DNA from: Gemmatimonadales bacterium
GTDB lineage: Bacteria > Gemmatimonadota > Gemmatimonadetes > Gemmatimonadales > GWC2-71-9
NCBI GenBank assembly: GCA_037189525.1
Contig: JBBCJC010000003.1
Location: 96,001-160,000 of the forward strand
Direction of reading: 5' to 3'
Length of the DNA: 64,000 nt
A program made the position numbers and the translations under genes. Below are positions 1 through 64,000 of this stretch, in pieces (the first letter of the stretch is position 1; the number at the start of each line of letters is the position of its first letter). The notes under the pieces were generated by a model. That model saw only the letters and a program-made list of their open reading frames with translations. It did not search any database and had not been told where the DNA came from.

Positions 1-1027
1 TGGTCTGGGCCGGCTTGAGTTCACTCGGCACGTCTTCATGCTGCCGGACCGTCAGGGCAATGATCGGAATCGACAGCGCATCTTCGCGCGTATCCGTGAC
101 GATCCGGGCGGTGGCCGACAGGTCCGGACGCACCGCGGCCGGCGGACTGTCGAGGGTAACCTCGACGTCGAAGTCCACCGCCTGCGCAGCGGACGATGTC
201 GACTGCGCGGCAACCGTCGCGCTGTGCGAAATCTTGGTGACCCGGCCCACGAACGCGCTGTCGGGGAAGGCGTCGATCGAGACCTCGACCGAGTCGCCCA
301 GGGTGACCCGGACCACGTCGGTTTCGTCGACCCGGACCTTGGCCAGGATGGTGCCCAGGTCGGCAATCGTCATCAGGCGCCCGGTCTCACGCGAGAAGGT
401 GCCCGGCACCGCCACTTCGCCGACTTCGACCGGCAACCGGACGACTCGGCCGTTGATGGGCGAGACGATCCGGGTCTTGCTCAGCTGGTCGCGGGCTTCC
501 GAGAGCGAGCCGCGCGCCTGGTCGACATTGGCCATCGACGCGCTGTACGAAGCGACCGCGACGTCGTACTGCTGCTGGGCCTGCTCGACCTGTTCCGTCG
601 ACACCAGGGCGGCATTGAGCTTCCGCATCTCGATCCAGCGATCGAGCTGGCGCTTGGCCTGATCGCGATTCGTCTCGGCCTGCACCAGGCCGGCCTGGTT
701 CGAGGCGAGCAGACCCTCGAGGCGGCGCACGGCCGACTCGTACTGGGCCGGATCGATCAGGACCAGGAACTGGCCCTTCTTGACCAGGTCGCCTTCCTTG
801 ACGCCGAGCTGCACGATGCGGCCGGTGATGTCGGCGGAGATGTCCACCTGCGCTTCGGCTTCGATCTTTCCGCTCGCGGTTACGATGGATACCAGGCGGC
901 GGGATCCGACCGTTTCCAGTCGGACTTCCGTCGCCTTACCGTCCCGCTTGGCCGCCCCGAGGGCGAATACCGTTGCCGCGACGATGACGACGACCGCGGC
1001 CAACCCCCATTTCGTGCGCTTCGACAT
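1..1027 (-). CDS. Efflux RND/MacA-type periplasmic adaptor (membrane fusion protein), 3' end outside window
   Basis: Manual translation from ATG at 1027: MSKRTKWGLAAVVVIVAATVFALG...ASGKIEAEAQVDISADITGRIVQLGVKEGDLVKKGQFLVLID, an N-terminal TM plus the lipoyl-like motif of HlyD/MacA adaptors; lies downstream of tolC. Confidence 0.85.
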   Translation of the reverse strand, partial: MSKRTKWGLAAVVVIVAATVFALGAAKRDGKATEVRLETVGSRRLVSIVTASGKIEAEAQVDISADITGRIVQLGVKEGDLVKKGQFLVLIDPAQYESAVRRLEGLLASNQAGLVQAETNRDQAKRQLDRWIEMRKLNAALVSTEQVEQAQQQYDVAVASYSASMANVDQARGSLSEARDQLSKTRIVSPINGRVVRLPVEVGEVAVPGTFSRETGRLMTIADLGTILAKVRVDETDVVRVTLGDSVEVSIDAFPDSAFVGRVTKISHSATVAAQSTSSAAQAVDFDVEVTLDSPPAAVRPDLSATARIVTDTREDALSIPIIALTVRQHEDVPSELKPAQT

Positions 1028-1045
1028 GGCTTCCGATTCCCGCTC

Positions 1046-2575
1046 TCAGCGGAGTGGACGGCCGACGGCGAGTTCGAGCGCCGCCACGGCCTTGTGATAG
1101 TCGTACACCGCGTTGACGTAATCGCCCTCGGCCCGCTGCACGTTGTTCTCGGCATCGGTCACGTCGAGCGCGCTGCCGGCGCCCAGCCGGTAGCGATCCT
1201 GTGCCAGCTGGCGCTGATCCCGGGCCGCTTCCCGGTTGGCTTCCTGCACCGCGATGGCGCGGAACGCCGTTTCCACGGCCAGGAAGCGGCCCTGCACATC
1301 GGTGCGAACCTGCAGCTCGCGAGCCCGCGCCGCTTCGCGGAGATCCTCGCGCTGCGCCCGCGCCTGGGCAATGTTCAGGTCGCGCTGGAACCCGTCGAAG
1401 ATGGGCAGCGAAATCCGGACGCCGGCGCTGAACGGCTGGCTCGTGAAGCTGAAGGGAAAGACGTTGTTGCGCGCGATGATCGCGTTGCGCACTTCGGGCT
1501 GTAAGGCATCGCCCGTGGCGTCGAGACCGACGTATGCGCGGCAATCGGCAATGGTGCCGTTGCCCGCCTGGCCGCCGATGCCGCCGCCCGGCAGGCTCGT
1601 GATCAGGCTGTTCTGGAACTGGCAGTTGGTAAACTGGCTGCGGGCGCTGCCCAGCGCCTGATTCAGCAGGACGTTGTCGTTGGTGAACTGCTGGGTATAC
1701 CCGTTCCAGCCGGCCTGGAAACTCAAAGTCGGCAGGTAGCGCGACCGCTGTCCACGCAGCGCATGGGTCGCGGCCCCTTCGCGTGCGCGGGCGGCCCGGA
1801 CCGTCGGATTCTGTTCGCCGGCAATGCCCAGCAAGCCGTCGAGCTGCCAGGCCGGGGCCGTCACCGGGAACGAGTCCGGCAGCGCGACCTCACGCACCGC
1901 TACCGGCGCGTTGAGCCCGATCCGGCGGAACAGTTCGAGCTTGGCTTCCGCCTCGGTCTGCTCGGCGCGCAGGAGCGCGATGTCGGCCTGGCCCTTCTGG
2001 ACCTGCGCCTGTTTCACGTCCAGAATGGTCGCCTGTCCGACCTGGAACCGCGCTTCGGCCAGGGTCAGGAATTCGGCGTTGCGCGCCACCTGCTGGCGGG
2101 CCACGTCCGACTGGGCTGTGGCCTGGAGGGCGGAGAGATACTGGAAGGTGACATCGTAGCGGAGCGAGACCTCGGCGCCGTTGATGTCTTCCGAGATGGC
2201 GGCCTGGTTGGCTCGCTGCTGTCCCGGCGCGGTCAGGGTGTTGCCGGACAGCTGCCAGTTCAGGTCGATCCCGTATCCCGATGAGACCGTCGGCGACGAC
2301 TGATTGAAGACCGAGCCTGCGAAGGTGGCCGAGCCCGATCCGGTGTACGACATGCTGCCGGCCACAGACAGGGAGGGCAGGAGGGTCGACGCGTACGCGT
2401 TGCGGACACTCCACCGGGCCGCGCTCGCGTCGTTCAACGTCTGGCGGTAGGTCGGGCTGTGACGAGAGGCCTGGCTGAGCGCCTGTTCGAGCGTCAGCGA
2501 GGACGGCGGGGCCTGTCCGACAACGGCGGCAGGCACCGACAACAGCAGCGCAAGGGCAAGGGCCCTGGGCTTCAT
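1046..2575 (-). CDS. TolC family outer membrane efflux protein
   Basis: ORF 1046..2695, start trimmed to MKPRALAL after AAGGAA; signal peptide, LTLEQAL, RFQVGQATILDV and RYRLGAGSALDV OEP repeats. Confidence 0.9.
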   Translation of the reverse strand: MKPRALALALLLSVPAAVVGQAPPSSLTLEQALSQASRHSPTYRQTLNDASAARWSVRNAYASTLLPSLSVAGSMSYTGSGSATFAGSVFNQSSPTVSSGYGIDLNWQLSGNTLTAPGQQRANQAAISEDINGAEVSLRYDVTFQYLSALQATAQSDVARQQVARNAEFLTLAEARFQVGQATILDVKQAQVQKGQADIALLRAEQTEAEAKLELFRRIGLNAPVAVREVALPDSFPVTAPAWQLDGLLGIAGEQNPTVRAARAREGAATHALRGQRSRYLPTLSFQAGWNGYTQQFTNDNVLLNQALGSARSQFTNCQFQNSLITSLPGGGIGGQAGNGTIADCRAYVGLDATGDALQPEVRNAIIARNNVFPFSFTSQPFSAGVRISLPIFDGFQRDLNIAQARAQREDLREAARARELQVRTDVQGRFLAVETAFRAIAVQEANREAARDQRQLAQDRYRLGAGSALDVTDAENNVQRAEGDYVNAVYDYHKAVAALELAVGRPLR

Positions 2576-2871
2576 CGCGTTCATTCCTTTCGTTGAACGG
2601 AACAGTCGACGGGCACTCGTACGAGCGGGGACCGCCCACGGTTTCAACTTGGGACGAAAGCTTGGCAAGTCGTTCAATTGCATCGGTTTGTCCATTCATC
2701 GAACTCGGGTTGGACGAAGCCCGGAAGCGGGCCGGTAACCAGGGCCAGCGATGAAGGGTTCGTGCCTCGAGGCTTCGGAATCTAAACCGTTGCTGTGAAA
2801 TTGTTTAGACTGATTCCCCCGAAGGAGCCCCGCGCCGCGCCGTGACCGCTCCTGGGACGGGTGTCCCGGCT

Positions 2872-3504
2872 TCAGGACGGCGGAGCCGATCGTTCGATCC
2901 GTTCCAGCAGATAGTCGAGGATGGTCCGGTAATACTGTTCACCGGTTGCGCGGGCCGTGGCCAGGCCCGGTGGGAGCAAGGCGGTGTCGACGGTTTCCGG
3001 CGCGATGGCGAGCAGGATGCTGGTGGTGGCCACGGCCGGGCTCACGTCGGGGAGCGGGGCGGCAAAGATGTCGATCAGGGTGACACGGCCGAGCGCGCGG
3101 ATGGTGCTCAAGGCTTCGAGGTGGGCGTCGGCCGCGTGGGCCGTCAGGATGACGACGTCGTCCACCTTTGCTTCCGTCTCCCACGCGGCAATAAGTTCGT
3201 TCATCATCCGGTGCAGCGTCTTGCGGGTCAGCGAGGCGGTGCCGGGTGAATCGGGGTCACGATTGGCGTGGACACCGAACGGGATGACGGGGCTACAGGC
3301 AATCTGCAGGCGGGCGGACAGGTCGTGCGCCAGCCGTTCGACGATCAGGGTGTCCGCACCAAGCGGCAACTCCGGGCCCCGGGCAATCAGGGTTCCGGCC
3401 GGGATCAGGAGGCGGGGATTCGAGCTGAGAATGCGGCGGACCGCGAGGGCGGTCATGCAGGCGAGGAGCACCGGCTTCGGGTGATCGACCTGGTCTGGCG
3501 TCAT
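2872..3504 (-). CDS. Creatininase-family protein with degenerate metal-binding motifs
   Basis: LLIPAGTLIARGPELPLGADT and PVIPFG..PGTASL resemble the creatininase fold; start uncertain (3504 or 3456). Confidence 0.65.
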   Translation of the reverse strand: MTPDQVDHPKPVLLACMTALAVRRILSSNPRLLIPAGTLIARGPELPLGADTLIVERLAHDLSARLQIACSPVIPFGVHANRDPDSPGTASLTRKTLHRMMNELIAAWETEAKVDDVVILTAHAADAHLEALSTIRALGRVTLIDIFAAPLPDVSPAVATTSILLAIAPETVDTALLPPGLATARATGEQYYRTILDYLLERIERSAPPS

Positions 3505-6500
3505 CGCTGGCTGGTACTCCTGCTTGCCGGGTATCTGCTGCTGGCCGAGTGGATCCGCGAACCCCGACTCGGTCTGGCCATTGCGGCGGTACTGGCCTGG
3601 CTTGCCGCGGCGGTCGTTCTGCCTCGGCGGCGTGGAGCCGGCCTGCTGCTCACGGCGGCGCTGGTCGGCCAGGCCGCCCTGCTCGGGTTCAGTCACGTCG
3701 CGATCGAACGGATCACGCGATCCTGGCCCGAGGTCCGCGAGAGCCAAATTACGCAGGCCGCCGAGGAGTGGCTACGGCAGATCAAGGCGTCCCGGGCCTC
3801 GATTGGCCGGGTGCTCGACGAGGCCGTCCAGGCCGAGGGGTTGCCGCGTGACCGAGCTCTGGGCCGGCTGGCGCGGGCGGTGGATGCCGCCGCGGTCGAA
3901 ACCGGCGTGGTAATCGTCGAAGCCGACGGTACTCCCTTCGCCTGGGCCGGACGCCACCGGTTGCCTCCCGAATCCCAGGGCGACTCGATCGATTTCCGGC
4001 GCGCGCCCTACTATGCGGTGCTCGAGGGCCGCCGCGAACTCCCCAATCAGCGGACGGCCATCGTCTCCCTCCTCCTCGCGGCCGATTCGACGGTGCCGGA
4101 TCAGGGACGGAGCCTGGCGCGGCGGTTTGCGCAGCGAGCGGGCGTTGGCGTCGAGGTGCTGCTGACCGGGATTGCGCCCGACACCTCCGACGTCTTCGAT
4201 TATCTGGAGCCCACCGCCGACGGCGGGAGCCGCCTCCTCTTCAGCGTGCAGCTGGTGCCGCCCAGCCAGACGGAGGCGCACGAGCGGACCTACCGTGCCG
4301 CCGTCGCGCGCCTGTTCATGGTCGCGGCGCTGACGCTGCTGCTCGCCCTGGTGGTTGCGGAGCCGGGATGGTCGCGGTTTGCACTGGTGGTTCTGCCGGT
4401 CGTGGTGCTGACGCGCGCGCCGCTGGGCGGCGCTCTCGAAGCGCCGGCGCTCTTTTCGTCCTATGCATTTCATCATCCGCTGCTGGGCCCGCTTTCGGAA
4501 TCGGCGGCTCCGCTTGCTGCGGTGAGTGTGGTGGTTGCGTTGCTGGCGCTGGCCATCCGGCCGCGTCTGACGGTGCCGCGGTGGATCGGGATTCCGGTGG
4601 CCGGCGTGCTGCTCCTCGCGGCGCCGTACCTGGTCAGCCGACTCGGCCGGGGCATTCAGGTGCCGCTCGAGGGTGTGTCGGTCGAGCTCTGGGTGGTGTG
4701 GCAGCTGGTCGTCTTTCTGGTGGCGTTTGCCATCATCATGGTGGCCGCCGCGTTGTTGCCGCGCCGGGCTTCGGGCCGCCGGACGCCCGTGGCGCTCGGC
4801 ACCGCCATCGCGCTCGGCGCCACTGTGATCGGGCTCGGGATCTGGAACGCCAGGTACGGATGGCCCGACTGGTATCCGGTGCTCTGGGCCGTGGCCATTG
4901 CGTTGGTGGTGTGGCCGGCGCGCCGGGTCGTCGGCCTGGCCGGCATCGGCGTCGCGGTCGGGAGCGCGGCGTCGCTGATGGTGTGGGGCGCCGAAGTCGA
5001 AGGGCGAGTGGCGGCGGCCCGTGCCGATCTCGGTGCGCTCGGGAGCCGGGCCGATCCGATCGTGATCCCGCTGCTCGAGATCTTCATCGATCAGGTCGAC
5101 GAAGGTGCGGTGCCGCGCAGCACATCGGAGCTGTTCCAGGTTTGGCAATCGTCTCCGCTGGCTCGGCAGTCGTTTCCCGCGGTGCTGGGCCTCTGGACCG
5201 CCGACGGCGAACCGCGGGCCCAGTTGCGGCTCGACGAACTCGATCTGCCCGATACGCTGGTGCGTCGAGTGGTGCGACAACTGCCTGATGGGGTGTCGCG
5301 CACGATCGTGCCGCTCCAGCGGATTCCGGCGGTGCACTACCTGGGCGTGGTACGGGTCGATGCGGGAACCGTGCTGACGATCGGGCTCGGCCCGCGTTCC
5401 AATCTGATTCCGCGCGCGCGGCTCGGACGGCTCCTGGTGCCGACCCCACCGCACCAACCGCTCTATCGCCTGACGTTGTCGCCGACCGGCTCGCTGGAGC
5501 AGCCGCGCGAAGGCGTGGCACTCTGGCGGCGCGAAGGCTGGACCGCCCGCGGTTCGCGCACCGTGGCCATGGGCGACGGCGCCCGTGACGTATCGGGTGT
5601 GGCGGAGTTGGGGCGACCCGGCGCGCTCCTGGTGCGCGGCACCCTGCTCGTGGTGCTGGATCTGCTGGTCGTCTTCTGTCTGGCGGGGCTGGCCAGCTGG
5701 CTGGCGGTCGGCCGGGTCGAGCGGCCCGGCTGGTGGCCCGAATGGCGGGCGTTCCGGACCCGGATCGCGATGGCGCTTGGTGCGTTCTTCCTGGTGCCGG
5801 CGGCCGGCTTTGCCCTGATCAACATTTTCGAACTGGCCGATGGCGGCAGGAGCCGTCGCGATCTGATGATCGCCCAGACGCTTCGGGATGCCGCGCCCGG
5901 GAGCATGTTGCCGCTGACCGGGCCGATGGCGGTCGACAGTACCTTGGAAGTGCTCAGCGAGCGGGTCGACGCCAATCTGGTGCTTTACCGCGACGGACGG
6001 CTGATTGCCGCCAACGGGGGCGGGGTGCTAGAGGACTTCGGCGTCGTCAACACGCTGGTCCATCCCGACATGTTTCGGCGGGTCCAACTCGAGGGCGAGC
6101 AGACCGCCGTCACCGACGGGCCTTCCGCGACGACCCCGACCCGGCTCGGCGTGCGGGCCATCCGCCTGCCGACCGGCGACGCGGCCATGCTCGCCTCGCC
6201 GCAGAGTACCGGCGATCCCGACATCATCCGCCGCCAGCTCGATCTGGCCTACGTGCTGGTATTGGCCGTGGTGCTCGGTCTCTTTGCCGCCGTGGTCGGT
6301 GCGCAGCTTTCGGCGCGGGCCCTCTCGCGTCCGGTAAGCGAGCTTCGGGATGCGGCGCTCGCGTTCGGACGCGGTCATCCGATGCCGCCCCCGGCGAGCG
6401 ACCCGCCCGCCGAGTTCACGCCCGTCTTTGCCGCGCTGGAGAAGATGGCGGACGACGTCCGGGCTACGCAGGAAGCGCAGGAACGTGCCGCGCGGGTGCT

Positions 6501-7140
6501 GGCCTGGGGTGAGATGGCCAATCAGATCGCGCACGAAATCAAGAATCCGCTGACGCCGATGCGGCTGGGGATCCAGCATCTCCAGCGGGTCCATCGCGAC
6601 GGGCGTCCCCTCGGCCCCAGTCTCGAGGACACGGCCCGCCGGATCCTGGGTGAAATCGACCGGCTCGACACCATTGCCCGCGCCTTCAGCCGGTTCGCCG
6701 CGCCGGCCGAAGGGCGTCCCGCGCCGGAGCCCACGCCGCTTGGTGACGTCTGCCGCGAAGTGGTGGCGCTCTACGGTCTGGCGCCCGATGCGGGCGGGGT
6801 CAGTCTTTCGGTGGAGCGCGATGCGATGGTGCTGGCCCATCGGGACGAGGTCAAGGAGACGCTGGTCAACCTGCTCGAGAACTCACGCAACGCGGATGCG
6901 CGTACCGTGATCGTCCGGCTCGATGGGCCGGTGCTCAGGGTCGTCGATGACGGATGCGGGATTGCGCCGGAAGAACTCGAACGGATCTTCGAGCCGCGCT
7001 TCTCGACGACGACGAGCGGCTCGGGGCTCGGGCTCGCCATCGTCAAGCGGCTGGTCGAAGGCTGGGGCGCGGTGATCGGGGTCGAGAGCGAACTCGGTCG
7101 CGGTACCACCATCACCGTCCGCTTCCGGGAGGCGACGCCC

Positions 7141-7158
<18 letters not shown>
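3481..7158 (+). CDS. Large multi-TM sensor histidine kinase (HAMP-HisKA-HATPase, NtrY-like)
   Basis: AWGEMANQIAHEIKNPLTPM H-box, NLLENS N-box, DDGCG, GSGLGL; many TM segments; start uncertain (ORF opens at 3268). Confidence 0.9.
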
Positions 7159-8912
<1,754 letters not shown>

Positions 8913-8916
<4 letters not shown>

Positions 8917-9770
8917 GCGTCGGATTCCATGATCGCGTTGACGGCGTGTTCGAACTGAACCTCGACCTGGCGGAGCATCGGCGAGACGGCCTCCGGCGAG
9001 AACTGGATCAATTCCCAGGCGGCCGCATCGAACGTCGGCACCAGGTGCTCACCGCTCGACCCGAAGGCCAGGGCATTGGCAAAGACGTCGGCGACGTGGA
9101 TGATCGCCGCCTCGATCGGGAAACGGCTGGCCATCGCGGGCGTGTGATGCCAGGCCGCGGTTTCGACCAGCACGCTGGGCAGCCGCCACTGTTCGAGCAG
9201 GGCCGCGCCCACCGAACCGTGATGGAATCCGAATACGCGGCGTTCCACCTGGAAGAGCGGCTCGTTGGTGCGCGCAGCATCGAGGAGGGCCGTCGCCGCT
9301 TCCATCGGGGCGCGGGTATAGAAGATCAGCCGGCCGATATCGTGCAGCAGGCCGGCAATGAAATAGCGTTCGAGATTGGCTTCGCGCCGGCCGGCGGCCA
9401 ACTGGCGCGCGATCAAACCGCAGGTGATGCTGTGCCGCCAGAACGAGTTCATGTCGGCCAGGTCGGCCGGAACGTTGGAAAAGAGCCGCATGAACGAGGT
9501 GCCGATCGCCAGGTCGCGCAGCTGTGCCATCCCGACGATGCTGATGGCCTGCGTCACGGTGGCAATCCGGGTCGGGAAGCCGTAGATCGGACTATTGACC
9601 AGGCGCAGCAAGCGCGCGGTCAGTCCCGGATCTTCGGCAATCACGCGGCCGACATCGGACGCCGAACTGAGCGGATGGTCGATCACCTGGACCAGCCGGT
9701 CGTACATGCCCTGGATGGTGCCGACTTCGACGGCGCCACGGATCAGGTCTTCGGGGCGGCGTGGGGTCAT
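8913..9770 (-). CDS. HDOD domain protein
   Basis: DPGLTARLLRLVNSPIYG, FWRHS, AGLLHDIGRL, HHTP; start at MTPRRPED overlaps upstream stop. Confidence 0.9.
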
Positions 9771-10093
9771 ACCCGGTTCTGTCCGATCGCGGCGGCGACA
9801 CAGTGGGCAAAGAGCGCCGCGATGGCCGGATGCTGGCGATCCACGAGGACAAAGCGGGGCGCCACCGCGGCCTCGGCGGCGGCCCACGCTTCGGGATCGA
9901 TCGGCTGTTCGGCGGTCACGGCGGTCGGGTCGTCGACCTGGATGTCCACCGCCGCGATGCCCCACATCTGGCAGTAGCGGATGTGCTTCTCGGTCAGCAC
10001 CGTCCCGGTAGGTAGCAGCAGGCGTCCGGACGCGTCGGAAAGGTCGGCGCCCAGGACCAGATCGGGACGAAGCTGTTCGATGCTGACTTGCAT
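9767..10093 (-). CDS. Small hypothetical protein coupled to the HDOD gene
   Basis: 108 aa; QLRPDLVLGADLSDASGRLLLPTGTVLTEKHI resembles the N-terminal region of HD-GYP proteins; ATGA overlap with HDOD gene. Confidence 0.7.
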   Translation of the reverse strand: MQVSIEQLRPDLVLGADLSDASGRLLLPTGTVLTEKHIRYCQMWGIAAVDIQVDDPTAVTAEQPIDPEAWAAAEAAVAPRFVLVDRQHPAIAALFAHCVAAAIGQNRV

Positions 10094-10356
10094 GTGTGGC
10101 CGACTCCTTGGGAACCTGGAGTATCGGCTTGGGGGAGGCCGACTTGAGGGTCGGACAGGTGCTGGAGGGGGCTCAAATCGTTCGATTCCGTGACGGCGCC
10201 GGGGCCGGACTGCAAATTCTTGCGGGGGGTGGCGGGTTGGCGTCGCAGGCGATAGCGTCCTGGGATGGGGATCGGACCTTCCAAACGGCGCCCGCGGCTC
10301 GGCCCACGTTGTGCCACATCAGGCTCCGAACCCCAACTCAGGCCGGAGTTTACCCT

Positions 10357-10824
10357 GTGAACGTCGATCCGATTCCGCAGAACATCGTCGCGGTCCACGA
10401 CCTGCTCGCCGAGACCATGACGTACGCGAACGAGCGAGACCCTCGCTATAACTGGGGCGTGGCCATTTTTCCGCGGACTGGCCGATTCGATGCGCCGGTG
10501 TTCGGAGTCGTCACCTGTGGTGGGGAGTCCACAACGCTGACTTACCGGCTGCTCCAGGCGTTGATGGAGATTCCGGTCGCCGTCAGCGGCCGGGTTCCGG
10601 CCATTATCCGGGACGGAATGGCGTTTGGACCCCGCCGATCGGTGCCGCCGCCGGCCCTTCTGGATCAACCTGTTTTACACTTGATGCTGACGTGCAGAAT
10701 TGGGACGACGGTGGAGGACATCGATCGCACCATGCCGCTCGAATCGACCGTCTTTGCGGGAGACCTGCGGGCGCCGATCATCCTGCTGACCGACGCCGGG
10801 GTGCCGGAGGGCTGGCCGCTCTAA
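10357..10824 (+). CDS. Hypothetical protein
   Basis: 3' part of ORF 10096..10824; GGAG precedes GTG at 10357; family not recognised. Confidence 0.55.
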   Translation: MNVDPIPQNIVAVHDLLAETMTYANERDPRYNWGVAIFPRTGRFDAPVFGVVTCGGESTTLTYRLLQALMEIPVAVSGRVPAIIRDGMAFGPRRSVPPPALLDQPVLHLMLTCRIGTTVEDIDRTMPLESTVFAGDLRAPIILLTDAGVPEGWPL

Positions 10825-10844
10825 CCTGGCCAGCCCGCTTCCGC

Positions 10845-12083
10845 TCAGCGTGCGCTGGCGGCGTTCCACACGATCAGAAGTGCCCACTGCGGCCCGAGGT
10901 AGCCCCTCGGGCCGTCTTCGTACCATTCCCCCAGCGAATGGGCTCCGCCTCCGGTGCCGCCTCCGTCGATGGTGATGGCCGGGATACCCAGGCTGATCGG
11001 CAGGTTGGCATCGGTGCTGGACACTCCGGATGCTGGGGACGGGAGACCGAGCGCCGTCGCCGCCTGACGTGCCCCGCGCACCAGCCAGAGCGAATCGGGC
11101 TGGGTGCCGGCCGGCCGGCGGCCCATTTCGACGATGTCGGCCGCAAGGTTCGCAGTCGACTGCGGCCAGCGCCGCCGTTCGGCCTCGACGGCCTGGTTCA
11201 CCGCCCGCCGAAATGCGCTGTCCAGTTTGGCCAACGCCGGAGCCGACTCCGACCGCAGATCGACCTGCATCGAGCCCGTGAACGCGATCGAGTTGATCGA
11301 GGTTCCGCCCTCCACGATGCCGACGCTGAAGGTGGTGCGGGGAACGCCGGGCACCTCGAGATCGGCAATCGTGGCAATGGCGCGGCCCATTGCGTGGATC
11401 GGATTGGGCATTCCGAAATTGCCGTAGCTGTGTCCGCCGGGTCCTTTGAAGTCGACCCGGTACCGGTTGCTGCCGACCCCGCCGGTCGTCAGGCCGAGTC
11501 CGACACCGTCGACCGAGATGAAGGCGTCGACCGCGCCGGCCGGCTTCCGTTCGAAGAGATACCGGACGCCGCGCAGGTTGCCGGGGCCTTCTTCACCGAC
11601 GTTGCCGACGAAGAGGATGTCGCCTTCCGGCACGACGTTGGCCAATGCCACCGCGCGGGCCACGGCCAGTACGACGGCCAGACCGCGGCAGTCGTCTCCG
11701 ATGCCAGGACCCATGAGCCGGTTGCCCTGGCGCTTGACCGTCACATCCGTTTCTTCGGGAAAGACGGTGTCGAGGTGGCCCGCGATCATGACCCGGCGGC
11801 CTCGGCCGCTGCCTTTGCGGATCGCGATCACGTTGCCGATCGAATCCACCGTCGGCTGATACCCCAGGGCGCGGAAGCGCCGCGCATACTCGGCGGCCCG
11901 GCGTTCCTCCTTGAAGGGAGGGGCCGGAATCTCGCAGAGCGACACCTGTTGATCGAGGGTCCAGGCATTGTCGCGCTGGAGGATCGCGAGCGCGTTCCGG
12001 ACAGCCGGGGTATCGGGCAGCTGGGCATCGGCACCCGGGGCCTGCGCGGCCAGCAGGCCCAGGCCCAGCGCCAATCGCCTCAA
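10845..12083 (-). CDS. M20/M25/M40 family metallopeptidase, secreted
   Basis: AGHLDTVF, GPGIGDD, NVGEEG, GPGGHS, SSTDAN, AHSLGEW; TTG start overlaps ridA stop; signal peptide. Confidence 0.88.
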   Translation of the reverse strand: MRRLALGLGLLAAQAPGADAQLPDTPAVRNALAILQRDNAWTLDQQVSLCEIPAPPFKEERRAAEYARRFRALGYQPTVDSIGNVIAIRKGSGRGRRVMIAGHLDTVFPEETDVTVKRQGNRLMGPGIGDDCRGLAVVLAVARAVALANVVPEGDILFVGNVGEEGPGNLRGVRYLFERKPAGAVDAFISVDGVGLGLTTGGVGSNRYRVDFKGPGGHSYGNFGMPNPIHAMGRAIATIADLEVPGVPRTTFSVGIVEGGTSINSIAFTGSMQVDLRSESAPALAKLDSAFRRAVNQAVEAERRRWPQSTANLAADIVEMGRRPAGTQPDSLWLVRGARQAATALGLPSPASGVSSTDANLPISLGIPAITIDGGGTGGGAHSLGEWYEDGPRGYLGPQWALLIVWNAASAR

Positions 12084-12625
12084 CGGGCCCTCGACCGCCG
12101 GCCGGCGGGCCGCTTGGTACGAACAGACTTGGTTTTCCTGGCCGAGGCTTTCTTGGCCGATGCGCGGGTCGCCTTGGCGGCCGGGCGCGCGGTGCGGGCC
12201 TTTGCCTTCGCTTTGGTCTTGGCGCTGCGCCGGCGTGCGGGAGCGACCGAAGCGATGCAGGTGACTTCGAGTGCCACGCCGTAGTGCAGTTCGGGCACCG
12301 GGACGATCGCCCGCGCCGGCCGATGCGTTCCCATCACTTCGGCGTAGGTCGCGTTGACGGCGTCCCAGTCGTCGAGCTTCGTGATATACGCCGTGACCTG
12401 CACGATCTGCTGGAGGCTGCTGCCGGCGGTGCGGAGAATCCGCTCCATGTTCTCGAGCACGCGCCGGGTTTGCTCTTCGACCGTACCGAGCAAGGGCTTG
12501 CCGGTGGCCATATCGACGGGGAGCTGGCCGGCGACATAGACGAGCCCGTTGTGAACGATTGCCTGGGAATAGTGACCGCCGGGGCGCGCCGTACCGGGCA
12601 CCTGGATCGGAGAAATCGAAGCCAT
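12080..12625 (-). CDS. ridA: RidA/YjgF family enamine/imine deaminase with Lys/Arg/Ala-rich C-terminal tail
   Basis: GHYSQAIVHNGLVYVAGQLP, NATYAEVMGTHRPARAIV, LEVTCIA. Confidence 0.85.
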   Translation of the reverse strand: MASISPIQVPGTARPGGHYSQAIVHNGLVYVAGQLPVDMATGKPLLGTVEEQTRRVLENMERILRTAGSSLQQIVQVTAYITKLDDWDAVNATYAEVMGTHRPARAIVPVPELHYGVALEVTCIASVAPARRRSAKTKAKAKARTARPAAKATRASAKKASARKTKSVRTKRPAGRRSRAR

Positions 12626-12678
12626 GGGGACACGTCTGAGATGAAGGTCGGGCAGGGCGCGGAATGCGCCCCGCTCCG

Positions 12679-13563
12679 TTAATAGTCGGCCGATCGGCTT
12701 CCCGAGACAATCCCGACACGATCGAAATGCGCGTCGCGCTCGGTGGTCGCGTGCCCGCCTCGGGTAGCCGCCTTGAGTTCGGTGGCGAGTGCTTCCAGGT
12801 CGGCAACCATCTGGTCGGGATGTTCGAGCCGCGCCTCGATCCGCCGGACCAGGGCCGAGCCCGTGATGACGCCTCGAGCGCCCGCGGCGAGGGCGGAACG
12901 GACCTGCGTCGGCGTGGAGATTCCGAAGCCGACCACCGGGGGCGCCGCGCCGGCGCGGCGCAAGGCGGCCAGCCGGGTGCGCAGGTCGGCCGCCGGCGTC
13001 CGGTCGTCTCCCGTTACCCCGTCGCGCGAGGTGACATAGGTATAGCCTCGGCTCTGCCGCCCGATCTCTGCCAGGTGCGCTGGTGAGGCGTTGGGCGGCG
13101 CGATCAGGACCGCGGCAATCCCGGCCGCCGCCGCTGCCTCGGCAAATCGCTCGGCCTCGGCCAGCGGTACGTCGGCAATCAGGACGGAATCGACGCCCGC
13201 CTTGGCCGCTTCGCGATAGAAGGCGCCCACGCCGCGCCGGACCACCAGATTGGCGTACACCAGGAGTCCGATCGGCAGGTCGGGCGCGGCACGCCGCACC
13301 GTTGCGATCAGGGTAAAACAATCGGCCATGCGAACGCCCGCATCGAGCGCGCGGCGAGCCGAAGCCTGGATGACCGGTCCATCAGCCACCGGATCGGAAA
13401 ACGGCAGGCCGAGTTCGAGGGCATCGGCGCGCGCGGCGATCAGCGCAGCGAGCAGCCGCGCCGAGGTCGTCAGGTCGGGGTCTCCCAAGGTGAGGAAGGG
13501 GATGAAGGCGCCTTCACCGCGAGCAGAAAGCTGCGCAAACATGCGATCGTACCGGGTATTCAT
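12679..13563 (-). CDS. trpA: Tryptophan synthase alpha subunit
   Basis: [36 protein letters not shown]. Confidence 0.96.
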
Positions 13564-14735
13564 GCTGTCTGCTCCGAAAGCCAGCGTTGCACGGTGGCGA
13601 GGTCTTTGTCGCCTCGTCCCGAGAGATTGACCAGGATCCGCCGTCGCCGTCCGTCGGGACCGAGCCGGCGGGCCGCGGCGAGAGCGTGGGCGCTTTCGAG
13701 CGCGGGGAGAATGCCCTCTTCGCGCGCCAGGTCCTGATACGCCGCGACGGCCTGGGCGTCGTCGCAGCCGGTATAGCGAACCCGTCCGCGCTCCTGCAGG
13801 TACGCATGCTCGGGACCGACCGCGGGATAATCGAGGCCTGCCGAGATCGAGTGCGACTCGAGGATCTGTCCGTCGTCGTCCTGGAGCGCCAGCGTCAAGG
13901 CGCCGTGGAGCACGCCGACCGTGCCGCGCTGCAGGGTGGCGCCGTGGGCTTCGGTGTGCAGGCCGCGCCCGGCCGGCTCGACGCCGAGCAACTCGACCGG
14001 ATCGTCGAGGAAGGCGGTGAAGATGCCGATGGCGTTGGAGCCGCCGCCGACCGCAGCAATCACGATGTCGGGCAGTTCTCCCTCGGCCGCCAGGAACTGC
14101 TGCCTCGCCTCGTCGCCGATGACGCGCTGGAAGTCGCGCACCATGGTTGGGAACGGATGCGGCCCGGCCACGGTGCCGAGCAGGTAGTGCGTGGTATCGT
14201 AGGATGCGGACCAGTCGCGCAGGGCTTCGTTGATGGCGTCCTTGAGGGTACCGCTTCCGGTGCTGACCGGGACAACGGTTGCGCCGAAGAGACGCATCCG
14301 CTCGACGTTGGAGCGTTGCCGTTCCACGTCCTTGGCGCCCATGTAGATCACGGTTTCGAGCCCCAGCCGCGCACCGGTAAAGGCCGTCGCAACGCCGTGC
14401 TGGCCCGCGCCGGTTTCGGCAATCAGCCGGCGCTTGCCGAGCCTGCGGGCCAGCAGGCCCTGGCCCAGTGCCTGATTGGTTTTGTGGGCGCCGCCGTGCA
14501 GCAGGTCTTCGCGCTTGAGCCAGATCGCGGCTCCGACATCGGCGCCGAACCGGCGGCAGCGATAGAGCGGGGTCGGCCGTCCGGCATAGTTGGCCAGCAG
14601 GTCGGCAAGTTCGGTCTGGAAGGCCGGGTCGTCACGAAGATCGAGATAGGCCTGTTCCAGTTCTTCGAGTGCCGGCATCAAAATCTCCGGCACGAAGGTC
14701 CCTCCGTAGCTGCCGAAGCGGGTTGCGAGCTTCAT
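13560..14735 (-). CDS. trpB: Tryptophan synthase beta subunit
   Basis: [15 protein letters not shown] (PLP Lys), [33 protein letters not shown]. Confidence 0.97.
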
Positions 14736-16120
14736 GGTGCGATTCTCCGGCGATCCGGGCAGGTGCGCCGGATGGAAAAGAAGTGATCGAGCGCGGCCGC
14801 GGACTTGATGCCCGGCGAGATTTCGACGCCCGAGTTGATATCGAGAAAATCGATGCCGGTGGCGTGTGCCCGGCCGAGGTTGTCGGCGCTGAGACCTCCC
14901 GACAGCACCAGCCGTTCGATGCCAAGTTGGTTTCGGAGCGGGGTCCAGTCGAACGTCTGTCCCGTCCCGCCTCGTTTGCCGGGATGGTAGCTGTCGAGCA
15001 GCAGGCGATCCGCGCCGGGAGGAAGCGGAGGCACCGTATCGCGGATCCGAACGGCTTTCCAGATCTCGCACGACGCGGGCAATCGTTGCCTGAGCGCCAG
15101 GAGTTCCGCGTCGGTCTCTTCTCCGTGGAGTTGCACGGCCGACAGACCGATCAGATCGACGGCTTCCTCGATCCGGCGGGGCGAGTCGTTGACGAACACG
15201 CCGACCCGCGCCATCGGCGCCGCGTGGCGGAGCTCCCGCGCCATACGAAGGCTGATGCACCGCCGGGATTCAGGGGCAAAGATGAAGCCGCCATGGGTTG
15301 CGCCGGCTGCGGAGGCGGCGGCAACATCGCGGGCGCGGGTGAGCCCGCAGACCTTGGTCGATCCGTAGACGAGTTCCTTGACGGTGGCCGCGACATCGGT
15401 GGCGCGCATTGTAGCGGTGCCGATCAGATAGCCGTCGACCGTGTCGCAGAGGACCCGGACATCGTGACGAGTCCGGATGCCCGACTCCGCGATCAGGATC
15501 GCATCGGGGCCGGCAAGGTGGGCCAGGGTTCCCGTCGTCTCGAGTTTGACCTCGAGGGTGCTCAGGTTGCGGTTGTTGATGCCGATCACGCGGGCGCCGA
15601 GGTGCCGCGCCCGAATGACTTCCGCGGCGGTATGCGCCTCGGTCAGGACACCCATGGCGAGCGAGCCCGCCGCCTCGGCGCAGGCGCGGTAGGTCTGATC
15701 GTCGAGGATCGACAGCATCAGGAGAATCGCATCGGCCCCGGCGCGCCGGGCTTCATAGACCTGATACGGATCCAGGATGAAGTCCTTGCAGAGGACCGGT
15801 TGCGATACCGCCGCGCGTACCCGGGCGAGTAGGGCGTGTGAGCCGCCGAAGAAGGGGCCATCGGTCAGGACGCTGATGGCATCGGCATGCCGGGCATACG
15901 CGTCGATGGCCGGAGCCATCTCGTCGACTGCGCGCAGCTTGCCTTCCGAGGGAGAAGCCGGCTTGATCTCGAAGATGAACGCCGGCGTTCGGGCGCCGAG
16001 CGCGGCCTCGAAGTTCCGGTCGGACGGCAGCAACCCTTCGAGGAGAGTCTCGAGCGGACGCGCGGCTTGCCGAAGCGCGAGATCCCGCCGTTTGGCCGTC
16101 AGAATTGCATCAAGCGCCAT
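14732..16120 (-). CDS. trpCF: Bifunctional indole-3-glycerol-phosphate synthase/phosphoribosylanthranilate isomerase
   Basis: [28 protein letters not shown] (TrpC) followed by [27 protein letters not shown] (TrpF). Confidence 0.95.
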
Positions 16121-17123
16121 GGGAACACTCGATCAGGGCATCGAGATGACGGAGCGCCTGCCCACCTGCCAGGATGCCGCGCGCCGCATCGGTACCTTCG
16201 CGGAGATCCGATGCCAGACCGGCAATCCAGAGCATCGCCCCGCTGTTGAGCGCGACGGCGTCGAGATGAGCCGCCGGCGCTTGCCCGGCAAGCAACCGCC
16301 GAAGCCAGCCGGCGCCGAGTTCGGGGCTGGTGCCGGCGAGCGCATCGACTGGCGCCTCTGTACACCCCGCCATGGCCGGCGTCAGCGTGAGGCGTTCGAC
16401 CGAACCGTTGTGCAGCCGTGCCGCGGTGGTGGGGCCATGCAGTGCGATCTCGTCCATGCCCGAGCCGTGCACCACGAGCGCATCGCGGCAGCCGAGCATG
16501 CCCAGGGTCTCGGCCAGGGGAACCACGAGCCGTTCGGCGTAGACACCCATCACCTGATACTCGGGCTGCGCCGGGTTGGCGAGCGGCCCTAGCAAGTTGA
16601 ACACGGTCCGGGTTCGAAGCGTTTGCCGGACGCCGGTGGCCCGTCGGACGCCCGGGTGATACGCCGGAGCAAACAGGAAGCAGATACCCGCCTGATCCAG
16701 GCACCGCCGCGCGACGTCGGGCGTCGTTTCCAATCTGACACCGAGCGCTTCGAGCAGGTCGGCCGAGCCGCAGCGGGACGAACTGGCCCGGTTGCCATGC
16801 TTCGCGACCCGCACTCCGGCGGCCGCGGCGACGAACGCCGTAGCGGTGGAGATATTGACCGTTCCGGCGCCGTCGCCGCCGGTTCCGCAGGTATCGGCGA
16901 CCGGATAGTCGGGCTTGGGGAATCGAGCGGCGGCGCGCCGGAGCGCCAGCGCCGCGCCGGCAATCTCGGCCGGTGTTTCGCCGCGCGCCTTGAGCGCACC
17001 GAGCAGGGCGGCGATCTCGATGTCGGTGAGTTCGCCGGCGATCAGTCCGGTAAAGGCGGCGAAGCTCTCCGTCTGATCGAGGCTGCGCCGGCTCAGCGTA
17101 TCCAGCACACTAGCGGCCGACAT
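16110..17123 (-). CDS. trpD: Anthranilate phosphoribosyltransferase
   Basis: DTCGTGGDG, NISTA, KHGNRASSSRCGSADLLE. Confidence 0.96.
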   Translation of the reverse strand: MSAASVLDTLSRRSLDQTESFAAFTGLIAGELTDIEIAALLGALKARGETPAEIAGAALALRRAAARFPKPDYPVADTCGTGGDGAGTVNISTATAFVAAAAGVRVAKHGNRASSSRCGSADLLEALGVRLETTPDVARRCLDQAGICFLFAPAYHPGVRRATGVRQTLRTRTVFNLLGPLANPAQPEYQVMGVYAERLVVPLAETLGMLGCRDALVVHGSGMDEIALHGPTTAARLHNGSVERLTLTPAMAGCTEAPVDALAGTSPELGAGWLRRLLAGQAPAAHLDAVALNSGAMLWIAGLASDLREGTDAARGILAGGQALRHLDALIECSHGA

Positions 17124-17703
17124 GGGCAGCCCACCGGATCACGTTGTCGATCATCTGTCCGCCGGCCGGTGTCAGGACCGACTCGGGATGAAACTGGACC
17201 CCGAACGCCGGCGCCCCGCGATGGCTGACTGCCATCACCACATCGTCCGCCGCGGCGATCGGAGCCAGCTCGTTAGGCAGGGTTCCGGCGGCCAGCGAGT
17301 GATAGCGGCCCACCGGCGTCGGAGACGGCAGCCCCTCGAAAGGACCGGTGCCATCGTGGGTCACCCGGCTCGCCTTGCCGTGCATGGGCGCGGCGGCCCG
17401 GACGACCGTCCCGCCCAGCGCCTCGATCAGCGCCTGATGGCCGAGACAGACCCCGAGCAGGGGGATCCGACCGAGTGCGCGCCGAATGACTTCGATGGAG
17501 CAGCCCGCCTCTCGCGGATGGCCGGGGCCGGGTGAGATGACCAGCAGCGCCTTCCCGCCGGCAGCGCGGTCGAGGATCCGATCGGCGGCGACGTCGTTGC
17601 GGAAGACCGTGACCTCGGTGTCGCGCCGGGCAAACTCATCCACCAGGTTGTAGGTGAACGAATCGAAGTTGTCGAGCAGGATCACCTGGAGCGCCTCAGA
17701 CAT
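17110..17703 (-). CDS. trpG: Anthranilate synthase component II (glutamine amidotransferase)
   Basis: LDNFDSFTYNL, ISPGPG, GVCLGHQ, QFHPES. Confidence 0.95.
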   Translation of the reverse strand: MSEALQVILLDNFDSFTYNLVDEFARRDTEVTVFRNDVAADRILDRAAGGKALLVISPGPGHPREAGCSIEVIRRALGRIPLLGVCLGHQALIEALGGTVVRAAAPMHGKASRVTHDGTGPFEGLPSPTPVGRYHSLAAGTLPNELAPIAAADDVVMAVSHRGAPAFGVQFHPESVLTPAGGQMIDNVIRWAAHVGR

Positions 17704-19285
17704 GGGCCGGTACCTCCGCATGGCGGATGGCTTCGACGACTGCTCGGGCCTTGCGCCGGGTCTCGAGCGCTTCGGATGCCGGATCGGAATCCATCACGAC
17801 GCCCGCACCGGCGCGGACCCGCGCGATCCCGTCGACCACGACGGCGGAGCGAATCACGATGGCCGTTTCGAGGGTACCGTCGCTGCGCAAGTAGCCCACG
17901 CTGCCGCCGTACGCCCCCCGCCGTGAGGGCTCGACACCGCGGAGCAGTTCGGCGGCCCGAACCTTGGGGGCGCCGACCAGTGTTCCCATGTTCATGGTGG
18001 CGGCGTACGCTTCGAGGGCGTCGACCGACGGCGCGAGCGTTCCCGAGACTTCGGACACCAGGTGCATCACATGGGTGTAGCGCTCGACCTGGAGCAATCG
18101 GGTGACCGTGCGGGTGCCCGGAGCGCTGATCCGCGCGATGTCGTTCCGGGCCAGGTCGACCAGCATCAGATGCTCGGCCAGCTCCTTCTGGTCGAGCCGA
18201 AGCATCACTTCGGCGCGGACATCGGCTTCGGCGTCGAGCGCTCCCTGGGCATCGCGACCTCGGCCGACCGTGCCCGCGATGGGTGTGATCGTGGCGCGGC
18301 GGGTCGAGGCCTCGACGCGGAGACAGGTTTCGGGCGACGCGCCGAACAGCGTCCGTTCGGGGCCGCGGAGGTAGAAGAGATACGGACTCGGGTTGCGGGT
18401 CCGTAGCTGGGCATAGGCGGCCAGCGCGTCGGGACAGGGCAGCGAAAAGGTCCGGGACGGGACGATCTGATAGACGTCGCCTGCCAGGATGTGCTGCTGT
18501 AGTCGGGTTACCGTGTGCGCGTACTCCTCGTCGCTCTGATCGACGGTGGCGTCCGCATCAGTGGCGGGGCTGGAGCTTCCGTCGATTCGTTCCGAGACAC
18601 CGGCATCGGCCAGAGCGCCGACCAGCACTTCGACTGCGCGGCTGGCGTCGTGGTAGCGGGCGTCGAAGCCCGGACCTCCCCACGCGGTGGCGACCACGGT
18701 GGCGGAGGCCGTCCGATGATCGACCACGATCAGCCGATCGGGGATCCAGAACTCGAGCACCGGCTGATCGAGCGGGTCGGCTTGACCTTGCGGCAACCGT
18801 TCGAAGTAGTCGATGGCGTCGTATCCGAACGCGCCGACGAGCAAGTGCCCCCAGGGGTTCGGCGTTGCGGCCAGGTCGACGCCGAATGCCAGCGTCCGGA
18901 GCACATCGAACGCCGTGCCGTGGCGAAAGCGATCCCGCTCGTCGAGTATCTCGGCCCGGGCGGCGATCGGGACGATGAGCACGTCGCCCTCGGCGTACGC
19001 GGCGGGGTGGCGGGCTGCCACCAGCGCGAGGGCGGCCGCGCCGTTAGGCGAGAGCGGCTCGATTCGAACCGATCCGAGATCGGCCTGGATCCGGACAGCC
19101 GCGCGGACGCCGATGAGGCTGCGGTGCCCTTCGCGCTCGCTGCCGTCCGCCGATTCGAGCAGGAAGGTGTGCGGTCGCTCGCCGTCCGCAGCAAGCCGTC
19201 GATAGAGCGCCAACGGGTCGACCGCGGCGGGGAGGCGCCGGACCAGGGGCAGGATCGTACCGGCGGCTGGATCGTGCGGCGTCAC
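17696..19285 (-). CDS. trpE: Anthranilate synthase component I
   Basis: LLESA (Trp feedback site), NPSPYLFY, ASPE, KELAEHLMLVDLARND, GTLVGAPKVRA. Confidence 0.96.
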   Translation of the reverse strand: MTPHDPAAGTILPLVRRLPAAVDPLALYRRLAADGERPHTFLLESADGSEREGHRSLIGVRAAVRIQADLGSVRIEPLSPNGAAALALVAARHPAAYAEGDVLIVPIAARAEILDERDRFRHGTAFDVLRTLAFGVDLAATPNPWGHLLVGAFGYDAIDYFERLPQGQADPLDQPVLEFWIPDRLIVVDHRTASATVVATAWGGPGFDARYHDASRAVEVLVGALADAGVSERIDGSSSPATDADATVDQSDEEYAHTVTRLQQHILAGDVYQIVPSRTFSLPCPDALAAYAQLRTRNPSPYLFYLRGPERTLFGASPETCLRVEASTRRATITPIAGTVGRGRDAQGALDAEADVRAEVMLRLDQKELAEHLMLVDLARNDIARISAPGTRTVTRLLQVERYTHVMHLVSEVSGTLAPSVDALEAYAATMNMGTLVGAPKVRAAELLRGVEPSRRGAYGGSVGYLRSDGTLETAIVIRSAVVVDGIARVRAGAGVVMDSDPASEALETRRKARAVVEAIRHAEVPAHV

Positions 19286-20295
19286 AGGAACCGTCCGGCC
19301 GCTCGGGCAAAGGGCTCCAGCTCGCGCATCAGGGCGGCGAACTGCTCCGGGTAGAGCGATTGCTTACCGTCGGACAATGCGACCCGTGGATCGTGGTGCA
19401 CTTCGATCAGCAGGCCATCGGCGCCGCAGGCAATGGCCGCCTTGGCCATTGGCGCGACAAGATCCCGCACCCCGGTGCCGTGCGACGGGTCGACCAGTAC
19501 GGGAAGGTGGCTGCGGGCTTTGATGGCGGGGACGGCTGCGAGATCCAGGGTGTTGCGCGTGGTGCTGTCGAATCCCTGGATGCCCCGTTCGCACAGAATC
19601 ACATTGGGGTTCCCCTCGGCAAGGATGTACTCGGCGGCGAGGAGCAGGTCGTCGATCCGCGCGGCCATCCCGCGCTTGAGCACCACCGGCTTGCGGCGCT
19701 GGCCGAGTGCTTGGAGTAGCCGGAAGTTCTGCATGTTGCGGGCGCCGACCTGGAAGCCGTCTGCGTACTGATCGACCAGGTCGAGATCGGCCACGTCCAC
19801 GACCTCGGTCAGCGAGGGGGCGCCGAGTTCACGGGACACCTGCTGCAGGATTTCGAGCCCCTGGCGTCCGAGGCCCTGAAAGGAGTAGGGACTGGTGCGC
19901 GGCTTGAACGCGCCACCGCGGAGGGCATGCGCACCTGCCGATGTGGCGGCGGTGGCGCTCTGGCGGAAGAGCTCCGGGCCTTCGATCGAGCAGGGGCCGG
20001 CAATCACGACGATGCGATCGCCGCCGATGGCCACGCCGCCCAGATTGACGACCGTGTCGGCGGGGTGCATTTCGCGTCCGACCAGTTTGTAGGGGGCGAG
20101 GATCGGCTTGATGCTCTCCACCATGGGGTGCCCGTCGAGCTGCAGCCGCTCGAGCTCACGCTCGTCGCCCAGGGCGCCCAGCACCACCCGTTCGCTGCCC
20201 GGCATGTGGAGGGGGCGGAGTCCGAGTGACGCGATCTGTCGGATCAGTTCGTCGGCGTGGTCGGCCGATGCGTCCGGTTTGAGCACGATGATCAT
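19282..20295 (-). CDS. aroF: DAHP synthase (class I-beta, with N-terminal regulatory domain)
   Basis: IAGPCSIE, RGGAFKPRTSPYSFQG, GARNMQNF, VDPSHGTG. Confidence 0.93.
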   Translation of the reverse strand: MIIVLKPDASADHADELIRQIASLGLRPLHMPGSERVVLGALGDERELERLQLDGHPMVESIKPILAPYKLVGREMHPADTVVNLGGVAIGGDRIVVIAGPCSIEGPELFRQSATAATSAGAHALRGGAFKPRTSPYSFQGLGRQGLEILQQVSRELGAPSLTEVVDVADLDLVDQYADGFQVGARNMQNFRLLQALGQRRKPVVLKRGMAARIDDLLLAAEYILAEGNPNVILCERGIQGFDSTTRNTLDLAAVPAIKARSHLPVLVDPSHGTGVRDLVAPMAKAAIACGADGLLIEVHHDPRVALSDGKQSLYPEQFAALMRELEPFARAAGRFL

Positions 20296-20347
20296 GGCCT
20301 GCCTTTCAGGGGTTGACCCCGGGACATGCGGCAGGCTGTAAACGCAC

Positions 20348-20376
20348 AAAAGCCCACCGCGTATCGCGGTGGGCTT
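20348..20376 (-). terminator. Attenuator terminator hairpin of the trp operon
   Basis: Minus strand AAGCCCACCGC-GATAC-GCGGTGGGCTTTT, downstream of the leader peptide and upstream of aroF. Confidence 0.85.
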
Positions 20377-20408
20377 CGTCGGGTGCGATCGTTCAGTCTA
20401 CGATCGGC

Positions 20409-20483
20409 TCAAACGGATGCTCGCCCTACCGCGGATTCGCGCCAGGGCCACCACCAGAGGTTGAGCGTCACGAGCTGTTGCAT
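20409..20483 (-). CDS. trpL: trp operon leader peptide MQQLVTLNLWWWPWRESAVGRASV (24 aa)
   Basis: Manual translation; four Trp codons; antiterminator segment CGCGGTAGGGC can pair with GCCCACCGCG of the terminator 5' arm. Confidence 0.9.
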   Translation of the reverse strand: MQQLVTLNLWWWPWRESAVGRASV

Positions 20484-20489
20484 GCCTTG

Positions 20490-20519
20490 AGTATAGACCT
20501 TGGGCCAGCGGCCGGTCAA
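20490..20519 (-). promoter_or_regulatory. Sigma70 promoter of the trp operon (leaderless transcript)
   Basis: Minus strand TTGACC-18 nt-TATACT-CAAGGC-ATG(trpL). Confidence 0.75.
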
Positions 20520-21679
20520 GGGCGTCCGGCGCGGCGCAGGACGGGCTCCAGAACCGCGAAGAGCCGATCGATCTCGTGGGCTTCGTTGTAAACGTGCGGG
20601 GTGATGCGCAGCGTGCCGCCGCCGCGGACGCTGACGTAGACCCGTTCGGACGCCAATTGCTCAGCAAGCGATTCCGATGTGGCCGGCATCCGGAGCGACA
20701 GGTAGTGCGGGGCCCGCAACCGCGCCGAAACGGCTGTGGCGCCGAGCGCTTCCGCGCGGGCGAGGATGGCGGCGTTGTAGGCGCCGATCGTTTCGGACAG
20801 GTTGGCGACGCCCCATGTGAGGATCTGCTCGACCGCGGCCACGGCCGGCGGGATCAGCGCGAAGTTGGCGGGCTCTCCCATGTCGTACCGCCGCGCGCCG
20901 GGCTGGAACGCTTCGGGATAGCCGAGCAGGGCGCTGAAGTTTTCGGAACCGGCGCGGCCGAACCAGTGCTGTTCCAGCGGGGTGCCCTGCTGGCGGCGCG
21001 GCGCCACATAGAGGAGCCCGATGCTGTAAGGTCCCAGCAGCCACTTGTAGCACGCGGCAACCAGAAAATCGGGATCGACCGCCGCAAGATCGAAGGGCAT
21101 CACGCCGAGCGACTGGGTCAGGTCGAGCACCAGAGCGGCGCCCACCTGATCGAGGCGGGACCGGATCGCGCTCAGGTCGAGCCGGACGCCGTCGATCCAG
21201 TGGCAGGCCGGCAGCGCAGCAACCGCCGTGCGGTCGTCGATGGCGGAGAGGACCGCGGCGGTCCAGTCGTCATCGGCGGGGCGGGGGATAGTGACCAGTT
21301 CGGCGCCCGCCTGCTGTGCCCGGCTCCGCCAGGTCAGAATGGTCGAGGGAAACTCCTCGGCCAGCACCAGGACCCGTTGGCCCGGGCCGAGCGGCAGATT
21401 GGCCGCGGCGGTCGCCATACCGTAGCTCGCGGCCGGGACGATGGCCAGGTCATCGGCCGTCGCGGGCGCGCCGAGCAGCCGGGCAAAGGCGGTTCGGCCG
21501 CGGTCCGCTGTGGCAAAGAAATCGGCCGGGACGACTTCCCACGGCCGCTGTTTGGCGTCGATCCCGTCCCTTCCGGCCTGGGCAACCTGCCGGGACAGCG
21601 GGGACATATAGGCGCAATTCAGGTAGGTCACGTCGTGCGGCAGGTCGAACAGGTGTCGCGCCGAGGAGATCATTGTCAT
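20516..21679 (-). CDS. Aminotransferase class V PLP enzyme (cysteine desulfurase/kynureninase-like)
   Basis: YLNCAYMSPL, LDLTQSLG, ACYKWLLGPYSIG, LRITPHVYN. Confidence 0.88.
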   Translation of the reverse strand: MTMISSARHLFDLPHDVTYLNCAYMSPLSRQVAQAGRDGIDAKQRPWEVVPADFFATADRGRTAFARLLGAPATADDLAIVPAASYGMATAAANLPLGPGQRVLVLAEEFPSTILTWRSRAQQAGAELVTIPRPADDDWTAAVLSAIDDRTAVAALPACHWIDGVRLDLSAIRSRLDQVGAALVLDLTQSLGVMPFDLAAVDPDFLVAACYKWLLGPYSIGLLYVAPRRQQGTPLEQHWFGRAGSENFSALLGYPEAFQPGARRYDMGEPANFALIPPAVAAVEQILTWGVANLSETIGAYNAAILARAEALGATAVSARLRAPHYLSLRMPATSESLAEQLASERVYVSVRGGGTLRITPHVYNEAHEIDRLFAVLEPVLRRAGRP

Positions 21680-21847
21680 CCTGGAAACGTAACGACCACG
21701 GGGTCCGGAACTTAGACCGCTCCGAGACCCGAAACTTCTCCGATTCAGCAAACGTCCTGCGTGGTGCGTATTGGAAGGCAGTCGGTCGGCCATGCGGGCG
21801 ATGGTTGCCTTGACCTGCTTCCGGCCGCACTTTTGGAACCGTCTCCT

Positions 21848-23236
21848 ATGCATCAGTTCTTCTTTGCGGCCCTGGTCCAGGCGGCGGCATCTCTTGGCAC
21901 CTCCGCCGTCGATCCCGGCCGACTCCCGGCGCTCGTCGACAGCCTGGCCGCGCGCGAACTCCGCGCGGGGCCCACGGCCGGCGTGTCCGTTGCCGTGATG
22001 CAGGGCGGTGCGGTGCTCTTTGCCCGCGGGTACGGGTATGCAGACCTCGAGAACCCGGCAGCGGTCAGCGTCGAAACCATCTTCAAGGTCGGGTCCGTCA
22101 CCAAGCAGGTCACCACAGTCCTGCTGGGCCAGCTGGTCGATCAGGGCAAGGTCGACCTCGACGCCGATGTCCGGACCTATCTTCCCGACGCGCCGACCAA
22201 CGGTCGTCCGGTCACGATTGCCCAGTTGCTCAACCACACCTCGGGCATCCGGAGCTTCACCAATCTCGGGCAGGCTGTTTCCCGTGACAGCTTCAGGCTC
22301 GACCTGACGACCGACCGGCTGATCGGTCTGCTTCGCAACGTGCCGCCCGATTTCGAACCAGGTACCTCCTGGCAGTACAACAACACCGGGTATCTGATCG
22401 CGGGGATGCTGGTCGAAAAGATCACCGGGATGTCGCTCGCGGAGGTGCTCGCCCGTCAGATCACAGGCCCGCTCGGCCTGACTAGAACTTCATGGTGTGA
22501 TGAGCGGGCCGTGGTCCCGAATCGGGCCAAGGGATATCGCCGGACCGCCGCGGGTTTCGAGCGCGCGGTCGGTGAGTCGATGTGGATCCCGCGTGGCGCG
22601 GGGGCCTTGTGTTCGACTCCGCTCGACCTGGTCCGATTTCGGGATGCCCTGGCCAAGGGGAAGCTCCTGTCCCGCGCCACCTATGAGCGGATGATCACGC
22701 CGGCTCTGCTGGCCGACGGCTGGAAGACCAACTACGGTTACGGGGTTGCGGTCTATCACCTCGGCCCCCATCGCATCATCCGGCACGGGGGCACGATCAC
22801 CGGATTTCAGGCCAACCTCCTGTATGTGCCCGAGCGGGACCTCGTCGTCAGCGTACTGGCGAACACCATGGGGTCGGATCCGGTTGGCCTTTCCGACGGG
22901 ATCGTCGCCGGGGTGCTCGGTACGGCCGTGCCCGCCGTCGCCGAACAGCCGTTGCCGGCCAGTCGTCGAGCGGCCATCGTGGGTCGCTACCGATTGGCCA
23001 CAACGGTGTTCGAGGTGAAGGAAGAAGAAGGTCGCCTGCTGATCGGACGGGGCGGCGCGAACTGGAGCCGCCTGGCCTGGCAGGGCGACGATCGCTTCCT
23101 CGCGCTTGGTGGGCAAGCGTTCGGGTCCTATGGCCAGAGTCCGCTGCTCCGCCTGACGGGGAGCTCCGGTCGGAGTTCGGGTCTCGAGCTCGACCATCCG
23201 GTCGATGGTGTGTTGCGCGGTCAACGGGTGGAGTGA
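21848..23236 (+). CDS. Serine hydrolase, beta-lactamase class C/AmpC-like, secreted
   Basis: GSVTK (SxxK), LLNHTSG, YNN (YxN), HGG. Confidence 0.9.
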   Translation: MHQFFFAALVQAAASLGTSAVDPGRLPALVDSLAARELRAGPTAGVSVAVMQGGAVLFARGYGYADLENPAAVSVETIFKVGSVTKQVTTVLLGQLVDQGKVDLDADVRTYLPDAPTNGRPVTIAQLLNHTSGIRSFTNLGQAVSRDSFRLDLTTDRLIGLLRNVPPDFEPGTSWQYNNTGYLIAGMLVEKITGMSLAEVLARQITGPLGLTRTSWCDERAVVPNRAKGYRRTAAGFERAVGESMWIPRGAGALCSTPLDLVRFRDALAKGKLLSRATYERMITPALLADGWKTNYGYGVAVYHLGPHRIIRHGGTITGFQANLLYVPERDLVVSVLANTMGSDPVGLSDGIVAGVLGTAVPAVAEQPLPASRRAAIVGRYRLATTVFEVKEEEGRLLIGRGGANWSRLAWQGDDRFLALGGQAFGSYGQSPLLRLTGSSGRSSGLELDHPVDGVLRGQRVE

Positions 23237-23240
23237 GCGG

Positions 23241-24329
23241 ATGAAGCGCTTGGTCGTCACGGGATGTCTGATCGCGCTGGCTGGGGGACTCGAGGCCCAA
23301 TCACGAGAGCCGTTGCTTGCCCGTATCGACTCGGTCGTCTCGGCGCATATGGCGAAGAATCAGAACGTCGGGCTCTCGATCGGAATCGAACATCGGGGCG
23401 AACTGCTGCTGGCCCGGGGGTACGGCTCGGCCGATCTGGAAAGCTCGGCGCCGGCCACCGCGGAAACGGTCTATCGGATCGGCTCGATTACCAAACAGAT
23501 TACAGCGGCGCTGGTGCTGCAGCTGGTGGAGCAGGGCAAGGTCGGTCTCGACGACGATCTCACCAAATTCCTGCCCGACTATCCCACCCAGGGCCGCCGG
23601 ATCACGATCCATCATCTGCTGACGCATACCTCGGGCATTCGGAGCTTCACGGGACTCGGGCCGCGCTACGCCACCTTTTCGCGGCTCGATCTGACCGAGG
23701 ATCAACTGATTGCCGAGTTTGCGAAGGAACCGTTCGACTTCGAGCCGGGGGCGCAGTACCGCTACAACAACTCGGCCTACTTCCTGCTCGGGGTCATTGT
23801 CGGCAAGGTGACGGGAACGCCGTATCCGGCGCTCGTGGAACGGGCGCTGTTCGCGCCGCTCGGCCTCGCGTCGTCGTCGTACTGCCACAATACCAGACTG
23901 ATTCCCAAGCGGGCGCAGGGCTACGCGATCGATCAGGGCGTGGTCGTCAACGATCACCCGATCAGCATGAACATCCCCGGGGGCGCGGGCGCGCTCTGCT
24001 CGACCGTCCTCGATCTGCTGGCCTGGCAGCGATCCCTCAATGGCGGCCGAGTGCTCGGTCCGCAGCTGCTGGCCTCGATGCGCAGCGGGAAGGTCGAGTC
24101 CGGTACGACCGGCCAGTACGGGTATGGCGTCGTGGTGGGTGCGCTCCAGGGCCATGCGCAGGTTGCCCACAGCGGCGGAATCAACGGTTTCAGCTCGTGG
24201 CTTGCCACCTATCCGGAGGATCGCCTGACGGTGGTGGTGCTGACCAATAATGCCAGCGGTCAGGCGCCGGTACTCGGCGCCGCGCTGGCTCGGCTCGTGC
24301 TTGGCCTCCCGGCCGCCGTGTCGCAATGA
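23241..24329 (+). CDS. Serine hydrolase, beta-lactamase class C/AmpC-like, secreted (paralog)
   Basis: GSITK, LLTHTSG, YNN, HSGG. Confidence 0.9.
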   Translation: MKRLVVTGCLIALAGGLEAQSREPLLARIDSVVSAHMAKNQNVGLSIGIEHRGELLLARGYGSADLESSAPATAETVYRIGSITKQITAALVLQLVEQGKVGLDDDLTKFLPDYPTQGRRITIHHLLTHTSGIRSFTGLGPRYATFSRLDLTEDQLIAEFAKEPFDFEPGAQYRYNNSAYFLLGVIVGKVTGTPYPALVERALFAPLGLASSSYCHNTRLIPKRAQGYAIDQGVVVNDHPISMNIPGGAGALCSTVLDLLAWQRSLNGGRVLGPQLLASMRSGKVESGTTGQYGYGVVVGALQGHAQVAHSGGINGFSSWLATYPEDRLTVVVLTNNASGQAPVLGAALARLVLGLPAAVSQ

Positions 24330-24402
24330 AGGCAGGCATTCGGTCGTTCCGGCCGGCTGCATCATCGGTTTCACCTTATCGAAGTCGCGGGGAAGCGGGT
24401 AC

Positions 24403-26394
24403 ATGATGAACCGTCTCAAGCAGATGATCGCCGTCTTCACGTTCCTGGTTGCTCTCGGGGCCGGGTCGGCTGTGGCGCAGCGTCCCATGACGCCCGAGGA
24501 CATTCTGGCGCTCAAGCAGGTCGCCGATCCGCAGGTCTCGCCGGACGGGCAATGGATCGCCTATGTGGTGAGCCAGACCGAGCTCGACCAGAACTCCGTC
24601 AACACCGACCTGTGGCTTGTTGCCGCCGCGGGCGGGGAGCCGATCCGGCTGACCACGAGCCCACGGGCCGACAATGCCCCGCGGTGGTCGCCGGACGGCA
24701 AGTGGATCGCATTTATCTCCGCCCGCGAGGAGCGGCCGCAGATCTGGCTGATCCGTCCGAACGGAGGCGAGGCCGAGAAGCTGACGTCCTCGAAGAGCGG
24801 TGTGCAGAGTCTCGCCTGGTCGCCCGACGGAAAGACCATTGCGTACACGGCCCTTCGCGAGTGGACGGCCGAGGAAGAGAAGAAGCAGAAAGACCGGGAT
24901 GACGCGATCGTGGTCGACCAGGATCACCGGTTCAGCCGGATCTGGACCATCGACGTCGCGAGCAAGAAGGCCACCGAAATCGTCTCGGGCGAATTCCAGC
25001 CTTCGGGCCCGCAGTGGTCGCCCGATGGTACCCAGCTGGCGTACGAAGTCCGGCCCACGCCTGCTGCGGACGACGGAAGCCGCTCGGATATCTACATCGT
25101 CACCCTGGCGAACAAAGAGACGCGTAAGCTCTTCGAGAATCCCGGAATCGACAACAGCCCGCGCTGGTCGCCCGATGGCAAGTGGATTGCGTTTGCGAGC
25201 CGGCCCGACGGCTTTGGCCAGGCCGAGCTCAAGGTGATTCCTTCGACGGGTGGCACGCCGCGGGCGATTGCCCCGCGCTTCCTCTATCAGCCCGGGCCGG
25301 TGACCTGGTCGGCGGATGGCCGGACGCTCTTCTTCACGGCGTCGGTGCGCACCACCAATCAGCTCTTCTCGGTGCCCGTGGCTGGTGGCGAACCGAAGCA
25401 GCTGACCTCGCACAACGGTACGATGAGTGGCGCTTCGATGTCCGACGACGGGCGGACCATTACCTTTACCGTGTCGGAGGTGACCAAGCCGAACGACGTG
25501 TACGTGGTGCGCGATCCTGCCCGGTTTACGCCCGTCAAACTCACCGACCACAATCCGCAGCTGGCGGACATCGCGCTCGGCCGGGGTGAGCTCTATCGCT
25601 GGAAGAGCAAGGACGGCAAGGAAATCGAGGGCGTCCTGATCTATCCGACCAACTACGATCCGTCGAAGCGGTATCCGACCATGGCGTTCATTCACGGCGG
25701 CCCGTCCGGCGTGTGGACCCAGGGCTTCCCGGGCAGCTCGGGCAACTACGGCCACATCTGGGCCGGGCGAGGCTGGGTCAGCTTCTATCCCAACGTGCGC
25801 GGCTCGAGCGGTTACGGCGATGCGTTCATGAAGTCCAACGTGCGCGATTGGGGCGGCGGCGACTATCAGGACATCCAGACCGGTCTCGATGAGCTGGTCC
25901 GTCGCGGCATTGCCGATCCCGACCGGATGGGGCAGAGCGGCTGGAGCTACGGTGGCTACATGACGGCGTGGACGCTGACCCAGACCGATCGCTTCAAAGG
26001 GGTGATGGTCGGCGCCGGCTTGACCAACATGTACTCGATGTATTCGACCAACGATCTCCAGACGACGCTCGAGAACTACTTCGGCGCGGAGCCCTGGGAT
26101 GACGAGGAAGCGTATCGCCGCGCCTCGGCGATGGTGTATATCAAGCAGGCCAAGACGCCCACGCTGATCCTGCACGGCCAGCAGGACATGCGAGTGCCGA
26201 TCGGGCAGGCCCAGGAGCTCTACATGGGTCTCAAGAAGAACGGGATCCCAGTCGAACTCGTCTTCTATCCTCGGGCAGGCCACGGCTTGTCGGAACCTCG
26301 GCATCAGCTGGACCGGATGCGGCGCGAGTATGCCTTCTTCTCGAAGCGCGTGCTGGGTGTGGACGTCGCCGACAAGCCGGCGCTGGTTCCGTGA
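24403..26394 (+). CDS. S9 family peptidase (beta-propeller plus alpha/beta hydrolase)
   Basis: Signal peptide, WSPDG repeats, IHGGP, GWSYGG, HGQQDMRVP, GHG. Confidence 0.92.
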   Translation: MMNRLKQMIAVFTFLVALGAGSAVAQRPMTPEDILALKQVADPQVSPDGQWIAYVVSQTELDQNSVNTDLWLVAAAGGEPIRLTTSPRADNAPRWSPDGKWIAFISAREERPQIWLIRPNGGEAEKLTSSKSGVQSLAWSPDGKTIAYTALREWTAEEEKKQKDRDDAIVVDQDHRFSRIWTIDVASKKATEIVSGEFQPSGPQWSPDGTQLAYEVRPTPAADDGSRSDIYIVTLANKETRKLFENPGIDNSPRWSPDGKWIAFASRPDGFGQAELKVIPSTGGTPRAIAPRFLYQPGPVTWSADGRTLFFTASVRTTNQLFSVPVAGGEPKQLTSHNGTMSGASMSDDGRTITFTVSEVTKPNDVYVVRDPARFTPVKLTDHNPQLADIALGRGELYRWKSKDGKEIEGVLIYPTNYDPSKRYPTMAFIHGGPSGVWTQGFPGSSGNYGHIWAGRGWVSFYPNVRGSSGYGDAFMKSNVRDWGGGDYQDIQTGLDELVRRGIADPDRMGQSGWSYGGYMTAWTLTQTDRFKGVMVGAGLTNMYSMYSTNDLQTTLENYFGAEPWDDEEAYRRASAMVYIKQAKTPTLILHGQQDMRVPIGQAQELYMGLKKNGIPVELVFYPRAGHGLSEPRHQLDRMRREYAFFSKRVLGVDVADKPALVP

Positions 26395-26432
26395 TGCCAA
26401 TCACTTCTCTGGATCCCGAACGGTATCCGCTC

Positions 26433-28442
26433 ATGCGTACAAAGCGTGGTCAGTCGCTGGCCGTGGTGGCGTTGCTCGGTGTGCTCGCAGCCGGCGCAGA
26501 GGCACAGAATGTCCTGACGCCGGAACGGGCGGCGGCCATGCGGATGCTGGGGCCGGTATCCCTGTCGCCGGATGGACGGCACGTGGTCTACAGCGTCACC
26601 GTGCCCAACCTGACGGAAAGCTCCACCAACTCGGATCTCTGGTTGGTGCCGTCCGCCGGCGGCGAGCCGATTCGCCTCACCAGTTCCAAGGTGATGGACG
26701 ATCAGCCCGCCTGGTCGCCGGACGGCAAGCGGATCGCTTTCGTGTCGGCCCGTGACGGCAAACCACAGATTTTCCTGATCTCTCCCTTCGGGGGCGAAGC
26801 GGAGAAGCTGACCGATTCCAAGACCGGGATCCAGTCCTTTGCCTGGGCGCCCGACGGGAATCGGATTGCCTACGTCGCCCCGCGCGATCCGACGCCGGAG
26901 GAGGAGAAGAAGCAGAAGGAGAAAGACGACGCGATCGTCGTCGATCAGAACTTCATCCCGGCCCGCCTGCATGTGATCGAGGTGGGCACCCGTAAGAGCA
27001 ATGAGGTCGTCAAAGGCGATTACCAGATCTCGTCGCTCGACTGGTCGCCTAACGGGCGGGAGATTGCCTTCGTGTCGATCCCGACGCCGCGGGCGGATGA
27101 CGGCCGCTATGCCGACATCCTGGTGGCCGATGTCGCATCGGGCACGACGAGGAAGCTGTACGACAATGCCGGCCCCGACGTCGGGCCGCGCTGGTCTCCG
27201 GACGGCGCCTCGATTGCGTTTTCGACCACGGCTGCGAAGGCCGTGGCGATTTCGCAGTCACGCCTGATGGTGATCCCGGCCGCCGGCGGGACCCCGCGTC
27301 CGCTTGCTCGGGACTTTCTCTATCAGCCGGGGACCGTGGCCTGGGCCGCCGACGGAAAGAGCGTCTACTTCTGGGCCTCGGTGCGGACCAGCACGGAGTT
27401 GTTCCATGCACCGGCCGATGGCGGGCCGGCCAAGCAGCTCTCCGACTTTCGTGGTTCGCGAGGGTGGTTCGGCGGTTCCACGCCGTCGCTCTCGAGCGAT
27501 CGCCGCACCATTGCCTTCGGCCGTTCCACCATGGATACGCCGGAGGATGTCTACGTGGCGCGGATCGATGCGCCCTGGGCCATGACCAAGCTCACGACCA
27601 TCAATCCGGAGCTGGCGGACGCGTCGCTGGGTAAGGGCGAAGTGGTGCGCTGGAAGAGTAAGGACGGGATGGAGGTCGAAGGGGTCCTGATCTATCCCGC
27701 CGGCTATCAGCCGGGACGCCGGTATCCGACCGTGGCGCTGATCCATGGCGGACCGTCGGGCGTGTGGGACCAGGGCTTTGGTTCCAGCTGGTACAATCCA
27801 GCGCAGGTCTATGCCTCGCAGGGGTGGGTGGCGTTTCTGCCCAATCCGCGCGGTTCGAGCGGCTACGGCGAGAAGTTCCTGGCGGCCAATCTCCGCGATT
27901 GGGGTGGCGGCGACTATCAGGACATCCAGACCGGGCTCGATGATCTGGTCCGCCGCGGCATCGCTGATCCGGGACGGATGGCGCAGGGCGGCTGGAGTTA
28001 TGGCGGCTACATGAGCGCCTGGACGCTGACCCAGACGGACCGGTTCAAGGCCATCATGGTTGGCGCGGGCCTGACCAACATGTACTCGATGTACTCCACC
28101 AACGACCTGCAGATGGTCCTCGAAGACTACTTCGGCGGCGAGCCCTGGAACGACGAGGAAGCCTACCGGCGCGCCTCGGCCATGGTGCACATCAAGCAGG
28201 CCAAGACGCCGACGCTGATCCTGCACGGACAGCAGGACATGCGGGTGCCGGTCGGACAGGCGCAGGAGCTCTACATGGGGCTCCGCAAGAACGGGATTCC
28301 GGTCGAACTGGTGTTCTATCCCCGGGAGGGTCATGGGCTGAACGAACCCCGCCACGCCCTCGACAAGATCCGGCGCGAGTACAACTTTTTCGCGAAGCAC
28401 GTTCTGGGGGTGGAACCCAACCCCGCGGCGCTGGTTCCCTAG
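26433..28442 (+). CDS. S9 family peptidase (tandem paralog)
   Basis: Signal peptide, WSPDG repeats, IHGGP, GWSYGG, HGQQDMRVP, EGHG. Confidence 0.92.
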   Translation: MRTKRGQSLAVVALLGVLAAGAEAQNVLTPERAAAMRMLGPVSLSPDGRHVVYSVTVPNLTESSTNSDLWLVPSAGGEPIRLTSSKVMDDQPAWSPDGKRIAFVSARDGKPQIFLISPFGGEAEKLTDSKTGIQSFAWAPDGNRIAYVAPRDPTPEEEKKQKEKDDAIVVDQNFIPARLHVIEVGTRKSNEVVKGDYQISSLDWSPNGREIAFVSIPTPRADDGRYADILVADVASGTTRKLYDNAGPDVGPRWSPDGASIAFSTTAAKAVAISQSRLMVIPAAGGTPRPLARDFLYQPGTVAWAADGKSVYFWASVRTSTELFHAPADGGPAKQLSDFRGSRGWFGGSTPSLSSDRRTIAFGRSTMDTPEDVYVARIDAPWAMTKLTTINPELADASLGKGEVVRWKSKDGMEVEGVLIYPAGYQPGRRYPTVALIHGGPSGVWDQGFGSSWYNPAQVYASQGWVAFLPNPRGSSGYGEKFLAANLRDWGGGDYQDIQTGLDDLVRRGIADPGRMAQGGWSYGGYMSAWTLTQTDRFKAIMVGAGLTNMYSMYSTNDLQMVLEDYFGGEPWNDEEAYRRASAMVHIKQAKTPTLILHGQQDMRVPVGQAQELYMGLRKNGIPVELVFYPREGHGLNEPRHALDKIRREYNFFAKHVLGVEPNPAALVP

Positions 28443-28475
28443 CAGGAACGCCGTTCTGATCGGAAGGAGTATCCT

Positions 28476-30029
28476 ATGCGAATGATGACCGCATCGATCG
28501 TCGCCCTCGCCGCCGTGGCCGGAATTCACCCGGCCAGGGCGCAGGAGCGTGTCGATGTTTGGATTCGAAACGGTAGCGTCTACGACGGCACCGGGGCCGC
28601 GCCGCGATCGGCGGATGTCGGTGTGCGCGGCGACCGGATCGTGTTCGTGGGACGGGCTCCGGCCGGTCTGACGGCGGCGCGAACCATCGATGCCAAAGGG
28701 CTGGTCGTGGTGCCGGGGTTCATCGACCCGCACACCCACACGGACGGCGACCTCCGCTCCCCCGAACGACGCGGGTTGCCGGGCTTCCTGCTGCAGGGCG
28801 TCACGACGGTCATCGTGGGCAGCGACGGTCGCGGTCCGATCGACGTTGCCAATGCGCGGGCTGCGATCGATCGGGACGGGGCGGGGACCAACGTCGCGTT
28901 CCTGGTCGGGCATACCACGGCGCGCCAGCGGGTGCTCGGCGGGTCGGCCGCGGCGCCGACGCCGGCCCAACTCGACAGCATGCGTACGCTGATTGCCAAG
29001 GGAATGCGGGAAGGGGCGTTCGGGATCTCGACCGGCCTGTATTACGCGCCCGCCAGCTATGCATCGACCGAGGAGGTCATCGCGCTGTCGAAGGTCGTTG
29101 GTGAGGCTGGCGGATATTACGACTCACACATCCGGGACGAGTCCAGCTATTCGATCGGCCTGCTCGCCGCTGTCGAAGAGGTGCTCCGGATCGGACGAGA
29201 GGCGAAGTTGCCGACGCATATTGCGCACATCAAAGCGCTCGGCGTCGATGTGTGGGGCAAGAGCGGCGAGGTGATCGACAAGATCCAGGCCGCTCGTAAG
29301 GCGGGGCAGAAGGTCACGGCTGACCAGTATCCCTACACGGCGTCGGGAAGCGGTATCGGCGCTTCGTTGCTTCCTCGCTGGGCGGAAGCCGGCGGGCGGG
29401 ATTCGCTCCGTCGCCGTCTGGCCGATCCGACCATTCGCGATACCCTCGTGGCGGAAATGCGCAACAACCTTCGCCGCCGCGGCGGGCCGGACGCGTTGTT
29501 GATCACCGCGGGGCAGTGGAAGGGCCGCCGGCTCTCCGAAGTCGCCAAGCAGACCGGGGTCGATCCGATCGATGCCGCCATCACCATCGTCGCTGGCGGC
29601 GATGCGGGCGTGGCCTCCTTCAACATGCAGGAAGCCGACATCGACAACTTCATGCAGCAGGACTTCGTGGTTACCGGTTCGGACGGGTCGGGAGGACATC
29701 CCCGGAAGTTCGGGACCTTTCCGCGCAAGCTCCGGCGTTATGTGCTCGACCGCGGCGTCATCACGCTCGCGCGCGCCGTCGAAGCGAGCAGTCGTCAAAC
29801 GGCCGAGATCGTCGGCATCGCCGATCGTGGCGTATTGGCGGCCGGGAAATTTGCCGATGTGGTGGTCCTGGATTCGACCCGCCTGATCGACCGGTCGACC
29901 TATGAGGCGCCCGAAGAGCTGGCCGAGGGCATCGTGTATGTCCTCGTCAATGGTCGTGTCGCGGTGGATGGCGGCAAGCCGAACGGGACGCTGGCCGGTC
30001 GCGCCCTCTCTCGGCCGACCCGTCGTTAG
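28476..30029 (+). CDS. N-acyl-D-amino-acid deacylase family amidohydrolase
   Basis: PGFIDPHTH, GISTGLYY, SHIRDE, HIK, ADQYPY, GSDG..HPR. Confidence 0.9.
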   Translation: MRMMTASIVALAAVAGIHPARAQERVDVWIRNGSVYDGTGAAPRSADVGVRGDRIVFVGRAPAGLTAARTIDAKGLVVVPGFIDPHTHTDGDLRSPERRGLPGFLLQGVTTVIVGSDGRGPIDVANARAAIDRDGAGTNVAFLVGHTTARQRVLGGSAAAPTPAQLDSMRTLIAKGMREGAFGISTGLYYAPASYASTEEVIALSKVVGEAGGYYDSHIRDESSYSIGLLAAVEEVLRIGREAKLPTHIAHIKALGVDVWGKSGEVIDKIQAARKAGQKVTADQYPYTASGSGIGASLLPRWAEAGGRDSLRRRLADPTIRDTLVAEMRNNLRRRGGPDALLITAGQWKGRRLSEVAKQTGVDPIDAAITIVAGGDAGVASFNMQEADIDNFMQQDFVVTGSDGSGGHPRKFGTFPRKLRRYVLDRGVITLARAVEASSRQTAEIVGIADRGVLAAGKFADVVVLDSTRLIDRSTYEAPEELAEGIVYVLVNGRVAVDGGKPNGTLAGRALSRPTRR

Positions 30030-30038
30030 TCGTTTCCG

Positions 30039-30087
30039 CGTCGTTCAATCGGCGGCGTCTCCTGCTTGCGCTGCCGATTGAACGACG
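30039..30087 (+). terminator. Long hairpin, probable terminator after the hydrolase operon
   Basis: CGTCGTTCAATCGGCGGCG / CGCTGCCGATTGAACGACG inverted repeat followed by pyrimidine-rich sequence. Confidence 0.7.
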
Positions 30088-30384
30088 TTCTCATTCTCGC
30101 TTCATTCTTTCCTCATAGTCGTTAGCAGTCGCCGGGCGTTCAGAGCCCGGGCTTTGCCGCTCATGGCAATCCAACGCGGCCGATGGCGTCGCCGGCCGCC
30201 CCTCCGATCGTTGCATCTCCTCCAATTGTCGTATCGCTAGGTACGTACTACGGATTCTTGGCAATTACTTGCCTGCTCTCGTCTTGTCGAAGCGCGTCCG
30301 ATTTGGAAGATTTGCATCGTCAATCGCGGCCACGCTACACGGGCACGAGCCGCACCAGTCTTCAGCCGAGTAGAATCGATCGTC

Positions 30385-30684
30385 ATGGGGCTCCTGTCCA
30401 TTTTTCGCCGAACGCCGACCGATCGCTTTCGCCGGTCGCCACACGTGAAGTCGGTGGCGCACGGCGATAAGGTCGTGTTGATGGATCTGCGGGGTGAACA
30501 GTTCTACTCGCTGGACGGCATCGCGGTTCGGATGTGGGATCATCTGGCTGAACCATCCACGGCCGAGCGGTTGTCCGACCTGGTCGTTGCCGAGTACGAC
30601 GTGCCGATCGAGGTGGCGCGGGGCGACGTCACGGCGTGCCTGGATGAAATGACTCGGGGCGGACTGGTGTTGGCTGGTCGATGA
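30385..30684 (+). CDS. Lasso peptide RiPP recognition element (B1, PqqD family)
   Basis: 99 aa; VVLMDLRGEQFYSLDGIAVRMWDHL...EYDV...DVTACLDEM..GLV PqqD signature. Confidence 0.92.
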   Translation: MGLLSIFRRTPTDRFRRSPHVKSVAHGDKVVLMDLRGEQFYSLDGIAVRMWDHLAEPSTAERLSDLVVAEYDVPIEVARGDVTACLDEMTRGGLVLAGR

Positions 30685-31070
30685 GCGCACGCCCCTGGTT
30701 TGTGACCGCATTTGCAGCCGTGTCCGTCGCGCGTCTGTCGCTTCGGCTGGCGGGATTCAGCCGCACCATGACGTGGGTCTCGCGTCTGGCGCCTAAGCTG
30801 GCTCGGCGCACGTCGCGGGGCACGGCCGACGGCATCGTGCGGAGCGTCGCCGTTGCGGCGGCATTCTTTCCCGGCCGCGCCATCTGCCTGGAACAGTCGG
30901 TGGCCAGCTATCTGTTGCTCCGGCGTTGGGGGCATGACGTGGCCCTGCGCGTTGGAGTACAGCCCTATCCGTTCCGCGCGCACGCCTGGGTCGAGCTGGA
31001 CGGCCGGCCGCTGCTCGAGAATGAAGACGAGCTGGTCAAGTTCGTGCCGTTTCCCGAGGCCTTCGCATGA
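30681..31070 (+). CDS. Lasso peptide leader peptidase (B2, transglutaminase-like)
   Basis: CLEQS catalytic Cys, GVQPYPFRAHAWVE catalytic His; ATGA coupling to B1 and C. Confidence 0.93.
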   Translation: MSARPWFVTAFAAVSVARLSLRLAGFSRTMTWVSRLAPKLARRTSRGTADGIVRSVAVAAAFFPGRAICLEQSVASYLLLRRWGHDVALRVGVQPYPFRAHAWVELDGRPLLENEDELVKFVPFPEAFA

Positions 31071-32938
31071 ATCCGTTCATGTGTGTGGTCGATCTGGGTG
31101 GCGACACCGTCGGCATCGATGCCCTGGTTGCCGCGCTGCCCGCGGTGGGACGCGCCGGGGAGCGAACCGAGGTGCTGCTGCATGGCGCCTGGGGGGCGGC
31201 TTGGGTACCGGCCGAGAGCAACGGGCGGCCGGCCATTGCGCATCGTGACGGAATTCTGGCCCTCGGCAGTGCGCGGATTACCAACCGGTCGGCGCTGCGG
31301 GGCGGGGCGGTGCGGTCCGGCGCTGGTGATCTGGACCTGATCATCGAGCGGTATCTCGCGCACGACACGGCCGGGTTCCGTGAGCTGGTGGGCGATTTCG
31401 CCGTCGTGCTGTGGGACACCCGCGCCCACCGGCTGATTGCCGTTCGCGACGCGTTAGGCGTCAAGACGCTCTTCTATCAGCGTACCGGCAATCGCCTCGT
31501 GGTCGGGTCGCACCTCGAATGTTTCGAGTCGACTCGCTACGATCGCTCGTTCCTGGGTGACATGCTGCTCGGGTTGCGCCGCGGGACGGAGCGGACGGTC
31601 TTTGCCGGCGTTACCCGTCTGCTGCCCGGGACGTCCCTCACGGCCGACGCCCTCGGTGTCCGCACCAGGCGCTACTGGGATGCGGCGGAGTTTGTGGCCG
31701 CCGATGCCGTTGCCGACGAGCGGGAAGCCATCGCCGAGTTCCGGCGGTTGTTTCGCGAGGCGGTGCTGGCCCAGATGGATGACGGCGCTTCAACCTGGGC
31801 GCAGCTGTCGGGCGGGCTCGACTCGTCGTCGGTGGTCGCCATGGCCCAGCAGCTCGCGGCCGAAGGGCTCGTGTCGCCGCTCGCTGGGACCCAGACCGTG
31901 GTCGATTCGCTGGCCGAGGGCGACGAGACGCGCTATTCCGACGCGGTGGTCCGCCAGTACGGCCTGCGGAACGAGCGCGTGAGCGACTATGCCGCGTGGC
32001 AGGATGACGGGCAGCTGCCGCCCGACTTTGCCGATCCTCGTCTCTTCCTGCCGTTCTATGCGCGGGATCGCGCCCTGCGGGACGTGGTACGCAATGCCGG
32101 CGGCGCGGTGCTGCTGAGCGGGTACGGCGCCGACAACTATCTCTCAGGAACGTACGACTTCCTGGCGGATTGGGTCGCGCGCGGCCGGATCAAGGATGCG
32201 TTGGGCGAGCTGGTCAATCTCGCGGTGGCGTCGCGCCGCTCGTTCTGGGGACTCGGCATCGATCACATCCTGGTGCCGCTCGGGCCGATGTGGTTCAAGC
32301 GCCGGCGGGCCATTCGGGGTCGCGACCTGCCGAACTGGTTTTCGCCGGAGCTGGTGGCGGAGCAGCGTCTGGACGAGCGGATCCTGACCGGAAACGCCGA
32401 TGGCGCGCCGGGCGAGATCTACGCTCGCCTGCAGGCCGAGGAAATCGGCAGCATCGACCTGGCGCTGGAGCGTGGGGTGTTCGAGGAGGGGATCGAGGTT
32501 CGCTATCCGTTCCTGCATCGGCCGCTGGTGGAATTTGCGCTGCGGCTGCCCCTCAAGCTTCGCTTCCGGCCCAACCGGGCCAAGTGGATCCTCCGCGAAG
32601 CCATGGGCGATGCATTGCCCGAGGTGGTGCGGAACCGCCAGGGCAAAGGGGCCATCGACGGGCGGCTCATCTGGTCCTTTCAGCAGCACTATGGAATGCT
32701 CGAACGCCTGGTGGAAGGCTCTCACTTGGCGGAACTAGGGTACGTGAATCGCGAGCGCCTCAAGCAGGCATTGGATCAGGCCCGTCGCGGTGCGACGGAA
32801 TCGGTTTCGAAGCTCTTCTTTACGCTCTCGCTGGAGATGTGGTTTGCTGTGCGTTCAGGGCGGTGGGTGCGACAGGTAGCCCAGGCGCCAAATATCGTTC
32901 TAAATCAACCTGTATCATACCTTTTTCAGGAGTTGTAG
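31067..32938 (+). CDS. Lasso peptide cyclase (C, asparagine synthetase-like)
   Basis: GDFAVVLWD, RDALGVKTLFY, LSGGLDSS, LSGYGAD, RYPFLHRPLVEFAL; lacks N-terminal catalytic Cys of AsnB. Confidence 0.93.
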   Translation: MNPFMCVVDLGGDTVGIDALVAALPAVGRAGERTEVLLHGAWGAAWVPAESNGRPAIAHRDGILALGSARITNRSALRGGAVRSGAGDLDLIIERYLAHDTAGFRELVGDFAVVLWDTRAHRLIAVRDALGVKTLFYQRTGNRLVVGSHLECFESTRYDRSFLGDMLLGLRRGTERTVFAGVTRLLPGTSLTADALGVRTRRYWDAAEFVAADAVADEREAIAEFRRLFREAVLAQMDDGASTWAQLSGGLDSSSVVAMAQQLAAEGLVSPLAGTQTVVDSLAEGDETRYSDAVVRQYGLRNERVSDYAAWQDDGQLPPDFADPRLFLPFYARDRALRDVVRNAGGAVLLSGYGADNYLSGTYDFLADWVARGRIKDALGELVNLAVASRRSFWGLGIDHILVPLGPMWFKRRRAIRGRDLPNWFSPELVAEQRLDERILTGNADGAPGEIYARLQAEEIGSIDLALERGVFEEGIEVRYPFLHRPLVEFALRLPLKLRFRPNRAKWILREAMGDALPEVVRNRQGKGAIDGRLIWSFQQHYGMLERLVEGSHLAELGYVNRERLKQALDQARRGATESVSKLFFTLSLEMWFAVRSGRWVRQVAQAPNIVLNQPVSYLFQEL

Positions 32939-32939
32939 C

Positions 32940-33059
32940 GTGTCTAAGCTTACGTATGTCAAGCCGTCGGTGACCAAGATGGGCTCCGTGGCCGAAAAGA
33001 CCGAGGGCGGTTTCAGGGCAGAGATCTTCGAGATCTTCACGATGCGTGGGGCGCTCTGA
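32940..33059 (+). CDS. Lasso peptide precursor A: MSKLTYVKPSVTKMGSVAEKTE-GGFRAEIFEIFTMRGAL
   Basis: Manual translation; AGGAG RBS within cyclase 3' end, GTG start; leader YxxPxVxxxGxxxxxT with Thr at -2; core starts with Gly and has Glu9. Confidence 0.9.
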   Translation: MSKLTYVKPSVTKMGSVAEKTEGGFRAEIFEIFTMRGAL

Positions 33060-33091
33060 TTCTGGCTGGCTGGGAATCGATGTGAGTAAGA

Positions 33092-33121
33092 GAGCGTTCA
33101 CCACGATTGTGGTGGACGCTC
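33092..33121 (+). other. Stem-loop downstream of the precursor gene
   Basis: GAGCGTTCACCAC-GATT-GTGGTGGACGCTC, no strong U-tract. Confidence 0.6.
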
Positions 33122-33201
33122 GACCCCTTTCCACTTGCCCTCCCGTTCCAAACTGCGCCCGATCCGATAGATTGATAGGGTGACCCAAATACAATATTGC
33201 G

Positions 33202-35760
33202 ATGACCCGCGTTCGCGACGCTCTAGAGCAAGGCACTAGGGCGCTCCGTACTTGGATGTCTAACGGCGGCATTGTCGCTGCCGTTGCCATCCTTGGCGGG
33301 TTGGCCTTTCAAGCCGTCGCTTGGGCGGCGCCTGGCGTGATTACGGCGCGTGCTTACCGCCTTAACATGCTCCTGTCGAATCTCCTGTTCGCGGCATTCT
33401 GGCTTCGAGCCATTCGGAGTCTGCCGCTTGGCGGACGTATTCGGCCGGCCGCGTTCGTAGTTTTTGCAGCCGTTGTTGTAGGCTTGGCCGGGAGTGTGCT
33501 TAGCTCATTCAGCGGCCTTCGAGGCGAGCTGATGCTCGTTGTCGGCGTACTTTATTGGGTCGCCGGGCCCCTCCTCGTCTGCGCGCTGTTGATTTGGCCA
33601 CGTGTATTGAATCGCCACATTCGCCACCAGTACTTGGTCATTGACGTCGGCATCATTGCAATTGCCGTAGTCCTGTTCATCTGGTATGTCCGAGTCGGTC
33701 CAGCGGCGAGTGTTCGCGGTTCGATGTCGTTTGAGGACATGGGCGTCCTTGTGACATCGAGTTTGTTGCTGGCAGGAATAAGTCTCGCTGTTCTCCGACG
33801 GCCAACGCCGGAGTACTCAGTGCCCTTCATGCTCGTCGTGCTTTGGACGGCGGTCATGTTTACCGGCAACTTCGGGCTTTCGTTGTTTGCGGTGCCGGTT
33901 CACTCGATGCAGTATTGGGCAACCCTCTTTTCGATTGGAGGTTTTCTCCTTCCGATTCTTGCTGCAGAGTCACTCCGTATCCGCTACTATCGGGCTCCTG
34001 ATGCTAAGGCCGTCGAAGGTGCCAATCCTATTCCCTGGTTTGCCGTCCTTGCGATCGGTGGCTTCGTCCTCAAAATCGGCATCGAGCAGCTGTCCACTGG
34101 GGTAGGGCTCATCGTCATCGGGGCTGTGGTCACCATGCTCCTGCTCGTGATCCGGCAGGCCATGACGATGCGCCACAACGCCGAGCTCCAGGCCGAGCGG
34201 GCCAATCTCCTGGCGGACGCCAAGATCGCCGCCATGGTGCGCCACACCTCGGACGTCATCATGGTGGTCGACGAGCAGCTCATCGTCAGGTACGCATCAC
34301 CCTCGTCCGAAGCGCTTTGGGGGCGGGCCGCCAGCGTTCTGGTGGGACAGGAGCTGACCACGCTGGTCGAGGCTTCGAGCCGGCGCGAGGTCACCCGTCT
34401 CCTGTCCGAGCGGCTGGCCCGTCCCGGCCAGACCGATCTGGCGCGGGTCCGCGTTCCCGGACCCGACGGCAGTTCGCGCCGGATCGAAGCGGTGGCGGTC
34501 AGTCTGTTGCACGAGCCGTCCGTGCACGGAATCGTGATCACGATGCGCGACCAGACCGAGCGGATCCAGCTCGAGGAACAGTTGGCGCAGGCTCAGAAAA
34601 TGGAGGCCGTCGGGCAACTGGCCGGCGGGGTCGCCCACGATTTCAACAATCTGCTGACCACCATTCTCGGCCATACCGAGGTCGGGCTCGATCTGCTGAC
34701 GGACGACCACCCGGTGCGTGAAGATCTCACCCAGATTCGCCGCGCCAGCGAACTCGCGGCCTCGCTGACCCGGCAGCTCCTGGCATTCAGCCGGAAACAG
34801 GTCGTCGAGCCGAGACTGGTCGACGTGGGCATCTCGCTGGATCAGGTGGTCCGCTTGCTGCGCCGCCTGATCAAGGAACATGTCGAGATCAAGCTGGAGG
34901 TGTCGCGCGATCTGGGGCAGGTGCGGGTCGATCCGTCGCAGCTGGAACAGGTCGTCCTCAACCTGGCCGTCAACGCTCGCGACGCGATGCCCGATGGCGG
35001 CCTGCTGACCATTCAGGCGCGTACGGTGATCGTGCCGGGTCCGCTCGCCGATGCGGTGATTCCGCCGCCGCAGGGCCGGTGTATCGTGGTCGAAGTCGTC
35101 GATACCGGAATGGGGATGGACCCTGCAACCCAGGCGCGCATCTTCGAGCCGTTCTTCACCACCAAACCGATCGGCCGGGGAACCGGGCTGGGTCTGGCCA
35201 GCGTCTATGGAATCGTGAAGCAGAGCGGCGCCGGCCTGGTGGTGCGGAGCGCGCCCGGGAAGGGCAGTACCTTCTCGGTCTACTTTGCCTGGGTCGCTCC
35301 GGAACCCGAACCGGCGACGCCAGCGGCGGTTGCCCCGAGCCGCGAGGGCGCCGCCCTGCCGCGATTTGCCGCGACGATCCTACTGGTCGAGGACGAGACC
35401 GCACTCAGGGAAATTGCGCACAAGGTGCTGGCGCGCGAGGGCTATCGCGTGCTGGTGGCCGCCGACGCCGAGGAAGGGATCACTCTGGCCGAGACCGCGC
35501 CGTTCCCGATCGACATGCTGCTGACCGATGTCGTGATGCCGGGGATGAACGGGGTCGAGCTGGCCCGGCGCCTCCGCAGCAAACGTCCCAACCTTCGCGT
35601 GTTGCTGATGTCCGGGTACCCGGGCGATGACCTGGCCGGCGAGCTCCGCGACCATCAGCGCTTCCTCCGCAAGCCGTTCACGCCGTTCGTTCTGCTGGAG
35701 CATGTCCGGGCCGCGCTGGCCGGTCTCTCGGATCCGACGGCGGTCGAACCGGACCGATAG
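33202..35760 (+). CDS. Membrane hybrid sensor histidine kinase (multi-TM input, PAS, HisKA, HATPase, REC)
   Basis: About 9 hydrophobic segments, then QAQKMEAVGQLAGGVAHDFNNLL, NLAVNARDAM, FFTTK..GRGTGLGL, LLTDVVMPGMNG. Confidence 0.92.
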   Translation: MTRVRDALEQGTRALRTWMSNGGIVAAVAILGGLAFQAVAWAAPGVITARAYRLNMLLSNLLFAAFWLRAIRSLPLGGRIRPAAFVVFAAVVVGLAGSVLSSFSGLRGELMLVVGVLYWVAGPLLVCALLIWPRVLNRHIRHQYLVIDVGIIAIAVVLFIWYVRVGPAASVRGSMSFEDMGVLVTSSLLLAGISLAVLRRPTPEYSVPFMLVVLWTAVMFTGNFGLSLFAVPVHSMQYWATLFSIGGFLLPILAAESLRIRYYRAPDAKAVEGANPIPWFAVLAIGGFVLKIGIEQLSTGVGLIVIGAVVTMLLLVIRQAMTMRHNAELQAERANLLADAKIAAMVRHTSDVIMVVDEQLIVRYASPSSEALWGRAASVLVGQELTTLVEASSRREVTRLLSERLARPGQTDLARVRVPGPDGSSRRIEAVAVSLLHEPSVHGIVITMRDQTERIQLEEQLAQAQKMEAVGQLAGGVAHDFNNLLTTILGHTEVGLDLLTDDHPVREDLTQIRRASELAASLTRQLLAFSRKQVVEPRLVDVGISLDQVVRLLRRLIKEHVEIKLEVSRDLGQVRVDPSQLEQVVLNLAVNARDAMPDGGLLTIQARTVIVPGPLADAVIPPPQGRCIVVEVVDTGMGMDPATQARIFEPFFTTKPIGRGTGLGLASVYGIVKQSGAGLVVRSAPGKGSTFSVYFAWVAPEPEPATPAAVAPSREGAALPRFAATILLVEDETALREIAHKVLAREGYRVLVAADAEEGITLAETAPFPIDMLLTDVVMPGMNGVELARRLRSKRPNLRVLLMSGYPGDDLAGELRDHQRFLRKPFTPFVLLEHVRAALAGLSDPTAVEPDR

Positions 35761-35822
35761 TCGCAACCCGTTCGCCTCTCACGACGCGCACCAGACCATC
35801 CACCGATATCAGAATCGGCACC

Positions 35823-35865
35823 AAAAAGAGACACCGCCACCCGGCCGAAGCCGAGCGGCGGTGTC
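35823..35865 (-). terminator. Rho-independent terminator for the minus-strand gene
   Basis: GACACCGCC...GGCGGTGTC stem followed on the minus strand by TCTTTTT. Confidence 0.7.
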
Positions 35866-35889
35866 CGTACCGAGCGAGTAATGGAACGA

Positions 35890-36366
35890 TTACTCGCCGG
35901 TACCGCCTGCGCTCGCACGCAGGTCGCCGCAGGCGATGGCGGGGGAGCTCGTCGCACCGCTATGCACACTCACCGCATACTCACTGCCTTCGTTGAGCGG
36001 GCCGGCAATCGTCGCGGTGGACGTGGCCGCGCCCTGTCCGTCGGTGCGCAGCGCCGAATAGGCCGACGCCGAGCCGACCGTCTGGCCGCCCGCGCCACAG
36101 CGCCCCTCATGGACCTGCCAAGCCAGCGTCGCGTCGGCCGGGCCGCCGGTGACGGAGATGGTCGCCGTGTAGCTCTGCGACGCCGACGGAGTGGCCGTCG
36201 TGTCGGCCGGCATGCTCGGCCCGGCGGCGCTCTGGACCGTGGCTCGGCCCGCGATCGACGAGCCGTCGACGGCAGCGAGGGTGGCGCTCCATGATGCGGC
36301 ACCGAACGAAGCCGCGGCGAGCAATCCGGCGGCGCTGAAGACGGCAGTGACGTTACGAATACGCAT
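35890..36366 (-). CDS. Secreted protein, CHRD/Cu-Zn SOD-like fold (tentative)
   Basis: GGAGG RBS, signal peptide, WQVHEGRC, VSVH, IACGDL. Confidence 0.65.
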   Translation of the reverse strand: MRIRNVTAVFSAAGLLAAASFGAASWSATLAAVDGSSIAGRATVQSAAGPSMPADTTATPSASQSYTATISVTGGPADATLAWQVHEGRCGAGGQTVGSASAYSALRTDGQGAATSTATIAGPLNEGSEYAVSVHSGATSSPAIACGDLRASAGGTGE

Positions 36367-36767
36367 GTGATCCTCCTTGGTATTGGCGAACTTCACAACA
36401 CTATTCCCACTCGATCGAACCCAAGTTCCGAAAACAGAAAAGGCGCGACCCGGGCCCCGAAGAGCCCGATTTCGCGCCTACCATCGACGAATCCAGATGA
36501 TTCGCCAATGAGGCCAGCTCGACCTGATGCCGAGCCGCCGATTGTCCTGCCACTCACACACTACGCAGTCGCGCCCGATGCGTCAATAGCCAAAATTCGG
36601 TCGCACCGGGTTCGCGCCCATCGGTGCAAGATTTCCGGTCGCGAACCGTCGCCTCTTCGTCCACGGTGTGCGCGGCGTCCACCTGCGCAGCTCACGGCGG
36701 GAGGGGTGGGCCGGAATCGGTCACCGTGCATTGGCTACAATGGAGGCCGTCTCTGGCACAGGTTCGC

Positions 36768-39686
36768 GTGTCGCTGTCATCACGATACGATCCCCGTCGC
36801 GTTGCCGGCGTGGCGGGGCGGGTCGTCAGTGCGCTGGGCCTGCTGGGTCTGGCGGGATGGCTGATCGACTCGCCGGCGCTCGTGCGTCTTCTGGACGGTT
36901 ATCCGCCGCTGGTGCCGAACGCCGGTATCGCGCTGGTGGGGGCCGGCCTCGGTCTGACCGGCCTCGAGCGGGATCGGGGCGAGGTGGCGAGGCTCGGCGC
37001 CAGCATCGCGCTCCTGATCGGGATGCTGACCTTTGCGCAGCATGTATCGTCGCTCGATCTCCGGATCGACGGGATCTTTCTGCCCCGCGACGGCGGAGAG
37101 CTCGTCACCGGTCGCGATCCGGGGCGGATGGCTGCTGTCTCCGCGCTGTCGCTGACGTTGGCCGGCATCGGGCTCCTGGCGCTGCTGGCCGAAGCGCGCA
37201 GCAGCACACTGGCGATCCTGGCGGGCGTGGCCGGGGCTACCGTCGGAACGTTAGGCGGCACGGTGGTGGTCGGCTACGCTACGGGCGCCCTCACCGATCT
37301 TCGGCATGGCATCGTGGCCGGCATGTCGGCCTACGAATCGGTTGCGTTCCTGCTGCTCGGCTTGGGGATGGTCGGATATGCCTGGGAGCACGATCGCCCG
37401 GTTCGCTCGCTGCCGTCGTGGCTGGCGCCGGCCGTCGGGGTTGGCGGACTGACGACGGCTCTACTGGTCTGGAAGGCGCTAACCAGTCTCGAGGGCGATC
37501 GGCTCGATGACCGGCTCGGGGTCGAAGCGTCGGTGGTGCGGCAGCGGGTGGCCGTCGAGATCGACGGGCTGGTCAAGGATCTGGACCGGTTGGCGCGGCG
37601 CGCCATCCGCCTGCCGGCGTTCTGGGAAGTCGATGCGCAGGCAGCGCTGCGGGAGGGCAGTGTCTACGCGGCTGTCGGGTGGGTGGGTGCCGACGGCACC
37701 GTGCGGCGGGCGGCTCCGACGACGGCGGCGCCGATGATTGCGGAGATCGTGAAACAGGGCGTGACGCCGGTGGCCGATACTGTGCGCTTGCTGCGCTATC
37801 CGGCGCAGACGGTGTCGGCCGGGTTGCTGCAGGACGGCCGGTTCCTGGCGCTCCGGGTCGCTTCGTGCGACGAGGACAGGTGCGCAGGCGACATGGTCGG
37901 TTTTTTCGACCTGGCCGCGGTGCTCAGGTCCGGTCTCTCGGCGCCGCGCCGCGAAATCTGCCTCTCGATTACGACCGGTGGCCTCGAGCTGCTGGCTGAC
38001 GACCGGCCCGAATGTGTGTTCAGTCGGGGCGCATCGGCGTATCTGGCTGTCGGCTCGATGTCGTGGACGATCACGGCCGCGCCGACCACGGCGATGATGG
38101 CGTCGGCCGGATCGGCGTTGTCGGCGGTGGTGCTGAGTCTGGGCGTCGTGGTGAGCGCGTTGCTGACGGTGAGTCTGCGGCTGGCGCAGCGATCATGGGG
38201 ATTGGCGCGCGAGGTGGAGCGGCGGCAGGTCACCCGCGCGCTGGAGACCGCGACGGACGGGCTCTGGGAGTGGGACCTGCCGGACGGCCCGATGGCGCGC
38301 CGGGCGATGTGGCGCGGACTGGGTTATGCCTTTTCGGAAACGGACCGCGCGGGATGGGAGGCGCTGATCCATCCGGACGATATCGACGGCGTTCGACGCG
38401 GCGTCGACGAGTATCTGCGCGGCGCGGCGGAAACGCTGAGCCTCGAGTATCGGATTCGCGACGCGCGGGGCCAGTGGCACTGGATCATCGATCGGGCCCG
38501 GGTCACCGAGCGTACCGGGTGGGGCGCCCCGCGACGCATGCTCGGCATCCATGGTGACGTTACGGAGCGGCGTCGCGCGGCGGATCAGGTCCGGACCAGC
38601 GAGGAGCGGTTTCGCGCCATCTTCGACAGCGCCTTCCAGTTTCAAGCCCTGCTCGATCTCGAGGGGCGCCTGCTGCTCGCCAACCGGACCGCACTCGAGT
38701 TTGCCGGTGTGCCGCTCGACGCGGTGCGCGGCAGCCGGCTCTGGGAAACTGCCTGGTGGTCGGAGGCGGATGAGGAGGGGCGGGCCCGGCTGATCGATGC
38801 GTGCCGTCGCGCGGCCGATGGAAAGACGATCCAATATCAGGACGAAGTCACCGGCTCGGGAGGCCGCCGCGCGACGATCGAGTTTTCGGTCAAACCGATT
38901 CGTACACCCGACGGATCGGTGGGACAGCTGCTGGCCGAGGGTCGGGATGTTACCGAGCGAAAGCGGGCGGAGGATGCGCTCAAGGAGCTCGATACGTTGA
39001 GTACGATGGGGCGACTCGCGGCCCGGGTTGCGCACGAGATCAATAATCCGTTGGCCGGGATCCAGAACTCGTTCATGCTGATCAAAGACGCGGTCTCACC
39101 CGATCACCCCTACCATCGGTACGTCGGGGCCATCGGTCGCGAGATCGATCGGATCGCGAGCGTGACGCGTGAACTGTACGGTCTCTACCGCGCCGAGCAT
39201 GCGAACAAAGAGCGCACCTCGGTGGCAACCGCCATCACCGATGCGGTCGAACTGCTCAAACAGGTCAATCGGGCCGCGGACGTCGAAATCAGAGCGGACA
39301 TCGCGGGCGCGCCGGCGATCATGCCGTTTCCCGATGCGCTGATTCGGCAAGTGGTCTTCAACCTGGTCCAGAACGCCGTGGAGGCCTCGCCTCCGCGCGG
39401 CATCGTTTTCGTGACGGCGGATGTCGTCGACGAGGGCGGGAAGCGATGCTTCCGGCTGGCCGTCCGGGATCAGGGCGACGGAGTGCCGGATACGCTCAAA
39501 GAGCAGATCTTTCAGGATTTCTACAGCACCAAGAGCGGACTCAGAACCGGCGGGATGGGGCTCGGGCTCTCGATCGTCCGGAGCTCGGTGCGCGCGTTAG
39601 GCGGCGAAATCGACATTCGTGAACCCGATGGAGGCGGCGCCGAGTTCGTGGTGCGCCTTCCGATCAATGAGGAGGTGTCCGTATGA
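36768..39686 (+). CDS. Membrane PAS-domain sensor histidine kinase
   Basis: TM helices, two PAS/PAC domains (IHPDD, WETAWW), AHEINNPL, NLVQNA, GMGLGL; start uncertain. Confidence 0.9.
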   Translation: MSLSSRYDPRRVAGVAGRVVSALGLLGLAGWLIDSPALVRLLDGYPPLVPNAGIALVGAGLGLTGLERDRGEVARLGASIALLIGMLTFAQHVSSLDLRIDGIFLPRDGGELVTGRDPGRMAAVSALSLTLAGIGLLALLAEARSSTLAILAGVAGATVGTLGGTVVVGYATGALTDLRHGIVAGMSAYESVAFLLLGLGMVGYAWEHDRPVRSLPSWLAPAVGVGGLTTALLVWKALTSLEGDRLDDRLGVEASVVRQRVAVEIDGLVKDLDRLARRAIRLPAFWEVDAQAALREGSVYAAVGWVGADGTVRRAAPTTAAPMIAEIVKQGVTPVADTVRLLRYPAQTVSAGLLQDGRFLALRVASCDEDRCAGDMVGFFDLAAVLRSGLSAPRREICLSITTGGLELLADDRPECVFSRGASAYLAVGSMSWTITAAPTTAMMASAGSALSAVVLSLGVVVSALLTVSLRLAQRSWGLAREVERRQVTRALETATDGLWEWDLPDGPMARRAMWRGLGYAFSETDRAGWEALIHPDDIDGVRRGVDEYLRGAAETLSLEYRIRDARGQWHWIIDRARVTERTGWGAPRRMLGIHGDVTERRRAADQVRTSEERFRAIFDSAFQFQALLDLEGRLLLANRTALEFAGVPLDAVRGSRLWETAWWSEADEEGRARLIDACRRAADGKTIQYQDEVTGSGGRRATIEFSVKPIRTPDGSVGQLLAEGRDVTERKRAEDALKELDTLSTMGRLAARVAHEINNPLAGIQNSFMLIKDAVSPDHPYHRYVGAIGREIDRIASVTRELYGLYRAEHANKERTSVATAITDAVELLKQVNRAADVEIRADIAGAPAIMPFPDALIRQVVFNLVQNAVEASPPRGIVFVTADVVDEGGKRCFRLAVRDQGDGVPDTLKEQIFQDFYSTKSGLRTGGMGLGLSIVRSSVRALGGEIDIREPDGGGAEFVVRLPINEEVSV

Positions 39687-40408
39687 GCGAGCGAGGCCAG
39701 ATTCTTCTCGCGGACGACGAGGAAGTGTTCGGCGCATCGACCGCGGATCTGTTGCGGCGGCAGGGCTACGGATGCGATGTCGTTCCGGATGGGGGTACCG
39801 CCCTGGCTGCCGTGGGGCAGGGGCAGTACGACTTGCTGATCAGCGATCTCGAAATGCCCGGGAACGAGGACCTGACCCTGGTACGGCAGGTGTCCGAACG
39901 GGTGGGCGGGTTGCCCGTCATCATCCTGACCGGGTTTCCCTCCACCCGGTCGGCGATTGCCTGTATCGAACTCCCGGTCGTGGCCTATCTCGTCAAACCG
40001 GTTGCGTTCGATCAATTGCTGAGCAAGGTCGAGGCGGCGGTGGCTCGCTTTCGGTCGTACACCGCGATGCGACGGACCGAAGAGCGGCTACGAGAGTGGA
40101 ATCGCGAAGTCGCGACCGTGGCGGCGCCGGGGGCGGGCGGGGGCCCGGAATCGATCGACGCTTTTTTGACGCTCACGCTGCGCAACGTCATGGGATCATT
40201 GACGGACCTTGGGGAAATGAGTCGCGCGCTGGCGCAAAAACAGCAGGGGCCGCATGCCTGCCAGCTGGTCAACTGTCCGAGGGGGTTGCAACTCCAGGAG
40301 GCGGTACGCGAAACGGTCCAAGTGCTGGAGGAAACCAAAGGCGCTTTTCGCTCCAAGACACTGGCCAACTTGCGACGACAGTTGGAGGTGCTGCTCGATA
40401 CCAACTGA
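39683..40408 (+). CDS. Response regulator with an unrecognised C-terminal output domain
   Basis: ILLADDE, DLLISDLEMPG, LTG, YLVKP; ATGA overlap with kinase. Confidence 0.88.
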   Translation: MSERGQILLADDEEVFGASTADLLRRQGYGCDVVPDGGTALAAVGQGQYDLLISDLEMPGNEDLTLVRQVSERVGGLPVIILTGFPSTRSAIACIELPVVAYLVKPVAFDQLLSKVEAAVARFRSYTAMRRTEERLREWNREVATVAAPGAGGGPESIDAFLTLTLRNVMGSLTDLGEMSRALAQKQQGPHACQLVNCPRGLQLQEAVRETVQVLEETKGAFRSKTLANLRRQLEVLLDTN

Positions 40409-40526
40409 GCCTCGGCTGGAGTAGCCATAGTGACGATTGGTACGGTGGAGTCGTGAGGTGTGCAAGGCCGGCTTGGGTCGGCCGTCCGACTCCACAACCG
40501 TTCGGAACTCCCAACCTGGAGGCACT

Positions 40527-41132
40527 ATGATTTCACGCTCGGCCATTCTTCTCGCTGCCGTGGCGGGTATTGGTCTCGCGGCGCAGGCTGACGCACAATC
40601 CCGACCGGAAGTCGGCCTCAAGGCCGGAATGACGTTCGGCGATATTTCCAACAAGGGTGTTCTGCCCGGCTCACTCGATACCAGAAATGGAGCAGCCGTC
40701 GGGTTCTACGTTGGCGCAAACACGGGCGTGATCGGTTTCGGAGCAGAGGCCCTGTATGCGCAGCGAGGAGCAAAGTCGTCCCAGGCGCTGGCGACCGCCA
40801 AGACGCGGCTCGATTATGTCGATATTCCGGTCTACCTCAAGGTGAACTTGCCGACACCCGGGGTGCGGCCCTATCTGTTTGCCGGCCCGCAGTTCTCCTT
40901 CGAGGTCAAGTGTCAGCGGGGCAATGGCACCGAGTGCGGCTCCCGTGAGGGTGACAGCAAGACGGACTATGCCGGTGTCATCGGCGGCGGTGTTCGTCTG
41001 GGCGGTTCGTTGGGTTTGACGCTCGAAGGTCGCTACGTCTACGGCCTCAAAGATCTCAAGCTGACGACGCTGACCGACGAGCAGAGCTTCAAGAACCGGA
41101 CCTTCATGGTCCTGCTTGGTGTCGGGTTGTAG
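40527..41132 (+). CDS. Outer membrane beta-barrel (porin/PorT-like) protein
   Basis: GGAGG RBS, signal peptide, GLKAG, LDYVDIPV, AGPQ, EGRYVYGL. Confidence 0.8.
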   Translation: MISRSAILLAAVAGIGLAAQADAQSRPEVGLKAGMTFGDISNKGVLPGSLDTRNGAAVGFYVGANTGVIGFGAEALYAQRGAKSSQALATAKTRLDYVDIPVYLKVNLPTPGVRPYLFAGPQFSFEVKCQRGNGTECGSREGDSKTDYAGVIGGGVRLGGSLGLTLEGRYVYGLKDLKLTTLTDEQSFKNRTFMVLLGVGL

Positions 41133-41152
41133 TCGGAGGCAATACCTGAACG

Positions 41153-41188
41153 ACGAAGGCCCGCAGGGAGATCCCTGCGGGCCTTCGT
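41153..41188. terminator. Bidirectional terminator hairpin between convergent genes
   Basis: ACGAAGGCCCGCAGGGA / TCCCTGCGGGCCTTCGT perfect inverted repeat. Confidence 0.8.
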
Positions 41189-41213
41189 GCTGTTTGGGTG
41201 TGAGTGCCCGATC

Positions 41214-41990
41214 TCACGGCGGAGTCGGATCGGGCGGAACGGCTGCCGACATCGTGCTCAACTCGTCGACCACCTGAATGGCTTCGATCCGATTGCTGGT
41301 GGGCGAAGGATGGGTCAGCACCACCGTCAGGCTCTGCCCGGGGTGCAGCTGAATGTTCGGCAGGCGGAGCAGCACCTGGCCGCCTTCTTCCCGCGTCACG
41401 ACGAGGGTTACTGAACCGGCGTCGACTTCTTTGAAGCCGGCCGCTTCCTTGAAGGAGATATCGTCGAACAACGGATTGGCCTGGGCCGTGACATTCACGT
41501 CACTGGCTCGCGGCGCGGCGTTGATGACGCGGATCCGCGCTTTGTTGGGATCCGACGGCGTCAGGTCGTCGCGCACGGCTTCGAGTTCGACCGACCCGCC
41601 GTTTTCATCCGGAACGGCCACGACGGTGTAGTGCGCGCCGTCCATGACGAGATCGGTGCTTTCGGCAAGCGGTGCTGCCGTCGGTTCCTCGGTCGGCCGC
41701 ATCCGGATGTGCGGACGGTTGTCCGCAATGGCCTGATACGGAGTGACCGCTTTGAACGCTACGGCGTTGAACACGGCGCCTTCACCGGCCTGAACGTCGA
41801 CGGTTGGTGCGCCTGGAACGGCATGGATGACCCGAACCAAGGTACGGTCGTGCTGCGCCGCGATGTCGGCCGATGGTGTGACGACCGAGTCGCCATCCAT
41901 CTGGCTGATGACGGCTCGATCATCGCCTCGCATGCAGCCGGCGGCCAATGTGCCGACTGCAAACAGCGTGGCAGTTTTCGTCAATGACAT
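41214..41990 (-). CDS. DUF4397-like lipoprotein
   Basis: Lipobox LAAGC; repeated VRVIHAVPGAPTVDV / IRVINAAPRASDVNV. Confidence 0.75.
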   Translation of the reverse strand: MSLTKTATLFAVGTLAAGCMRGDDRAVISQMDGDSVVTPSADIAAQHDRTLVRVIHAVPGAPTVDVQAGEGAVFNAVAFKAVTPYQAIADNRPHIRMRPTEEPTAAPLAESTDLVMDGAHYTVVAVPDENGGSVELEAVRDDLTPSDPNKARIRVINAAPRASDVNVTAQANPLFDDISFKEAAGFKEVDAGSVTLVVTREEGGQVLLRLPNIQLHPGQSLTVVLTHPSPTSNRIEAIQVVDELSTMSAAVPPDPTPP

Positions 41991-42033
41991 GATGTCTCCT
42001 TCCGACATTGAGTGACGGGGTGCGTCGACGCGC

Positions 42034-42252
42034 TCAGAGACGCCGGGTGACCGTGTCGTCGAATTCCTCGAATTCCTTGAGCTGGCGACGGGCGTCGTCG
42101 CGCGCGAGGCCGTACTGCTCCTGCAGCAGACCGGCAAGCTGATCCCACTTGCCTTCGAGCTGGTCGAGCTGATCGTCGGTGAGCTTGCCCCATTTCTCTT
42201 TGATGCGACCCTTGACCTGGGTCCAGCGGCCTTCGATGCGATCCTTGTTCAT
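42034..42252 (-). CDS. CsbD family stress protein
   Basis: MNKDRIEGRWTQVKGRIKEKWGKLTDD..LEGKWDQLAGLLQEQYG. Confidence 0.9.
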   Translation of the reverse strand: MNKDRIEGRWTQVKGRIKEKWGKLTDDQLDQLEGKWDQLAGLLQEQYGLARDDARRQLKEFEEFDDTVTRRL

Positions 42253-42397
42253 CTGATCCTCCGTAGGAAGAGTGAGACGACAAAGGCGCGAACACGCCCC
42301 CACCGGAGCGATATTCGCGCCTTCTACCTGAGGGCCCGCCTGCGGCCCCTCGATCAGGCGTGGAGTGTTTTTAGCCGGCTGCTGCTACCGTTGCCGG

Positions 42398-43276
42398 CTA
42401 TGTAAGAGTAGACGAGGAACCATTGGAGGAGTGCACACCGTCGGCGGCGTGGATGGGACTGAGGACCGGTCGCTTGGCGCGAATGCCGTCACCCGAAGAT
42501 CTGCCTCGGGCGTGTCGCCAGATCCAGGGCAGGAGATGGCGGCGCACCCAAGCGACTTCGCCCGCTACGCGTGCGCGAATCCCGGCCGGCGGCTGGTCCG
42601 GTAGTGGTGCTGCCCAGCTGCCGGAAGTGCCGGGCAGGTCGATGGCCTGGGCCAGCGCTTCCGCGATCCGGGCATGACCCAGAGCATTGGCGTGGAGTCG
42701 GTCATCGCTCCAGAGCCGCGGGTCTGAAGCAACGGGATGAATCGCCAGATCGACGAGACGGGCGCCACTCCGCGCCGACGCCGCTCGCAGCACCTGATTG
42801 AGCGTTTCGACCCGCGCGGTGATGAAGCGGGCAATCGGCATCACGGGGCTCAGGTCCGGCAACGTAAACGTCAGCACTGTCGCGCCCTGCTGGACCAGAG
42901 CCCGTTGCATGAACTCGACGTCTTCACCAACCCGGTCCGGGTCGAACCCGCGCGCGACGACATCGTTCGTCCCGGTAAACAGCGTAGCCAGGTCCGGTTG
43001 CATGGCCAGCGCCGGATCGAGTTGCTGCTCGCGAATCTGCCGGGTGCGCCGCCCGCGAACGGCCAGGTTGGCATAGAGGACGCTGCCTTGAGCTGCCGCC
43101 ACGTGCTCGGCCAGGCGATTGGCCCAGCCCCGATATCCGCCGTTGTGGTCGGGATCGTCGAGCCCCTCCGTCGAGCTGTCGCCGATGGCCACGTAGCGCG
43201 CGAACCGGCGTGGACTATCGATGCGAGACGGGGGCGGCGCGTGCGGAGACGATTGGTCGGAGGCAGGGACATGCAT
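42398..43276 (-). CDS. SGNH/GDSL hydrolase
   Basis: AIGDSSTEG, NLAVRG, GTND, DRLHAN. Confidence 0.88.
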   Translation of the reverse strand: MHVPASDQSSPHAPPPSRIDSPRRFARYVAIGDSSTEGLDDPDHNGGYRGWANRLAEHVAAAQGSVLYANLAVRGRRTRQIREQQLDPALAMQPDLATLFTGTNDVVARGFDPDRVGEDVEFMQRALVQQGATVLTFTLPDLSPVMPIARFITARVETLNQVLRAASARSGARLVDLAIHPVASDPRLWSDDRLHANALGHARIAEALAQAIDLPGTSGSWAAPLPDQPPAGIRARVAGEVAWVRRHLLPWIWRHARGRSSGDGIRAKRPVLSPIHAADGVHSSNGSSSTLT

Positions 43277-43300
43277 GGCAGAACAAAGATAGTCGCGAGG

Positions 43301-44569
43301 TCAGCCGGCAGTAGCGAGGAACTGCGCGATGGTCTCGTACGCGTGCTCCAACTCCGCCGGGGTGACGCAGTAAGGAGGTAAGAGATAGACCACGTTGCCG
43401 AGCGGCCGGAGAAAGACACCGGCATCGAAGGCAAACGAAGCAAGCCTCGCGCCGATCGGGTCGAGATAATTCCCGCCTCCAGCCAGGTCGAAGGCCGCCG
43501 CGGTACCGAGGAGCCGCGGCCGGCTCACGCCGGGAGCGGAGGCGATTCGGGCAAGCCCGGTACGATGGGCGGTCTCGATCATGGCCCGCCGATCGTCGCA
43601 TTCGTCGTCGAGCAGCGCCAGGCTGGCTCTGGCAGCTGCGCAGGAAATCGGGTTGGCGGTGAAGGAGTGCCCATGAAAAAACGTCTTGTGCCGGTCGCTA
43701 CTCCGGAACACGTCGAAGATCTCTTCGCGCACCGCGGTGATACCGAGCGGGAGGAAGCCCCCTGTCAGTCCCTTGGAGAGACAGATGAGATCGGGCTCGA
43801 CCTCCGATGACGCGAAGAGTGGCCCGGTGCGGCCGAAGCCCGTCAACACTTCGTCGGCAATCAGCGGAATACCGTGCTCGCGGGTTGCCGCGCGTATGGC
43901 GCGTAGCGTGTCGACCGGCCAGATTCGCATTCCGCTCGCTCCCATCAGGAGCGGCTCGACGATGACGCCGGCCACGTCGCGGCCACGCTCCTCCAGCAGG
44001 CGCTCGAGCGCGCCGGCCGTGTCACCCTCGGTGGGGTCGGGCAGGCGGACGATTTCGAACAGATGGTTGGCAAAGGGCGACGTGAAGAGACCGGTGCCGC
44101 TCGCGCTCATCGCTCCGAAGGTGTCGCCGTGGTACGCGTTGTCCAGCGCGACGATCAGACGTCTCGGTTCCCCCCGGTTCCACCACAGCTGGAGGACCAT
44201 CTTGAGGGCCACTTCCACCGCGGTCGATCCGTTATCGGAGTAGAAGATCCGGGACAGCCCGTTCGGAAGGCGCGCAACGAGTTCTGCCGCCAGGCGGCTG
44301 GCCGGTTCGTGCGTGAATCCGGCAAAGATCACCTGCTCGAGCGTCCGCGCCTGCTCCGCAACGGCCTCCGCGATGACCGGATGGGCGTGACCATGCAAGG
44401 TGACCCACCACGATGAAATCGCATCGAGGTATCGCTGCCCGTTCGCGTCGTGGAGATAAGCGCCCGACGCGCTCACGATCGGGCGCACCGGCGCGGCGAG
44501 GCCATGCTGCGTGTACGGATGCCAGACGTGGGTCTGGTCGAGGGCGAGCCAGTCTGGAGACGTCGTCAT
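43301..44569 (-). CDS. bioA: Adenosylmethionine-8-amino-7-oxononanoate transaminase
   Basis: WHPYTQ, DAISSWWVTLHGH, DEVLTGFGRTG, SKGLTGG, HGHSFTANP. Confidence 0.95.
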   Translation of the reverse strand: MTTSPDWLALDQTHVWHPYTQHGLAAPVRPIVSASGAYLHDANGQRYLDAISSWWVTLHGHAHPVIAEAVAEQARTLEQVIFAGFTHEPASRLAAELVARLPNGLSRIFYSDNGSTAVEVALKMVLQLWWNRGEPRRLIVALDNAYHGDTFGAMSASGTGLFTSPFANHLFEIVRLPDPTEGDTAGALERLLEERGRDVAGVIVEPLLMGASGMRIWPVDTLRAIRAATREHGIPLIADEVLTGFGRTGPLFASSEVEPDLICLSKGLTGGFLPLGITAVREEIFDVFRSSDRHKTFFHGHSFTANPISCAAARASLALLDDECDDRRAMIETAHRTGLARIASAPGVSRPRLLGTAAAFDLAGGGNYLDPIGARLASFAFDAGVFLRPLGNVVYLLPPYCVTPAELEHAYETIAQFLATAG

Positions 44570-45750
44570 CCGGAACTCCGAAGGGCACTGTCCAGGGCGG
44601 TGAGAAGACCGTCGATGTCGCGGTCGGTGTGCGCGGCGGAGACCGTGATCCGGAGCCGCGAGCCGCCGGTCGGTACGCTGGGAGGACGAATCGCGCCGAC
44701 CAGATAACCGCGTTCCAACAGGGCATTGCCAACCGCCACCGTCCGGGCGGGGTCGCCCAGGATGATGGGAACGATATAACCCGGCCCATCCACCGCCGGA
44801 ATCAGACCAAGCCGCGCCAAACCGTTGCGCAGGTATCGTGCTGCCTGCAGCAGGCGAGTTCGCAGGTCCGGCTCCTCCGCGGCAACCATAAGCGCTGCCA
44901 GCGTTGCCGCACAGAGCGCCGGCGGTGTGCCGGTGGAGAAAATGAACGACCGCACCCGGTTGAGCAGGTGGGTCCGAAGCGTTTGCGATCCGGCCGCGAA
45001 CGCGCCCGAGGTGCCCAAGGCCTTGCCGAGCGTCCCGACCGTGATGTCGATCGATCCGGTCACACCCCAGTGCTCGGCCGAGCCGTTTCCGTTGGCGCCA
45101 AGTACTCCGGTGGCGTGGGCGTCATCGAGATAAATGGCCGCGTCGAACTGCTCGGCGAGCGGAACCAGTTCGGCGAGGGGATAGAGGTCGCCGTCCATCG
45201 AGAAAACGCCTTCGACGACGATCAGGCTGCGCCGGAAGTTGCCCCGGTCGGCCGCGAGCTGCCGTTCGAGGGCGTTCAGATCGCAGTGCGGCATGATCCG
45301 CGTCGTTGCCCGTGCCAACCGGCAGCCGTCGACGATCGAGGCGTGATTGAGCTCGTCCGAATAGATCACGTCATCGCGTTCCGCGATGGCCGGTATGATG
45401 CCGGCGTTGGCGGCGAATCCCGTGGCAAACAAGAGGGCGGATTCGGCGCCCTTGAGGCGGGCGAGTGCCGCTTCGAGTTGTTCATGCAGGACGTGGTTGC
45501 CGCCGAGACTGCGCGATGCGGTCGCGCCGAAGTGTGGCTCGGCCAGGGCGGCGCGCGCGGCGGCTGCGATTCGCGGATCGGTGGCCAGCCCGAGATAGTC
45601 GTTCGACGAGAAGTCGATCAGCGACTGGCCCGCGATCCGAATCGAGACGCCGTCGCGATGTTCGATCGTCCGGAGCTGCCGCAGCATTCCGTGTTGTCGC
45701 AGCCCATCGAGGTCGCTCTGGAGAGATCGATCGAACCGCGCGTTCGTCAT
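44566..45750 (-). CDS. bioF: 8-amino-7-oxononanoate synthase
   Basis: FSSNDYLGL, NHASIVDG, FSMDGD, DDAHA, GTLGKALG. Confidence 0.95.
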   Translation of the reverse strand: MTNARFDRSLQSDLDGLRQHGMLRQLRTIEHRDGVSIRIAGQSLIDFSSNDYLGLATDPRIAAAARAALAEPHFGATASRSLGGNHVLHEQLEAALARLKGAESALLFATGFAANAGIIPAIAERDDVIYSDELNHASIVDGCRLARATTRIMPHCDLNALERQLAADRGNFRRSLIVVEGVFSMDGDLYPLAELVPLAEQFDAAIYLDDAHATGVLGANGNGSAEHWGVTGSIDITVGTLGKALGTSGAFAAGSQTLRTHLLNRVRSFIFSTGTPPALCAATLAALMVAAEEPDLRTRLLQAARYLRNGLARLGLIPAVDGPGYIVPIILGDPARTVAVGNALLERGYLVGAIRPPSVPTGGSRLRITVSAAHTDRDIDGLLTALDSALRSSG

Positions 45751-46418
45751 CCGGGGAACCAGGGCATCAGGGCGTCGAGCGTTGCCGTTTCGATTTCGCC
45801 GGGCGCAAAGTAACGGAGCGCAACTATCGGAGTTGCCGGCAACAGCCGCGTAAGAGCGGCCTGGTTCGATCCGGCCGATTGATCGCTGTCGTTCAGGTCG
45901 GACATCACGATGCCGGCGACGGGCACGCCGGCCGTGCCGAGCGCCGAGACGGTGAGCAGGGTGTGGCTCAGGCAGCCCAGCCGGTTGGCGGCGACCACCA
46001 GGGCGGACGCGCCTAACGCGCGGGCCAGGTCGAGATAAGTCCAGTCCCAGGCCGGGGGTGAGAGCAGGCCGCCCGCGCCTTCGAGCAGAACAATCTCGGT
46101 GTCGCGGCCGAGCTGGCGGATCTCGTCGATCAGATCGGGAAGATGGGCCGGATGGCCTTCGAGGTCGGCCGCGACGGCTGGAGTCACGGCGGCGCGGTAG
46201 CGTCGCAACGCACTGGTCGGGCGGGCTTGCCCCGTGGCGCGGGCAATCCGTACCCCATCCTCCGAGGCGTCAGGCGCCTCGGCCGGGCATCCGCTCTCGA
46301 TCGGCTTGATCGCGACGACTCGGCGTCCCGCAGCGGCGAGGCTTCGACCGAGGGCGGCCGTCACCACGGTCTTGCCGACACCGGTGTCGGTTCCCGTGAT
46401 GACGACGAAATGCGGCAT
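45747..46418 (-). CDS. bioD: Dethiobiotin synthase
   Basis: ITGTDTGVGKT, KPIESG, EGAGG. Confidence 0.93.
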   Translation of the reverse strand: MPHFVVITGTDTGVGKTVVTAALGRSLAAAGRRVVAIKPIESGCPAEAPDASEDGVRIARATGQARPTSALRRYRAAVTPAVAADLEGHPAHLPDLIDEIRQLGRDTEIVLLEGAGGLLSPPAWDWTYLDLARALGASALVVAANRLGCLSHTLLTVSALGTAGVPVAGIVMSDLNDSDQSAGSNQAALTRLLPATPIVALRYFAPGEIETATLDALMPWFPG

Positions 46419-46426
46419 TGCCGCCG

Positions 46427-47407
46427 TCAGACCACCGACAGCGCGGCTACCGTGAAGCCAGCCGCCTGGATCATCTGCAGGTCCGCTTCCCACCCGGCGC
46501 CCGGCGTGGTAAGGTAGCCGTCGATGAACATCGAGTTGGCCGGCAGCAAGGCGCGGTGTTGCTGGTCGCGCAGGTTGACCTCGCGCCCGCCGGCCACCCG
46601 GATGTCCCGCGTCGGATTGACGAAACGCATCATGGCCAGCGCACGCAGGCAATCCTCCGGCGCCAGACGATCGACGTCGGCGAGCGGGGTGCCGGGCCGC
46701 GGGTTGAGGAAGTTGACCGGGATCGACTCCACCTCGAGCGCCCGCAGTTCGAGCGCGAGGGCGACCCGGTCGTCGATCGTTTCGCCCATGCCCATGATGC
46801 CGCCGCAGCAAGCTTCCATGCCGGCCTGCCGAGCGCGCTTGACGGTGGTGACCCGGTCTTCGAAATCGTGCGTCGAGCAGATTTCCGGGTAAAACCGCCG
46901 GGACGATTCGAGATTGTGATTGAATCGGTCGACCCCGGCTGCTGCGAGCCGGTCGGCCTGATGCTGCTCGAGCAACCCGAGCGATGCGCAGACCTTGATA
47001 TTGAGTTCCGCCTTGATCTGGCGGGTCGCCTCGCAGATGACGTCCAGCTCCCGCTCGGCCGGCCCGCGGGTGCTGGTGACCATGCAGTATTTGACGGCGC
47101 CCCGACGATGCGCCTCGCGCGCGCCGGACACCAGGTCGTCGACCGTCTGCAGCTTGTATCGTTCGACCGGCGATGCGTTGGTGACGGACTGGCTGCAGAA
47201 GGCGCAATCTTCGGGACAGAGGCCGCTCTTGGCGTTGCGCAGGACGTGTACCCGCACCTCGCGTCCGTAGTAGCGTTCACGCAGGCGAAACGACGCCTGT
47301 AACAGGTCTTCGAGTTGCTCGTTGGACGAGGTCAGAATGGCCCGCGCGTCGTCGGCGCTAGCTTCGGAACCGTCGAGGATGCGGTCGGCGAGTTGGTCCC
47401 AGCTCAT
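46427..47407 (-). CDS. bioB: Biotin synthase (radical SAM)
   Basis: CPEDCAFCSQS, FNHNLE, CCGGIMGMGE, IPVNFL, AGGRE. Confidence 0.95.
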   Translation of the reverse strand: MSWDQLADRILDGSEASADDARAILTSSNEQLEDLLQASFRLRERYYGREVRVHVLRNAKSGLCPEDCAFCSQSVTNASPVERYKLQTVDDLVSGAREAHRRGAVKYCMVTSTRGPAERELDVICEATRQIKAELNIKVCASLGLLEQHQADRLAAAGVDRFNHNLESSRRFYPEICSTHDFEDRVTTVKRARQAGMEACCGGIMGMGETIDDRVALALELRALEVESIPVNFLNPRPGTPLADVDRLAPEDCLRALAMMRFVNPTRDIRVAGGREVNLRDQQHRALLPANSMFIDGYLTTPGAGWEADLQMIQAAGFTVAALSVV

Positions 47408-47534
47408 GTCAGATCGAACCTTTCGAGTCCAGTGCCCGTCTCGTCGATTCCGTTCCTCGTACGCGACGGTGTCGAGGATGCCGGAGATCCGGGGCAAGAC
47501 GGGTCGGAATGTACACCGGAGTAGCGCCGAACGA

Positions 47535-48404
47535 CTACGGGCGCCGAGGATCGAACGACTGTCCCGGGAGGAGGACATGGAGGGTGACACCGCGAGCGCC
47601 CAGCCGTGCATCGGGATCGGCGGCGGTCGTGGCTCGTCTCGCGTCGTAGACCGAGATGGAACTGGCGCCACGTACCGTCCACCGGCCTTCGGGGCCGACC
47701 TCGAGCGCCGTGCCCTCGTCGATCCCGACGCCGATCAGGGTCGGCCGCTCGAGCACCGCGCTCAGGAGCCGATTGTGTCGTTCTCTCCGATGGAAATGCT
47801 GGTCGACGATGGTGCCGGGCAGGAAGCCAAGGCCGGGAACGATTTCGATCGAGCCGGCGACCACGGCGGGGTAGGTGTCGCCATAATATCCCAGACTGTC
47901 GGCGCGACGCTGGTTGCCGGTCAGCATCGAGTCGCTCATGATCGCGGCACCGGCGCTGGTCCCGCCGATGACCGCGCCAGCTTCGTAGCGGGCGGCCAGG
48001 GCATCGCGAAGCGGGGTCCCGGCGATCACGGCGGTGATCAGCACCTGGTCGCCGCCGGTAAACCAGATGCCGCTGGCCGAATCGAGTTGCCGGCCATACT
48101 CGGCCTGGCCGGCCTCCGCCCGGGTGGGGGTGAGGACCCATGCCTTGGCCCCGAACTCCCGCAGCTGTTCGGCCTTTTCGAGCCCCGACACCTCCGAGCC
48201 CGACGCCAGGGGAATCACCGCGATCCTGGCCTGGCCGGGGCCGCCCGCCAGTTCGACGAATCGGGCCACCAGCTCGTCGGGCTGTGCGCCCCCGCCTACG
48301 ATGAAGAGGTGTCCGGTCAGTGGGGTGGGATCGCCGCCTCGGGAACTGCAGGCGGCCAGGAGCCCGATGACGGTGAACAGAGTCGCCCAGCGGCCAGGTT
48401 CCAT
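47535..48404 (-). CDS. Cyanophycinase (peptidase S51), lipoprotein
   Basis: LAAC lipobox, IVGGG, FTGGDQ, GTSAGA, DQHF..RER..R, GIDE. Confidence 0.88.
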   Translation of the reverse strand: MEPGRWATLFTVIGLLAACSSRGGDPTPLTGHLFIVGGGAQPDELVARFVELAGGPGQARIAVIPLASGSEVSGLEKAEQLREFGAKAWVLTPTRAEAGQAEYGRQLDSASGIWFTGGDQVLITAVIAGTPLRDALAARYEAGAVIGGTSAGAAIMSDSMLTGNQRRADSLGYYGDTYPAVVAGSIEIVPGLGFLPGTIVDQHFHRRERHNRLLSAVLERPTLIGVGIDEGTALEVGPEGRWTVRGASSISVYDARRATTAADPDARLGARGVTLHVLLPGQSFDPRRP

Positions 48405-48528
48405 GAAGATATCGTAGGGTCGGGAGGACGGGGCCGTCAAGGAGGGCCGGCGGGGATTGCCAGCGTCGAGCCCCTCGCAATACTATGCCGGAACGGTCGG
48501 CTCACGATCATCCGAGGAAACGGAAGGT

Positions 48529-49560
48529 ATGGACTACAGGCTGCTGGGCGGTTCCGGCCTCAAGGTGCCGGTCCTGAGCATGGGGACGGCGACGTTTGGT
48601 GGGCAGGGAGATTTCTTCCGCGGGTTCGGCGAGACGGAGGTCGACGAGGCCATTCGCATGGTCGATATCTGTCTCGGCGCCGGTCTCAACCTCTTCGATA
48701 CGGCCAACACCTATTCGGCCGGCCGGTCGGAGGAAATGCTCGGTCGCGCCATTGCTGGGAGGCGCAATCGGGTCCTGATCTCCACCAAGGCATCCTTCCG
48801 TCTGGGCGACGGGCCGAACGACGTGGGATCGTCCCGTTTCCATTTGATTGCTTCATGCGAAGCAAGCTTGCGCCGGCTGGGCACCGACTATATCGACATC
48901 TATCACCTCCACGGCTTCGACGCGCTGACGCCGGTCGAGGAAACGTTACGTGCTTTGGATGACCTGGTGCGCAGCGGGAAGGTGCGCTACATCGCCTGTT
49001 CGAACTTTTCGGGCTGGCACCTGATGAAATCGCTCGCGGTGTCGGACCGGTACGGGTGGGCGCGCTATGTGGCCCATCAGGTCTATTACTCGCTGGTGGG
49101 CCGAAGCTACGAGTGGGAGCTGATGCCGCTGGCGCTGGATCAGAAGGTCGGCGGGATCGTCTGGAGTCCGCTTGGATGGGCCCGGCTGACAGGCAAGCTG
49201 CGCAGAGGGCAGCCGCAGCCGGAAGTGACCCGGACCCGGTCGCGCGCCACCATGGCCGGTGCTCCCCCGGTCGACGATGAATATCTCTACGGTGTGGTCG
49301 ACGCCATTGATGAGATTGCGGCCGAAACCGGGAAAACCGTCCCGCAGATTGCCATCAACTGGCTGCTCCAGCGCCCGACCGTGGCGACCGTGATCATCGG
49401 CGCGCGCACCGAAGCGCAACTGGAGCACAATCTCGGCGCCATCGGCTGGAATCTGACCGCCGACCAGGTGGCTCGGCTCGACGCGGCGAGTGCAACGCCG
49501 CTCGCCTATCCGTACTTCCATCAGCGAGGCTATGTCGAGCGGAATCCGCCGCCGGTGTAG
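48529..49560 (+). CDS. Aldo/keto reductase
   Basis: LSMGT, FDTANTYS, SLRRLGTDYIDIY, GKVRYIACSN, WSPL. Confidence 0.93.
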   Translation: MDYRLLGGSGLKVPVLSMGTATFGGQGDFFRGFGETEVDEAIRMVDICLGAGLNLFDTANTYSAGRSEEMLGRAIAGRRNRVLISTKASFRLGDGPNDVGSSRFHLIASCEASLRRLGTDYIDIYHLHGFDALTPVEETLRALDDLVRSGKVRYIACSNFSGWHLMKSLAVSDRYGWARYVAHQVYYSLVGRSYEWELMPLALDQKVGGIVWSPLGWARLTGKLRRGQPQPEVTRTRSRATMAGAPPVDDEYLYGVVDAIDEIAAETGKTVPQIAINWLLQRPTVATVIIGARTEAQLEHNLGAIGWNLTADQVARLDAASATPLAYPYFHQRGYVERNPPPV

Positions 49561-49569
49561 TCAGCGCGA

Positions 49570-49599
49570 TTGACAAGGGAAAGCCCGGGACAGTAACCT
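49570..49599 (+). promoter_or_regulatory. Sigma70 promoter for tRNA-Ala
   Basis: TTGACA-18 nt-TAACCT followed by a GC-rich discriminator. Confidence 0.7.
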
Positions 49600-49632
49600 T
49601 CCCCCCGTCGGCGCCCGCAGTCTGCGCCGCGC

Positions 49633-49705
49633 GGGGCCTTAGCTCAGTTGGGAGAGCGATTGCTTTGCAAGCAATAGGTCGCCGGTTCGATCCCGGCAGG
49701 CTCCA
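49633..49705 (+). tRNA. tRNA-Ala (TGC), CCA not encoded
   Basis: Cloverleaf: acceptor GGGGCCT/AGGCTCC with G3:U70, D arm TAGCTCAGTTGGGAGAGC, anticodon arm ATTGC-TTTGCAA-GCAAT, T loop GGTTCGATCC. Confidence 0.96.
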
Positions 49706-50126
49706 TTCCATCGTTCGATTCCCGCCCTCAATTCTGTGTTCATCATCTTCCTGCTTCAGCCATCGGGCTGGGGCATTCGGCAATCCGTTCATTCGGGTGT
49801 AGATTGCGATGTTGCCCGGTTTTGGAACCTCGCTGTCGCCCTGCATTGCGACCTCGGCGTATTCCAGCAAGCTGGGCAGGTTCTTCCCAAGGTCTGATCG
49901 GCCAACGCTGCGCCCCCGCTGACCGTTCCTCGTCATGCGGGACTCCCGTCGGGTGAGCCCCAGGATCGTTCCCCGAACGGTGTGCCGGCGAAGTCAATTT
50001 TCGGTGATTGCTCGGTTTTCTCGTCGCGGCACCGCGCCCGGCGAGGCCAACATCGCGCGGGTCCGGCCCACGGTCGGGCAGCAGGGCGTGTTCACGGTCG
50101 ATCAGGACTTCACCGCGGGAGGAATC

Positions 50127-50690
50127 ATGCGAAAGTGGACGATCGGGTTGGTGCTGCTCATGAGCAGCGGTCTCATCGGCTGCGCCAAACAATCGGCCGA
50201 GAAGGCCATCGCGAAGGCAGAGCAGGATCTCGCCGCGCTCCGGCCCGAAGCGGAGAAGGTGGCGCCGACCGAACTGGCGGGCCTGGCCGATAGCATTGCG
50301 GCCATGAAGACGCGTGCTGCCTCGGGCGATTACGCGGCTGCGGCGATGGGAGCCCGCAACCTCGGGCTCTCGGTTCGGGACCTCCGCGCCAATCTCAACA
50401 CCCGCCGCCAGCAGTTGACTACCGGGTTTACGGCCACCTCGGACGAACTCCCCGGACAATTGGATGCAGTGGTCGCTCGAGTCGCCGAACTCGGGGCGAT
50501 GCGGCGCCTGCCGGAGGGAATCGACCAGGCCCGCTTCAACACGCTGAAAGCCGAGGCGCCGACCTGGAAGGACACCTGGGCGGCCGCCAAACAGGCCTTC
50601 GACAATGGCAACCTCGCCGAAGCCATGGCGTCGGCCACCCGCCTCAAGAACAAGGTGGCAGATGCCCGCCGCCTGTTGTCGATGACCTGA
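50127..50690 (+). CDS. Hypothetical helical lipoprotein
   Basis: GGAGG RBS, LIGC lipobox, Ala-rich helical body. Confidence 0.75.
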   Translation: MRKWTIGLVLLMSSGLIGCAKQSAEKAIAKAEQDLAALRPEAEKVAPTELAGLADSIAAMKTRAASGDYAAAAMGARNLGLSVRDLRANLNTRRQQLTTGFTATSDELPGQLDAVVARVAELGAMRRLPEGIDQARFNTLKAEAPTWKDTWAAAKQAFDNGNLAEAMASATRLKNKVADARRLLSMT

Positions 50691-50824
50691 ACCCCGGACG
50701 GCGGGGACGAGGGGCGAACTACCGTCGCATAACGCGACGGTAGCCCGCTCGGGCCGGAATTGCTAAGTTATTGAAATTGCTGTGTTTGATTCCGTCGGCT
50801 CGCAGCTTGCGTAGGGTCTCGGAC

Positions 50825-51328
50825 ATGCCAAGGGACGTATCAGGTCTGGGCGCCGGTCGGCTGCCCGGTTCGCGTGCTCGTACGGGCGGGAACCGCGGCT
50901 TCACGCTGATCGAACTTCTCACCGTCGTCGTCGTCCTCGGAGCGCTCGCCTCGTTTGCCGTGGCCCGGACGCAGTACACCGTGGACCAGGCCAAGATCGC
51001 GCGCGCCATAGGGGATATCCGTGCATTGGCCATCGACGCCCAGGGGTATCAGGCGTCGTCGACCAACAACTCCCCTCCGGCGTCGCTGGCGGCGATCGAT
51101 CGGGCCGGCATCCTCGATCCCTGGGGACGGCCCTACGTGTACGTACCGCTCACGTCGGGCGGGACGCCCCGCACGGATGTCTTTGGCGTCGAACTCAACA
51201 CGCAGTACGACATCTACAGCGTGGGTAAAGACGGCGCCACCTCCACCTCGATCACGTCGGGGCCTGGCCTCGACGACATCGTTCTCGGCAACGACGGCGG
51301 CTTCATCGGCCGCGCTTCGAGGTATTGA
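50825..51328 (+). CDS. Prepilin-type N-methylation domain protein (GspG-like pseudopilin)
   Basis: RGFTLIELLTVVVVLG, DPWGRPYVY, YDIYSVGKDG. Confidence 0.88.
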   Translation: MPRDVSGLGAGRLPGSRARTGGNRGFTLIELLTVVVVLGALASFAVARTQYTVDQAKIARAIGDIRALAIDAQGYQASSTNNSPPASLAAIDRAGILDPWGRPYVYVPLTSGGTPRTDVFGVELNTQYDIYSVGKDGATSTSITSGPGLDDIVLGNDGGFIGRASRY

Positions 51329-51948
51329 TGACCAATCCCCCCGCCGGTGGTTCGCCGTCCGGAGTCGAGGACCCGGGATACGTCACCGGCATTGCCGATG
51401 GCAATCTGGCAACGCCCGTCCGCCTCCGTGACTATCTCACTGGCGTCGGCGTCGTGTTCCGGTTGCCCAAGCGCAACCGGAAGAAGGAGAAGGCCGCGGA
51501 AGCCAAGGCGGAGGCCGATCGCGAGGCTCGCCGCCTCAATCTGCCGATTGGTCTCATCGTCCGCGTCGTGGCCGCTGTCGGCGTCGGCGCCATTGCGCTG
51601 ACGGCGTATCAACGGTTTGTCCGCAGCATTCCTCTGCCCGCCGAAGTGGCCGGCACCTGGTCGACTTCCGATGGCCGGTACGCCGGCCGCAGCTTCTGGC
51701 TCAACCAGACGTCGGTGGCTTTCCAGAACGGCGCCGTGAACACCCAGTTCTCGGTGCATCCGATTTCCCGGATCCAGCGCAACGAAGTCGCCGACACCCT
51801 GTTCTTGACGATCGACTACGAGCAGGAAGGGCAGGCGGTCGTCCTGTCGGTGGCCTATCAGGCTCAGCCGGTGCCCCAGATCCGGCTGGTCAATCAGCCG
51901 GGAGTGCGCTGGTTCCGAAGCGGTAACGCGCCCGCCATCTCTCAATAG
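51325..51948 (+). CDS. Hypothetical single-TM protein
   Basis: ORF coupled to the pseudopilin gene; one TM helix. Confidence 0.65.
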   Translation: MMTNPPAGGSPSGVEDPGYVTGIADGNLATPVRLRDYLTGVGVVFRLPKRNRKKEKAAEAKAEADREARRLNLPIGLIVRVVAAVGVGAIALTAYQRFVRSIPLPAEVAGTWSTSDGRYAGRSFWLNQTSVAFQNGAVNTQFSVHPISRIQRNEVADTLFLTIDYEQEGQAVVLSVAYQAQPVPQIRLVNQPGVRWFRSGNAPAISQ

Positions 51949-52069
51949 CTCGCCCGCGTCTGGTTCGGGACGCGCTTCCCCGGTTGCATCACCTGATCCG
52001 GGGCCACAAGTTGTGGATTGCCCTGCGGCCCAATGGCCGCCCGTGTTCCACGCTTGCCCCGGCTTCCCC

Positions 52070-53071
52070 ATGCCCGTACGGATCCTCACGCAGCAGCAGG
52101 TGACCGAGCTGCTTCCCATGTCCGATTGCGTTCCGCTGATGGAGCAGACGCTGCGCACCCTTACGCGGGGTGGCGCGCTGCTTCCGCTTAGGACCATCCT
52201 CCGCCTTCCCGAAGGCAAAGGCATCTTCGGCTCGATGCCATCGTATCTCGATCCGCCGAATGCCATCGGCCTCAAGGCCATTACCGTCTTCCCGGGGAAT
52301 GAAGGCACCCGGTTCGACTCGCATCAGGGCGTGGTGCTGCTGTTCGAGGCCCAGCACGGGTCGCTCGAGGCGATTCTGGATGCAGCTTCGGTTACCGCGA
52401 TCCGCACGGCCGCCGTATCGGGCGTGGCGACGGGAGCGCTGGCCCGTCCGGACGCCGGCGATCTCGCGATTCTCGGCAGCGGTGTGCAAGCGCGAACCCA
52501 TCTGGATGCCGTCGCCGCCGTTCGCAAGCTTCGCAGGGTCCGGATCTGGAGCCGGAGTGCGGCCAACGCGGCCAAGTGTGTCGCGGCCGTCGCGGGCCGT
52601 TATCCCTTTCCGATCGAGGTTGCGGCGAGCGCGGCGGAGGCGGTTCGGGGGGCCGACATTATCTGCACGGTCACCTCGGCGCGCGAACCCGTGATCGAGC
52701 GGTCCTGGGTGGCCGAGGGCGCGCACATCAATGCGGTCGGCGCCTCGGTAGCTGCGGCGCGGGAAATCGACAGCGATACGGTCGCTTCGGCGCTGGTCTT
52801 TGCTGATAAGCGAGAATCGCTCTTTGCGGAAAGCGGCGACTTCCTGATCCCGCGCGGTGAGGGGCGTTTCGGTGACGACCACCTGAAGGGCGAAGTGGGC
52901 GAAGTGCTCGAGGGCATTGTGCCGGGACGGACCGCCCCCGGTGACATCACGCTCTTCAAATCGCTCGGCCTGGCCATCGAGGACCTTGCCGCGGCGCATT
53001 TCGTCAATCGGCGCGCAGCCGAGCAGGGCGTGGGTGTGGTGCTCGAGATCGGCGGGCTCCGGCATGACTGA
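52070..53071 (+). CDS. Ornithine cyclodeaminase/mu-crystallin family protein
   Basis: TAIRTAAVSGVA, GSGVQARTH, HINAVG, LFKSLGLAIED. Confidence 0.92.
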   Translation: MPVRILTQQQVTELLPMSDCVPLMEQTLRTLTRGGALLPLRTILRLPEGKGIFGSMPSYLDPPNAIGLKAITVFPGNEGTRFDSHQGVVLLFEAQHGSLEAILDAASVTAIRTAAVSGVATGALARPDAGDLAILGSGVQARTHLDAVAAVRKLRRVRIWSRSAANAAKCVAAVAGRYPFPIEVAASAAEAVRGADIICTVTSAREPVIERSWVAEGAHINAVGASVAAAREIDSDTVASALVFADKRESLFAESGDFLIPRGEGRFGDDHLKGEVGEVLEGIVPGRTAPGDITLFKSLGLAIEDLAAAHFVNRRAAEQGVGVVLEIGGLRHD

Positions 53072-54182
53072 TACCCGGGTTCGGGTCGTCCTCAACCGGT
53101 TCCGTCGTTCCGGTGTCATCGACGCCCCATCGCGCGCGCCGGTCCGGGCGTTTCATCGGACGCTGCCGGGATACGCGGCGACACCGCTGGTCTCACGCCC
53201 CGCGCTCGCTGCCCGGCTCGGCCAGGGCGGTCTCTATGTCAAATATGAAGCGCCGCGTTTCGGGTTGGGCGCCTTCAAGGGACTGGGCGCCTCGTGGGCA
53301 CTGCACCGGCTGCGCGCCGAGCGTAGTGCGCCGCTCGGTACGGTCTCGGCCGCCAGCGCAGGCAATCACGGGCGGGCAGTCGCCTGGGCTGCCCGGCTGG
53401 CGGGGCTTCCCTGTGTCATCTTTCTGCCCAGCGGGGCGACTCCGGCGCAGGTCGACGCCATTCGGGCCGAAGGCGCCCGAGTGGAACTGATCGACGGAAC
53501 CTACGAAGAGACCGTTCGGCACTGCGACGAAGTCAGCCGGCAGCAGGGCTGGCAAGTTATCAGCGACGTCGGCTATCCCGGGTATCTCGAGATTCCACCG
53601 TTTGTCGTCGAAGGTTACAGCACCATCTTTGCCGAAATCGACGAGCAACTGGCGGAAGCCGGGCTGCCCGAGCCCGATGCCGTGCTGATCCCGGCTGGTG
53701 TCGGCGGGATCCTGCATGCCGGTGTCGAGCACTATCGCCGCCGCGCGAAGCCGCCCGTCATCATCGGGGTCGAACCGACGGCCGGTGACTGCTTTTCCGC
53801 TTCGGTCCTGTCGGACGACGGCGCGCCGACGCTGGCATCCGGGGACGGGAAGACGTCGATGTCTTATCTCAACTGTGCCGAGGTATCGCTGTCGTCGTGG
53901 TCGGCGATTCGCGACGGCGTCGATGCCATCATCGCAATCGACGATTCGGTTGCCGAGCAGGGCATGCGCTTGCTGTACCACGCTGCGGAGGGTGAGACGC
54001 CGCTCGAAGCGGGCAGTTCGGGCGCATCGACCACCGGCGCGCTGGCGGGGCTCCTGGCCGAGGGGATCGACCCGACGGTTCGGAAGGGTTTGGGGCTCGG
54101 TCCGGACCGGGTGGTCCTGGTCGTTTGCACGCAGGGCGCGATCGATCAGGCGCACTTTCGGAGGGTCGTCGGCTCCGAATGA
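53064..54182 (+). CDS. Diaminopropionate ammonia-lyase-like PLP enzyme
   Basis: GYAATPL, RFGLGAFKGLGASWA, SAGNHGRAVA, AGVGG. Confidence 0.8.
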   Translation: MTDTRVRVVLNRFRRSGVIDAPSRAPVRAFHRTLPGYAATPLVSRPALAARLGQGGLYVKYEAPRFGLGAFKGLGASWALHRLRAERSAPLGTVSAASAGNHGRAVAWAARLAGLPCVIFLPSGATPAQVDAIRAEGARVELIDGTYEETVRHCDEVSRQQGWQVISDVGYPGYLEIPPFVVEGYSTIFAEIDEQLAEAGLPEPDAVLIPAGVGGILHAGVEHYRRRAKPPVIIGVEPTAGDCFSASVLSDDGAPTLASGDGKTSMSYLNCAEVSLSSWSAIRDGVDAIIAIDDSVAEQGMRLLYHAAEGETPLEAGSSGASTTGALAGLLAEGIDPTVRKGLGLGPDRVVLVVCTQGAIDQAHFRRVVGSE

Positions 54183-54301
54183 GCCGCTACATTCGGGGTG
54201 TCTTCGCGGGTTTTGGCGGGGCCGCTACCTCGCCGAACGGGGATGCGATATAATGGAAAACGACCATAGAATTGCACCCCGGAAACCCGACGGAGTCGAT
54301 C

Positions 54302-54826
54302 ATGCCGGTCCTGCCCCCGATCAACCTGAAGCGTTGGATTGACGAACACCGCGAATTACTGAAACCGCCTGTCGGCAACAAGATGGTATGGCAGGATGCC
54401 GAGTTCCTCGTGATGGTCGTCGGCGGCCCGAACCAGCGCAAAGATTTTCACGTCGAAGACGGCGAAGAATTTTTTTACCAGATCGAAGGCGACATCGTCG
54501 TCCGCACCATTCAGGACGGCGAGGTGCGTGACATTCCGATCCGCGAAGGCGAGATGTTCCTTCTCCCGGCCGGCATCCCGCATTCGCCGCAGCGTCCCGC
54601 CAATACCGTCGGTCTGGTGATCGAACGGAAGCGCGCGGGCGGCGAGCTCGATCACCTCCGCTGGTTCTGTGACAACTGCGGCGAGATGCTCTACGATGCC
54701 AGCTTCGAACTGGTCGATCTCGGTAAACAGCTCAAGCCCGTGATCGAGGACTTCTCGGCCGACGAAGCGAAGCGCACGTGCAAAAAGTGCGGCACGGTGA
54801 TGGCGCCGCCGATCGCCAAGAAATAG
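54302..54826 (+). CDS. nbaC: 3-hydroxyanthranilate 3,4-dioxygenase
   Basis: LKPPVGNK, GGPNQRKDFH, EEFFYQ, PHSPQR, CxxC...CxxC. Confidence 0.95.
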   Translation: MPVLPPINLKRWIDEHRELLKPPVGNKMVWQDAEFLVMVVGGPNQRKDFHVEDGEEFFYQIEGDIVVRTIQDGEVRDIPIREGEMFLLPAGIPHSPQRPANTVGLVIERKRAGGELDHLRWFCDNCGEMLYDASFELVDLGKQLKPVIEDFSADEAKRTCKKCGTVMAPPIAKK

Positions 54827-54838
54827 TCGCGGCGCCGC

Positions 54839-55852
54839 TTGCTCAAGATCGACCTTCACACCCACATCCTTCCCGAGTCCTGGCCGAATCTGCGCGATCG
54901 GTACGGGTACGGTGGGTTTCTGGAGATGCAGCACGTTGCGCCCTGCCGTGCGCAGCTGTTCGTCGACGGGAAGATGTTTCGGGAAATCGATGACAATTGC
55001 TGGGACCCCCGTCGCCGGATCGAGGACTGCGATCGCGACGGGGTCCACGTCCAGGTGTTGTCGACCGTCCCGGTCATGTTCAGCTACTGGGCGGCGCCGG
55101 CGCATGCCGATGACCTGTCCAAGCTGCTCAACGACCACCTGGCCTGGGTGGTGGCCACCAATCCCAAGCGGTTCGTCGGTTTGGGGACGGTGCCGCTGCA
55201 GGATCCGGCGTTGGCCATCCGGGAACTCGAGCGCTGCGTCAAGGATCTGCGATTGGCCGGTGTGCAGATCGGCACCCATGTCAACGCCTGGAACTTCGAC
55301 GCGCCCGAGCTGTTCCCGTTTTTCGAAGCGGCGGCGGACCTGGGCGCGGCAGTCTTCGTGCATCCCTGGGAAATGCTGGCGCCGGAGCGGATGCGCAGGT
55401 ACTGGCTGCCGTGGCTCGTCGGGATGCCGACCGAATCGGCCCTGGCAATCGCGTCGCTCATCTTCGGCGGGGTGCTGGAGCGGTTGCCCAAGCTGCGCAT
55501 CTGTTTTGCCCACGGCGGCGGCAGCTTCGTCGGGATTCTCGGCCGTCTGACCCACGGCTTCGAAGCGCGCCCCGACCTGGTAGCCGTCGACAATCCGTAC
55601 CCGCCGACCAAGTATCTCGATCGTCTCTACGTCGACTCGCTGACGCACGACCCGGAGCTGCTGCGCTGGCTGATTCGTCTGATGGGCGCCAATCGCGTCG
55701 CCCTCGGAACCGATTATCCGTTTCCGCTCGGTGAAATCGTTCCCGGCAAGATGATCGAGTCGATGGAGGATCTCTCGCCGGAAACGCGGGCCTGGCTTTT
55801 CTATAAGACGGCGCTCGAGTTTCTCGACCGGCCGCTGGGTGCCTTTCTATGA
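54839..55852 (+). CDS. nbaD: 2-amino-3-carboxymuconate-6-semialdehyde decarboxylase (ACMSD)
   Basis: IDLHTHILP, QVLSTVPVMFSYWA, FVHPW, WLVGMP, AHGGG, GTDYPFPLGE. Confidence 0.93.
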   Translation: MLKIDLHTHILPESWPNLRDRYGYGGFLEMQHVAPCRAQLFVDGKMFREIDDNCWDPRRRIEDCDRDGVHVQVLSTVPVMFSYWAAPAHADDLSKLLNDHLAWVVATNPKRFVGLGTVPLQDPALAIRELERCVKDLRLAGVQIGTHVNAWNFDAPELFPFFEAAADLGAAVFVHPWEMLAPERMRRYWLPWLVGMPTESALAIASLIFGGVLERLPKLRICFAHGGGSFVGILGRLTHGFEARPDLVAVDNPYPPTKYLDRLYVDSLTHDPELLRWLIRLMGANRVALGTDYPFPLGEIVPGKMIESMEDLSPETRAWLFYKTALEFLDRPLGAFL

Positions 55853-57129
55853 GCTATACCTTTGAGCCGACCGAAGCCTGGGCCCGGTCGCGCGATGCGG
55901 CCGATCCGCTTGCCGCGTATCGGAACGAGTTTGCGCTTCCGCCCGGGCCGGATGGCCAGTCCCTGATCTACCTCTCTGGCAATTCGCTCGGTCTGATGCC
56001 CAGGCAGGTGCCCGCCCTCATGGCCGAGGAGTTCGAAGCCTGGGCCCGTCTTGGCGTCGAAGGCCATCACGATGCGCCGCGGCCCTGGCTCAGCTATCAC
56101 GAGAACTTCCGCGAGACGGGGGCGCGTCTGGTCGGGGCTCGCTCGGGCGAGGTCGTCTTCATGAACTCGCTGACCGTCAATCTCCACCTCATGATGGTCA
56201 GCTTCTATCGGCCGGAGGGACGGCGCCGGAAGATCCTGATCGAGGCATCGGCATTTCCGTCCGATACCTACGCCGTGGCGACCCATCTGGCCACGCGTGG
56301 AATCGATCCCGCGGATGGTATGATCATCCTGGGGCCCGAAGCGGGCCAGCATCTGATTACGACCGAGGCCATCGAACAGGTCCTCCGCGAACAGGGGGAC
56401 GAGATTGCCCTGGTGCTCTGGCCGGGTGTGCAGTACTACACGGGGCAGCTGTTCGACATCGAACGGATTACCGCCGCCGCCCATCGCGCCGGGGCTGTTG
56501 CCGGATTCGATCTGGCGCACGCGGCGGGCAATGTCCCGCTGACGCTGCATGATTGGAACGTCGACTTCGCGGCCTGGTGCTCGTACAAGTATCTCAATGC
56601 CGGGCCGGGAGCGGTGGGTGCCTGTTTCGTGCACGACCGTCACGGCCAGGACATCGCGCTCCCGCGCTATGCCGGATGGTGGGGCAACGATCCGGCCACG
56701 CGATTCCGGATGCATCTCAACAGCGCCTTCGTGCCCCAGATCGGCGCCGAGGGATGGCAGATCAGTAATCCGCAGATCTTCTCGATGACGCCGCTCGTCG
56801 CCTCGCTCGGCCTGTTCGATAAGGTTGGTACGCACGTGCTCCGGGCCAAGTCGCTCGAGTTGACGGCCTATCTCGAGTATCTGGTCGATCGGATCCCGGG
56901 CGGGCGGATCGAGCAGATCACGCCGCGCGATCCGGCAGCTCGCGGCGCCCAGCTTTCGCTCCTGGTACGCGAAGGCGCCCGGGAGGCGTTCGACGGGGTG
57001 CGGGCGCGCGGCCTGCTTCCCGATTTCCGCCAGCCGGACGTGATCCGAATGGCGCCGGTCCCGTTCTACAACAGCTTCCACGACGTCTGGCGGACGGGTA
57101 CGGCATTGGGTGAGGTGCTTCGTGCCTGA
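55849..57129 (+). CDS. kynU: Kynureninase
   Basis: YLSGNSLGLMP, MNSLTVNLH, DLAHAAGN, WCSYKYLNAGPG. Confidence 0.95.
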   Translation: MSYTFEPTEAWARSRDAADPLAAYRNEFALPPGPDGQSLIYLSGNSLGLMPRQVPALMAEEFEAWARLGVEGHHDAPRPWLSYHENFRETGARLVGARSGEVVFMNSLTVNLHLMMVSFYRPEGRRRKILIEASAFPSDTYAVATHLATRGIDPADGMIILGPEAGQHLITTEAIEQVLREQGDEIALVLWPGVQYYTGQLFDIERITAAAHRAGAVAGFDLAHAAGNVPLTLHDWNVDFAAWCSYKYLNAGPGAVGACFVHDRHGQDIALPRYAGWWGNDPATRFRMHLNSAFVPQIGAEGWQISNPQIFSMTPLVASLGLFDKVGTHVLRAKSLELTAYLEYLVDRIPGGRIEQITPRDPAARGAQLSLLVREGAREAFDGVRARGLLPDFRQPDVIRMAPVPFYNSFHDVWRTGTALGEVLRA

Positions 57130-58456
57130 GGCTTCGCGCCCTCCCTTTGTCATTGTCGGCGCCGGCCTGGTCGGCGCGATGCTGGCGGCGCTGCTGGGTC
57201 GGGCCGGTTTCCGGGTGCGTGTGCTCGAACGCCGGGGCGATCCGCGAGTCGATCGGATGGAGGGTGGGCGAAGTATCAATCTCGCGATCTCGGCTCGCGG
57301 GCTCGACGCGCTCGCTCGCCTCGAGCTCGACGACGATATCCTGGCGCTCGGGGTGCCGCTCTATCGGCGGGCCATCCATTCTCCGGCCGGCGATGTCAGC
57401 TACCAGCCGTACGGGGTGGGGTCGCAGGCGATCAACTCCTTTTCCCGGGGCGAACTCAATCGCGGGCTGATCCAGGCCGCCGGCGAGGCGCCCAACGTGG
57501 AGTTGCTATTCGAGCGGCGGGTCGTCGATGTCGACATCGTGACCGGGACCGTCTCCCATGTCGATGCCGCGACCGGCGAAGATCTGCGTACCGAGCAGGG
57601 TATCGTGGTGGGGGCGGACGGGGCATTCTCCGTCGTCCGCGCGGTGCTCCAGAAGCGCGAGCATCAGGACTATTCCCAGGACTTCCTCGAGCAGGGCTAC
57701 AAAGAGCTGCATATCCCGCCGCGTCCCGATGGCTCGGCAGCGTTCGAGCGAAATGCGATGCACATCTGGCCGCGCGGGCCATTCATGATGATGGCGATGG
57801 CCAATCTGGATGCCTCGTTTACGGTGACGCTGTATCTCCCGATGACGGGGCCTAACGGTTTCGATCGTCTGAAGACACCGGAGGATGTCGAGGTCTTTTT
57901 CCGCCGTGAGTTTCCCGATGCCTTGCCCATCATGCCGACCTTGATGGAGGACTTCTTTGCCAATCGGACCGGTTCGATGGTCACGGTCCGGACATACCCG
58001 TGGCATCTTGGCGACAAGGTGGTCCTGATCGGAGACGCCGCGCACGCGATCGTGCCGTTCTACGGCCAGGGCGCCAATGCGGGGTTCGAAGACTGCCTCG
58101 AGTTCGTTGAACAGGTCAAACGGACGCCGGACGACCTGGCGGGGGCCTTTGCCCGGTATGCCGAGCGGCGGAAGCCCAACGCCGAGGCGATTGCGGACCT
58201 GGCGCTGGCCAACTTCACCGAGATGCGCGACCATGTCGCGTCGCCCCTCTTCCGGCTCAAGAAGCGGTTCGAGACGCTGCTCTACGCCTGGTTTCCCAAG
58301 TGGTTCGTCCCGCTCTATCCGATGATTGCTTTTTCCCTGGTACCCTATGCGGAGGCGCGGGCACGAGCGGAGCGCCAGGCGCGGACCATGCGCCGCCTGG
58401 GCCTCGGCCTGGCCGGTCTGGTCGTGGTCGCCGTTCTCTGGCTCTCGATCCGATGA
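57122..58456 (+). CDS. kmo: Kynurenine 3-monooxygenase
   Basis: GAGLVG, GRSINLA, YKEL, HIWPR, GDAAHAIVPFYGQGANAGFED. Confidence 0.93.
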   Translation: MPEASRPPFVIVGAGLVGAMLAALLGRAGFRVRVLERRGDPRVDRMEGGRSINLAISARGLDALARLELDDDILALGVPLYRRAIHSPAGDVSYQPYGVGSQAINSFSRGELNRGLIQAAGEAPNVELLFERRVVDVDIVTGTVSHVDAATGEDLRTEQGIVVGADGAFSVVRAVLQKREHQDYSQDFLEQGYKELHIPPRPDGSAAFERNAMHIWPRGPFMMMAMANLDASFTVTLYLPMTGPNGFDRLKTPEDVEVFFRREFPDALPIMPTLMEDFFANRTGSMVTVRTYPWHLGDKVVLIGDAAHAIVPFYGQGANAGFEDCLEFVEQVKRTPDDLAGAFARYAERRKPNAEAIADLALANFTEMRDHVASPLFRLKKRFETLLYAWFPKWFVPLYPMIAFSLVPYAEARARAERQARTMRRLGLGLAGLVVVAVLWLSIR

Positions 58457-58496
58457 GAACCTCGTCATTCCCTTCGTTCCCTTGCGGGTGGTGTCT

Positions 58497-59279
58497 ATGC
58501 CGCTGACCTATGCTTCGTATCTCAAGCTCGACGAACTCCTCTCCCTGCAGGAGCCCAAGTCGAGCCCGGCCGAACACGACGAACTGCTCTTCATCGTCAT
58601 CCATCAGACGTACGAATTGTGGTTCAAGCAGATGCTGCACGAGGCGGACAAGGTCGTCCGTGATTTCGGCGCCAATGACCTCTTCGGCGCGATTGCGACG
58701 TTCAAGCGGATGCGGATGATCCTCAAGACGCTGGTCGGACAGATCGATATCCTGGAGACGATGACGCCGCTCTCGTTCTCGTCGTTTCGGAGCCGGCTCG
58801 ATACCGCGTCCGGGTTCCAGTCCTATCAGTTCCGCGAGTTCGAATTCTTCTTCGGTTATAAGCGCCCCGGCGTGACCCATCCGATCCCGAGTTCGGAAGC
58901 GGGGCGCGCCAAGGCGGAGGCGCGTCTGGATCAGCCGAGCGTGGTCGATGCCTTCATCCGGTTTCTCGCCACGCGCGGCGCAGAGCTGCCCGAGGCGTCG
59001 TTCAACCGCGACATCCGGAGCGCCACGCAGCCGGACGAGGCGGTTCAGGAGGCGATCCTCCGGATGTACACCGAGCAGCCGGAGCTGGTCATTCTGTTCG
59101 AGCTGATGACGGATTTCGACGAAGGCGTGCAGGAATGGCGCTATCGTCACGTCAAGCTGGTCGAGCGGACCATCGGGGCGAAGTCGGGGACGGGCGGGTC
59201 GGCCGGTATGGAGTTCCTCAAACAGTCACTCTTCAAGCCGATCTTCCCGGATCTGTGGGCCGTCCGGCACCGGATGTGA
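58497..59279 (+). CDS. kynA: Tryptophan 2,3-dioxygenase
   Basis: YLKLDELLSLQ, HDELLFIVIHQTYELWFKQ, ASGFQSYQFR, GTGGSAG. Confidence 0.95.
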   Translation: MPLTYASYLKLDELLSLQEPKSSPAEHDELLFIVIHQTYELWFKQMLHEADKVVRDFGANDLFGAIATFKRMRMILKTLVGQIDILETMTPLSFSSFRSRLDTASGFQSYQFREFEFFFGYKRPGVTHPIPSSEAGRAKAEARLDQPSVVDAFIRFLATRGAELPEASFNRDIRSATQPDEAVQEAILRMYTEQPELVILFELMTDFDEGVQEWRYRHVKLVERTIGAKSGTGGSAGMEFLKQSLFKPIFPDLWAVRHRM

Positions 59280-59281
59280 CC

Positions 59282-59902
59282 ATGCTGTACGATATCACAC
59301 CCGTCGTATCTCCGCGGCTGGCGGTCTGGCCGGGCGATACCGTGCCCGAGCGGACCGTGCTCGCCGATCTCGCCGCCGGCGATTCGGTGACGCTCTCGAC
59401 GCTGCGCACCACCGTGCACGCCGGCGCCCACACCGATGCGCCCAGCCATTACGGCCTGTCGGGTCGTGACATCGCGTCACAGCCGCTCGACTACTATCTG
59501 GGCCGGTGCCAGGTCGTTCGGGCTCGGGCGGAGCCGGGGGTGCGGGTGTCGTTTGCGCAGCTGGAGGAACCGATCACCGAGGCCCGTGTCCTGATTGCGA
59601 CCGGAACCTATCCGGACCCGACGCGCTGGGTGACCGACTTTGCCGGGCTGGAACCGGAACTGGTCGATCGCCTGGCGTCGGAGGGCGTCCGGCTGCTCGG
59701 GGTGGACACGCCGAGTGTCGATAGCTTCGACTCGAAGACGCTGCCGGCCCACAATCGGTTCCTGGCCTACGATATGGCCATTCTCGAAGGGATCGTACTC
59801 GATCAGGTTCCGTCGGGGCGCTACGAACTGATCGCGCTGCCGCTCAAGCTCGAGGGTTTCGACGCGAGTCCGGTGCGCGCGGTGCTGCGGACGCTCGACT
59901 GA
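59282..59902 (+). CDS. kynB: Kynurenine formamidase (cyclase family)
   Basis: WPGD, HAGAHTDAPSH, GVDTPSVD, DASPVRAVL. Confidence 0.9.
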   Translation: MLYDITPVVSPRLAVWPGDTVPERTVLADLAAGDSVTLSTLRTTVHAGAHTDAPSHYGLSGRDIASQPLDYYLGRCQVVRARAEPGVRVSFAQLEEPITEARVLIATGTYPDPTRWVTDFAGLEPELVDRLASEGVRLLGVDTPSVDSFDSKTLPAHNRFLAYDMAILEGIVLDQVPSGRYELIALPLKLEGFDASPVRAVLRTLD

Positions 59903-59905
59903 TCG

Positions 59906-60325
59906 TCAGTCGACCGTTGCAATCACCTTGAGCTCGACGTGGATCGGGGTCGGCAGGGCGCCGACCTCGACGGTCGTGCGGGTCGGTTGATTGGATGTGA
60001 AGTACTCGCCGTAGACCCGGTTGAACGCCGCGAAGTCTCCCGCCATATCCGTCAGAAACACCGTCACGTCGACGATCTTGTCCCAGCTCGATCCGGCATC
60101 TTCCAGGATGGTGCGGATGTTGGCGAAGCACTGCCGGGCCTGTTGCTCGATGTCGTGCTCGACCACGCGGCCGGCCTCGACGACGTTGCCGGGTACCTCG
60201 TTCGAGCCGGGGACGCGCGGGCCGGTGCCCGACACGAAGAGCAGGGAACCCACTCGGCGCGCATGCGGATACGGACCAACCGGTACGGGAGCCCGGGCAC
60301 TGGAAACGGATTGAGACGAGGTCAT
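59906..60325 (-). CDS. RidA family protein, probable 2-aminomuconate deaminase
   Basis: PVGPYPHARRVGSLLFVSG, PTRTTVEV, IHVELKVIA; next to semialdehyde dehydrogenase. Confidence 0.82.
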   Translation of the reverse strand: MTSSQSVSSARAPVPVGPYPHARRVGSLLFVSGTGPRVPGSNEVPGNVVEAGRVVEHDIEQQARQCFANIRTILEDAGSSWDKIVDVTVFLTDMAGDFAAFNRVYGEYFTSNQPTRTTVEVGALPTPIHVELKVIATVD

Positions 60326-60357
60326 GGCAGTCTGTCGGCCTCTGATCGGTGTCGGTC

Positions 60358-61803
60358 CTACAGTTTGATACAGACGTTCTTGGGCTCGGTAAAGAACCGG
60401 ATCGCTTCGTCGCCGCCTTCGCGCCCGACGCCGCTGTGCCGCATCCCGCCAAAGGGGACGCGCAGATCGCGCAGCAGCCAGGTGTTGACCCAAATCGTTC
60501 CGCACTGCACCTCTTCGGCCAGTCGGTGCGCACGGGAGAGGGACTCGGTCCAGACCGAGGCCGCCAGGCCGTAGCTCGACTGGTTGGCGAGCGCGATGGC
60601 TTCGTCGTCGTCCTGGAACGGCGTAATGGTTACTACCGGGCCGAAGATCTCTTCCTGATTGGTGCGGCACTCCATCCCGAGTCCGGTGATTACGGTCGGT
60701 GCGATGAAGAAGCCGTCGCGGCAGCGGTCGGGCAGATTGGCCGGAGCGCCGCCTCCGCAGACGACGGTGCCGCCTTCGTCCCGCGCCAGCGCGATGTACC
60801 CCGCGACTTTGTCGCGATGCCCCGCGCTCACCAGCGCGCCGAACTCGGTCTTGGGGTCGAGCGGGTCGCCCACCCGGAGCGCCGACGCCGCGGCGGCAAA
60901 GCGTTCGACGAACTCCGGGTAAATCGAGGTCTCCACCAGCAATCGGGAACCGCAGAGACAGATCTCGCCCTGGTTCGCGAAGGCGGAACGGACGATGCTC
61001 GGCAGGTGACGATCGAGATCGGTGTCGCCGAAGATGATGGTCGGATTCTTCCCGCCCAGTTCGAGCGTGAGCTTCTTGAACAGGGGTGCGGCGGTTCGGG
61101 CAATGGCCGCGCCGGTGGTCGTTCCGCCCGTGAAGGAGATGGTGCGGATGTCGGGATGACTCACCAGCGCAGCGCCGGTGCTGGCGCCCAGTCCGTGCAC
61201 GATGTTGAGCACGCCCGGGGGCAGGCCCGCGTCTCGGCAGATCTCGGCCAGGATCGTCGCGGTGGTCGGGGTCAGCTCCGAGGGCTTGGCCACCGCGGTG
61301 TTTCCGGTGGCAATGGCCGGGGCAATTTTCCACGACAACAGATAGAGCGGCAGGTTCCACGGCGAGATCAGCCCGGCGACACCGCGCGCGCGCCGCAACG
61401 TGTAGTTGAGGGCGCTGTAATCGGTGGCGTGACTCTCCGACGCCTGGTGCAGAATCGCGGTCGCAAAGAAGCGGAAGTTGGCGGCGGCCCGCGGAATGTC
61501 CAGTTCGCGCGCGAGGGTGATCGGCTTGCCGGTGTCGACGGATTCGGCGTGCGCCAGTTCGTCCAGGCGCGAATCGATGCCGCTCGCAATGGCGAGCAAC
61601 AGCCGGGCGCGCTCGGCGGCCGGAGTGCGAGACCACGCGGGAAATGCGGCCTTCGCCGCCGAGGCCGCCGCCGCGACGTCACTGGCGTCGCTGTCCGGCA
61701 CCTGCCCGACTGCGCGACCGACCGCGGGGTCGAGGTTGGGGAGATACCGTCCGCCGCTCGGTGCGATCAGCTCGCCGCCGATGTAGTTCTGCAGGGTCCG
61801 CAC
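60358..61803 (-). CDS. 2-aminomuconic/2-hydroxymuconic semialdehyde dehydrogenase
   Basis: ISPWNLPLYLL, FTGG, LELGGKNP, NQGEICLCGS, EEIFGPV. Confidence 0.88.
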   Translation of the reverse strand: MRTLQNYIGGELIAPSGGRYLPNLDPAVGRAVGQVPDSDASDVAAAASAAKAAFPAWSRTPAAERARLLLAIASGIDSRLDELAHAESVDTGKPITLARELDIPRAAANFRFFATAILHQASESHATDYSALNYTLRRARGVAGLISPWNLPLYLLSWKIAPAIATGNTAVAKPSELTPTTATILAEICRDAGLPPGVLNIVHGLGASTGAALVSHPDIRTISFTGGTTTGAAIARTAAPLFKKLTLELGGKNPTIIFGDTDLDRHLPSIVRSAFANQGEICLCGSRLLVETSIYPEFVERFAAAASALRVGDPLDPKTEFGALVSAGHRDKVAGYIALARDEGGTVVCGGGAPANLPDRCRDGFFIAPTVITGLGMECRTNQEEIFGPVVTITPFQDDDEAIALANQSSYGLAASVWTESLSRAHRLAEEVQCGTIWVNTWLLRDLRVPFGGMRHSGVGREGGDEAIRFFTEPKNVCIKL

Positions 61804-61826
61804 GTTCGACTGCCTTTCGTGCCCGG

Positions 61827-62612
61827 CTAGAGTGCCGTGGTGCGGCCGCCGTCGACGGCCAGACTCACGCCGGTAATGTAGCTTGCGGCCGGGCTGGCTA
61901 GGAATGCGACGGCCGCGGCAATCTCCTCCGGCCGTCCCACGCGTCCCAGCGGGATTTCGTGGACCATCTCGGCTTCGATCGTTTCGGCGCTCTGTCCGGT
62001 CGCGGCTGCTTTGGCGGCGAGGATGGCGTCGAGCCGTCCGGTCCGGGTGGCGCCGGGCAACACGTTGTTGACGGTAATCCCGAACGGCCCGACTTCGCCC
62101 GCCAGCGTCTTTGCCCAGCTGGCGACTGCGCCCCGCGTCGTGTTGGATACGCCCAGCCCCTTGATCGGCTGCCGGACCGAGGTCGACACCACGTTGACGA
62201 TCCGCCCCCAACGCGCGCCCTTCATGCCGGGCAGGACCGCCTGAACCAGCCGGTGGCTCACCAGCAGGTGACTGTGAAACGCCGCGAGAAAGGCTTGCGA
62301 GGTCGCCTCGGTGATCGGCCCTGCGGGAGGACCGCCGCCGTTATTGATCAGGATGTCGATCGGTCCGTGGCGCTCGATCCAGGATGCCACTGATATATAG
62401 GTGGCCTCGGGATCGAAAAAATCGGCGACGAGCGTCGCGTGTTCCTGGCCGGGGTTCACGCGCGCCAGGGTTTGGACGGCCTGATCGAGTCGAGTCTGGT
62501 CGCGCGCGACGAGCAGCAGGTTGGCGCCGCGCGCGGCGAGCGCTTGGGCGGATGCGAGACCGATGCCCTGACTGGCGCCGGCGACCAGCGCGCGTTTCCC
62601 GGAAAGTTCCAT
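61827..62612 (-). CDS. Short-chain dehydrogenase/reductase
   Basis: [27 protein letters not shown]. Confidence 0.9.
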
Positions 62613-63129
62613 TGCGTAACAGCGCCTGATGATAAGGATCGGTTAGGACTGCACGTCAGCGGGTTTGCGGATGTGTTCGTCACGACTGGAACTTGCGGAC
62701 CCGGGGACGACCCCCTAATCTATAAAATTGTATCCCAATTCTGTATCCAAGCTCGGAGTGTCCGCGGTATTCGTGCCGCGCGTGTCATCGTGTGTCGTTC
62801 AGACTGTGTGTAACTGACACGAACGGTGTCGCTTCGGATTCGGAATGTAGTGAATCTCCCTGGGACATGTGTGGAAGGCGGTTGCGGTACGTTCGTTGCT
62901 TTGAAGACGCGCCGACTTTCACAGGTACATACAGTGCATCCTCGGACGCGGCCATGTCGCGTTTACGATCGGCTGCAGTCGGCATCGGCGCTGTCGTAAC
63001 GGTTCGAGGGTTTCAGGAAGGGGCAAGGCAGCAGCGGACGGGTTGATCGCGGCGTCCTTGCCGGCAGTACGCAGTGGCCAGGCCAGGTGTTCTACGCTAA
63101 ACAGAGTCCCTCAACGTCGAGGCAAGTCT

Positions 63130-64000
63130 ATGCGCGCTCCCGTCCGTTCATGGGTTCGCACCATCTTGCTGCTGCTTGCAAGTGCCGCCGGTCCAGCCGC
63201 GGCCATGGCGCAGCAGTCTGCCGTTACCGGCACGGTCAAGGATGAGGCAACCGGACAACCGCTGTCCGGCGCCCGCATCCAGGCGACGACCCAACAGGTC
63301 TTCGCGATCACGAACCAGCAGGGGCAGTACACCCTGCGTGGATTGACGGCTGGCGCGCATACGCTGCGCATCTTCCTCGTCGGCTATGCCTCGCAGACCC
63401 GTTCGATCACGGTCGGCGCCGAATCGCAGACGCTCGACTGGGGTTTGCGGGCGGTGCCGTTCCAGCTCGAAGACATCGTCACGACGGCCACCGGCGATCA
63501 GCAGTCGCGCGAGCTCGGCAACTCCGTCTCGAAGATTCAGACGGCCCAGCTGGTCGAAACGGCGCCCACCACGAATCTGTCTCAGGTGTTGAGCGGACGG
63601 GTGGCCGGCGTCAGCGTGCTGCAGAGCAGCGGAACCAGCGGCGCGGGCGCCCGCGTCCGGGTGCGCGGTCTCAGCTCGGTCTCGCTCTCGAATGATCCGC
63701 TCTTGTATATCGACGGCATCCGCGTCGCGGCCGACGCTCCGGCCGGATCGTTCGTCGGCGGCACCTCGGTTTCGAAGCTCAACGACCTCAATCCGGAAGA
63801 GATCGAGAGCATCGAGATCGTGAAGGGGCCCTCCGCCGCGACGCTGTACGGTACCCAGGCGGCCAACGGCGTGATCCGGGTGACCACGAAGCGCGGTCGC
63901 GCCGGCGCGCCGCAGTGGAACGCCTGGCTCGAGGGCGGCGTTTTGAAGGATACGTACACCTATCCGAAGGTGTACTTCAATGCGTCGCAGGCCGACGCGG
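63130..64000 (+). CDS. SusC/RagA-type TonB-dependent receptor, 5' part only
   Basis: Manual translation MRAPVRSW...VTGTVKDEATGQPL (carboxypeptidase-regulatory-like), plug RVRGLSS..NDPLLYIDG, IESIEIVKGPSAATLYGTQAANGVI. Confidence 0.92.
   Translation, partial: MRAPVRSWVRTILLLLASAAGPAAAMAQQSAVTGTVKDEATGQPLSGARIQATTQQVFAITNQQGQYTLRGLTAGAHTLRIFLVGYASQTRSITVGAESQTLDWGLRAVPFQLEDIVTTATGDQQSRELGNSVSKIQTAQLVETAPTTNLSQVLSGRVAGVSVLQSSGTSGAGARVRVRGLSSVSLSNDPLLYIDGIRVAADAPAGSFVGGTSVSKLNDLNPEEIESIEIVKGPSAATLYGTQAANGVIRVTTKRGRAGAPQWNAWLEGGVLKDTYTYPKVYFNASQADA

Follow-up and report, generated by a model that had tools for sequence, protein, structure and literature searches.

A lasso peptide and hybrid histidine kinase module with a low-GC, divergent membrane sensor in Gemmatimonadota

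The agr (AgrB-AgrD-AgrC) and comQXP systems are pherotype loci of Firmicutes. In these loci, the genes for the precursor of a modified peptide, for the enzyme that matures it and for a polytopic membrane histidine kinase are adjacent, a hypervariable stretch with its edges inside genes spans the peptide and the membrane sensor of the kinase, the kinase core is conserved, and recombination of the centre is independent of the flanks. The same features are found at a locus in the window, the 64-kb stretch of Gemmatimonadales DNA analysed here. However, this locus belongs to the phylum Gemmatimonadota, its peptide is a lasso peptide from a PqqD/protease/cyclase set, its kinase is of the hybrid type, carrying a receiver of its own and lacking an adjacent response regulator, and its maturase part is conserved in DNA and not divergent. 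In addition, neither discrete specificity groups nor tree incongruence emerged from the comparisons, for which one genome per species was sampled, so that they are comparisons between species and alleles within a species lie outside their reach.

With the class II lasso clusters that have a split B (a PqqD/RRE protein, B1, and a protease, B2), the module shares the enzymes B1, B2 and C and a precursor with Thr at position -2, Gly1 and an acidic residue at position 9. It differs from them in its gene order B1-B2-C-A, with the precursor last, in the lack of an ABC exporter and an isopeptidase, and in the dedicated 10-helix hybrid kinase encoded after the precursor. Sensor histidine kinases within or beside lasso clusters have been described: WalK/ResE-like kinases are contained in clusters of Butyrivibrio and Lachnospira (PMC7533575), and two-component genes in the humidimycin cluster of Streptomyces (PMC7168211). 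However, in the available portions of these accounts, the clusters have conventional kinase and regulator pairs noted in genome mining, and the Butyrivibrio and Lachnospira clusters, as described there, show neither a hypervariable sensor or composition shift nor a co-location of peptide and receptor right after the precursor. The 10-helix kinase is absent from most of the less closely related lasso clusters of Gemmatimonadota, in which cyclase identity is 35-47%.

The lasso module and its inheritance

The module consists of five genes on the plus strand in the order B1-B2-C-A-kinase. B1 (30385..30684) codes for a PqqD-like leader-recognition protein of 99 aa (Pfam PF05402, E 2.8e-14), B2 (30681..31070) for a transglutaminase-like leader protease of 129 aa (PF13471, E 9e-24), and C (31067..32938) for an asparagine-synthetase-like lasso cyclase of 623 aa (Pfam Asn_synthase and GATase_7), which scored 195 bits with the NCBIfam lasso cyclase model NF033535, under its cut-off of 525 bits. 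The lasso precursor A (32940..33059), identified from its translation of 39 aa, scored 18.5 bits with the NCBIfam model lasso_leader_L3, for which the cut-off is 19. It is followed by the hybrid histidine kinase. The module contains no exporter and no response regulator carrying an output domain.

In a Gemmatimonas-like genus, the cyclase was identified in 18 of 22 genomes (E <= 1e-60), and a 19th, G009, contains a cyclase fragment at a contig end. The cyclase of the window is 89-90% identical to those of two sister genomes, G021 and G005, and 47-58% identical to those of the remaining genus members. B2 is syntenic in relatives, B1 precedes it in those whose contigs extend that far, and the order B1-B2-C-A-kinase is kept in every locus spanned by its contig. 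The flanking genes are common to the sister trio only (window, G021 and G005), except for an amidohydrolase in two further loci, and a full-length orthologue of the kinase was not found in the cyclase-less genomes G013, G014 and G018. The module is thus inherited as a unit in this genus while the neighbouring genes vary.

The precursor consists of a conserved leader and a core of 17 aa, with Glu at position 9. All 18 loci that cover the spot have a homologue between cyclase and kinase. In each of them Glu9 is invariant and the leader and a tail motif are conserved, while residues 2-8 of the ring are hypervariable (18/18), as would be expected from the earlier proposal of a diversified signal. 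Between precursor and kinase, RNA folding identified a 13-bp GC-rich hairpin (33092..33121, plus strand); strong hairpins of unrelated sequence are located 1-40 nt past the precursor stop in 18/18 loci (-17 to -44 kcal/mol, given as raw fold energies). The hairpin is predicted to be an attenuator or a transcript stabiliser, and may in this way set the ratio of precursor to kinase.

The GC dip and its edges

The preliminary description reported a low-GC cassette reaching from the cyclase C-terminus through the precursor into the sensor domain of the kinase. The GC dip was confirmed. All seven hand counts of GC per 60 bases were reproduced exactly (26, 30, 28, 45, 45, 35 and 40), and in windows of 300 bases raw GC drops to 0.53-0.59 within about 32700-34100, down from 0.66-0.72. 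AT-ending codons account for 140 of 366 codons in the dip (38%) compared to 181 of 1109 (16%) in the rest of the cyclase and kinase genes (Fisher p = 4e-17), the share of GC-ending codons is reduced in 10 of 10 synonymous families, and the codons singled out before, CTT, GTT, ATT and GCA, are enriched 4-14x. In the cyclase gene, GC3 is 0.62 in the final 80 codons versus 0.83 in the remaining gene, and in the kinase gene it is 0.62 in codons 1-280 versus 0.84 in codons 335-852. According to the GC3 profile, the shift starts within the cyclase gene and stops within the kinase gene where the variable membrane domain ends, as had been stated; the proximal edge is gradual, with an onset near 32690, and the distal edge is sharp, GC3 rising from 0.50-0.66 to 0.88-0.94 between 34040 and 34100. 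The precursor belongs to this span by its raw GC, but its GC3 is 0.80 and its deficit stems from the first codon position (0.475).

In the genome, 2,211 coding-like ORFs yielded 11,443 windows of 280 codons (mean GC3 0.81, sd 0.05), of which 0.19% are as low in GC3 as the dip, and none of the 197 hydrophobic ones in this ORF set is (mean 0.84), in a comparison from which the ORF filter (whole-ORF GC3 > 0.72) leaves out low-GC islands. By raw GC, 1.5% of the 1391-base windows of the genome are equally low, clustered into 38 segments. The transmembrane regions of two other kinases in the window were confirmed to be richer in GC (GC3 0.80-0.90, with one bin at 0.68), and the GC3 of the dip does not match that of other TM-coding regions. 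A second lasso cluster of the same genome sits within a 13-kb low-GC island. The dip is made up of two adjoining stretches, the cyclase 3' end with the precursor leader and helices 1-8 of the kinase, which behave oppositely.

The membrane sensor and its possible ligand

The sensor module of the kinase comprises helices 1-8 (codons 1-283; 33202..34050), followed on the same plus strand by helices 9-10 with a linker (34051..34224) and by the cytoplasmic part (34225..35760), for which Pfam assigns PAS (residues 342-450), HisKA (471-533), HATPase_c (577-695) and Response_reg (726-835) domains. Helices 1-8 have no match in Pfam or NCBIfam; from their alignment, AlphaFold predicts a confident bundle (pLDDT 80.8). 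Related TM+PAS sensors with 22-30% identity form a wider family in the Gemmatimonadaceae, to which this sensor belongs, and none of the 13 family members examined from other genera adjoins lasso genes.

The sensor module, with its GC3 of 0.62, is hyperdivergent, and alignment with relatives gave conserved flanks and a divergent centre, as anticipated in the preliminary description. DNA identity to G021 is about 0.83 in cyclase and precursor, 0.57-0.76 over 33060-34050 and 0.85-0.91 beyond 34050; for the sensor module by itself it is 0.59-0.78, compared to about 0.85 in the flanks. Sensor dN is 0.16-0.39 versus 0.03-0.08 in the flanks (5-10x), and dS, the saturation level of which varies with composition, ranges from 1.56 to saturated versus 0.7-1.1, i.e. 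doubled to saturated. Third-position changes from S to W are 2-3x more frequent (0.21-0.35 versus 0.09-0.15). This regime stops abruptly ahead of helix 9, at about 34050, and helices 9-10 with the linker have an identity to relatives of 0.90-0.92, a dN of 0.04-0.08 and a GC3 of 0.88-0.95. The pattern recurs in the pairs G003/G010, G011/G008 and G006/G016, and along the 64 kb of synteny the divergent centre is one of just six low-identity segments.

We consider it somewhat probable (roughly 0.55) that the dip marks two stretches of a conserved lasso and hybrid-kinase module, the larger of which is a membrane sensor that diversifies as a receptor for the variable peptide encoded in the module itself. 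The mature lasso peptide, with a 9-residue ring from Gly1 to Glu9 and variable residues 2-8, would be sensed by helices 1-8. Divergence of the sensor may locally suppress homologous recombination and GC-biased repair, or, alternatively, recurrent selection may weaken codon selection in the sensor; by either route, AT-biased mutation would lower its GC3. If the kinase sensor detects the variable peptide of the module, the peptide would be a lineage-specific signal.

It is also possible, at clearly lower odds, that helices 1-8 merely tether a kinase which senses otherwise, for example by its PAS domain. They would then drift fast since any hydrophobic helix serves, weak codon selection would lead to the low GC3, and the kinase would regulate, or just neighbour, the lasso genes without peptide-specific recognition. 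Sensor dN/dS is 0.10-0.29 overall and never near 1, which gives no evidence of positive selection, the sensor rates would also fit relaxed constraint with purifying selection, and the elevated dS may stem in part from a weaker constraint on codon usage and not from deeper history. The proposal that signal and receptor change together was not borne out: ring changes do not follow sensor divergence, and over 105 pairs their correlation with the sensor (rho 0.58) is no stronger than that with the kinase core (0.53). The ring is the same in G021 and G005, yet their sensors are only 52-56% identical, and between G020 and G012 two positions of the ring are changed, yet they share 89% sensor identity. 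This lack of co-variation beyond phylogeny, the congruence of the sensor tree with the core tree and the existence of related TM+PAS sensors without lasso genes are all in line with a mere tether.

However, 15 sensor positions are invariant in 13 genus orthologues and nine remain so after adding nine sensors from other genera, which, like the confident bundle, is unexpected for an anchor. The other kinases of the window have GC-rich and conserved TM parts (identity at codon positions 1+2 of 0.92-0.97 for one kinase, 0.80-0.93 for the second), and kinase and lasso genes are inherited together while their neighbours change. Furthermore, in G003/G010 the sensor pS is 0.44, 4x the divergence of the adjacent intergenic DNA (just 10%), with a cytoplasmic pS of 0.21, and in G020/G012 the relation is reversed, with a dS of 0.16-0.23 from the cyclase 3' end through the sensor versus 0.57-0.64 in the flanks. 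Since the centre is much deeper or much shallower than its flanks in these two other species pairs, it has recombined separately there, which drift alone does not provide.

A role of the 10-helix domain as a membrane target, immunity determinant or export route of the own or a competitor's lasso peptide, diversifying to escape or accommodate the peptide and not to signal, is improbable. The hyperdivergence of the sensor and a module without an ABC exporter or other membrane protein would be consistent with it, and a precedent exists in siamycin I and sviceucin, lasso peptides reported to act on histidine-kinase systems of pathogens (PMC11872507, in the portion available). However, no transporter family or fold was found for the sensor domain, the fold of which matches generic 7-helix bundles at Z <= 12, under the level meaningful for helical bundles, and the fusion of the domain to a complete, strongly conserved PAS-HisKA-HATPase-receiver chain points to signalling.

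History of the centre and its conserved part

The window is syntenic throughout with the sisters G021 and G005, at about 82% identity. Sensor GC3 is 0.62 in the window, 0.69 in G021 and 0.62 in G005; such low values in three sisters with synonymously saturated sensors imply a maintained local equilibrium and not the relic of a recent import. The low GC3 of the sensor therefore reflects local conditions of long standing and did not arise by a recent swap with foreign DNA. The closest relatives of the sensor are the same genomes as those of the flanks, and the trees of sensor and catalytic core, the comparison of which had been suggested as a check on an exchange, agree in shallow clades. In a word-based search among 5.8 billion proteins, the close sensor homologues were of the G021 and G005 types only, and no mobility genes were found at the locus of the window, an IS3-type element being confined to G005.

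A recent horizontal swap in the window's genome, by which a cassette from a lower-GC donor replaced cyclase C-terminus, precursor and kinase sensor, would account for the atypical composition with edges inside genes and has parallels in the cassette-sized stretch for which a transfer between the lineages of G020 and G012 is clear and in the low-GC island of the second lasso cluster, but it is very improbable and largely refuted by the synteny, by the low GC3 common to all three sisters in both stretches, by the saturation of the sensors, by the position of the window's sensor nearest to G021 and G005 in the tree, by the lack of a closer homologue and of mobility genes, and by the low divergence of the cyclase 3' end and precursor. 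The earlier view that signal and receptor specificity were exchanged or diversified as one unit stands in so far as two other species pairs show separate recombination of the centre and sensor and ring are diverse; it fails for a recent exchange, and also for the unit, the three parts of which differ, cyclase 3' end and precursor leader being conserved in the sister trio. A pherotype-like diversification is thus partly supported.

The cyclase 3' end (32690..32938, plus strand; GC3 0.62) and the precursor leader keep their AT-ending codons between species. Within the sister trio, no other DNA of the locus has diverged so little (dS 0.41-0.61 versus 0.7-1.1). Compared to the gene body, the cyclase 3' end has a dN/dS of 0.19-0.37 versus 0.05-0.08, and W-to-S third-position changes of 0.06-0.20 versus 0.31-0.40. 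The conserved AT-ending codons suggest a role at the nucleotide level, and this AT-rich stretch may carry signals for precursor expression. In the three-way DNA alignment, long identical blocks extend across the cyclase 3' end. At its very end lies the precursor's ribosome-binding site, GGAG, which is invariant in 17/17 aligned loci.

Gene content and inheritance of the lasso module

The module consists of five genes. The PqqD-like RRE protein B1 (30385-30684; PF05402, E 2.8e-14) is followed by the transglutaminase-like leader protease B2 (30681-31070; PF13471, E 9e-24), the asparagine-synthetase-like lasso cyclase C (31067-32938; Asn_synthase and GATase_7), the 39-residue precursor A (32940-33059) and a hybrid histidine kinase of 852 residues (33202-35760). 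Among the NCBIfam models, the cyclase scores highest with NF033535 for lasso cyclases, at 195 bits, which is under the cut-off of 525 bits, and the precursor reaches 18.5 bits with the leader model NF033521 (cut-off 19). The components that define a lasso cluster were identified, namely B1 together with B2, an asparagine-synthetase-like macrolactam cyclase, and a precursor conforming to the pattern of Thr at position -2, Gly, Ala, Ser or Cys at core position 1 and Asp or Glu at positions 7-9. On the basis of Thr -2, Gly1 and Glu9, a lasso peptide of 17 residues with a nine-residue ring is predicted.

The kinase contains a membrane domain of ~330 residues, for which no known family was matched, followed by PAS, HisKA, HATPase_c and receiver domains. 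An AlphaFold model of the sensor (22 aligned sensors) consists of ten long helices, with a pLDDT of 80.8 and a pTM of 0.76. Our own application of the positive-inside rule to the sequence predicts both ends to be cytoplasmic and the outside loops to be short. In a Foldseek search of the PDB nothing was found at E <= 0.001, and VIA-align gave just generic seven-helix-bundle matches with Z <= 12, under the level that is meaningful for helical bundles. An Rfam scan of 30000-36600 gave no match at E <= 1. A regulator with an output domain was not found in the conserved module, in which the kinase has its own receiver. The nearest receiver protein is encoded at 39683-40408, after a second kinase, and is limited to the window's species and the two sister genomes G021 and G005.

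Of the 22 genomes in the genus, 18 contain the cyclase at E <= 1e-60; in G009, only a 3' fragment was identified, at a contig end. The order B1-B2-C-A-kinase was found in every locus with a spanning contig and is identical in G023, a genome from a neighbouring genus. The genomes devoid of the cyclase (G013, G014 and G018) are also devoid of a full-length kinase orthologue. The neighbours of the module vary by species, with the downstream genes common to the sister trio only and the upstream amidohydrolase present in the trio and in two further loci. The five genes are kept while their neighbours vary, and therefore form a conserved unit, which is passed on vertically. Genes for a peptide, for its maturation and for a membrane kinase are here adjacent and co-inherited, as in a pherotype locus. 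Collinearity with G021 and G005, at ~82% DNA identity, extends over all 64 kb of the window. In distant lasso clusters of Gemmatimonadota, with cyclases 35-47% identical, a downstream kinase is mostly absent. Distant homologues of the sensor from other genera (22-30% identity, TM and PAS) were found adjoining lasso genes in none of the 13 loci examined, and a paralogue of the sensor in the relative G015, which is 41% identical, is also without adjoining lasso genes.

Upstream of the lasso cluster, at 24250-28442, two tandem paralogous genes of the S9 prolyl-oligopeptidase family with PD40/DPPIV propellers were identified, with a beta-lactamase-family gene before the pair and the amidohydrolase gene after it. 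The S9 peptidases and the amidohydrolase were considered as isopeptidase-like members of the cluster and rejected on their distribution. The S9 genes are limited to the trio and are thus probably not part of the module.

Two opposite substitution regimes in the low-GC stretch

In 300-base windows, the GC content falls from 0.66-0.72 to 0.53-0.59 across ~32700-34100. A low-GC stretch at ~32690-34080 had been recognized in a preliminary description from counts on 60-base lines, seven of seven of which were exactly reproduced, and its presence was confirmed by GC3 and codon statistics. In the kinase, GC3 is 0.62 for codons 1-280 as compared to 0.84 for codons 335-852, and in the cyclase 0.62 for the last 80 codons as compared to 0.83 for the remainder. 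AT-ending codons account for 140 of 366 codons in the dip versus 181 of 1109 elsewhere in both genes (Fisher p 4e-17), a shift which is present in 10 of 10 synonymous families. The distal edge, at 34040-34100, is abrupt, with a rise in GC3 from 0.50-0.66 to 0.88-0.94, while the proximal edge is gradual from ~32690. The precursor gene had been included in the codon-level shift; however, its GC3 is normal (0.80), and its low GC results from its amino-acid make-up.

The 2,211 coding-like ORFs of the genome with an overall GC3 above 0.72 gave 11,443 windows, each 280 codons long, and in 0.19% of these GC3 is as low as in the dip. For raw GC, the corresponding share is 1.5% of equally long genome windows. 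An explanation by transmembrane coding was rejected, since none of the 197 hydrophobic genome windows (mean GC3 0.84) is as low as the dip, and since the membrane parts of two other kinases in the window have a GC3 of 0.80-0.90, with a single bin of 0.68.

The stretch had been regarded as one unit, but it consists of two opposite substitution regimes, with AT-ending codons that are conserved beside others with a fast turnover. Among the window, G021 and G005, dS is 0.41-0.61 in cyclase codons 541-623 and 0.51-0.59 in the precursor, compared to 0.7-1.1 in the cyclase body and the kinase core. In the three-way DNA alignment, long blocks of the cyclase 3' end and of the precursor leader are identical, also at third positions, and A/T third positions in the cyclase 3' end change 3-5x more rarely than in the gene body. 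At the same time, dN/dS in the cyclase 3' end is raised to 0.19-0.37, versus 0.05-0.08 elsewhere. At five positions (32725, 32726, 32734, 32737 and 32743), contigs from four metagenome runs and both sisters agree and the window differs; window-only states within 32712-32743 suggest changes specific to the window's lineage in the C-terminal region of the cyclase.

In all 13 orthologous loci measured, GC3 of the last 60-80 cyclase codons is below that of the body. The low dS of the cyclase end recurs in the pairs G003/G010 (0.12 versus 0.24) and G020/G012 (0.16 versus 0.64), and is absent in G006/G016. An invariant GGAG precedes the start codon of the precursor in all 17 aligned loci. The conserved codons, the low dS and the GGAG point to a putative function at the nucleotide level in the expression of the precursor. 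A scan of 30000-36600 for sigma-70-type promoters gave no site and thus did not directly support a putative internal promoter; the promoter type of the phylum may differ. After the precursor stop codon, a strong hairpin was identified in 18 of 18 loci by an unshuffled scan (33092-33121 in the window). It is GC-rich, and its structure is kept between loci with unrelated sequences. In some copies, a short T-rich run lies behind the hairpin.

The second regime is that of kinase helices 1-8. DNA identity to G021 is ~0.83 through the cyclase and the precursor, 0.54-0.57 in the intergenic region and 0.59-0.78 in sensor codons 1-283, and jumps to 0.85-0.91 at ~34050. The sensor is one of six low-identity segments across the 64 kb. 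Its dN is 0.16-0.19 to G021 and 0.31-0.39 to G005, with 0.03-0.06 in the remaining kinase; dS ranges from 1.56 to saturated, with 0.76-0.99 in the remainder. The divergence ends in the loop ahead of helix 9, and helices 9-10 with the linker follow the pattern of the cytoplasmic domains. An equivalent divergent block with equal edges was found in the pairs G003/G010, G011/G008 and G006/G016, so that the alignment of relatives revealed conserved flanks and a divergent sensor centre. Within this divergence a scaffold is kept, as 15 positions are invariant in 13 orthologues of the genus and nine are still invariant after addition of nine sensors from other genera. Compared to a pherotype locus with its divergent centre, the sensor and the peptide ring are divergent, whereas the cyclase 3' end combines its raised dN/dS with a dS lower than anywhere else in the locus.

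Two other kinases of the window may be mentioned here. In the neighbouring 1020-aa kinase (36624-39686), the N-terminal part (36600-37160) has a DNA identity of 0.71-0.75 versus ~0.84 in the core, and a normal GC3 of 0.83. A histidine kinase of 1296 aa at 3268-7158, for which ~12 membrane helices are predicted and no sensor domain was recognised, shows good conservation in the sisters (DNA identity 0.84-0.85).

Age of the dip and apparent exchange within the genus

The dip had been proposed to result from exchange or diversification as a unit. It is not a recent foreign swap in the window's genome, as judged from the shared low GC3, the synteny and the congruent trees. In the window, G021 and G005, GC3 is 0.62, 0.69 and 0.62 in the sensor and 0.62, 0.65 and 0.64 in the cyclase end. 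The low GC3 is common to the trio and the sensors are synonymously saturated; therefore, a local equilibrium is maintained. When third-position changes are assigned by parsimony on the trio, those from GC to AT amount to 0.21-0.35 in the sensor versus 0.09-0.15 in the flanks, and those from AT to GC are similar in sensor and flanks. Maximum-likelihood trees join the sensor of the window to G021 and then G005, like its catalytic core, and the remaining shallow clades are also congruent, with sensor branches 5-10x longer. Among 5.8 billion proteins, a word-based search, by which distant donors could be missed and close ones not, identified as other homologues of the sensor only the G021 and G005 types. 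In other orthologues, the difference in GC3 between the sensor and the rest is weaker, 0.00-0.13 versus 0.22 in the window. An acquired genomic island was rejected, since the edges lie inside genes, the 64 kb are syntenic in G021 and G005, and no mobility gene is present at the window's locus. A GC3 dip below the size of a gene can thus mark a long-lived diversifying segment instead of a recent import.

In G003/G010, pS is 0.44 in the sensor and 0.21 in the cytoplasmic part, and the adjacent upstream intergenic DNA is 10% diverged, which makes relaxed codon constraint alone an insufficient explanation. The pair G020/G012 is reversed: a stretch made up of about the last 120 codons of the cyclase, the precursor and most of the sensor has a DNA identity of 0.90-0.98 and a dS of 0.16-0.23, in comparison to 0.82-0.89 and 0.57-0.64 in the flanks. 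This stretch, which is close to the cassette of the preliminary description, appears to have been exchanged between both lineages. The synonymous depths are thus a mosaic, the dS of the centre being 2.8x that of the flanks in G003/G010 and 0.4x in G020/G012, and the sensor tree and the core tree agree in the shallow clades. In G005, an IS3-type transposase gene (HTH_21 and rve, 302 aa; 4286-5258 in the G005 locus L002) lies after codon 198 of the kinase, which is split into an open N-terminal fragment of 196 codons and a C-terminal ORF of 646 codons.

The genome collection contains one genome per species, and a metagenome scan with the cyclase as query gave best matches of <=47% identity, with no strain-level relatives. 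Contigs from four metagenome runs of three studies have flanks ~96-98% identical to the window. Across 33014-34017 the summed depth is 0-10 at >=80% likeness and no contig bridges the centre, gaps in cover which by themselves prove nothing. Short contigs of the window type reach 33326 in run X2. The G021 allele, at >=90%, is covered 100% over the full stretch in run X3, and the three other runs have almost no cover of the G021 sensor. Elsewhere in the window, the stretches 47300-48700 and 49400-50200 are unaligned to either sister within otherwise collinear DNA; they lie around the gene at 48457-49560 and resemble indels or replaced segments.

The lasso peptide as a candidate signal

In 18 of 18 loci, the precursors have a conserved leader, Gly at core residue 1, Glu at residue 9 and a tail motif x-M/F-S/T-x-R, while ring residues 2-8 vary widely. 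A precursor with a hypervariable ring is directly followed by a dedicated, hyperdivergent sensor kinase, an arrangement that is kept across the genus, which belongs to a poorly studied phylum. The variable regions of agr and comQXP span maturase, peptide and receptor sensor domain, and the centre of the module had been described as pherotype-like. This description holds in part, for a divergent peptide and sensor with what appears to be a recombination history of their own in the genus, but no covariation of signal and receptor was found. Ring distance over 105 pairs is no better correlated with the sensor (Spearman rho 0.58) than with the core (0.53). G021 and G005 have identical rings with a sensor identity of 52-56%, and between G020 and G012 the ring has two differences at a sensor identity of 89%. 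A cognate response regulator for an autoinduction loop was also not found in the operon.

We propose, with a probability of roughly three in ten, that these lasso peptides are lineage-specific pheromones of Gemmatimonadota, with the ring as the code and helices 1-8 as the receptor, in a cassette that would diversify and occasionally recombine between lineages like the agr and comQXP pherotypes. In the main interpretation, the mature lasso peptide is the likely ligand of helices 1-8, and the sensor would diversify owing to this role. The low GC3 may be a by-product: homologous recombination and GC-biased repair could be reduced where alleles diverge, or recurrent selection could interfere. Expression of the precursor would be tuned by the hairpin and by the AT-rich, conserved end of the cyclase gene. 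As the main rival, helices 1-8 could be a weakly constrained membrane anchor with no peptide specificity. This explanation stays alive because dN/dS of the sensor is <0.3 and because ring and sensor show no covariation.

If the pheromone reading is true, quorum sensing by a lasso peptide would be described for the first time with this module, and lasso peptides would gain a physiological role in their producers. To our knowledge, the role of lasso peptides for the producing bacteria is largely unknown, and most have been studied as antibiotics against other species. As a self-produced signal with lineage specificity, the lasso peptide of this module is a concrete candidate that can be tested. 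Among the papers listed on lasso peptides with histidine kinases, quorum sensing, autoinducers and Gemmatimonads, none describes detection of a lasso peptide by a kinase from the peptide's own cluster. Ruminal lasso clusters are described to contain WalK/ResE-like kinases (PMC7533575), an antibacterial role is assumed for lasso clusters in 29 marine Gemmatimonadota genomes (PMC11316326), and lasso peptides with anti-virulence activity against pathogens are reported (PMC11872507).

A second lasso cluster was identified in the window's own genome, in a 13-kb low-GC island (G000:C2:327000-340000; 4000-17000 in L203) with a GC of 0.52-0.59. It codes for a B protein of the transglutaminase type, a cyclase that shares 28% identity with that of the window, an unknown protein of 535 aa, an S9 peptidase of 870 aa, which is a candidate isopeptidase, and a MacB/FtsX-type permease. 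Fragments of a sigma-54 activator adjoin this cluster, and its composition is atypical throughout, unlike that of the window's locus.

Follow-up and report, generated by a model that had tools for sequence, protein, structure and literature searches.

A new lasso peptide family beside a membrane hybrid histidine kinase in Gemmatimonadota: a possible agr-like self-signal

What does a lasso peptide do for a producer that has neither an exporter nor any evident antibiotic logic? The pairing of a lasso cluster with a sensor kinase in the window, that is, the whole stretch of 64,000 nucleotides of a Gemmatimonadales bacterium analysed here, addresses this question. By the account of a 2024 paper, nothing had been established on the part that lasso peptides play in physiology (PMC11371967). 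A preliminary description of the window had drawn attention to a short precursor gene; in our view, the conserved sensor kinase encoded downstream is more interesting than the precursor itself.

The precursor gene A (32940-33059; this gene and the other elements of the cluster, including the kinase, are all on the + strand) encodes 39 amino acids. As described previously, it starts with GTG one base past the cyclase stop at 32938, and the AGGAG ribosome-binding site (32928..32932) is located within the 3' end of the cyclase gene, 7 nt ahead of the GTG; a comparable purine-rich site is found ahead of the precursor orthologues. The 22-residue leader (32940..33005) contains the residues of the lasso leader signature on which the initial identification was based, namely Y-17, P-14, V-12, G-8 and T-2 (pattern YxxPx[LV], G-8, T-2), and in the 17 precursors that were aligned out of the 18 collected, five positions (Y-17, P-14, T-11, G-8 and T-2) are invariant. 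The NCBIfam model NF033521 scores the leader at 18.5 bits (E 0.0015), just under its cut-off of 19. A six-frame search of the 4.65 Mb genome with a loose leader pattern yields 22 matches; the match to the precursor exceeds chance because it is the only one that adjoins B and C genes. Among 7 close pairs, the leader codons show 21 synonymous vs 7 non-synonymous changes and, by this count, the leader is under purifying selection. We are highly confident that the ORF is a real lasso precursor gene. It was called unannotated, which holds for the ORF track from which it was first read, whereas the exact protein is present, without a name, in a collection of 15 billion proteins. A single new lasso sequence is, by itself, ordinary.

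The precursor is preceded by B1 (30385..30684), a RiPP recognition element (RRE) of the PqqD family (99 aa; PF05402, E 2.8e-14; 36.8 bits with NF033536, under the cut-off of 80), B2 (30681..31070), a lasso leader peptidase (129 aa; NF033537, 91.1 bits, cut-off 33; PF13471) with the Cys69 and His101 catalytic motifs, and C (31067..32938), an asparagine-synthetase-like lasso cyclase (623 aa; PF00733; SGGLDSS motif) whose best NCBIfam match is NF033535 (E 2.3e-57, 195 bits, under the narrow cut-off of 525). The B1/B2 and B2/C pairs overlap and all three genes are intact; the enzyme genes expected of a class II lasso system are present, namely those for an RRE, a Cys/His leader peptidase and a cyclase adjoining B and A. 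The closest named cyclases among the matches listed are 37-39% identical and come from Gemmatimonadaceae or Gemmatimonadales; in the cyclase tree, two of the three closest group with genomes of the window's order. The location of the precursor after C, initially regarded as an oddity, is the usual order in this lineage and adds no novelty; in the distant loci checked, the precursor motif is found 3' of the cyclase in 8/16 and none was found 5'.

The 17-residue core (33006..33059, including the stop) is hydrophobic with a basic tail and, as reported before, lacks Cys and contains Glu6 and Glu9; the recomputed cyclised monoisotopic mass of 1895.972 Da agrees with the earlier hand calculation (~1895.97 Da). 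Conservation across the aligned cores lends support to the earlier reading of a class II peptide with a predicted Gly1-Glu9 macrolactam. Gly1, Glu9 and Arg14 are invariant in all 17 aligned cores and also in the 18th, so that a small residue at position 1 and an acid at position 9 occur in 18/18; Glu9 is the sole acid at positions 7-9 in 15/17 cores, and Glu6 is present in just 4/17. A disulfide is not expected, with a core devoid of Cys and a single Cys in 2/17 relatives. The cores are 15-21 aa long; ring positions 3-8 are highly variable (entropy of 2.0-2.9 bits over the 17 aligned cores), and positions 11-12 are mostly M-S, within a conserved stretch E9-x-M-S-x-R. Of the plugs originally proposed, R14 stands, F11 is unlikely (position 11, two residues past the ring, is Met in 13/17 cores) and position 13 is variable. 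Lasso tails can be shortened to the residue beneath the lower lock (PMC13352647), and because R14 is invariant and 5 family cores terminate at residue 15, Arg14 is likely to be the lower plug of the predicted lasso. There is a very slight chance that no threaded Gly1-Glu9 lasso is formed and that the product is instead unthreaded, closed elsewhere or not made at all: the leader and the cyclase both fall under curated NCBIfam cut-offs and a tail of 6-8 residues may slip out of a 9-residue ring, but the B1/B2/C set is complete with its catalytic motifs, G1/E9/R14 are invariant, the leader is apparently under purifying selection, and a ring closed on Glu6 would have 6 residues, fewer than the known range of 7-9 (PMC13352647).

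The suspicion that this core is unlike any described lasso peptide was borne out within the literature, the PDB and the 15-billion-protein collection, a range outside the MIBiG and RODEO sets, where no identical or similar one was found. The precursor has only chance matches (E of at least 0.5) to PDB sequences in a library that excludes chains of <20 residues, i.e. most lasso cores; a plasmid search gave no match; and the literature search, which covered mostly open-access texts without supplements, yielded no paper with these cores and no characterised lasso from Gemmatimonadota. Lasso clusters have been reported in 29 marine Gemmatimonadota MAGs, where, in the account given, they are assumed to be antibacterial (PMC11316326). 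To judge from the sequences, the core family G-x7-E-x-M-S-x-R is new and its cyclase lineage takes very different predicted rings. The cluster resembles the fuscanodin/fusilassin type, with its split B1/B2 and minimal A-B1-B2-C set (PMC13352647), in the leader motif, RRE, peptidase and cyclase, as well as in Gly1, the acid at position 9, the absence of a disulfide and a core of 15-21 aa. Unlike that type as described, it has the core family defined above, the order B1-B2-C-A, no transporter or isopeptidase, a fixed downstream membrane hybrid kinase, a conserved operator and a probable Gemmatimonadota host.

The 18 orthologous precursors come from one probable Gemmatimonadota genus and one neighbouring genus, with one precursor per genome at a single chromosomal site across most of the genus. 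Orthologues of B2 (53-88% identity) were detected in 17 of the 21 further genus genomes, with one more in a genome of the neighbouring genus. The precursor profile matches 17/22 genus genomes and, among 401 genomes sampled across the class, gives 4 matches (three of the genus and one, weak, in another family). As for the 5 genus genomes without a match, contigs of G002 and G015 stop within the cyclase and kinase orthologues lie at other contig ends; G014 and G018 are 84% and 76% complete, respectively; and G013 (97% complete) keeps the operator, the promoter and a truncated B1 (L233:11064-11336) followed by an rRNA operon, with no B2, C, A or kinase found in this genome.

The genes upstream of B1 are of a different nature. 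The region 24250-30029 encodes an amidohydrolase and a tandem pair of S9 (Dpp5-like) peptidases; these genes show synteny in part of the genus, including genomes without lasso genes, and acyl-CoA ligase and enoyl-CoA hydratase genes often intervene between this region and B1. We considered these S9 peptidases as lasso isopeptidases and rejected them, given that they score 210 and 244 vs a cut-off of 400 and fit Dpp5 better; they are unlinked or lasso-free in G007, G013 and G018. No AtxE2-family isopeptidase belongs to the cluster. Astexin-type isopeptidase clusters are likewise read, in the source that describes them, as non-antibiotic (PMC13352647), and the other main cyclase clade of the phylum, which adjoins S9 peptidase genes, recalls these; unlike the astexin type, the S9 peptidases of the window fall under the isopeptidase cut-off and are present without lasso genes elsewhere. 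Lasso genes of other kinds also occur in the phylum. The same genome contains a second, unrelated, low-GC lasso cluster (G000:C2:327000-330000, L039; 45% identity in B2 and 26% in the cyclase) with a Cys-containing precursor 3' of the cyclase. In another cyclase clade (L042, L046, L047, L054, L137), the precursors share a tail of the G-S/D-V/L-G-F/Y-G/F-L/V type, with one or two precursors per cluster and, in many cases, an S9 peptidase gene that faces them. Two tandem precursors with aromatic-rich tails (L040:9792-10109) are present in a related cluster, which has no adjoining kinase.

Downstream, 142 nt past the precursor, begins the gene for a hybrid histidine kinase of 852 aa (33202..35760), the candidate receptor, with a membrane domain followed by PAS, HisKA, HATPase_c and receiver domains (Pfam). 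A kinase orthologue lies directly 3' of the precursor in 17/18 loci, which derive from one common ancestor and do not represent 17 independent events. The exception, G019 (87% complete), keeps the predicted -10 box with no kinase ORF behind the precursor, and no kinase orthologue was found in this genome. In G005, a two-ORF insertion (L021:4505-5727), which we take to be similar to an IS3 element or transposase, splits the kinase sensor, with A, B and C intact. A kinase is encoded at most 1.2 kb past the cyclase in 0/61 distant lasso loci among the matches listed. These are what remained of a set of 64 further lasso-like loci, each with 2 kb or more of downstream DNA and not a random draw, once three with a kinase had been set aside (a duplicate of an in-family locus and two members of the sister clade); for 20 more loci, the available DNA was too short. 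The background loci came from pattern scans, based on the cyclase alignment, of genome and metagenome collections, in which the matches listed were mostly distant enzymes. Of the roughly 4,200 genes in the genome itself, about 28 are kinase ORFs. The reverse search gave a concordant picture: a profile of the membrane domain matches 103/401 genomes, and in the top group (at least 145 bits, 14/401 genomes) the precursor is directly upstream in all 13 cases with upstream DNA, vs 0/15 of the weaker homologues fetched (from roughly 90) that adjoin lasso genes; these 15 include 12 proteins with GGDEF and EAL motifs, 2 kinases and 1 truncated protein. Further downstream, a second membrane kinase and a receiver-domain protein are encoded (36624-40408); this pair was examined as possible partners and dismissed, that kinase being syntenic in the two closest relatives only.

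The non-coding elements of the locus are conserved as well. A 14-bp palindrome of the GGCAA-N4-TTGCC type (30260..30273), the predicted activator site of the lasso operon, precedes B1 in 17/17 loci with upstream DNA, always 10 nt ahead of the -35-like box of a predicted weak sigma-70-type promoter (30284..30312; -35-like box 30284-30289, 17-nt spacer, -10-like box 30307-30312), the spacing of which was read by eye from 17 aligned upstream regions, the consensus scan having called no promoter there. A sigma-54 element was considered and rejected: the GG-to-GC spacing is 9, and the sigma-54 consensus has 10. The palindrome is nearly unique, with about one copy per genome, which suggests a dedicated activator and points to the palindrome as its operator; no wider regulon was found in the genome, where the second-best site falls within a gene. 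Past the precursor, folding predicts a 13-bp hairpin (33092..33121), a putative transcript end or stabiliser, and a hairpin of differing sequence is found 3' of the precursor in 17/17 loci; there is no T-tract at the hairpin, the terminator scan made no call, and the fold of the whole precursor-kinase spacer (z -1.78) is not significant alone. A hexamer TA[ACG]ATT (33168..33173), the predicted -10 box of the kinase gene, occurs within 170 nt past the precursor in 17/17 loci, compared to a mean of 0.5 and a maximum of 4/17 in shuffled sequences, for a pattern chosen from the same sequences on which it was scored. Given the conservation of both the hairpin and the hexamer, the kinase gene is likely to be transcribed from its own promoter.

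One alternative explanation of the linkage is that the kinase is a mere neighbour inherited from the ancestor of the genus, with no functional tie to the peptide. A single ancestral event accounts for the in-family synteny, the upstream peptidase and amidohydrolase genes are also partly syntenic, and a kinase with a separate predicted promoter downstream of a hairpin, missing in G019 and broken in G005, is compatible with independence. Nevertheless, we find this explanation improbable. The genes past the kinase and those upstream of B1 differ between lineages while the kinase stays; the close sensor clade is found only with lasso genes; in G013 the kinase disappeared along with B2, C and A, although one deletion suffices for this; a different kinase clade occupies the same position in the sister family; and neutral linkage predicts no sided divergence of the sensor.

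The membrane sensor (about aa 1-325 of the kinase; window 33202-34176) consists of ten helices in the AlphaFold model (pLDDT 74) and belongs to no Pfam family (11/11 members without a match below E 0.15). The domain family comprises 428 representatives at E 0.001; kinases, GGDEF and GGDEF-EAL proteins make up most of the best 40 longer matches that were scanned, and most of the family occurs without any lasso gene. A single-sequence search retrieved 2 proteins. The atlas neighbours of the sensor are unnamed and mostly from Actinomycetota, with MASE3/4 clusters appearing only at 0.83-0.84; Foldseek produced no match at E 0.001 with the sensor model, and the best structural match (Z 10.7, rmsd 7.5, 242 aligned) is in the generic helical-bundle or 7TM-like range.

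The sensor diverges faster than the rest of the protein. At 60-70% cytoplasmic identity, the lasso-linked sensors are 34% identical (59 pairs) vs 56% for GGDEF-EAL controls (40 pairs), and at 70-80%, 44% (11 pairs) vs 60% (21 pairs); the clock is rough, given that the lasso-linked pairs come from one genus and the control pairs span genera, and that output types may differ in rate. The cytoplasmic part of the kinase remains 56-97% identical while the peptide ring varies. In the neighbouring, unrelated membrane kinase, the membrane part is 83-87% identical in pairs where the sensor shows 74% and 59%, a comparison of two genome pairs in which the 59% value belongs to the insertion-split copy. 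The divergence is also sided. In 11 lasso-linked sensors, the outer helix halves are 22% and the inner ones 38% identical, vs 59% for both halves in 11 non-lasso controls, and the outer loops are 11% identical vs 45% in the controls. This difference survives 2-residue boundary shifts (permutation p 0.0002-0.0024 for three boundary choices, with positions that are not fully independent). The four predicted inner loops contain 13 basic residues vs 4 in the five outer loops. The fastest divergence of the sensor is on its predicted outer face, the sidedness being defined by the predicted topology.

Domain-wide positive selection on the sensor was rejected (dN/dS of 0.10-0.30 in 8 pairs). Ring similarity tracks sensor identity strongly over all pairs (0.65 vs 0.37, with kin counted repeatedly), but across 8 lineages the cyclase is tracked at least as well (rho 0.38, p 0.03 for ring and sensor; 0.60, p 0.006 for ring and cyclase; partial Mantel 0.31, p 0.07), so that the lineage-level signal does not set ring-sensor co-evolution apart from shared ancestry. 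A complex prediction for the sensor domain and precursor residues 10-39, modelled as a linear chain and not as a lasso, gave a score of 0.02 (mark 0.32) and speaks neither for nor against binding. Between the end of the cyclase gene and the sensor region, precursor included (32860-34100), the GC content is 49-58% vs 63-68% in the surroundings, a dip that is also seen in the two closest relatives and is weaker elsewhere. Most close pairs also show a higher dS for the sensor than for the flanking genes, possibly a trace of segment exchange.

The cyclase clade adjacent to the in-family one is found in 23/73 genomes of another family of the class; 20 of 25 places were fetched and combined with three loci found earlier. 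The layout in this sister family is a two-helix kinase and an OmpR-type regulator, B1, B2, C and A, followed by a soluble PAS hybrid kinase. The latter is directly past the precursor in 12/18 loci with enough downstream DNA and absent in 6; the upstream response regulator is present in 18 loci, in 17 with its kinase in view, and in the other five the upstream DNA is missing or nearly so. The three downstream kinases that were placed in a FastTree tree form their own clade. The sister rings are predicted to close on Glu8, the tails are acidic, and some cores keep E-I-M-S-x-R/K. No transporter was seen beside the sister clusters. The sister clusters (L041, L136, L250, L251-L270) are often near a menaquinone-biosynthesis gene, and in L041, L135 and L136 the DNA ahead of B1 carries short tandem direct repeats. 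To the extent that sequence defines them, both of these related lasso lineages are surrounded by signalling genes, the kinases being different.

A further possibility is that the lasso remains inside the cell and acts on the adjacent kinase from the cytoplasmic side, at its PAS, dimerisation or ATPase domain, as a stable timer or switch. Lasso peptides can bind histidine kinases: sviceucin and siamycin I are lasso inhibitors of FsrC and VanS, and resistance mutations map to the kinase ATPase domain (PMC11872507). Their likeness to the present case is in the action on histidine kinases; they differ in being class I, disulfide-bridged peptides that, as described there, target kinases of other species and are not cognate self-signals. 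Such intracellular action is compatible with a cluster that lacks an exporter and with sister kinases that have no membrane segment, some sister cores sharing the E-x-M-S-x-R loop. We deem it quite unlikely, as it leaves unexplained both the outer-face divergence of the sensor and the variation of the ring next to a cytoplasmic kinase that is 56-97% identical.

Another alternative is an antimicrobial or competition peptide, with a kinase that senses the own or foreign peptide, or stress, and controls production or protection, by analogy with bacteriocin and lantibiotic clusters that include two-component regulators. Most of the characterised lassos were discovered as antimicrobials (PMC13352647), variable rings suit an arms race, as may a hydrophobic core that ends in a basic tail suit an antimicrobial, and a standard kinase-regulator pair is encoded upstream in the sister family. 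Antimicrobial lassos, however, typically carry a transporter (PMC13352647), and no transporter or immunity gene was found in the in-family loci, nor is an exporter or isopeptidase gene conserved among them; a single precursor at one chromosomal site across most of the genus resembles a housekeeping signal more than a mobile weapon. We therefore regard an antimicrobial role as unlikely.

The reading that we prefer, and to which we assign about an even chance as a whole, is that the cell exports the lasso as a self-signal, which the membrane sensor of the adjacent kinase reads in an agr-like manner. It is favoured by the kinase linkage in 17/18 loci vs 0/61 distant ones (among the matches listed), the divergence concentrated in the predicted outer face of the sensor, the absence of an exporter, which antimicrobial lassos typically have, and of an isopeptidase, the variable ring combined with the conserved leader and E9-x-M-S-x-R, the operator conserved at an activator-like position, and the two-component genes that also flank the sister clusters. 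In the proposed scheme, B1 would bind the leader and B2 would cut after T-E, following established lasso chemistry, with activities deduced from the genes and motifs. C would then link Gly1 with Glu9, closing the ring over the tail and leaving Arg14 beneath it, as the invariance of these residues suggests. The peptide would exit the cytoplasm via a route not encoded in the cluster, bind the outer half of the ten-helix domain and shift the kinase activity, with the variable ring providing lineage-specific dialects like those of staphylococcal agr. Phosphate may pass via the kinase's own receiver to an unlinked regulator acting at the palindrome before B1, which would close a feedback loop; this phosphorelay and feedback is the weakest step. 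Several observations weigh against the self-signal model: the cluster holds neither an exporter nor a cognate response regulator, the precursor is kept in G019 without the kinase and in G005 with a split one, the soluble sister kinases, absent in 6/18 loci, fit a cytoplasmic target or a loose linkage equally well, the sensor family is mostly lasso-free, ring variation follows the cyclase at least as closely as the sensor, the sensor gives no sign of domain-wide positive selection, the in-family loci go back to one ancestor, and the sidedness depends on a predicted topology. The specific proposal of a cognate autoinducer or kin signal, genus-wide, with lineage-specific rings read by an unnamed ten-helix sensor, is one that we put forward tentatively, at somewhat below an even chance.

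The likeness to staphylococcal agr consists in a gene for a cyclised ribosomal peptide beside a histidine kinase with a polytopic membrane sensor; in AgrC, the kinase core is conserved and the sensor is about as divergent as the peptide (PMC5007282). Here, too, the peptide gene is linked to a membrane-sensor histidine kinase, and the sensor is more divergent than the kinase core. Unlike agr, the system has lasso enzymes in place of AgrB, a ten-helix sensor without a Pfam match and a hybrid PAS-kinase-receiver architecture, with no linked response regulator or exporter, neither of which is conserved in the in-family loci. The host phylum is a two-membrane one, which is another difference from the hosts of agr. 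At most, the lasso system would work like agr; it is not an agr system. The morphosin cluster of Streptomyces sp. L06 is similar in that it is flanked by regulatory genes and has a proposed signalling role, and differs in its XRE/DUF397 regulators and the absence of a kinase, the ligand role being the authors' speculation (PMC11371967). In mostly open-access texts, we found no paper in which a lasso is the cognate signal of a linked kinase, and the tables of the RODEO lasso survey may list kinase-linked clusters.

A signalling role is testable with five genes in E. coli, and nature supplies 18 peptide variants, most with a matching sensor. Should the signal model fail, the lasso family would still be new, and its cyclase lineage appears to accept very different rings. 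If the model is true, it would provide a natural physiological role for lasso peptides, the first ligand, or ligand class, of an orphan sensor domain that is widespread among kinases, diguanylate cyclases and phosphodiesterases, and a similar arrangement for signalling in the sister family.
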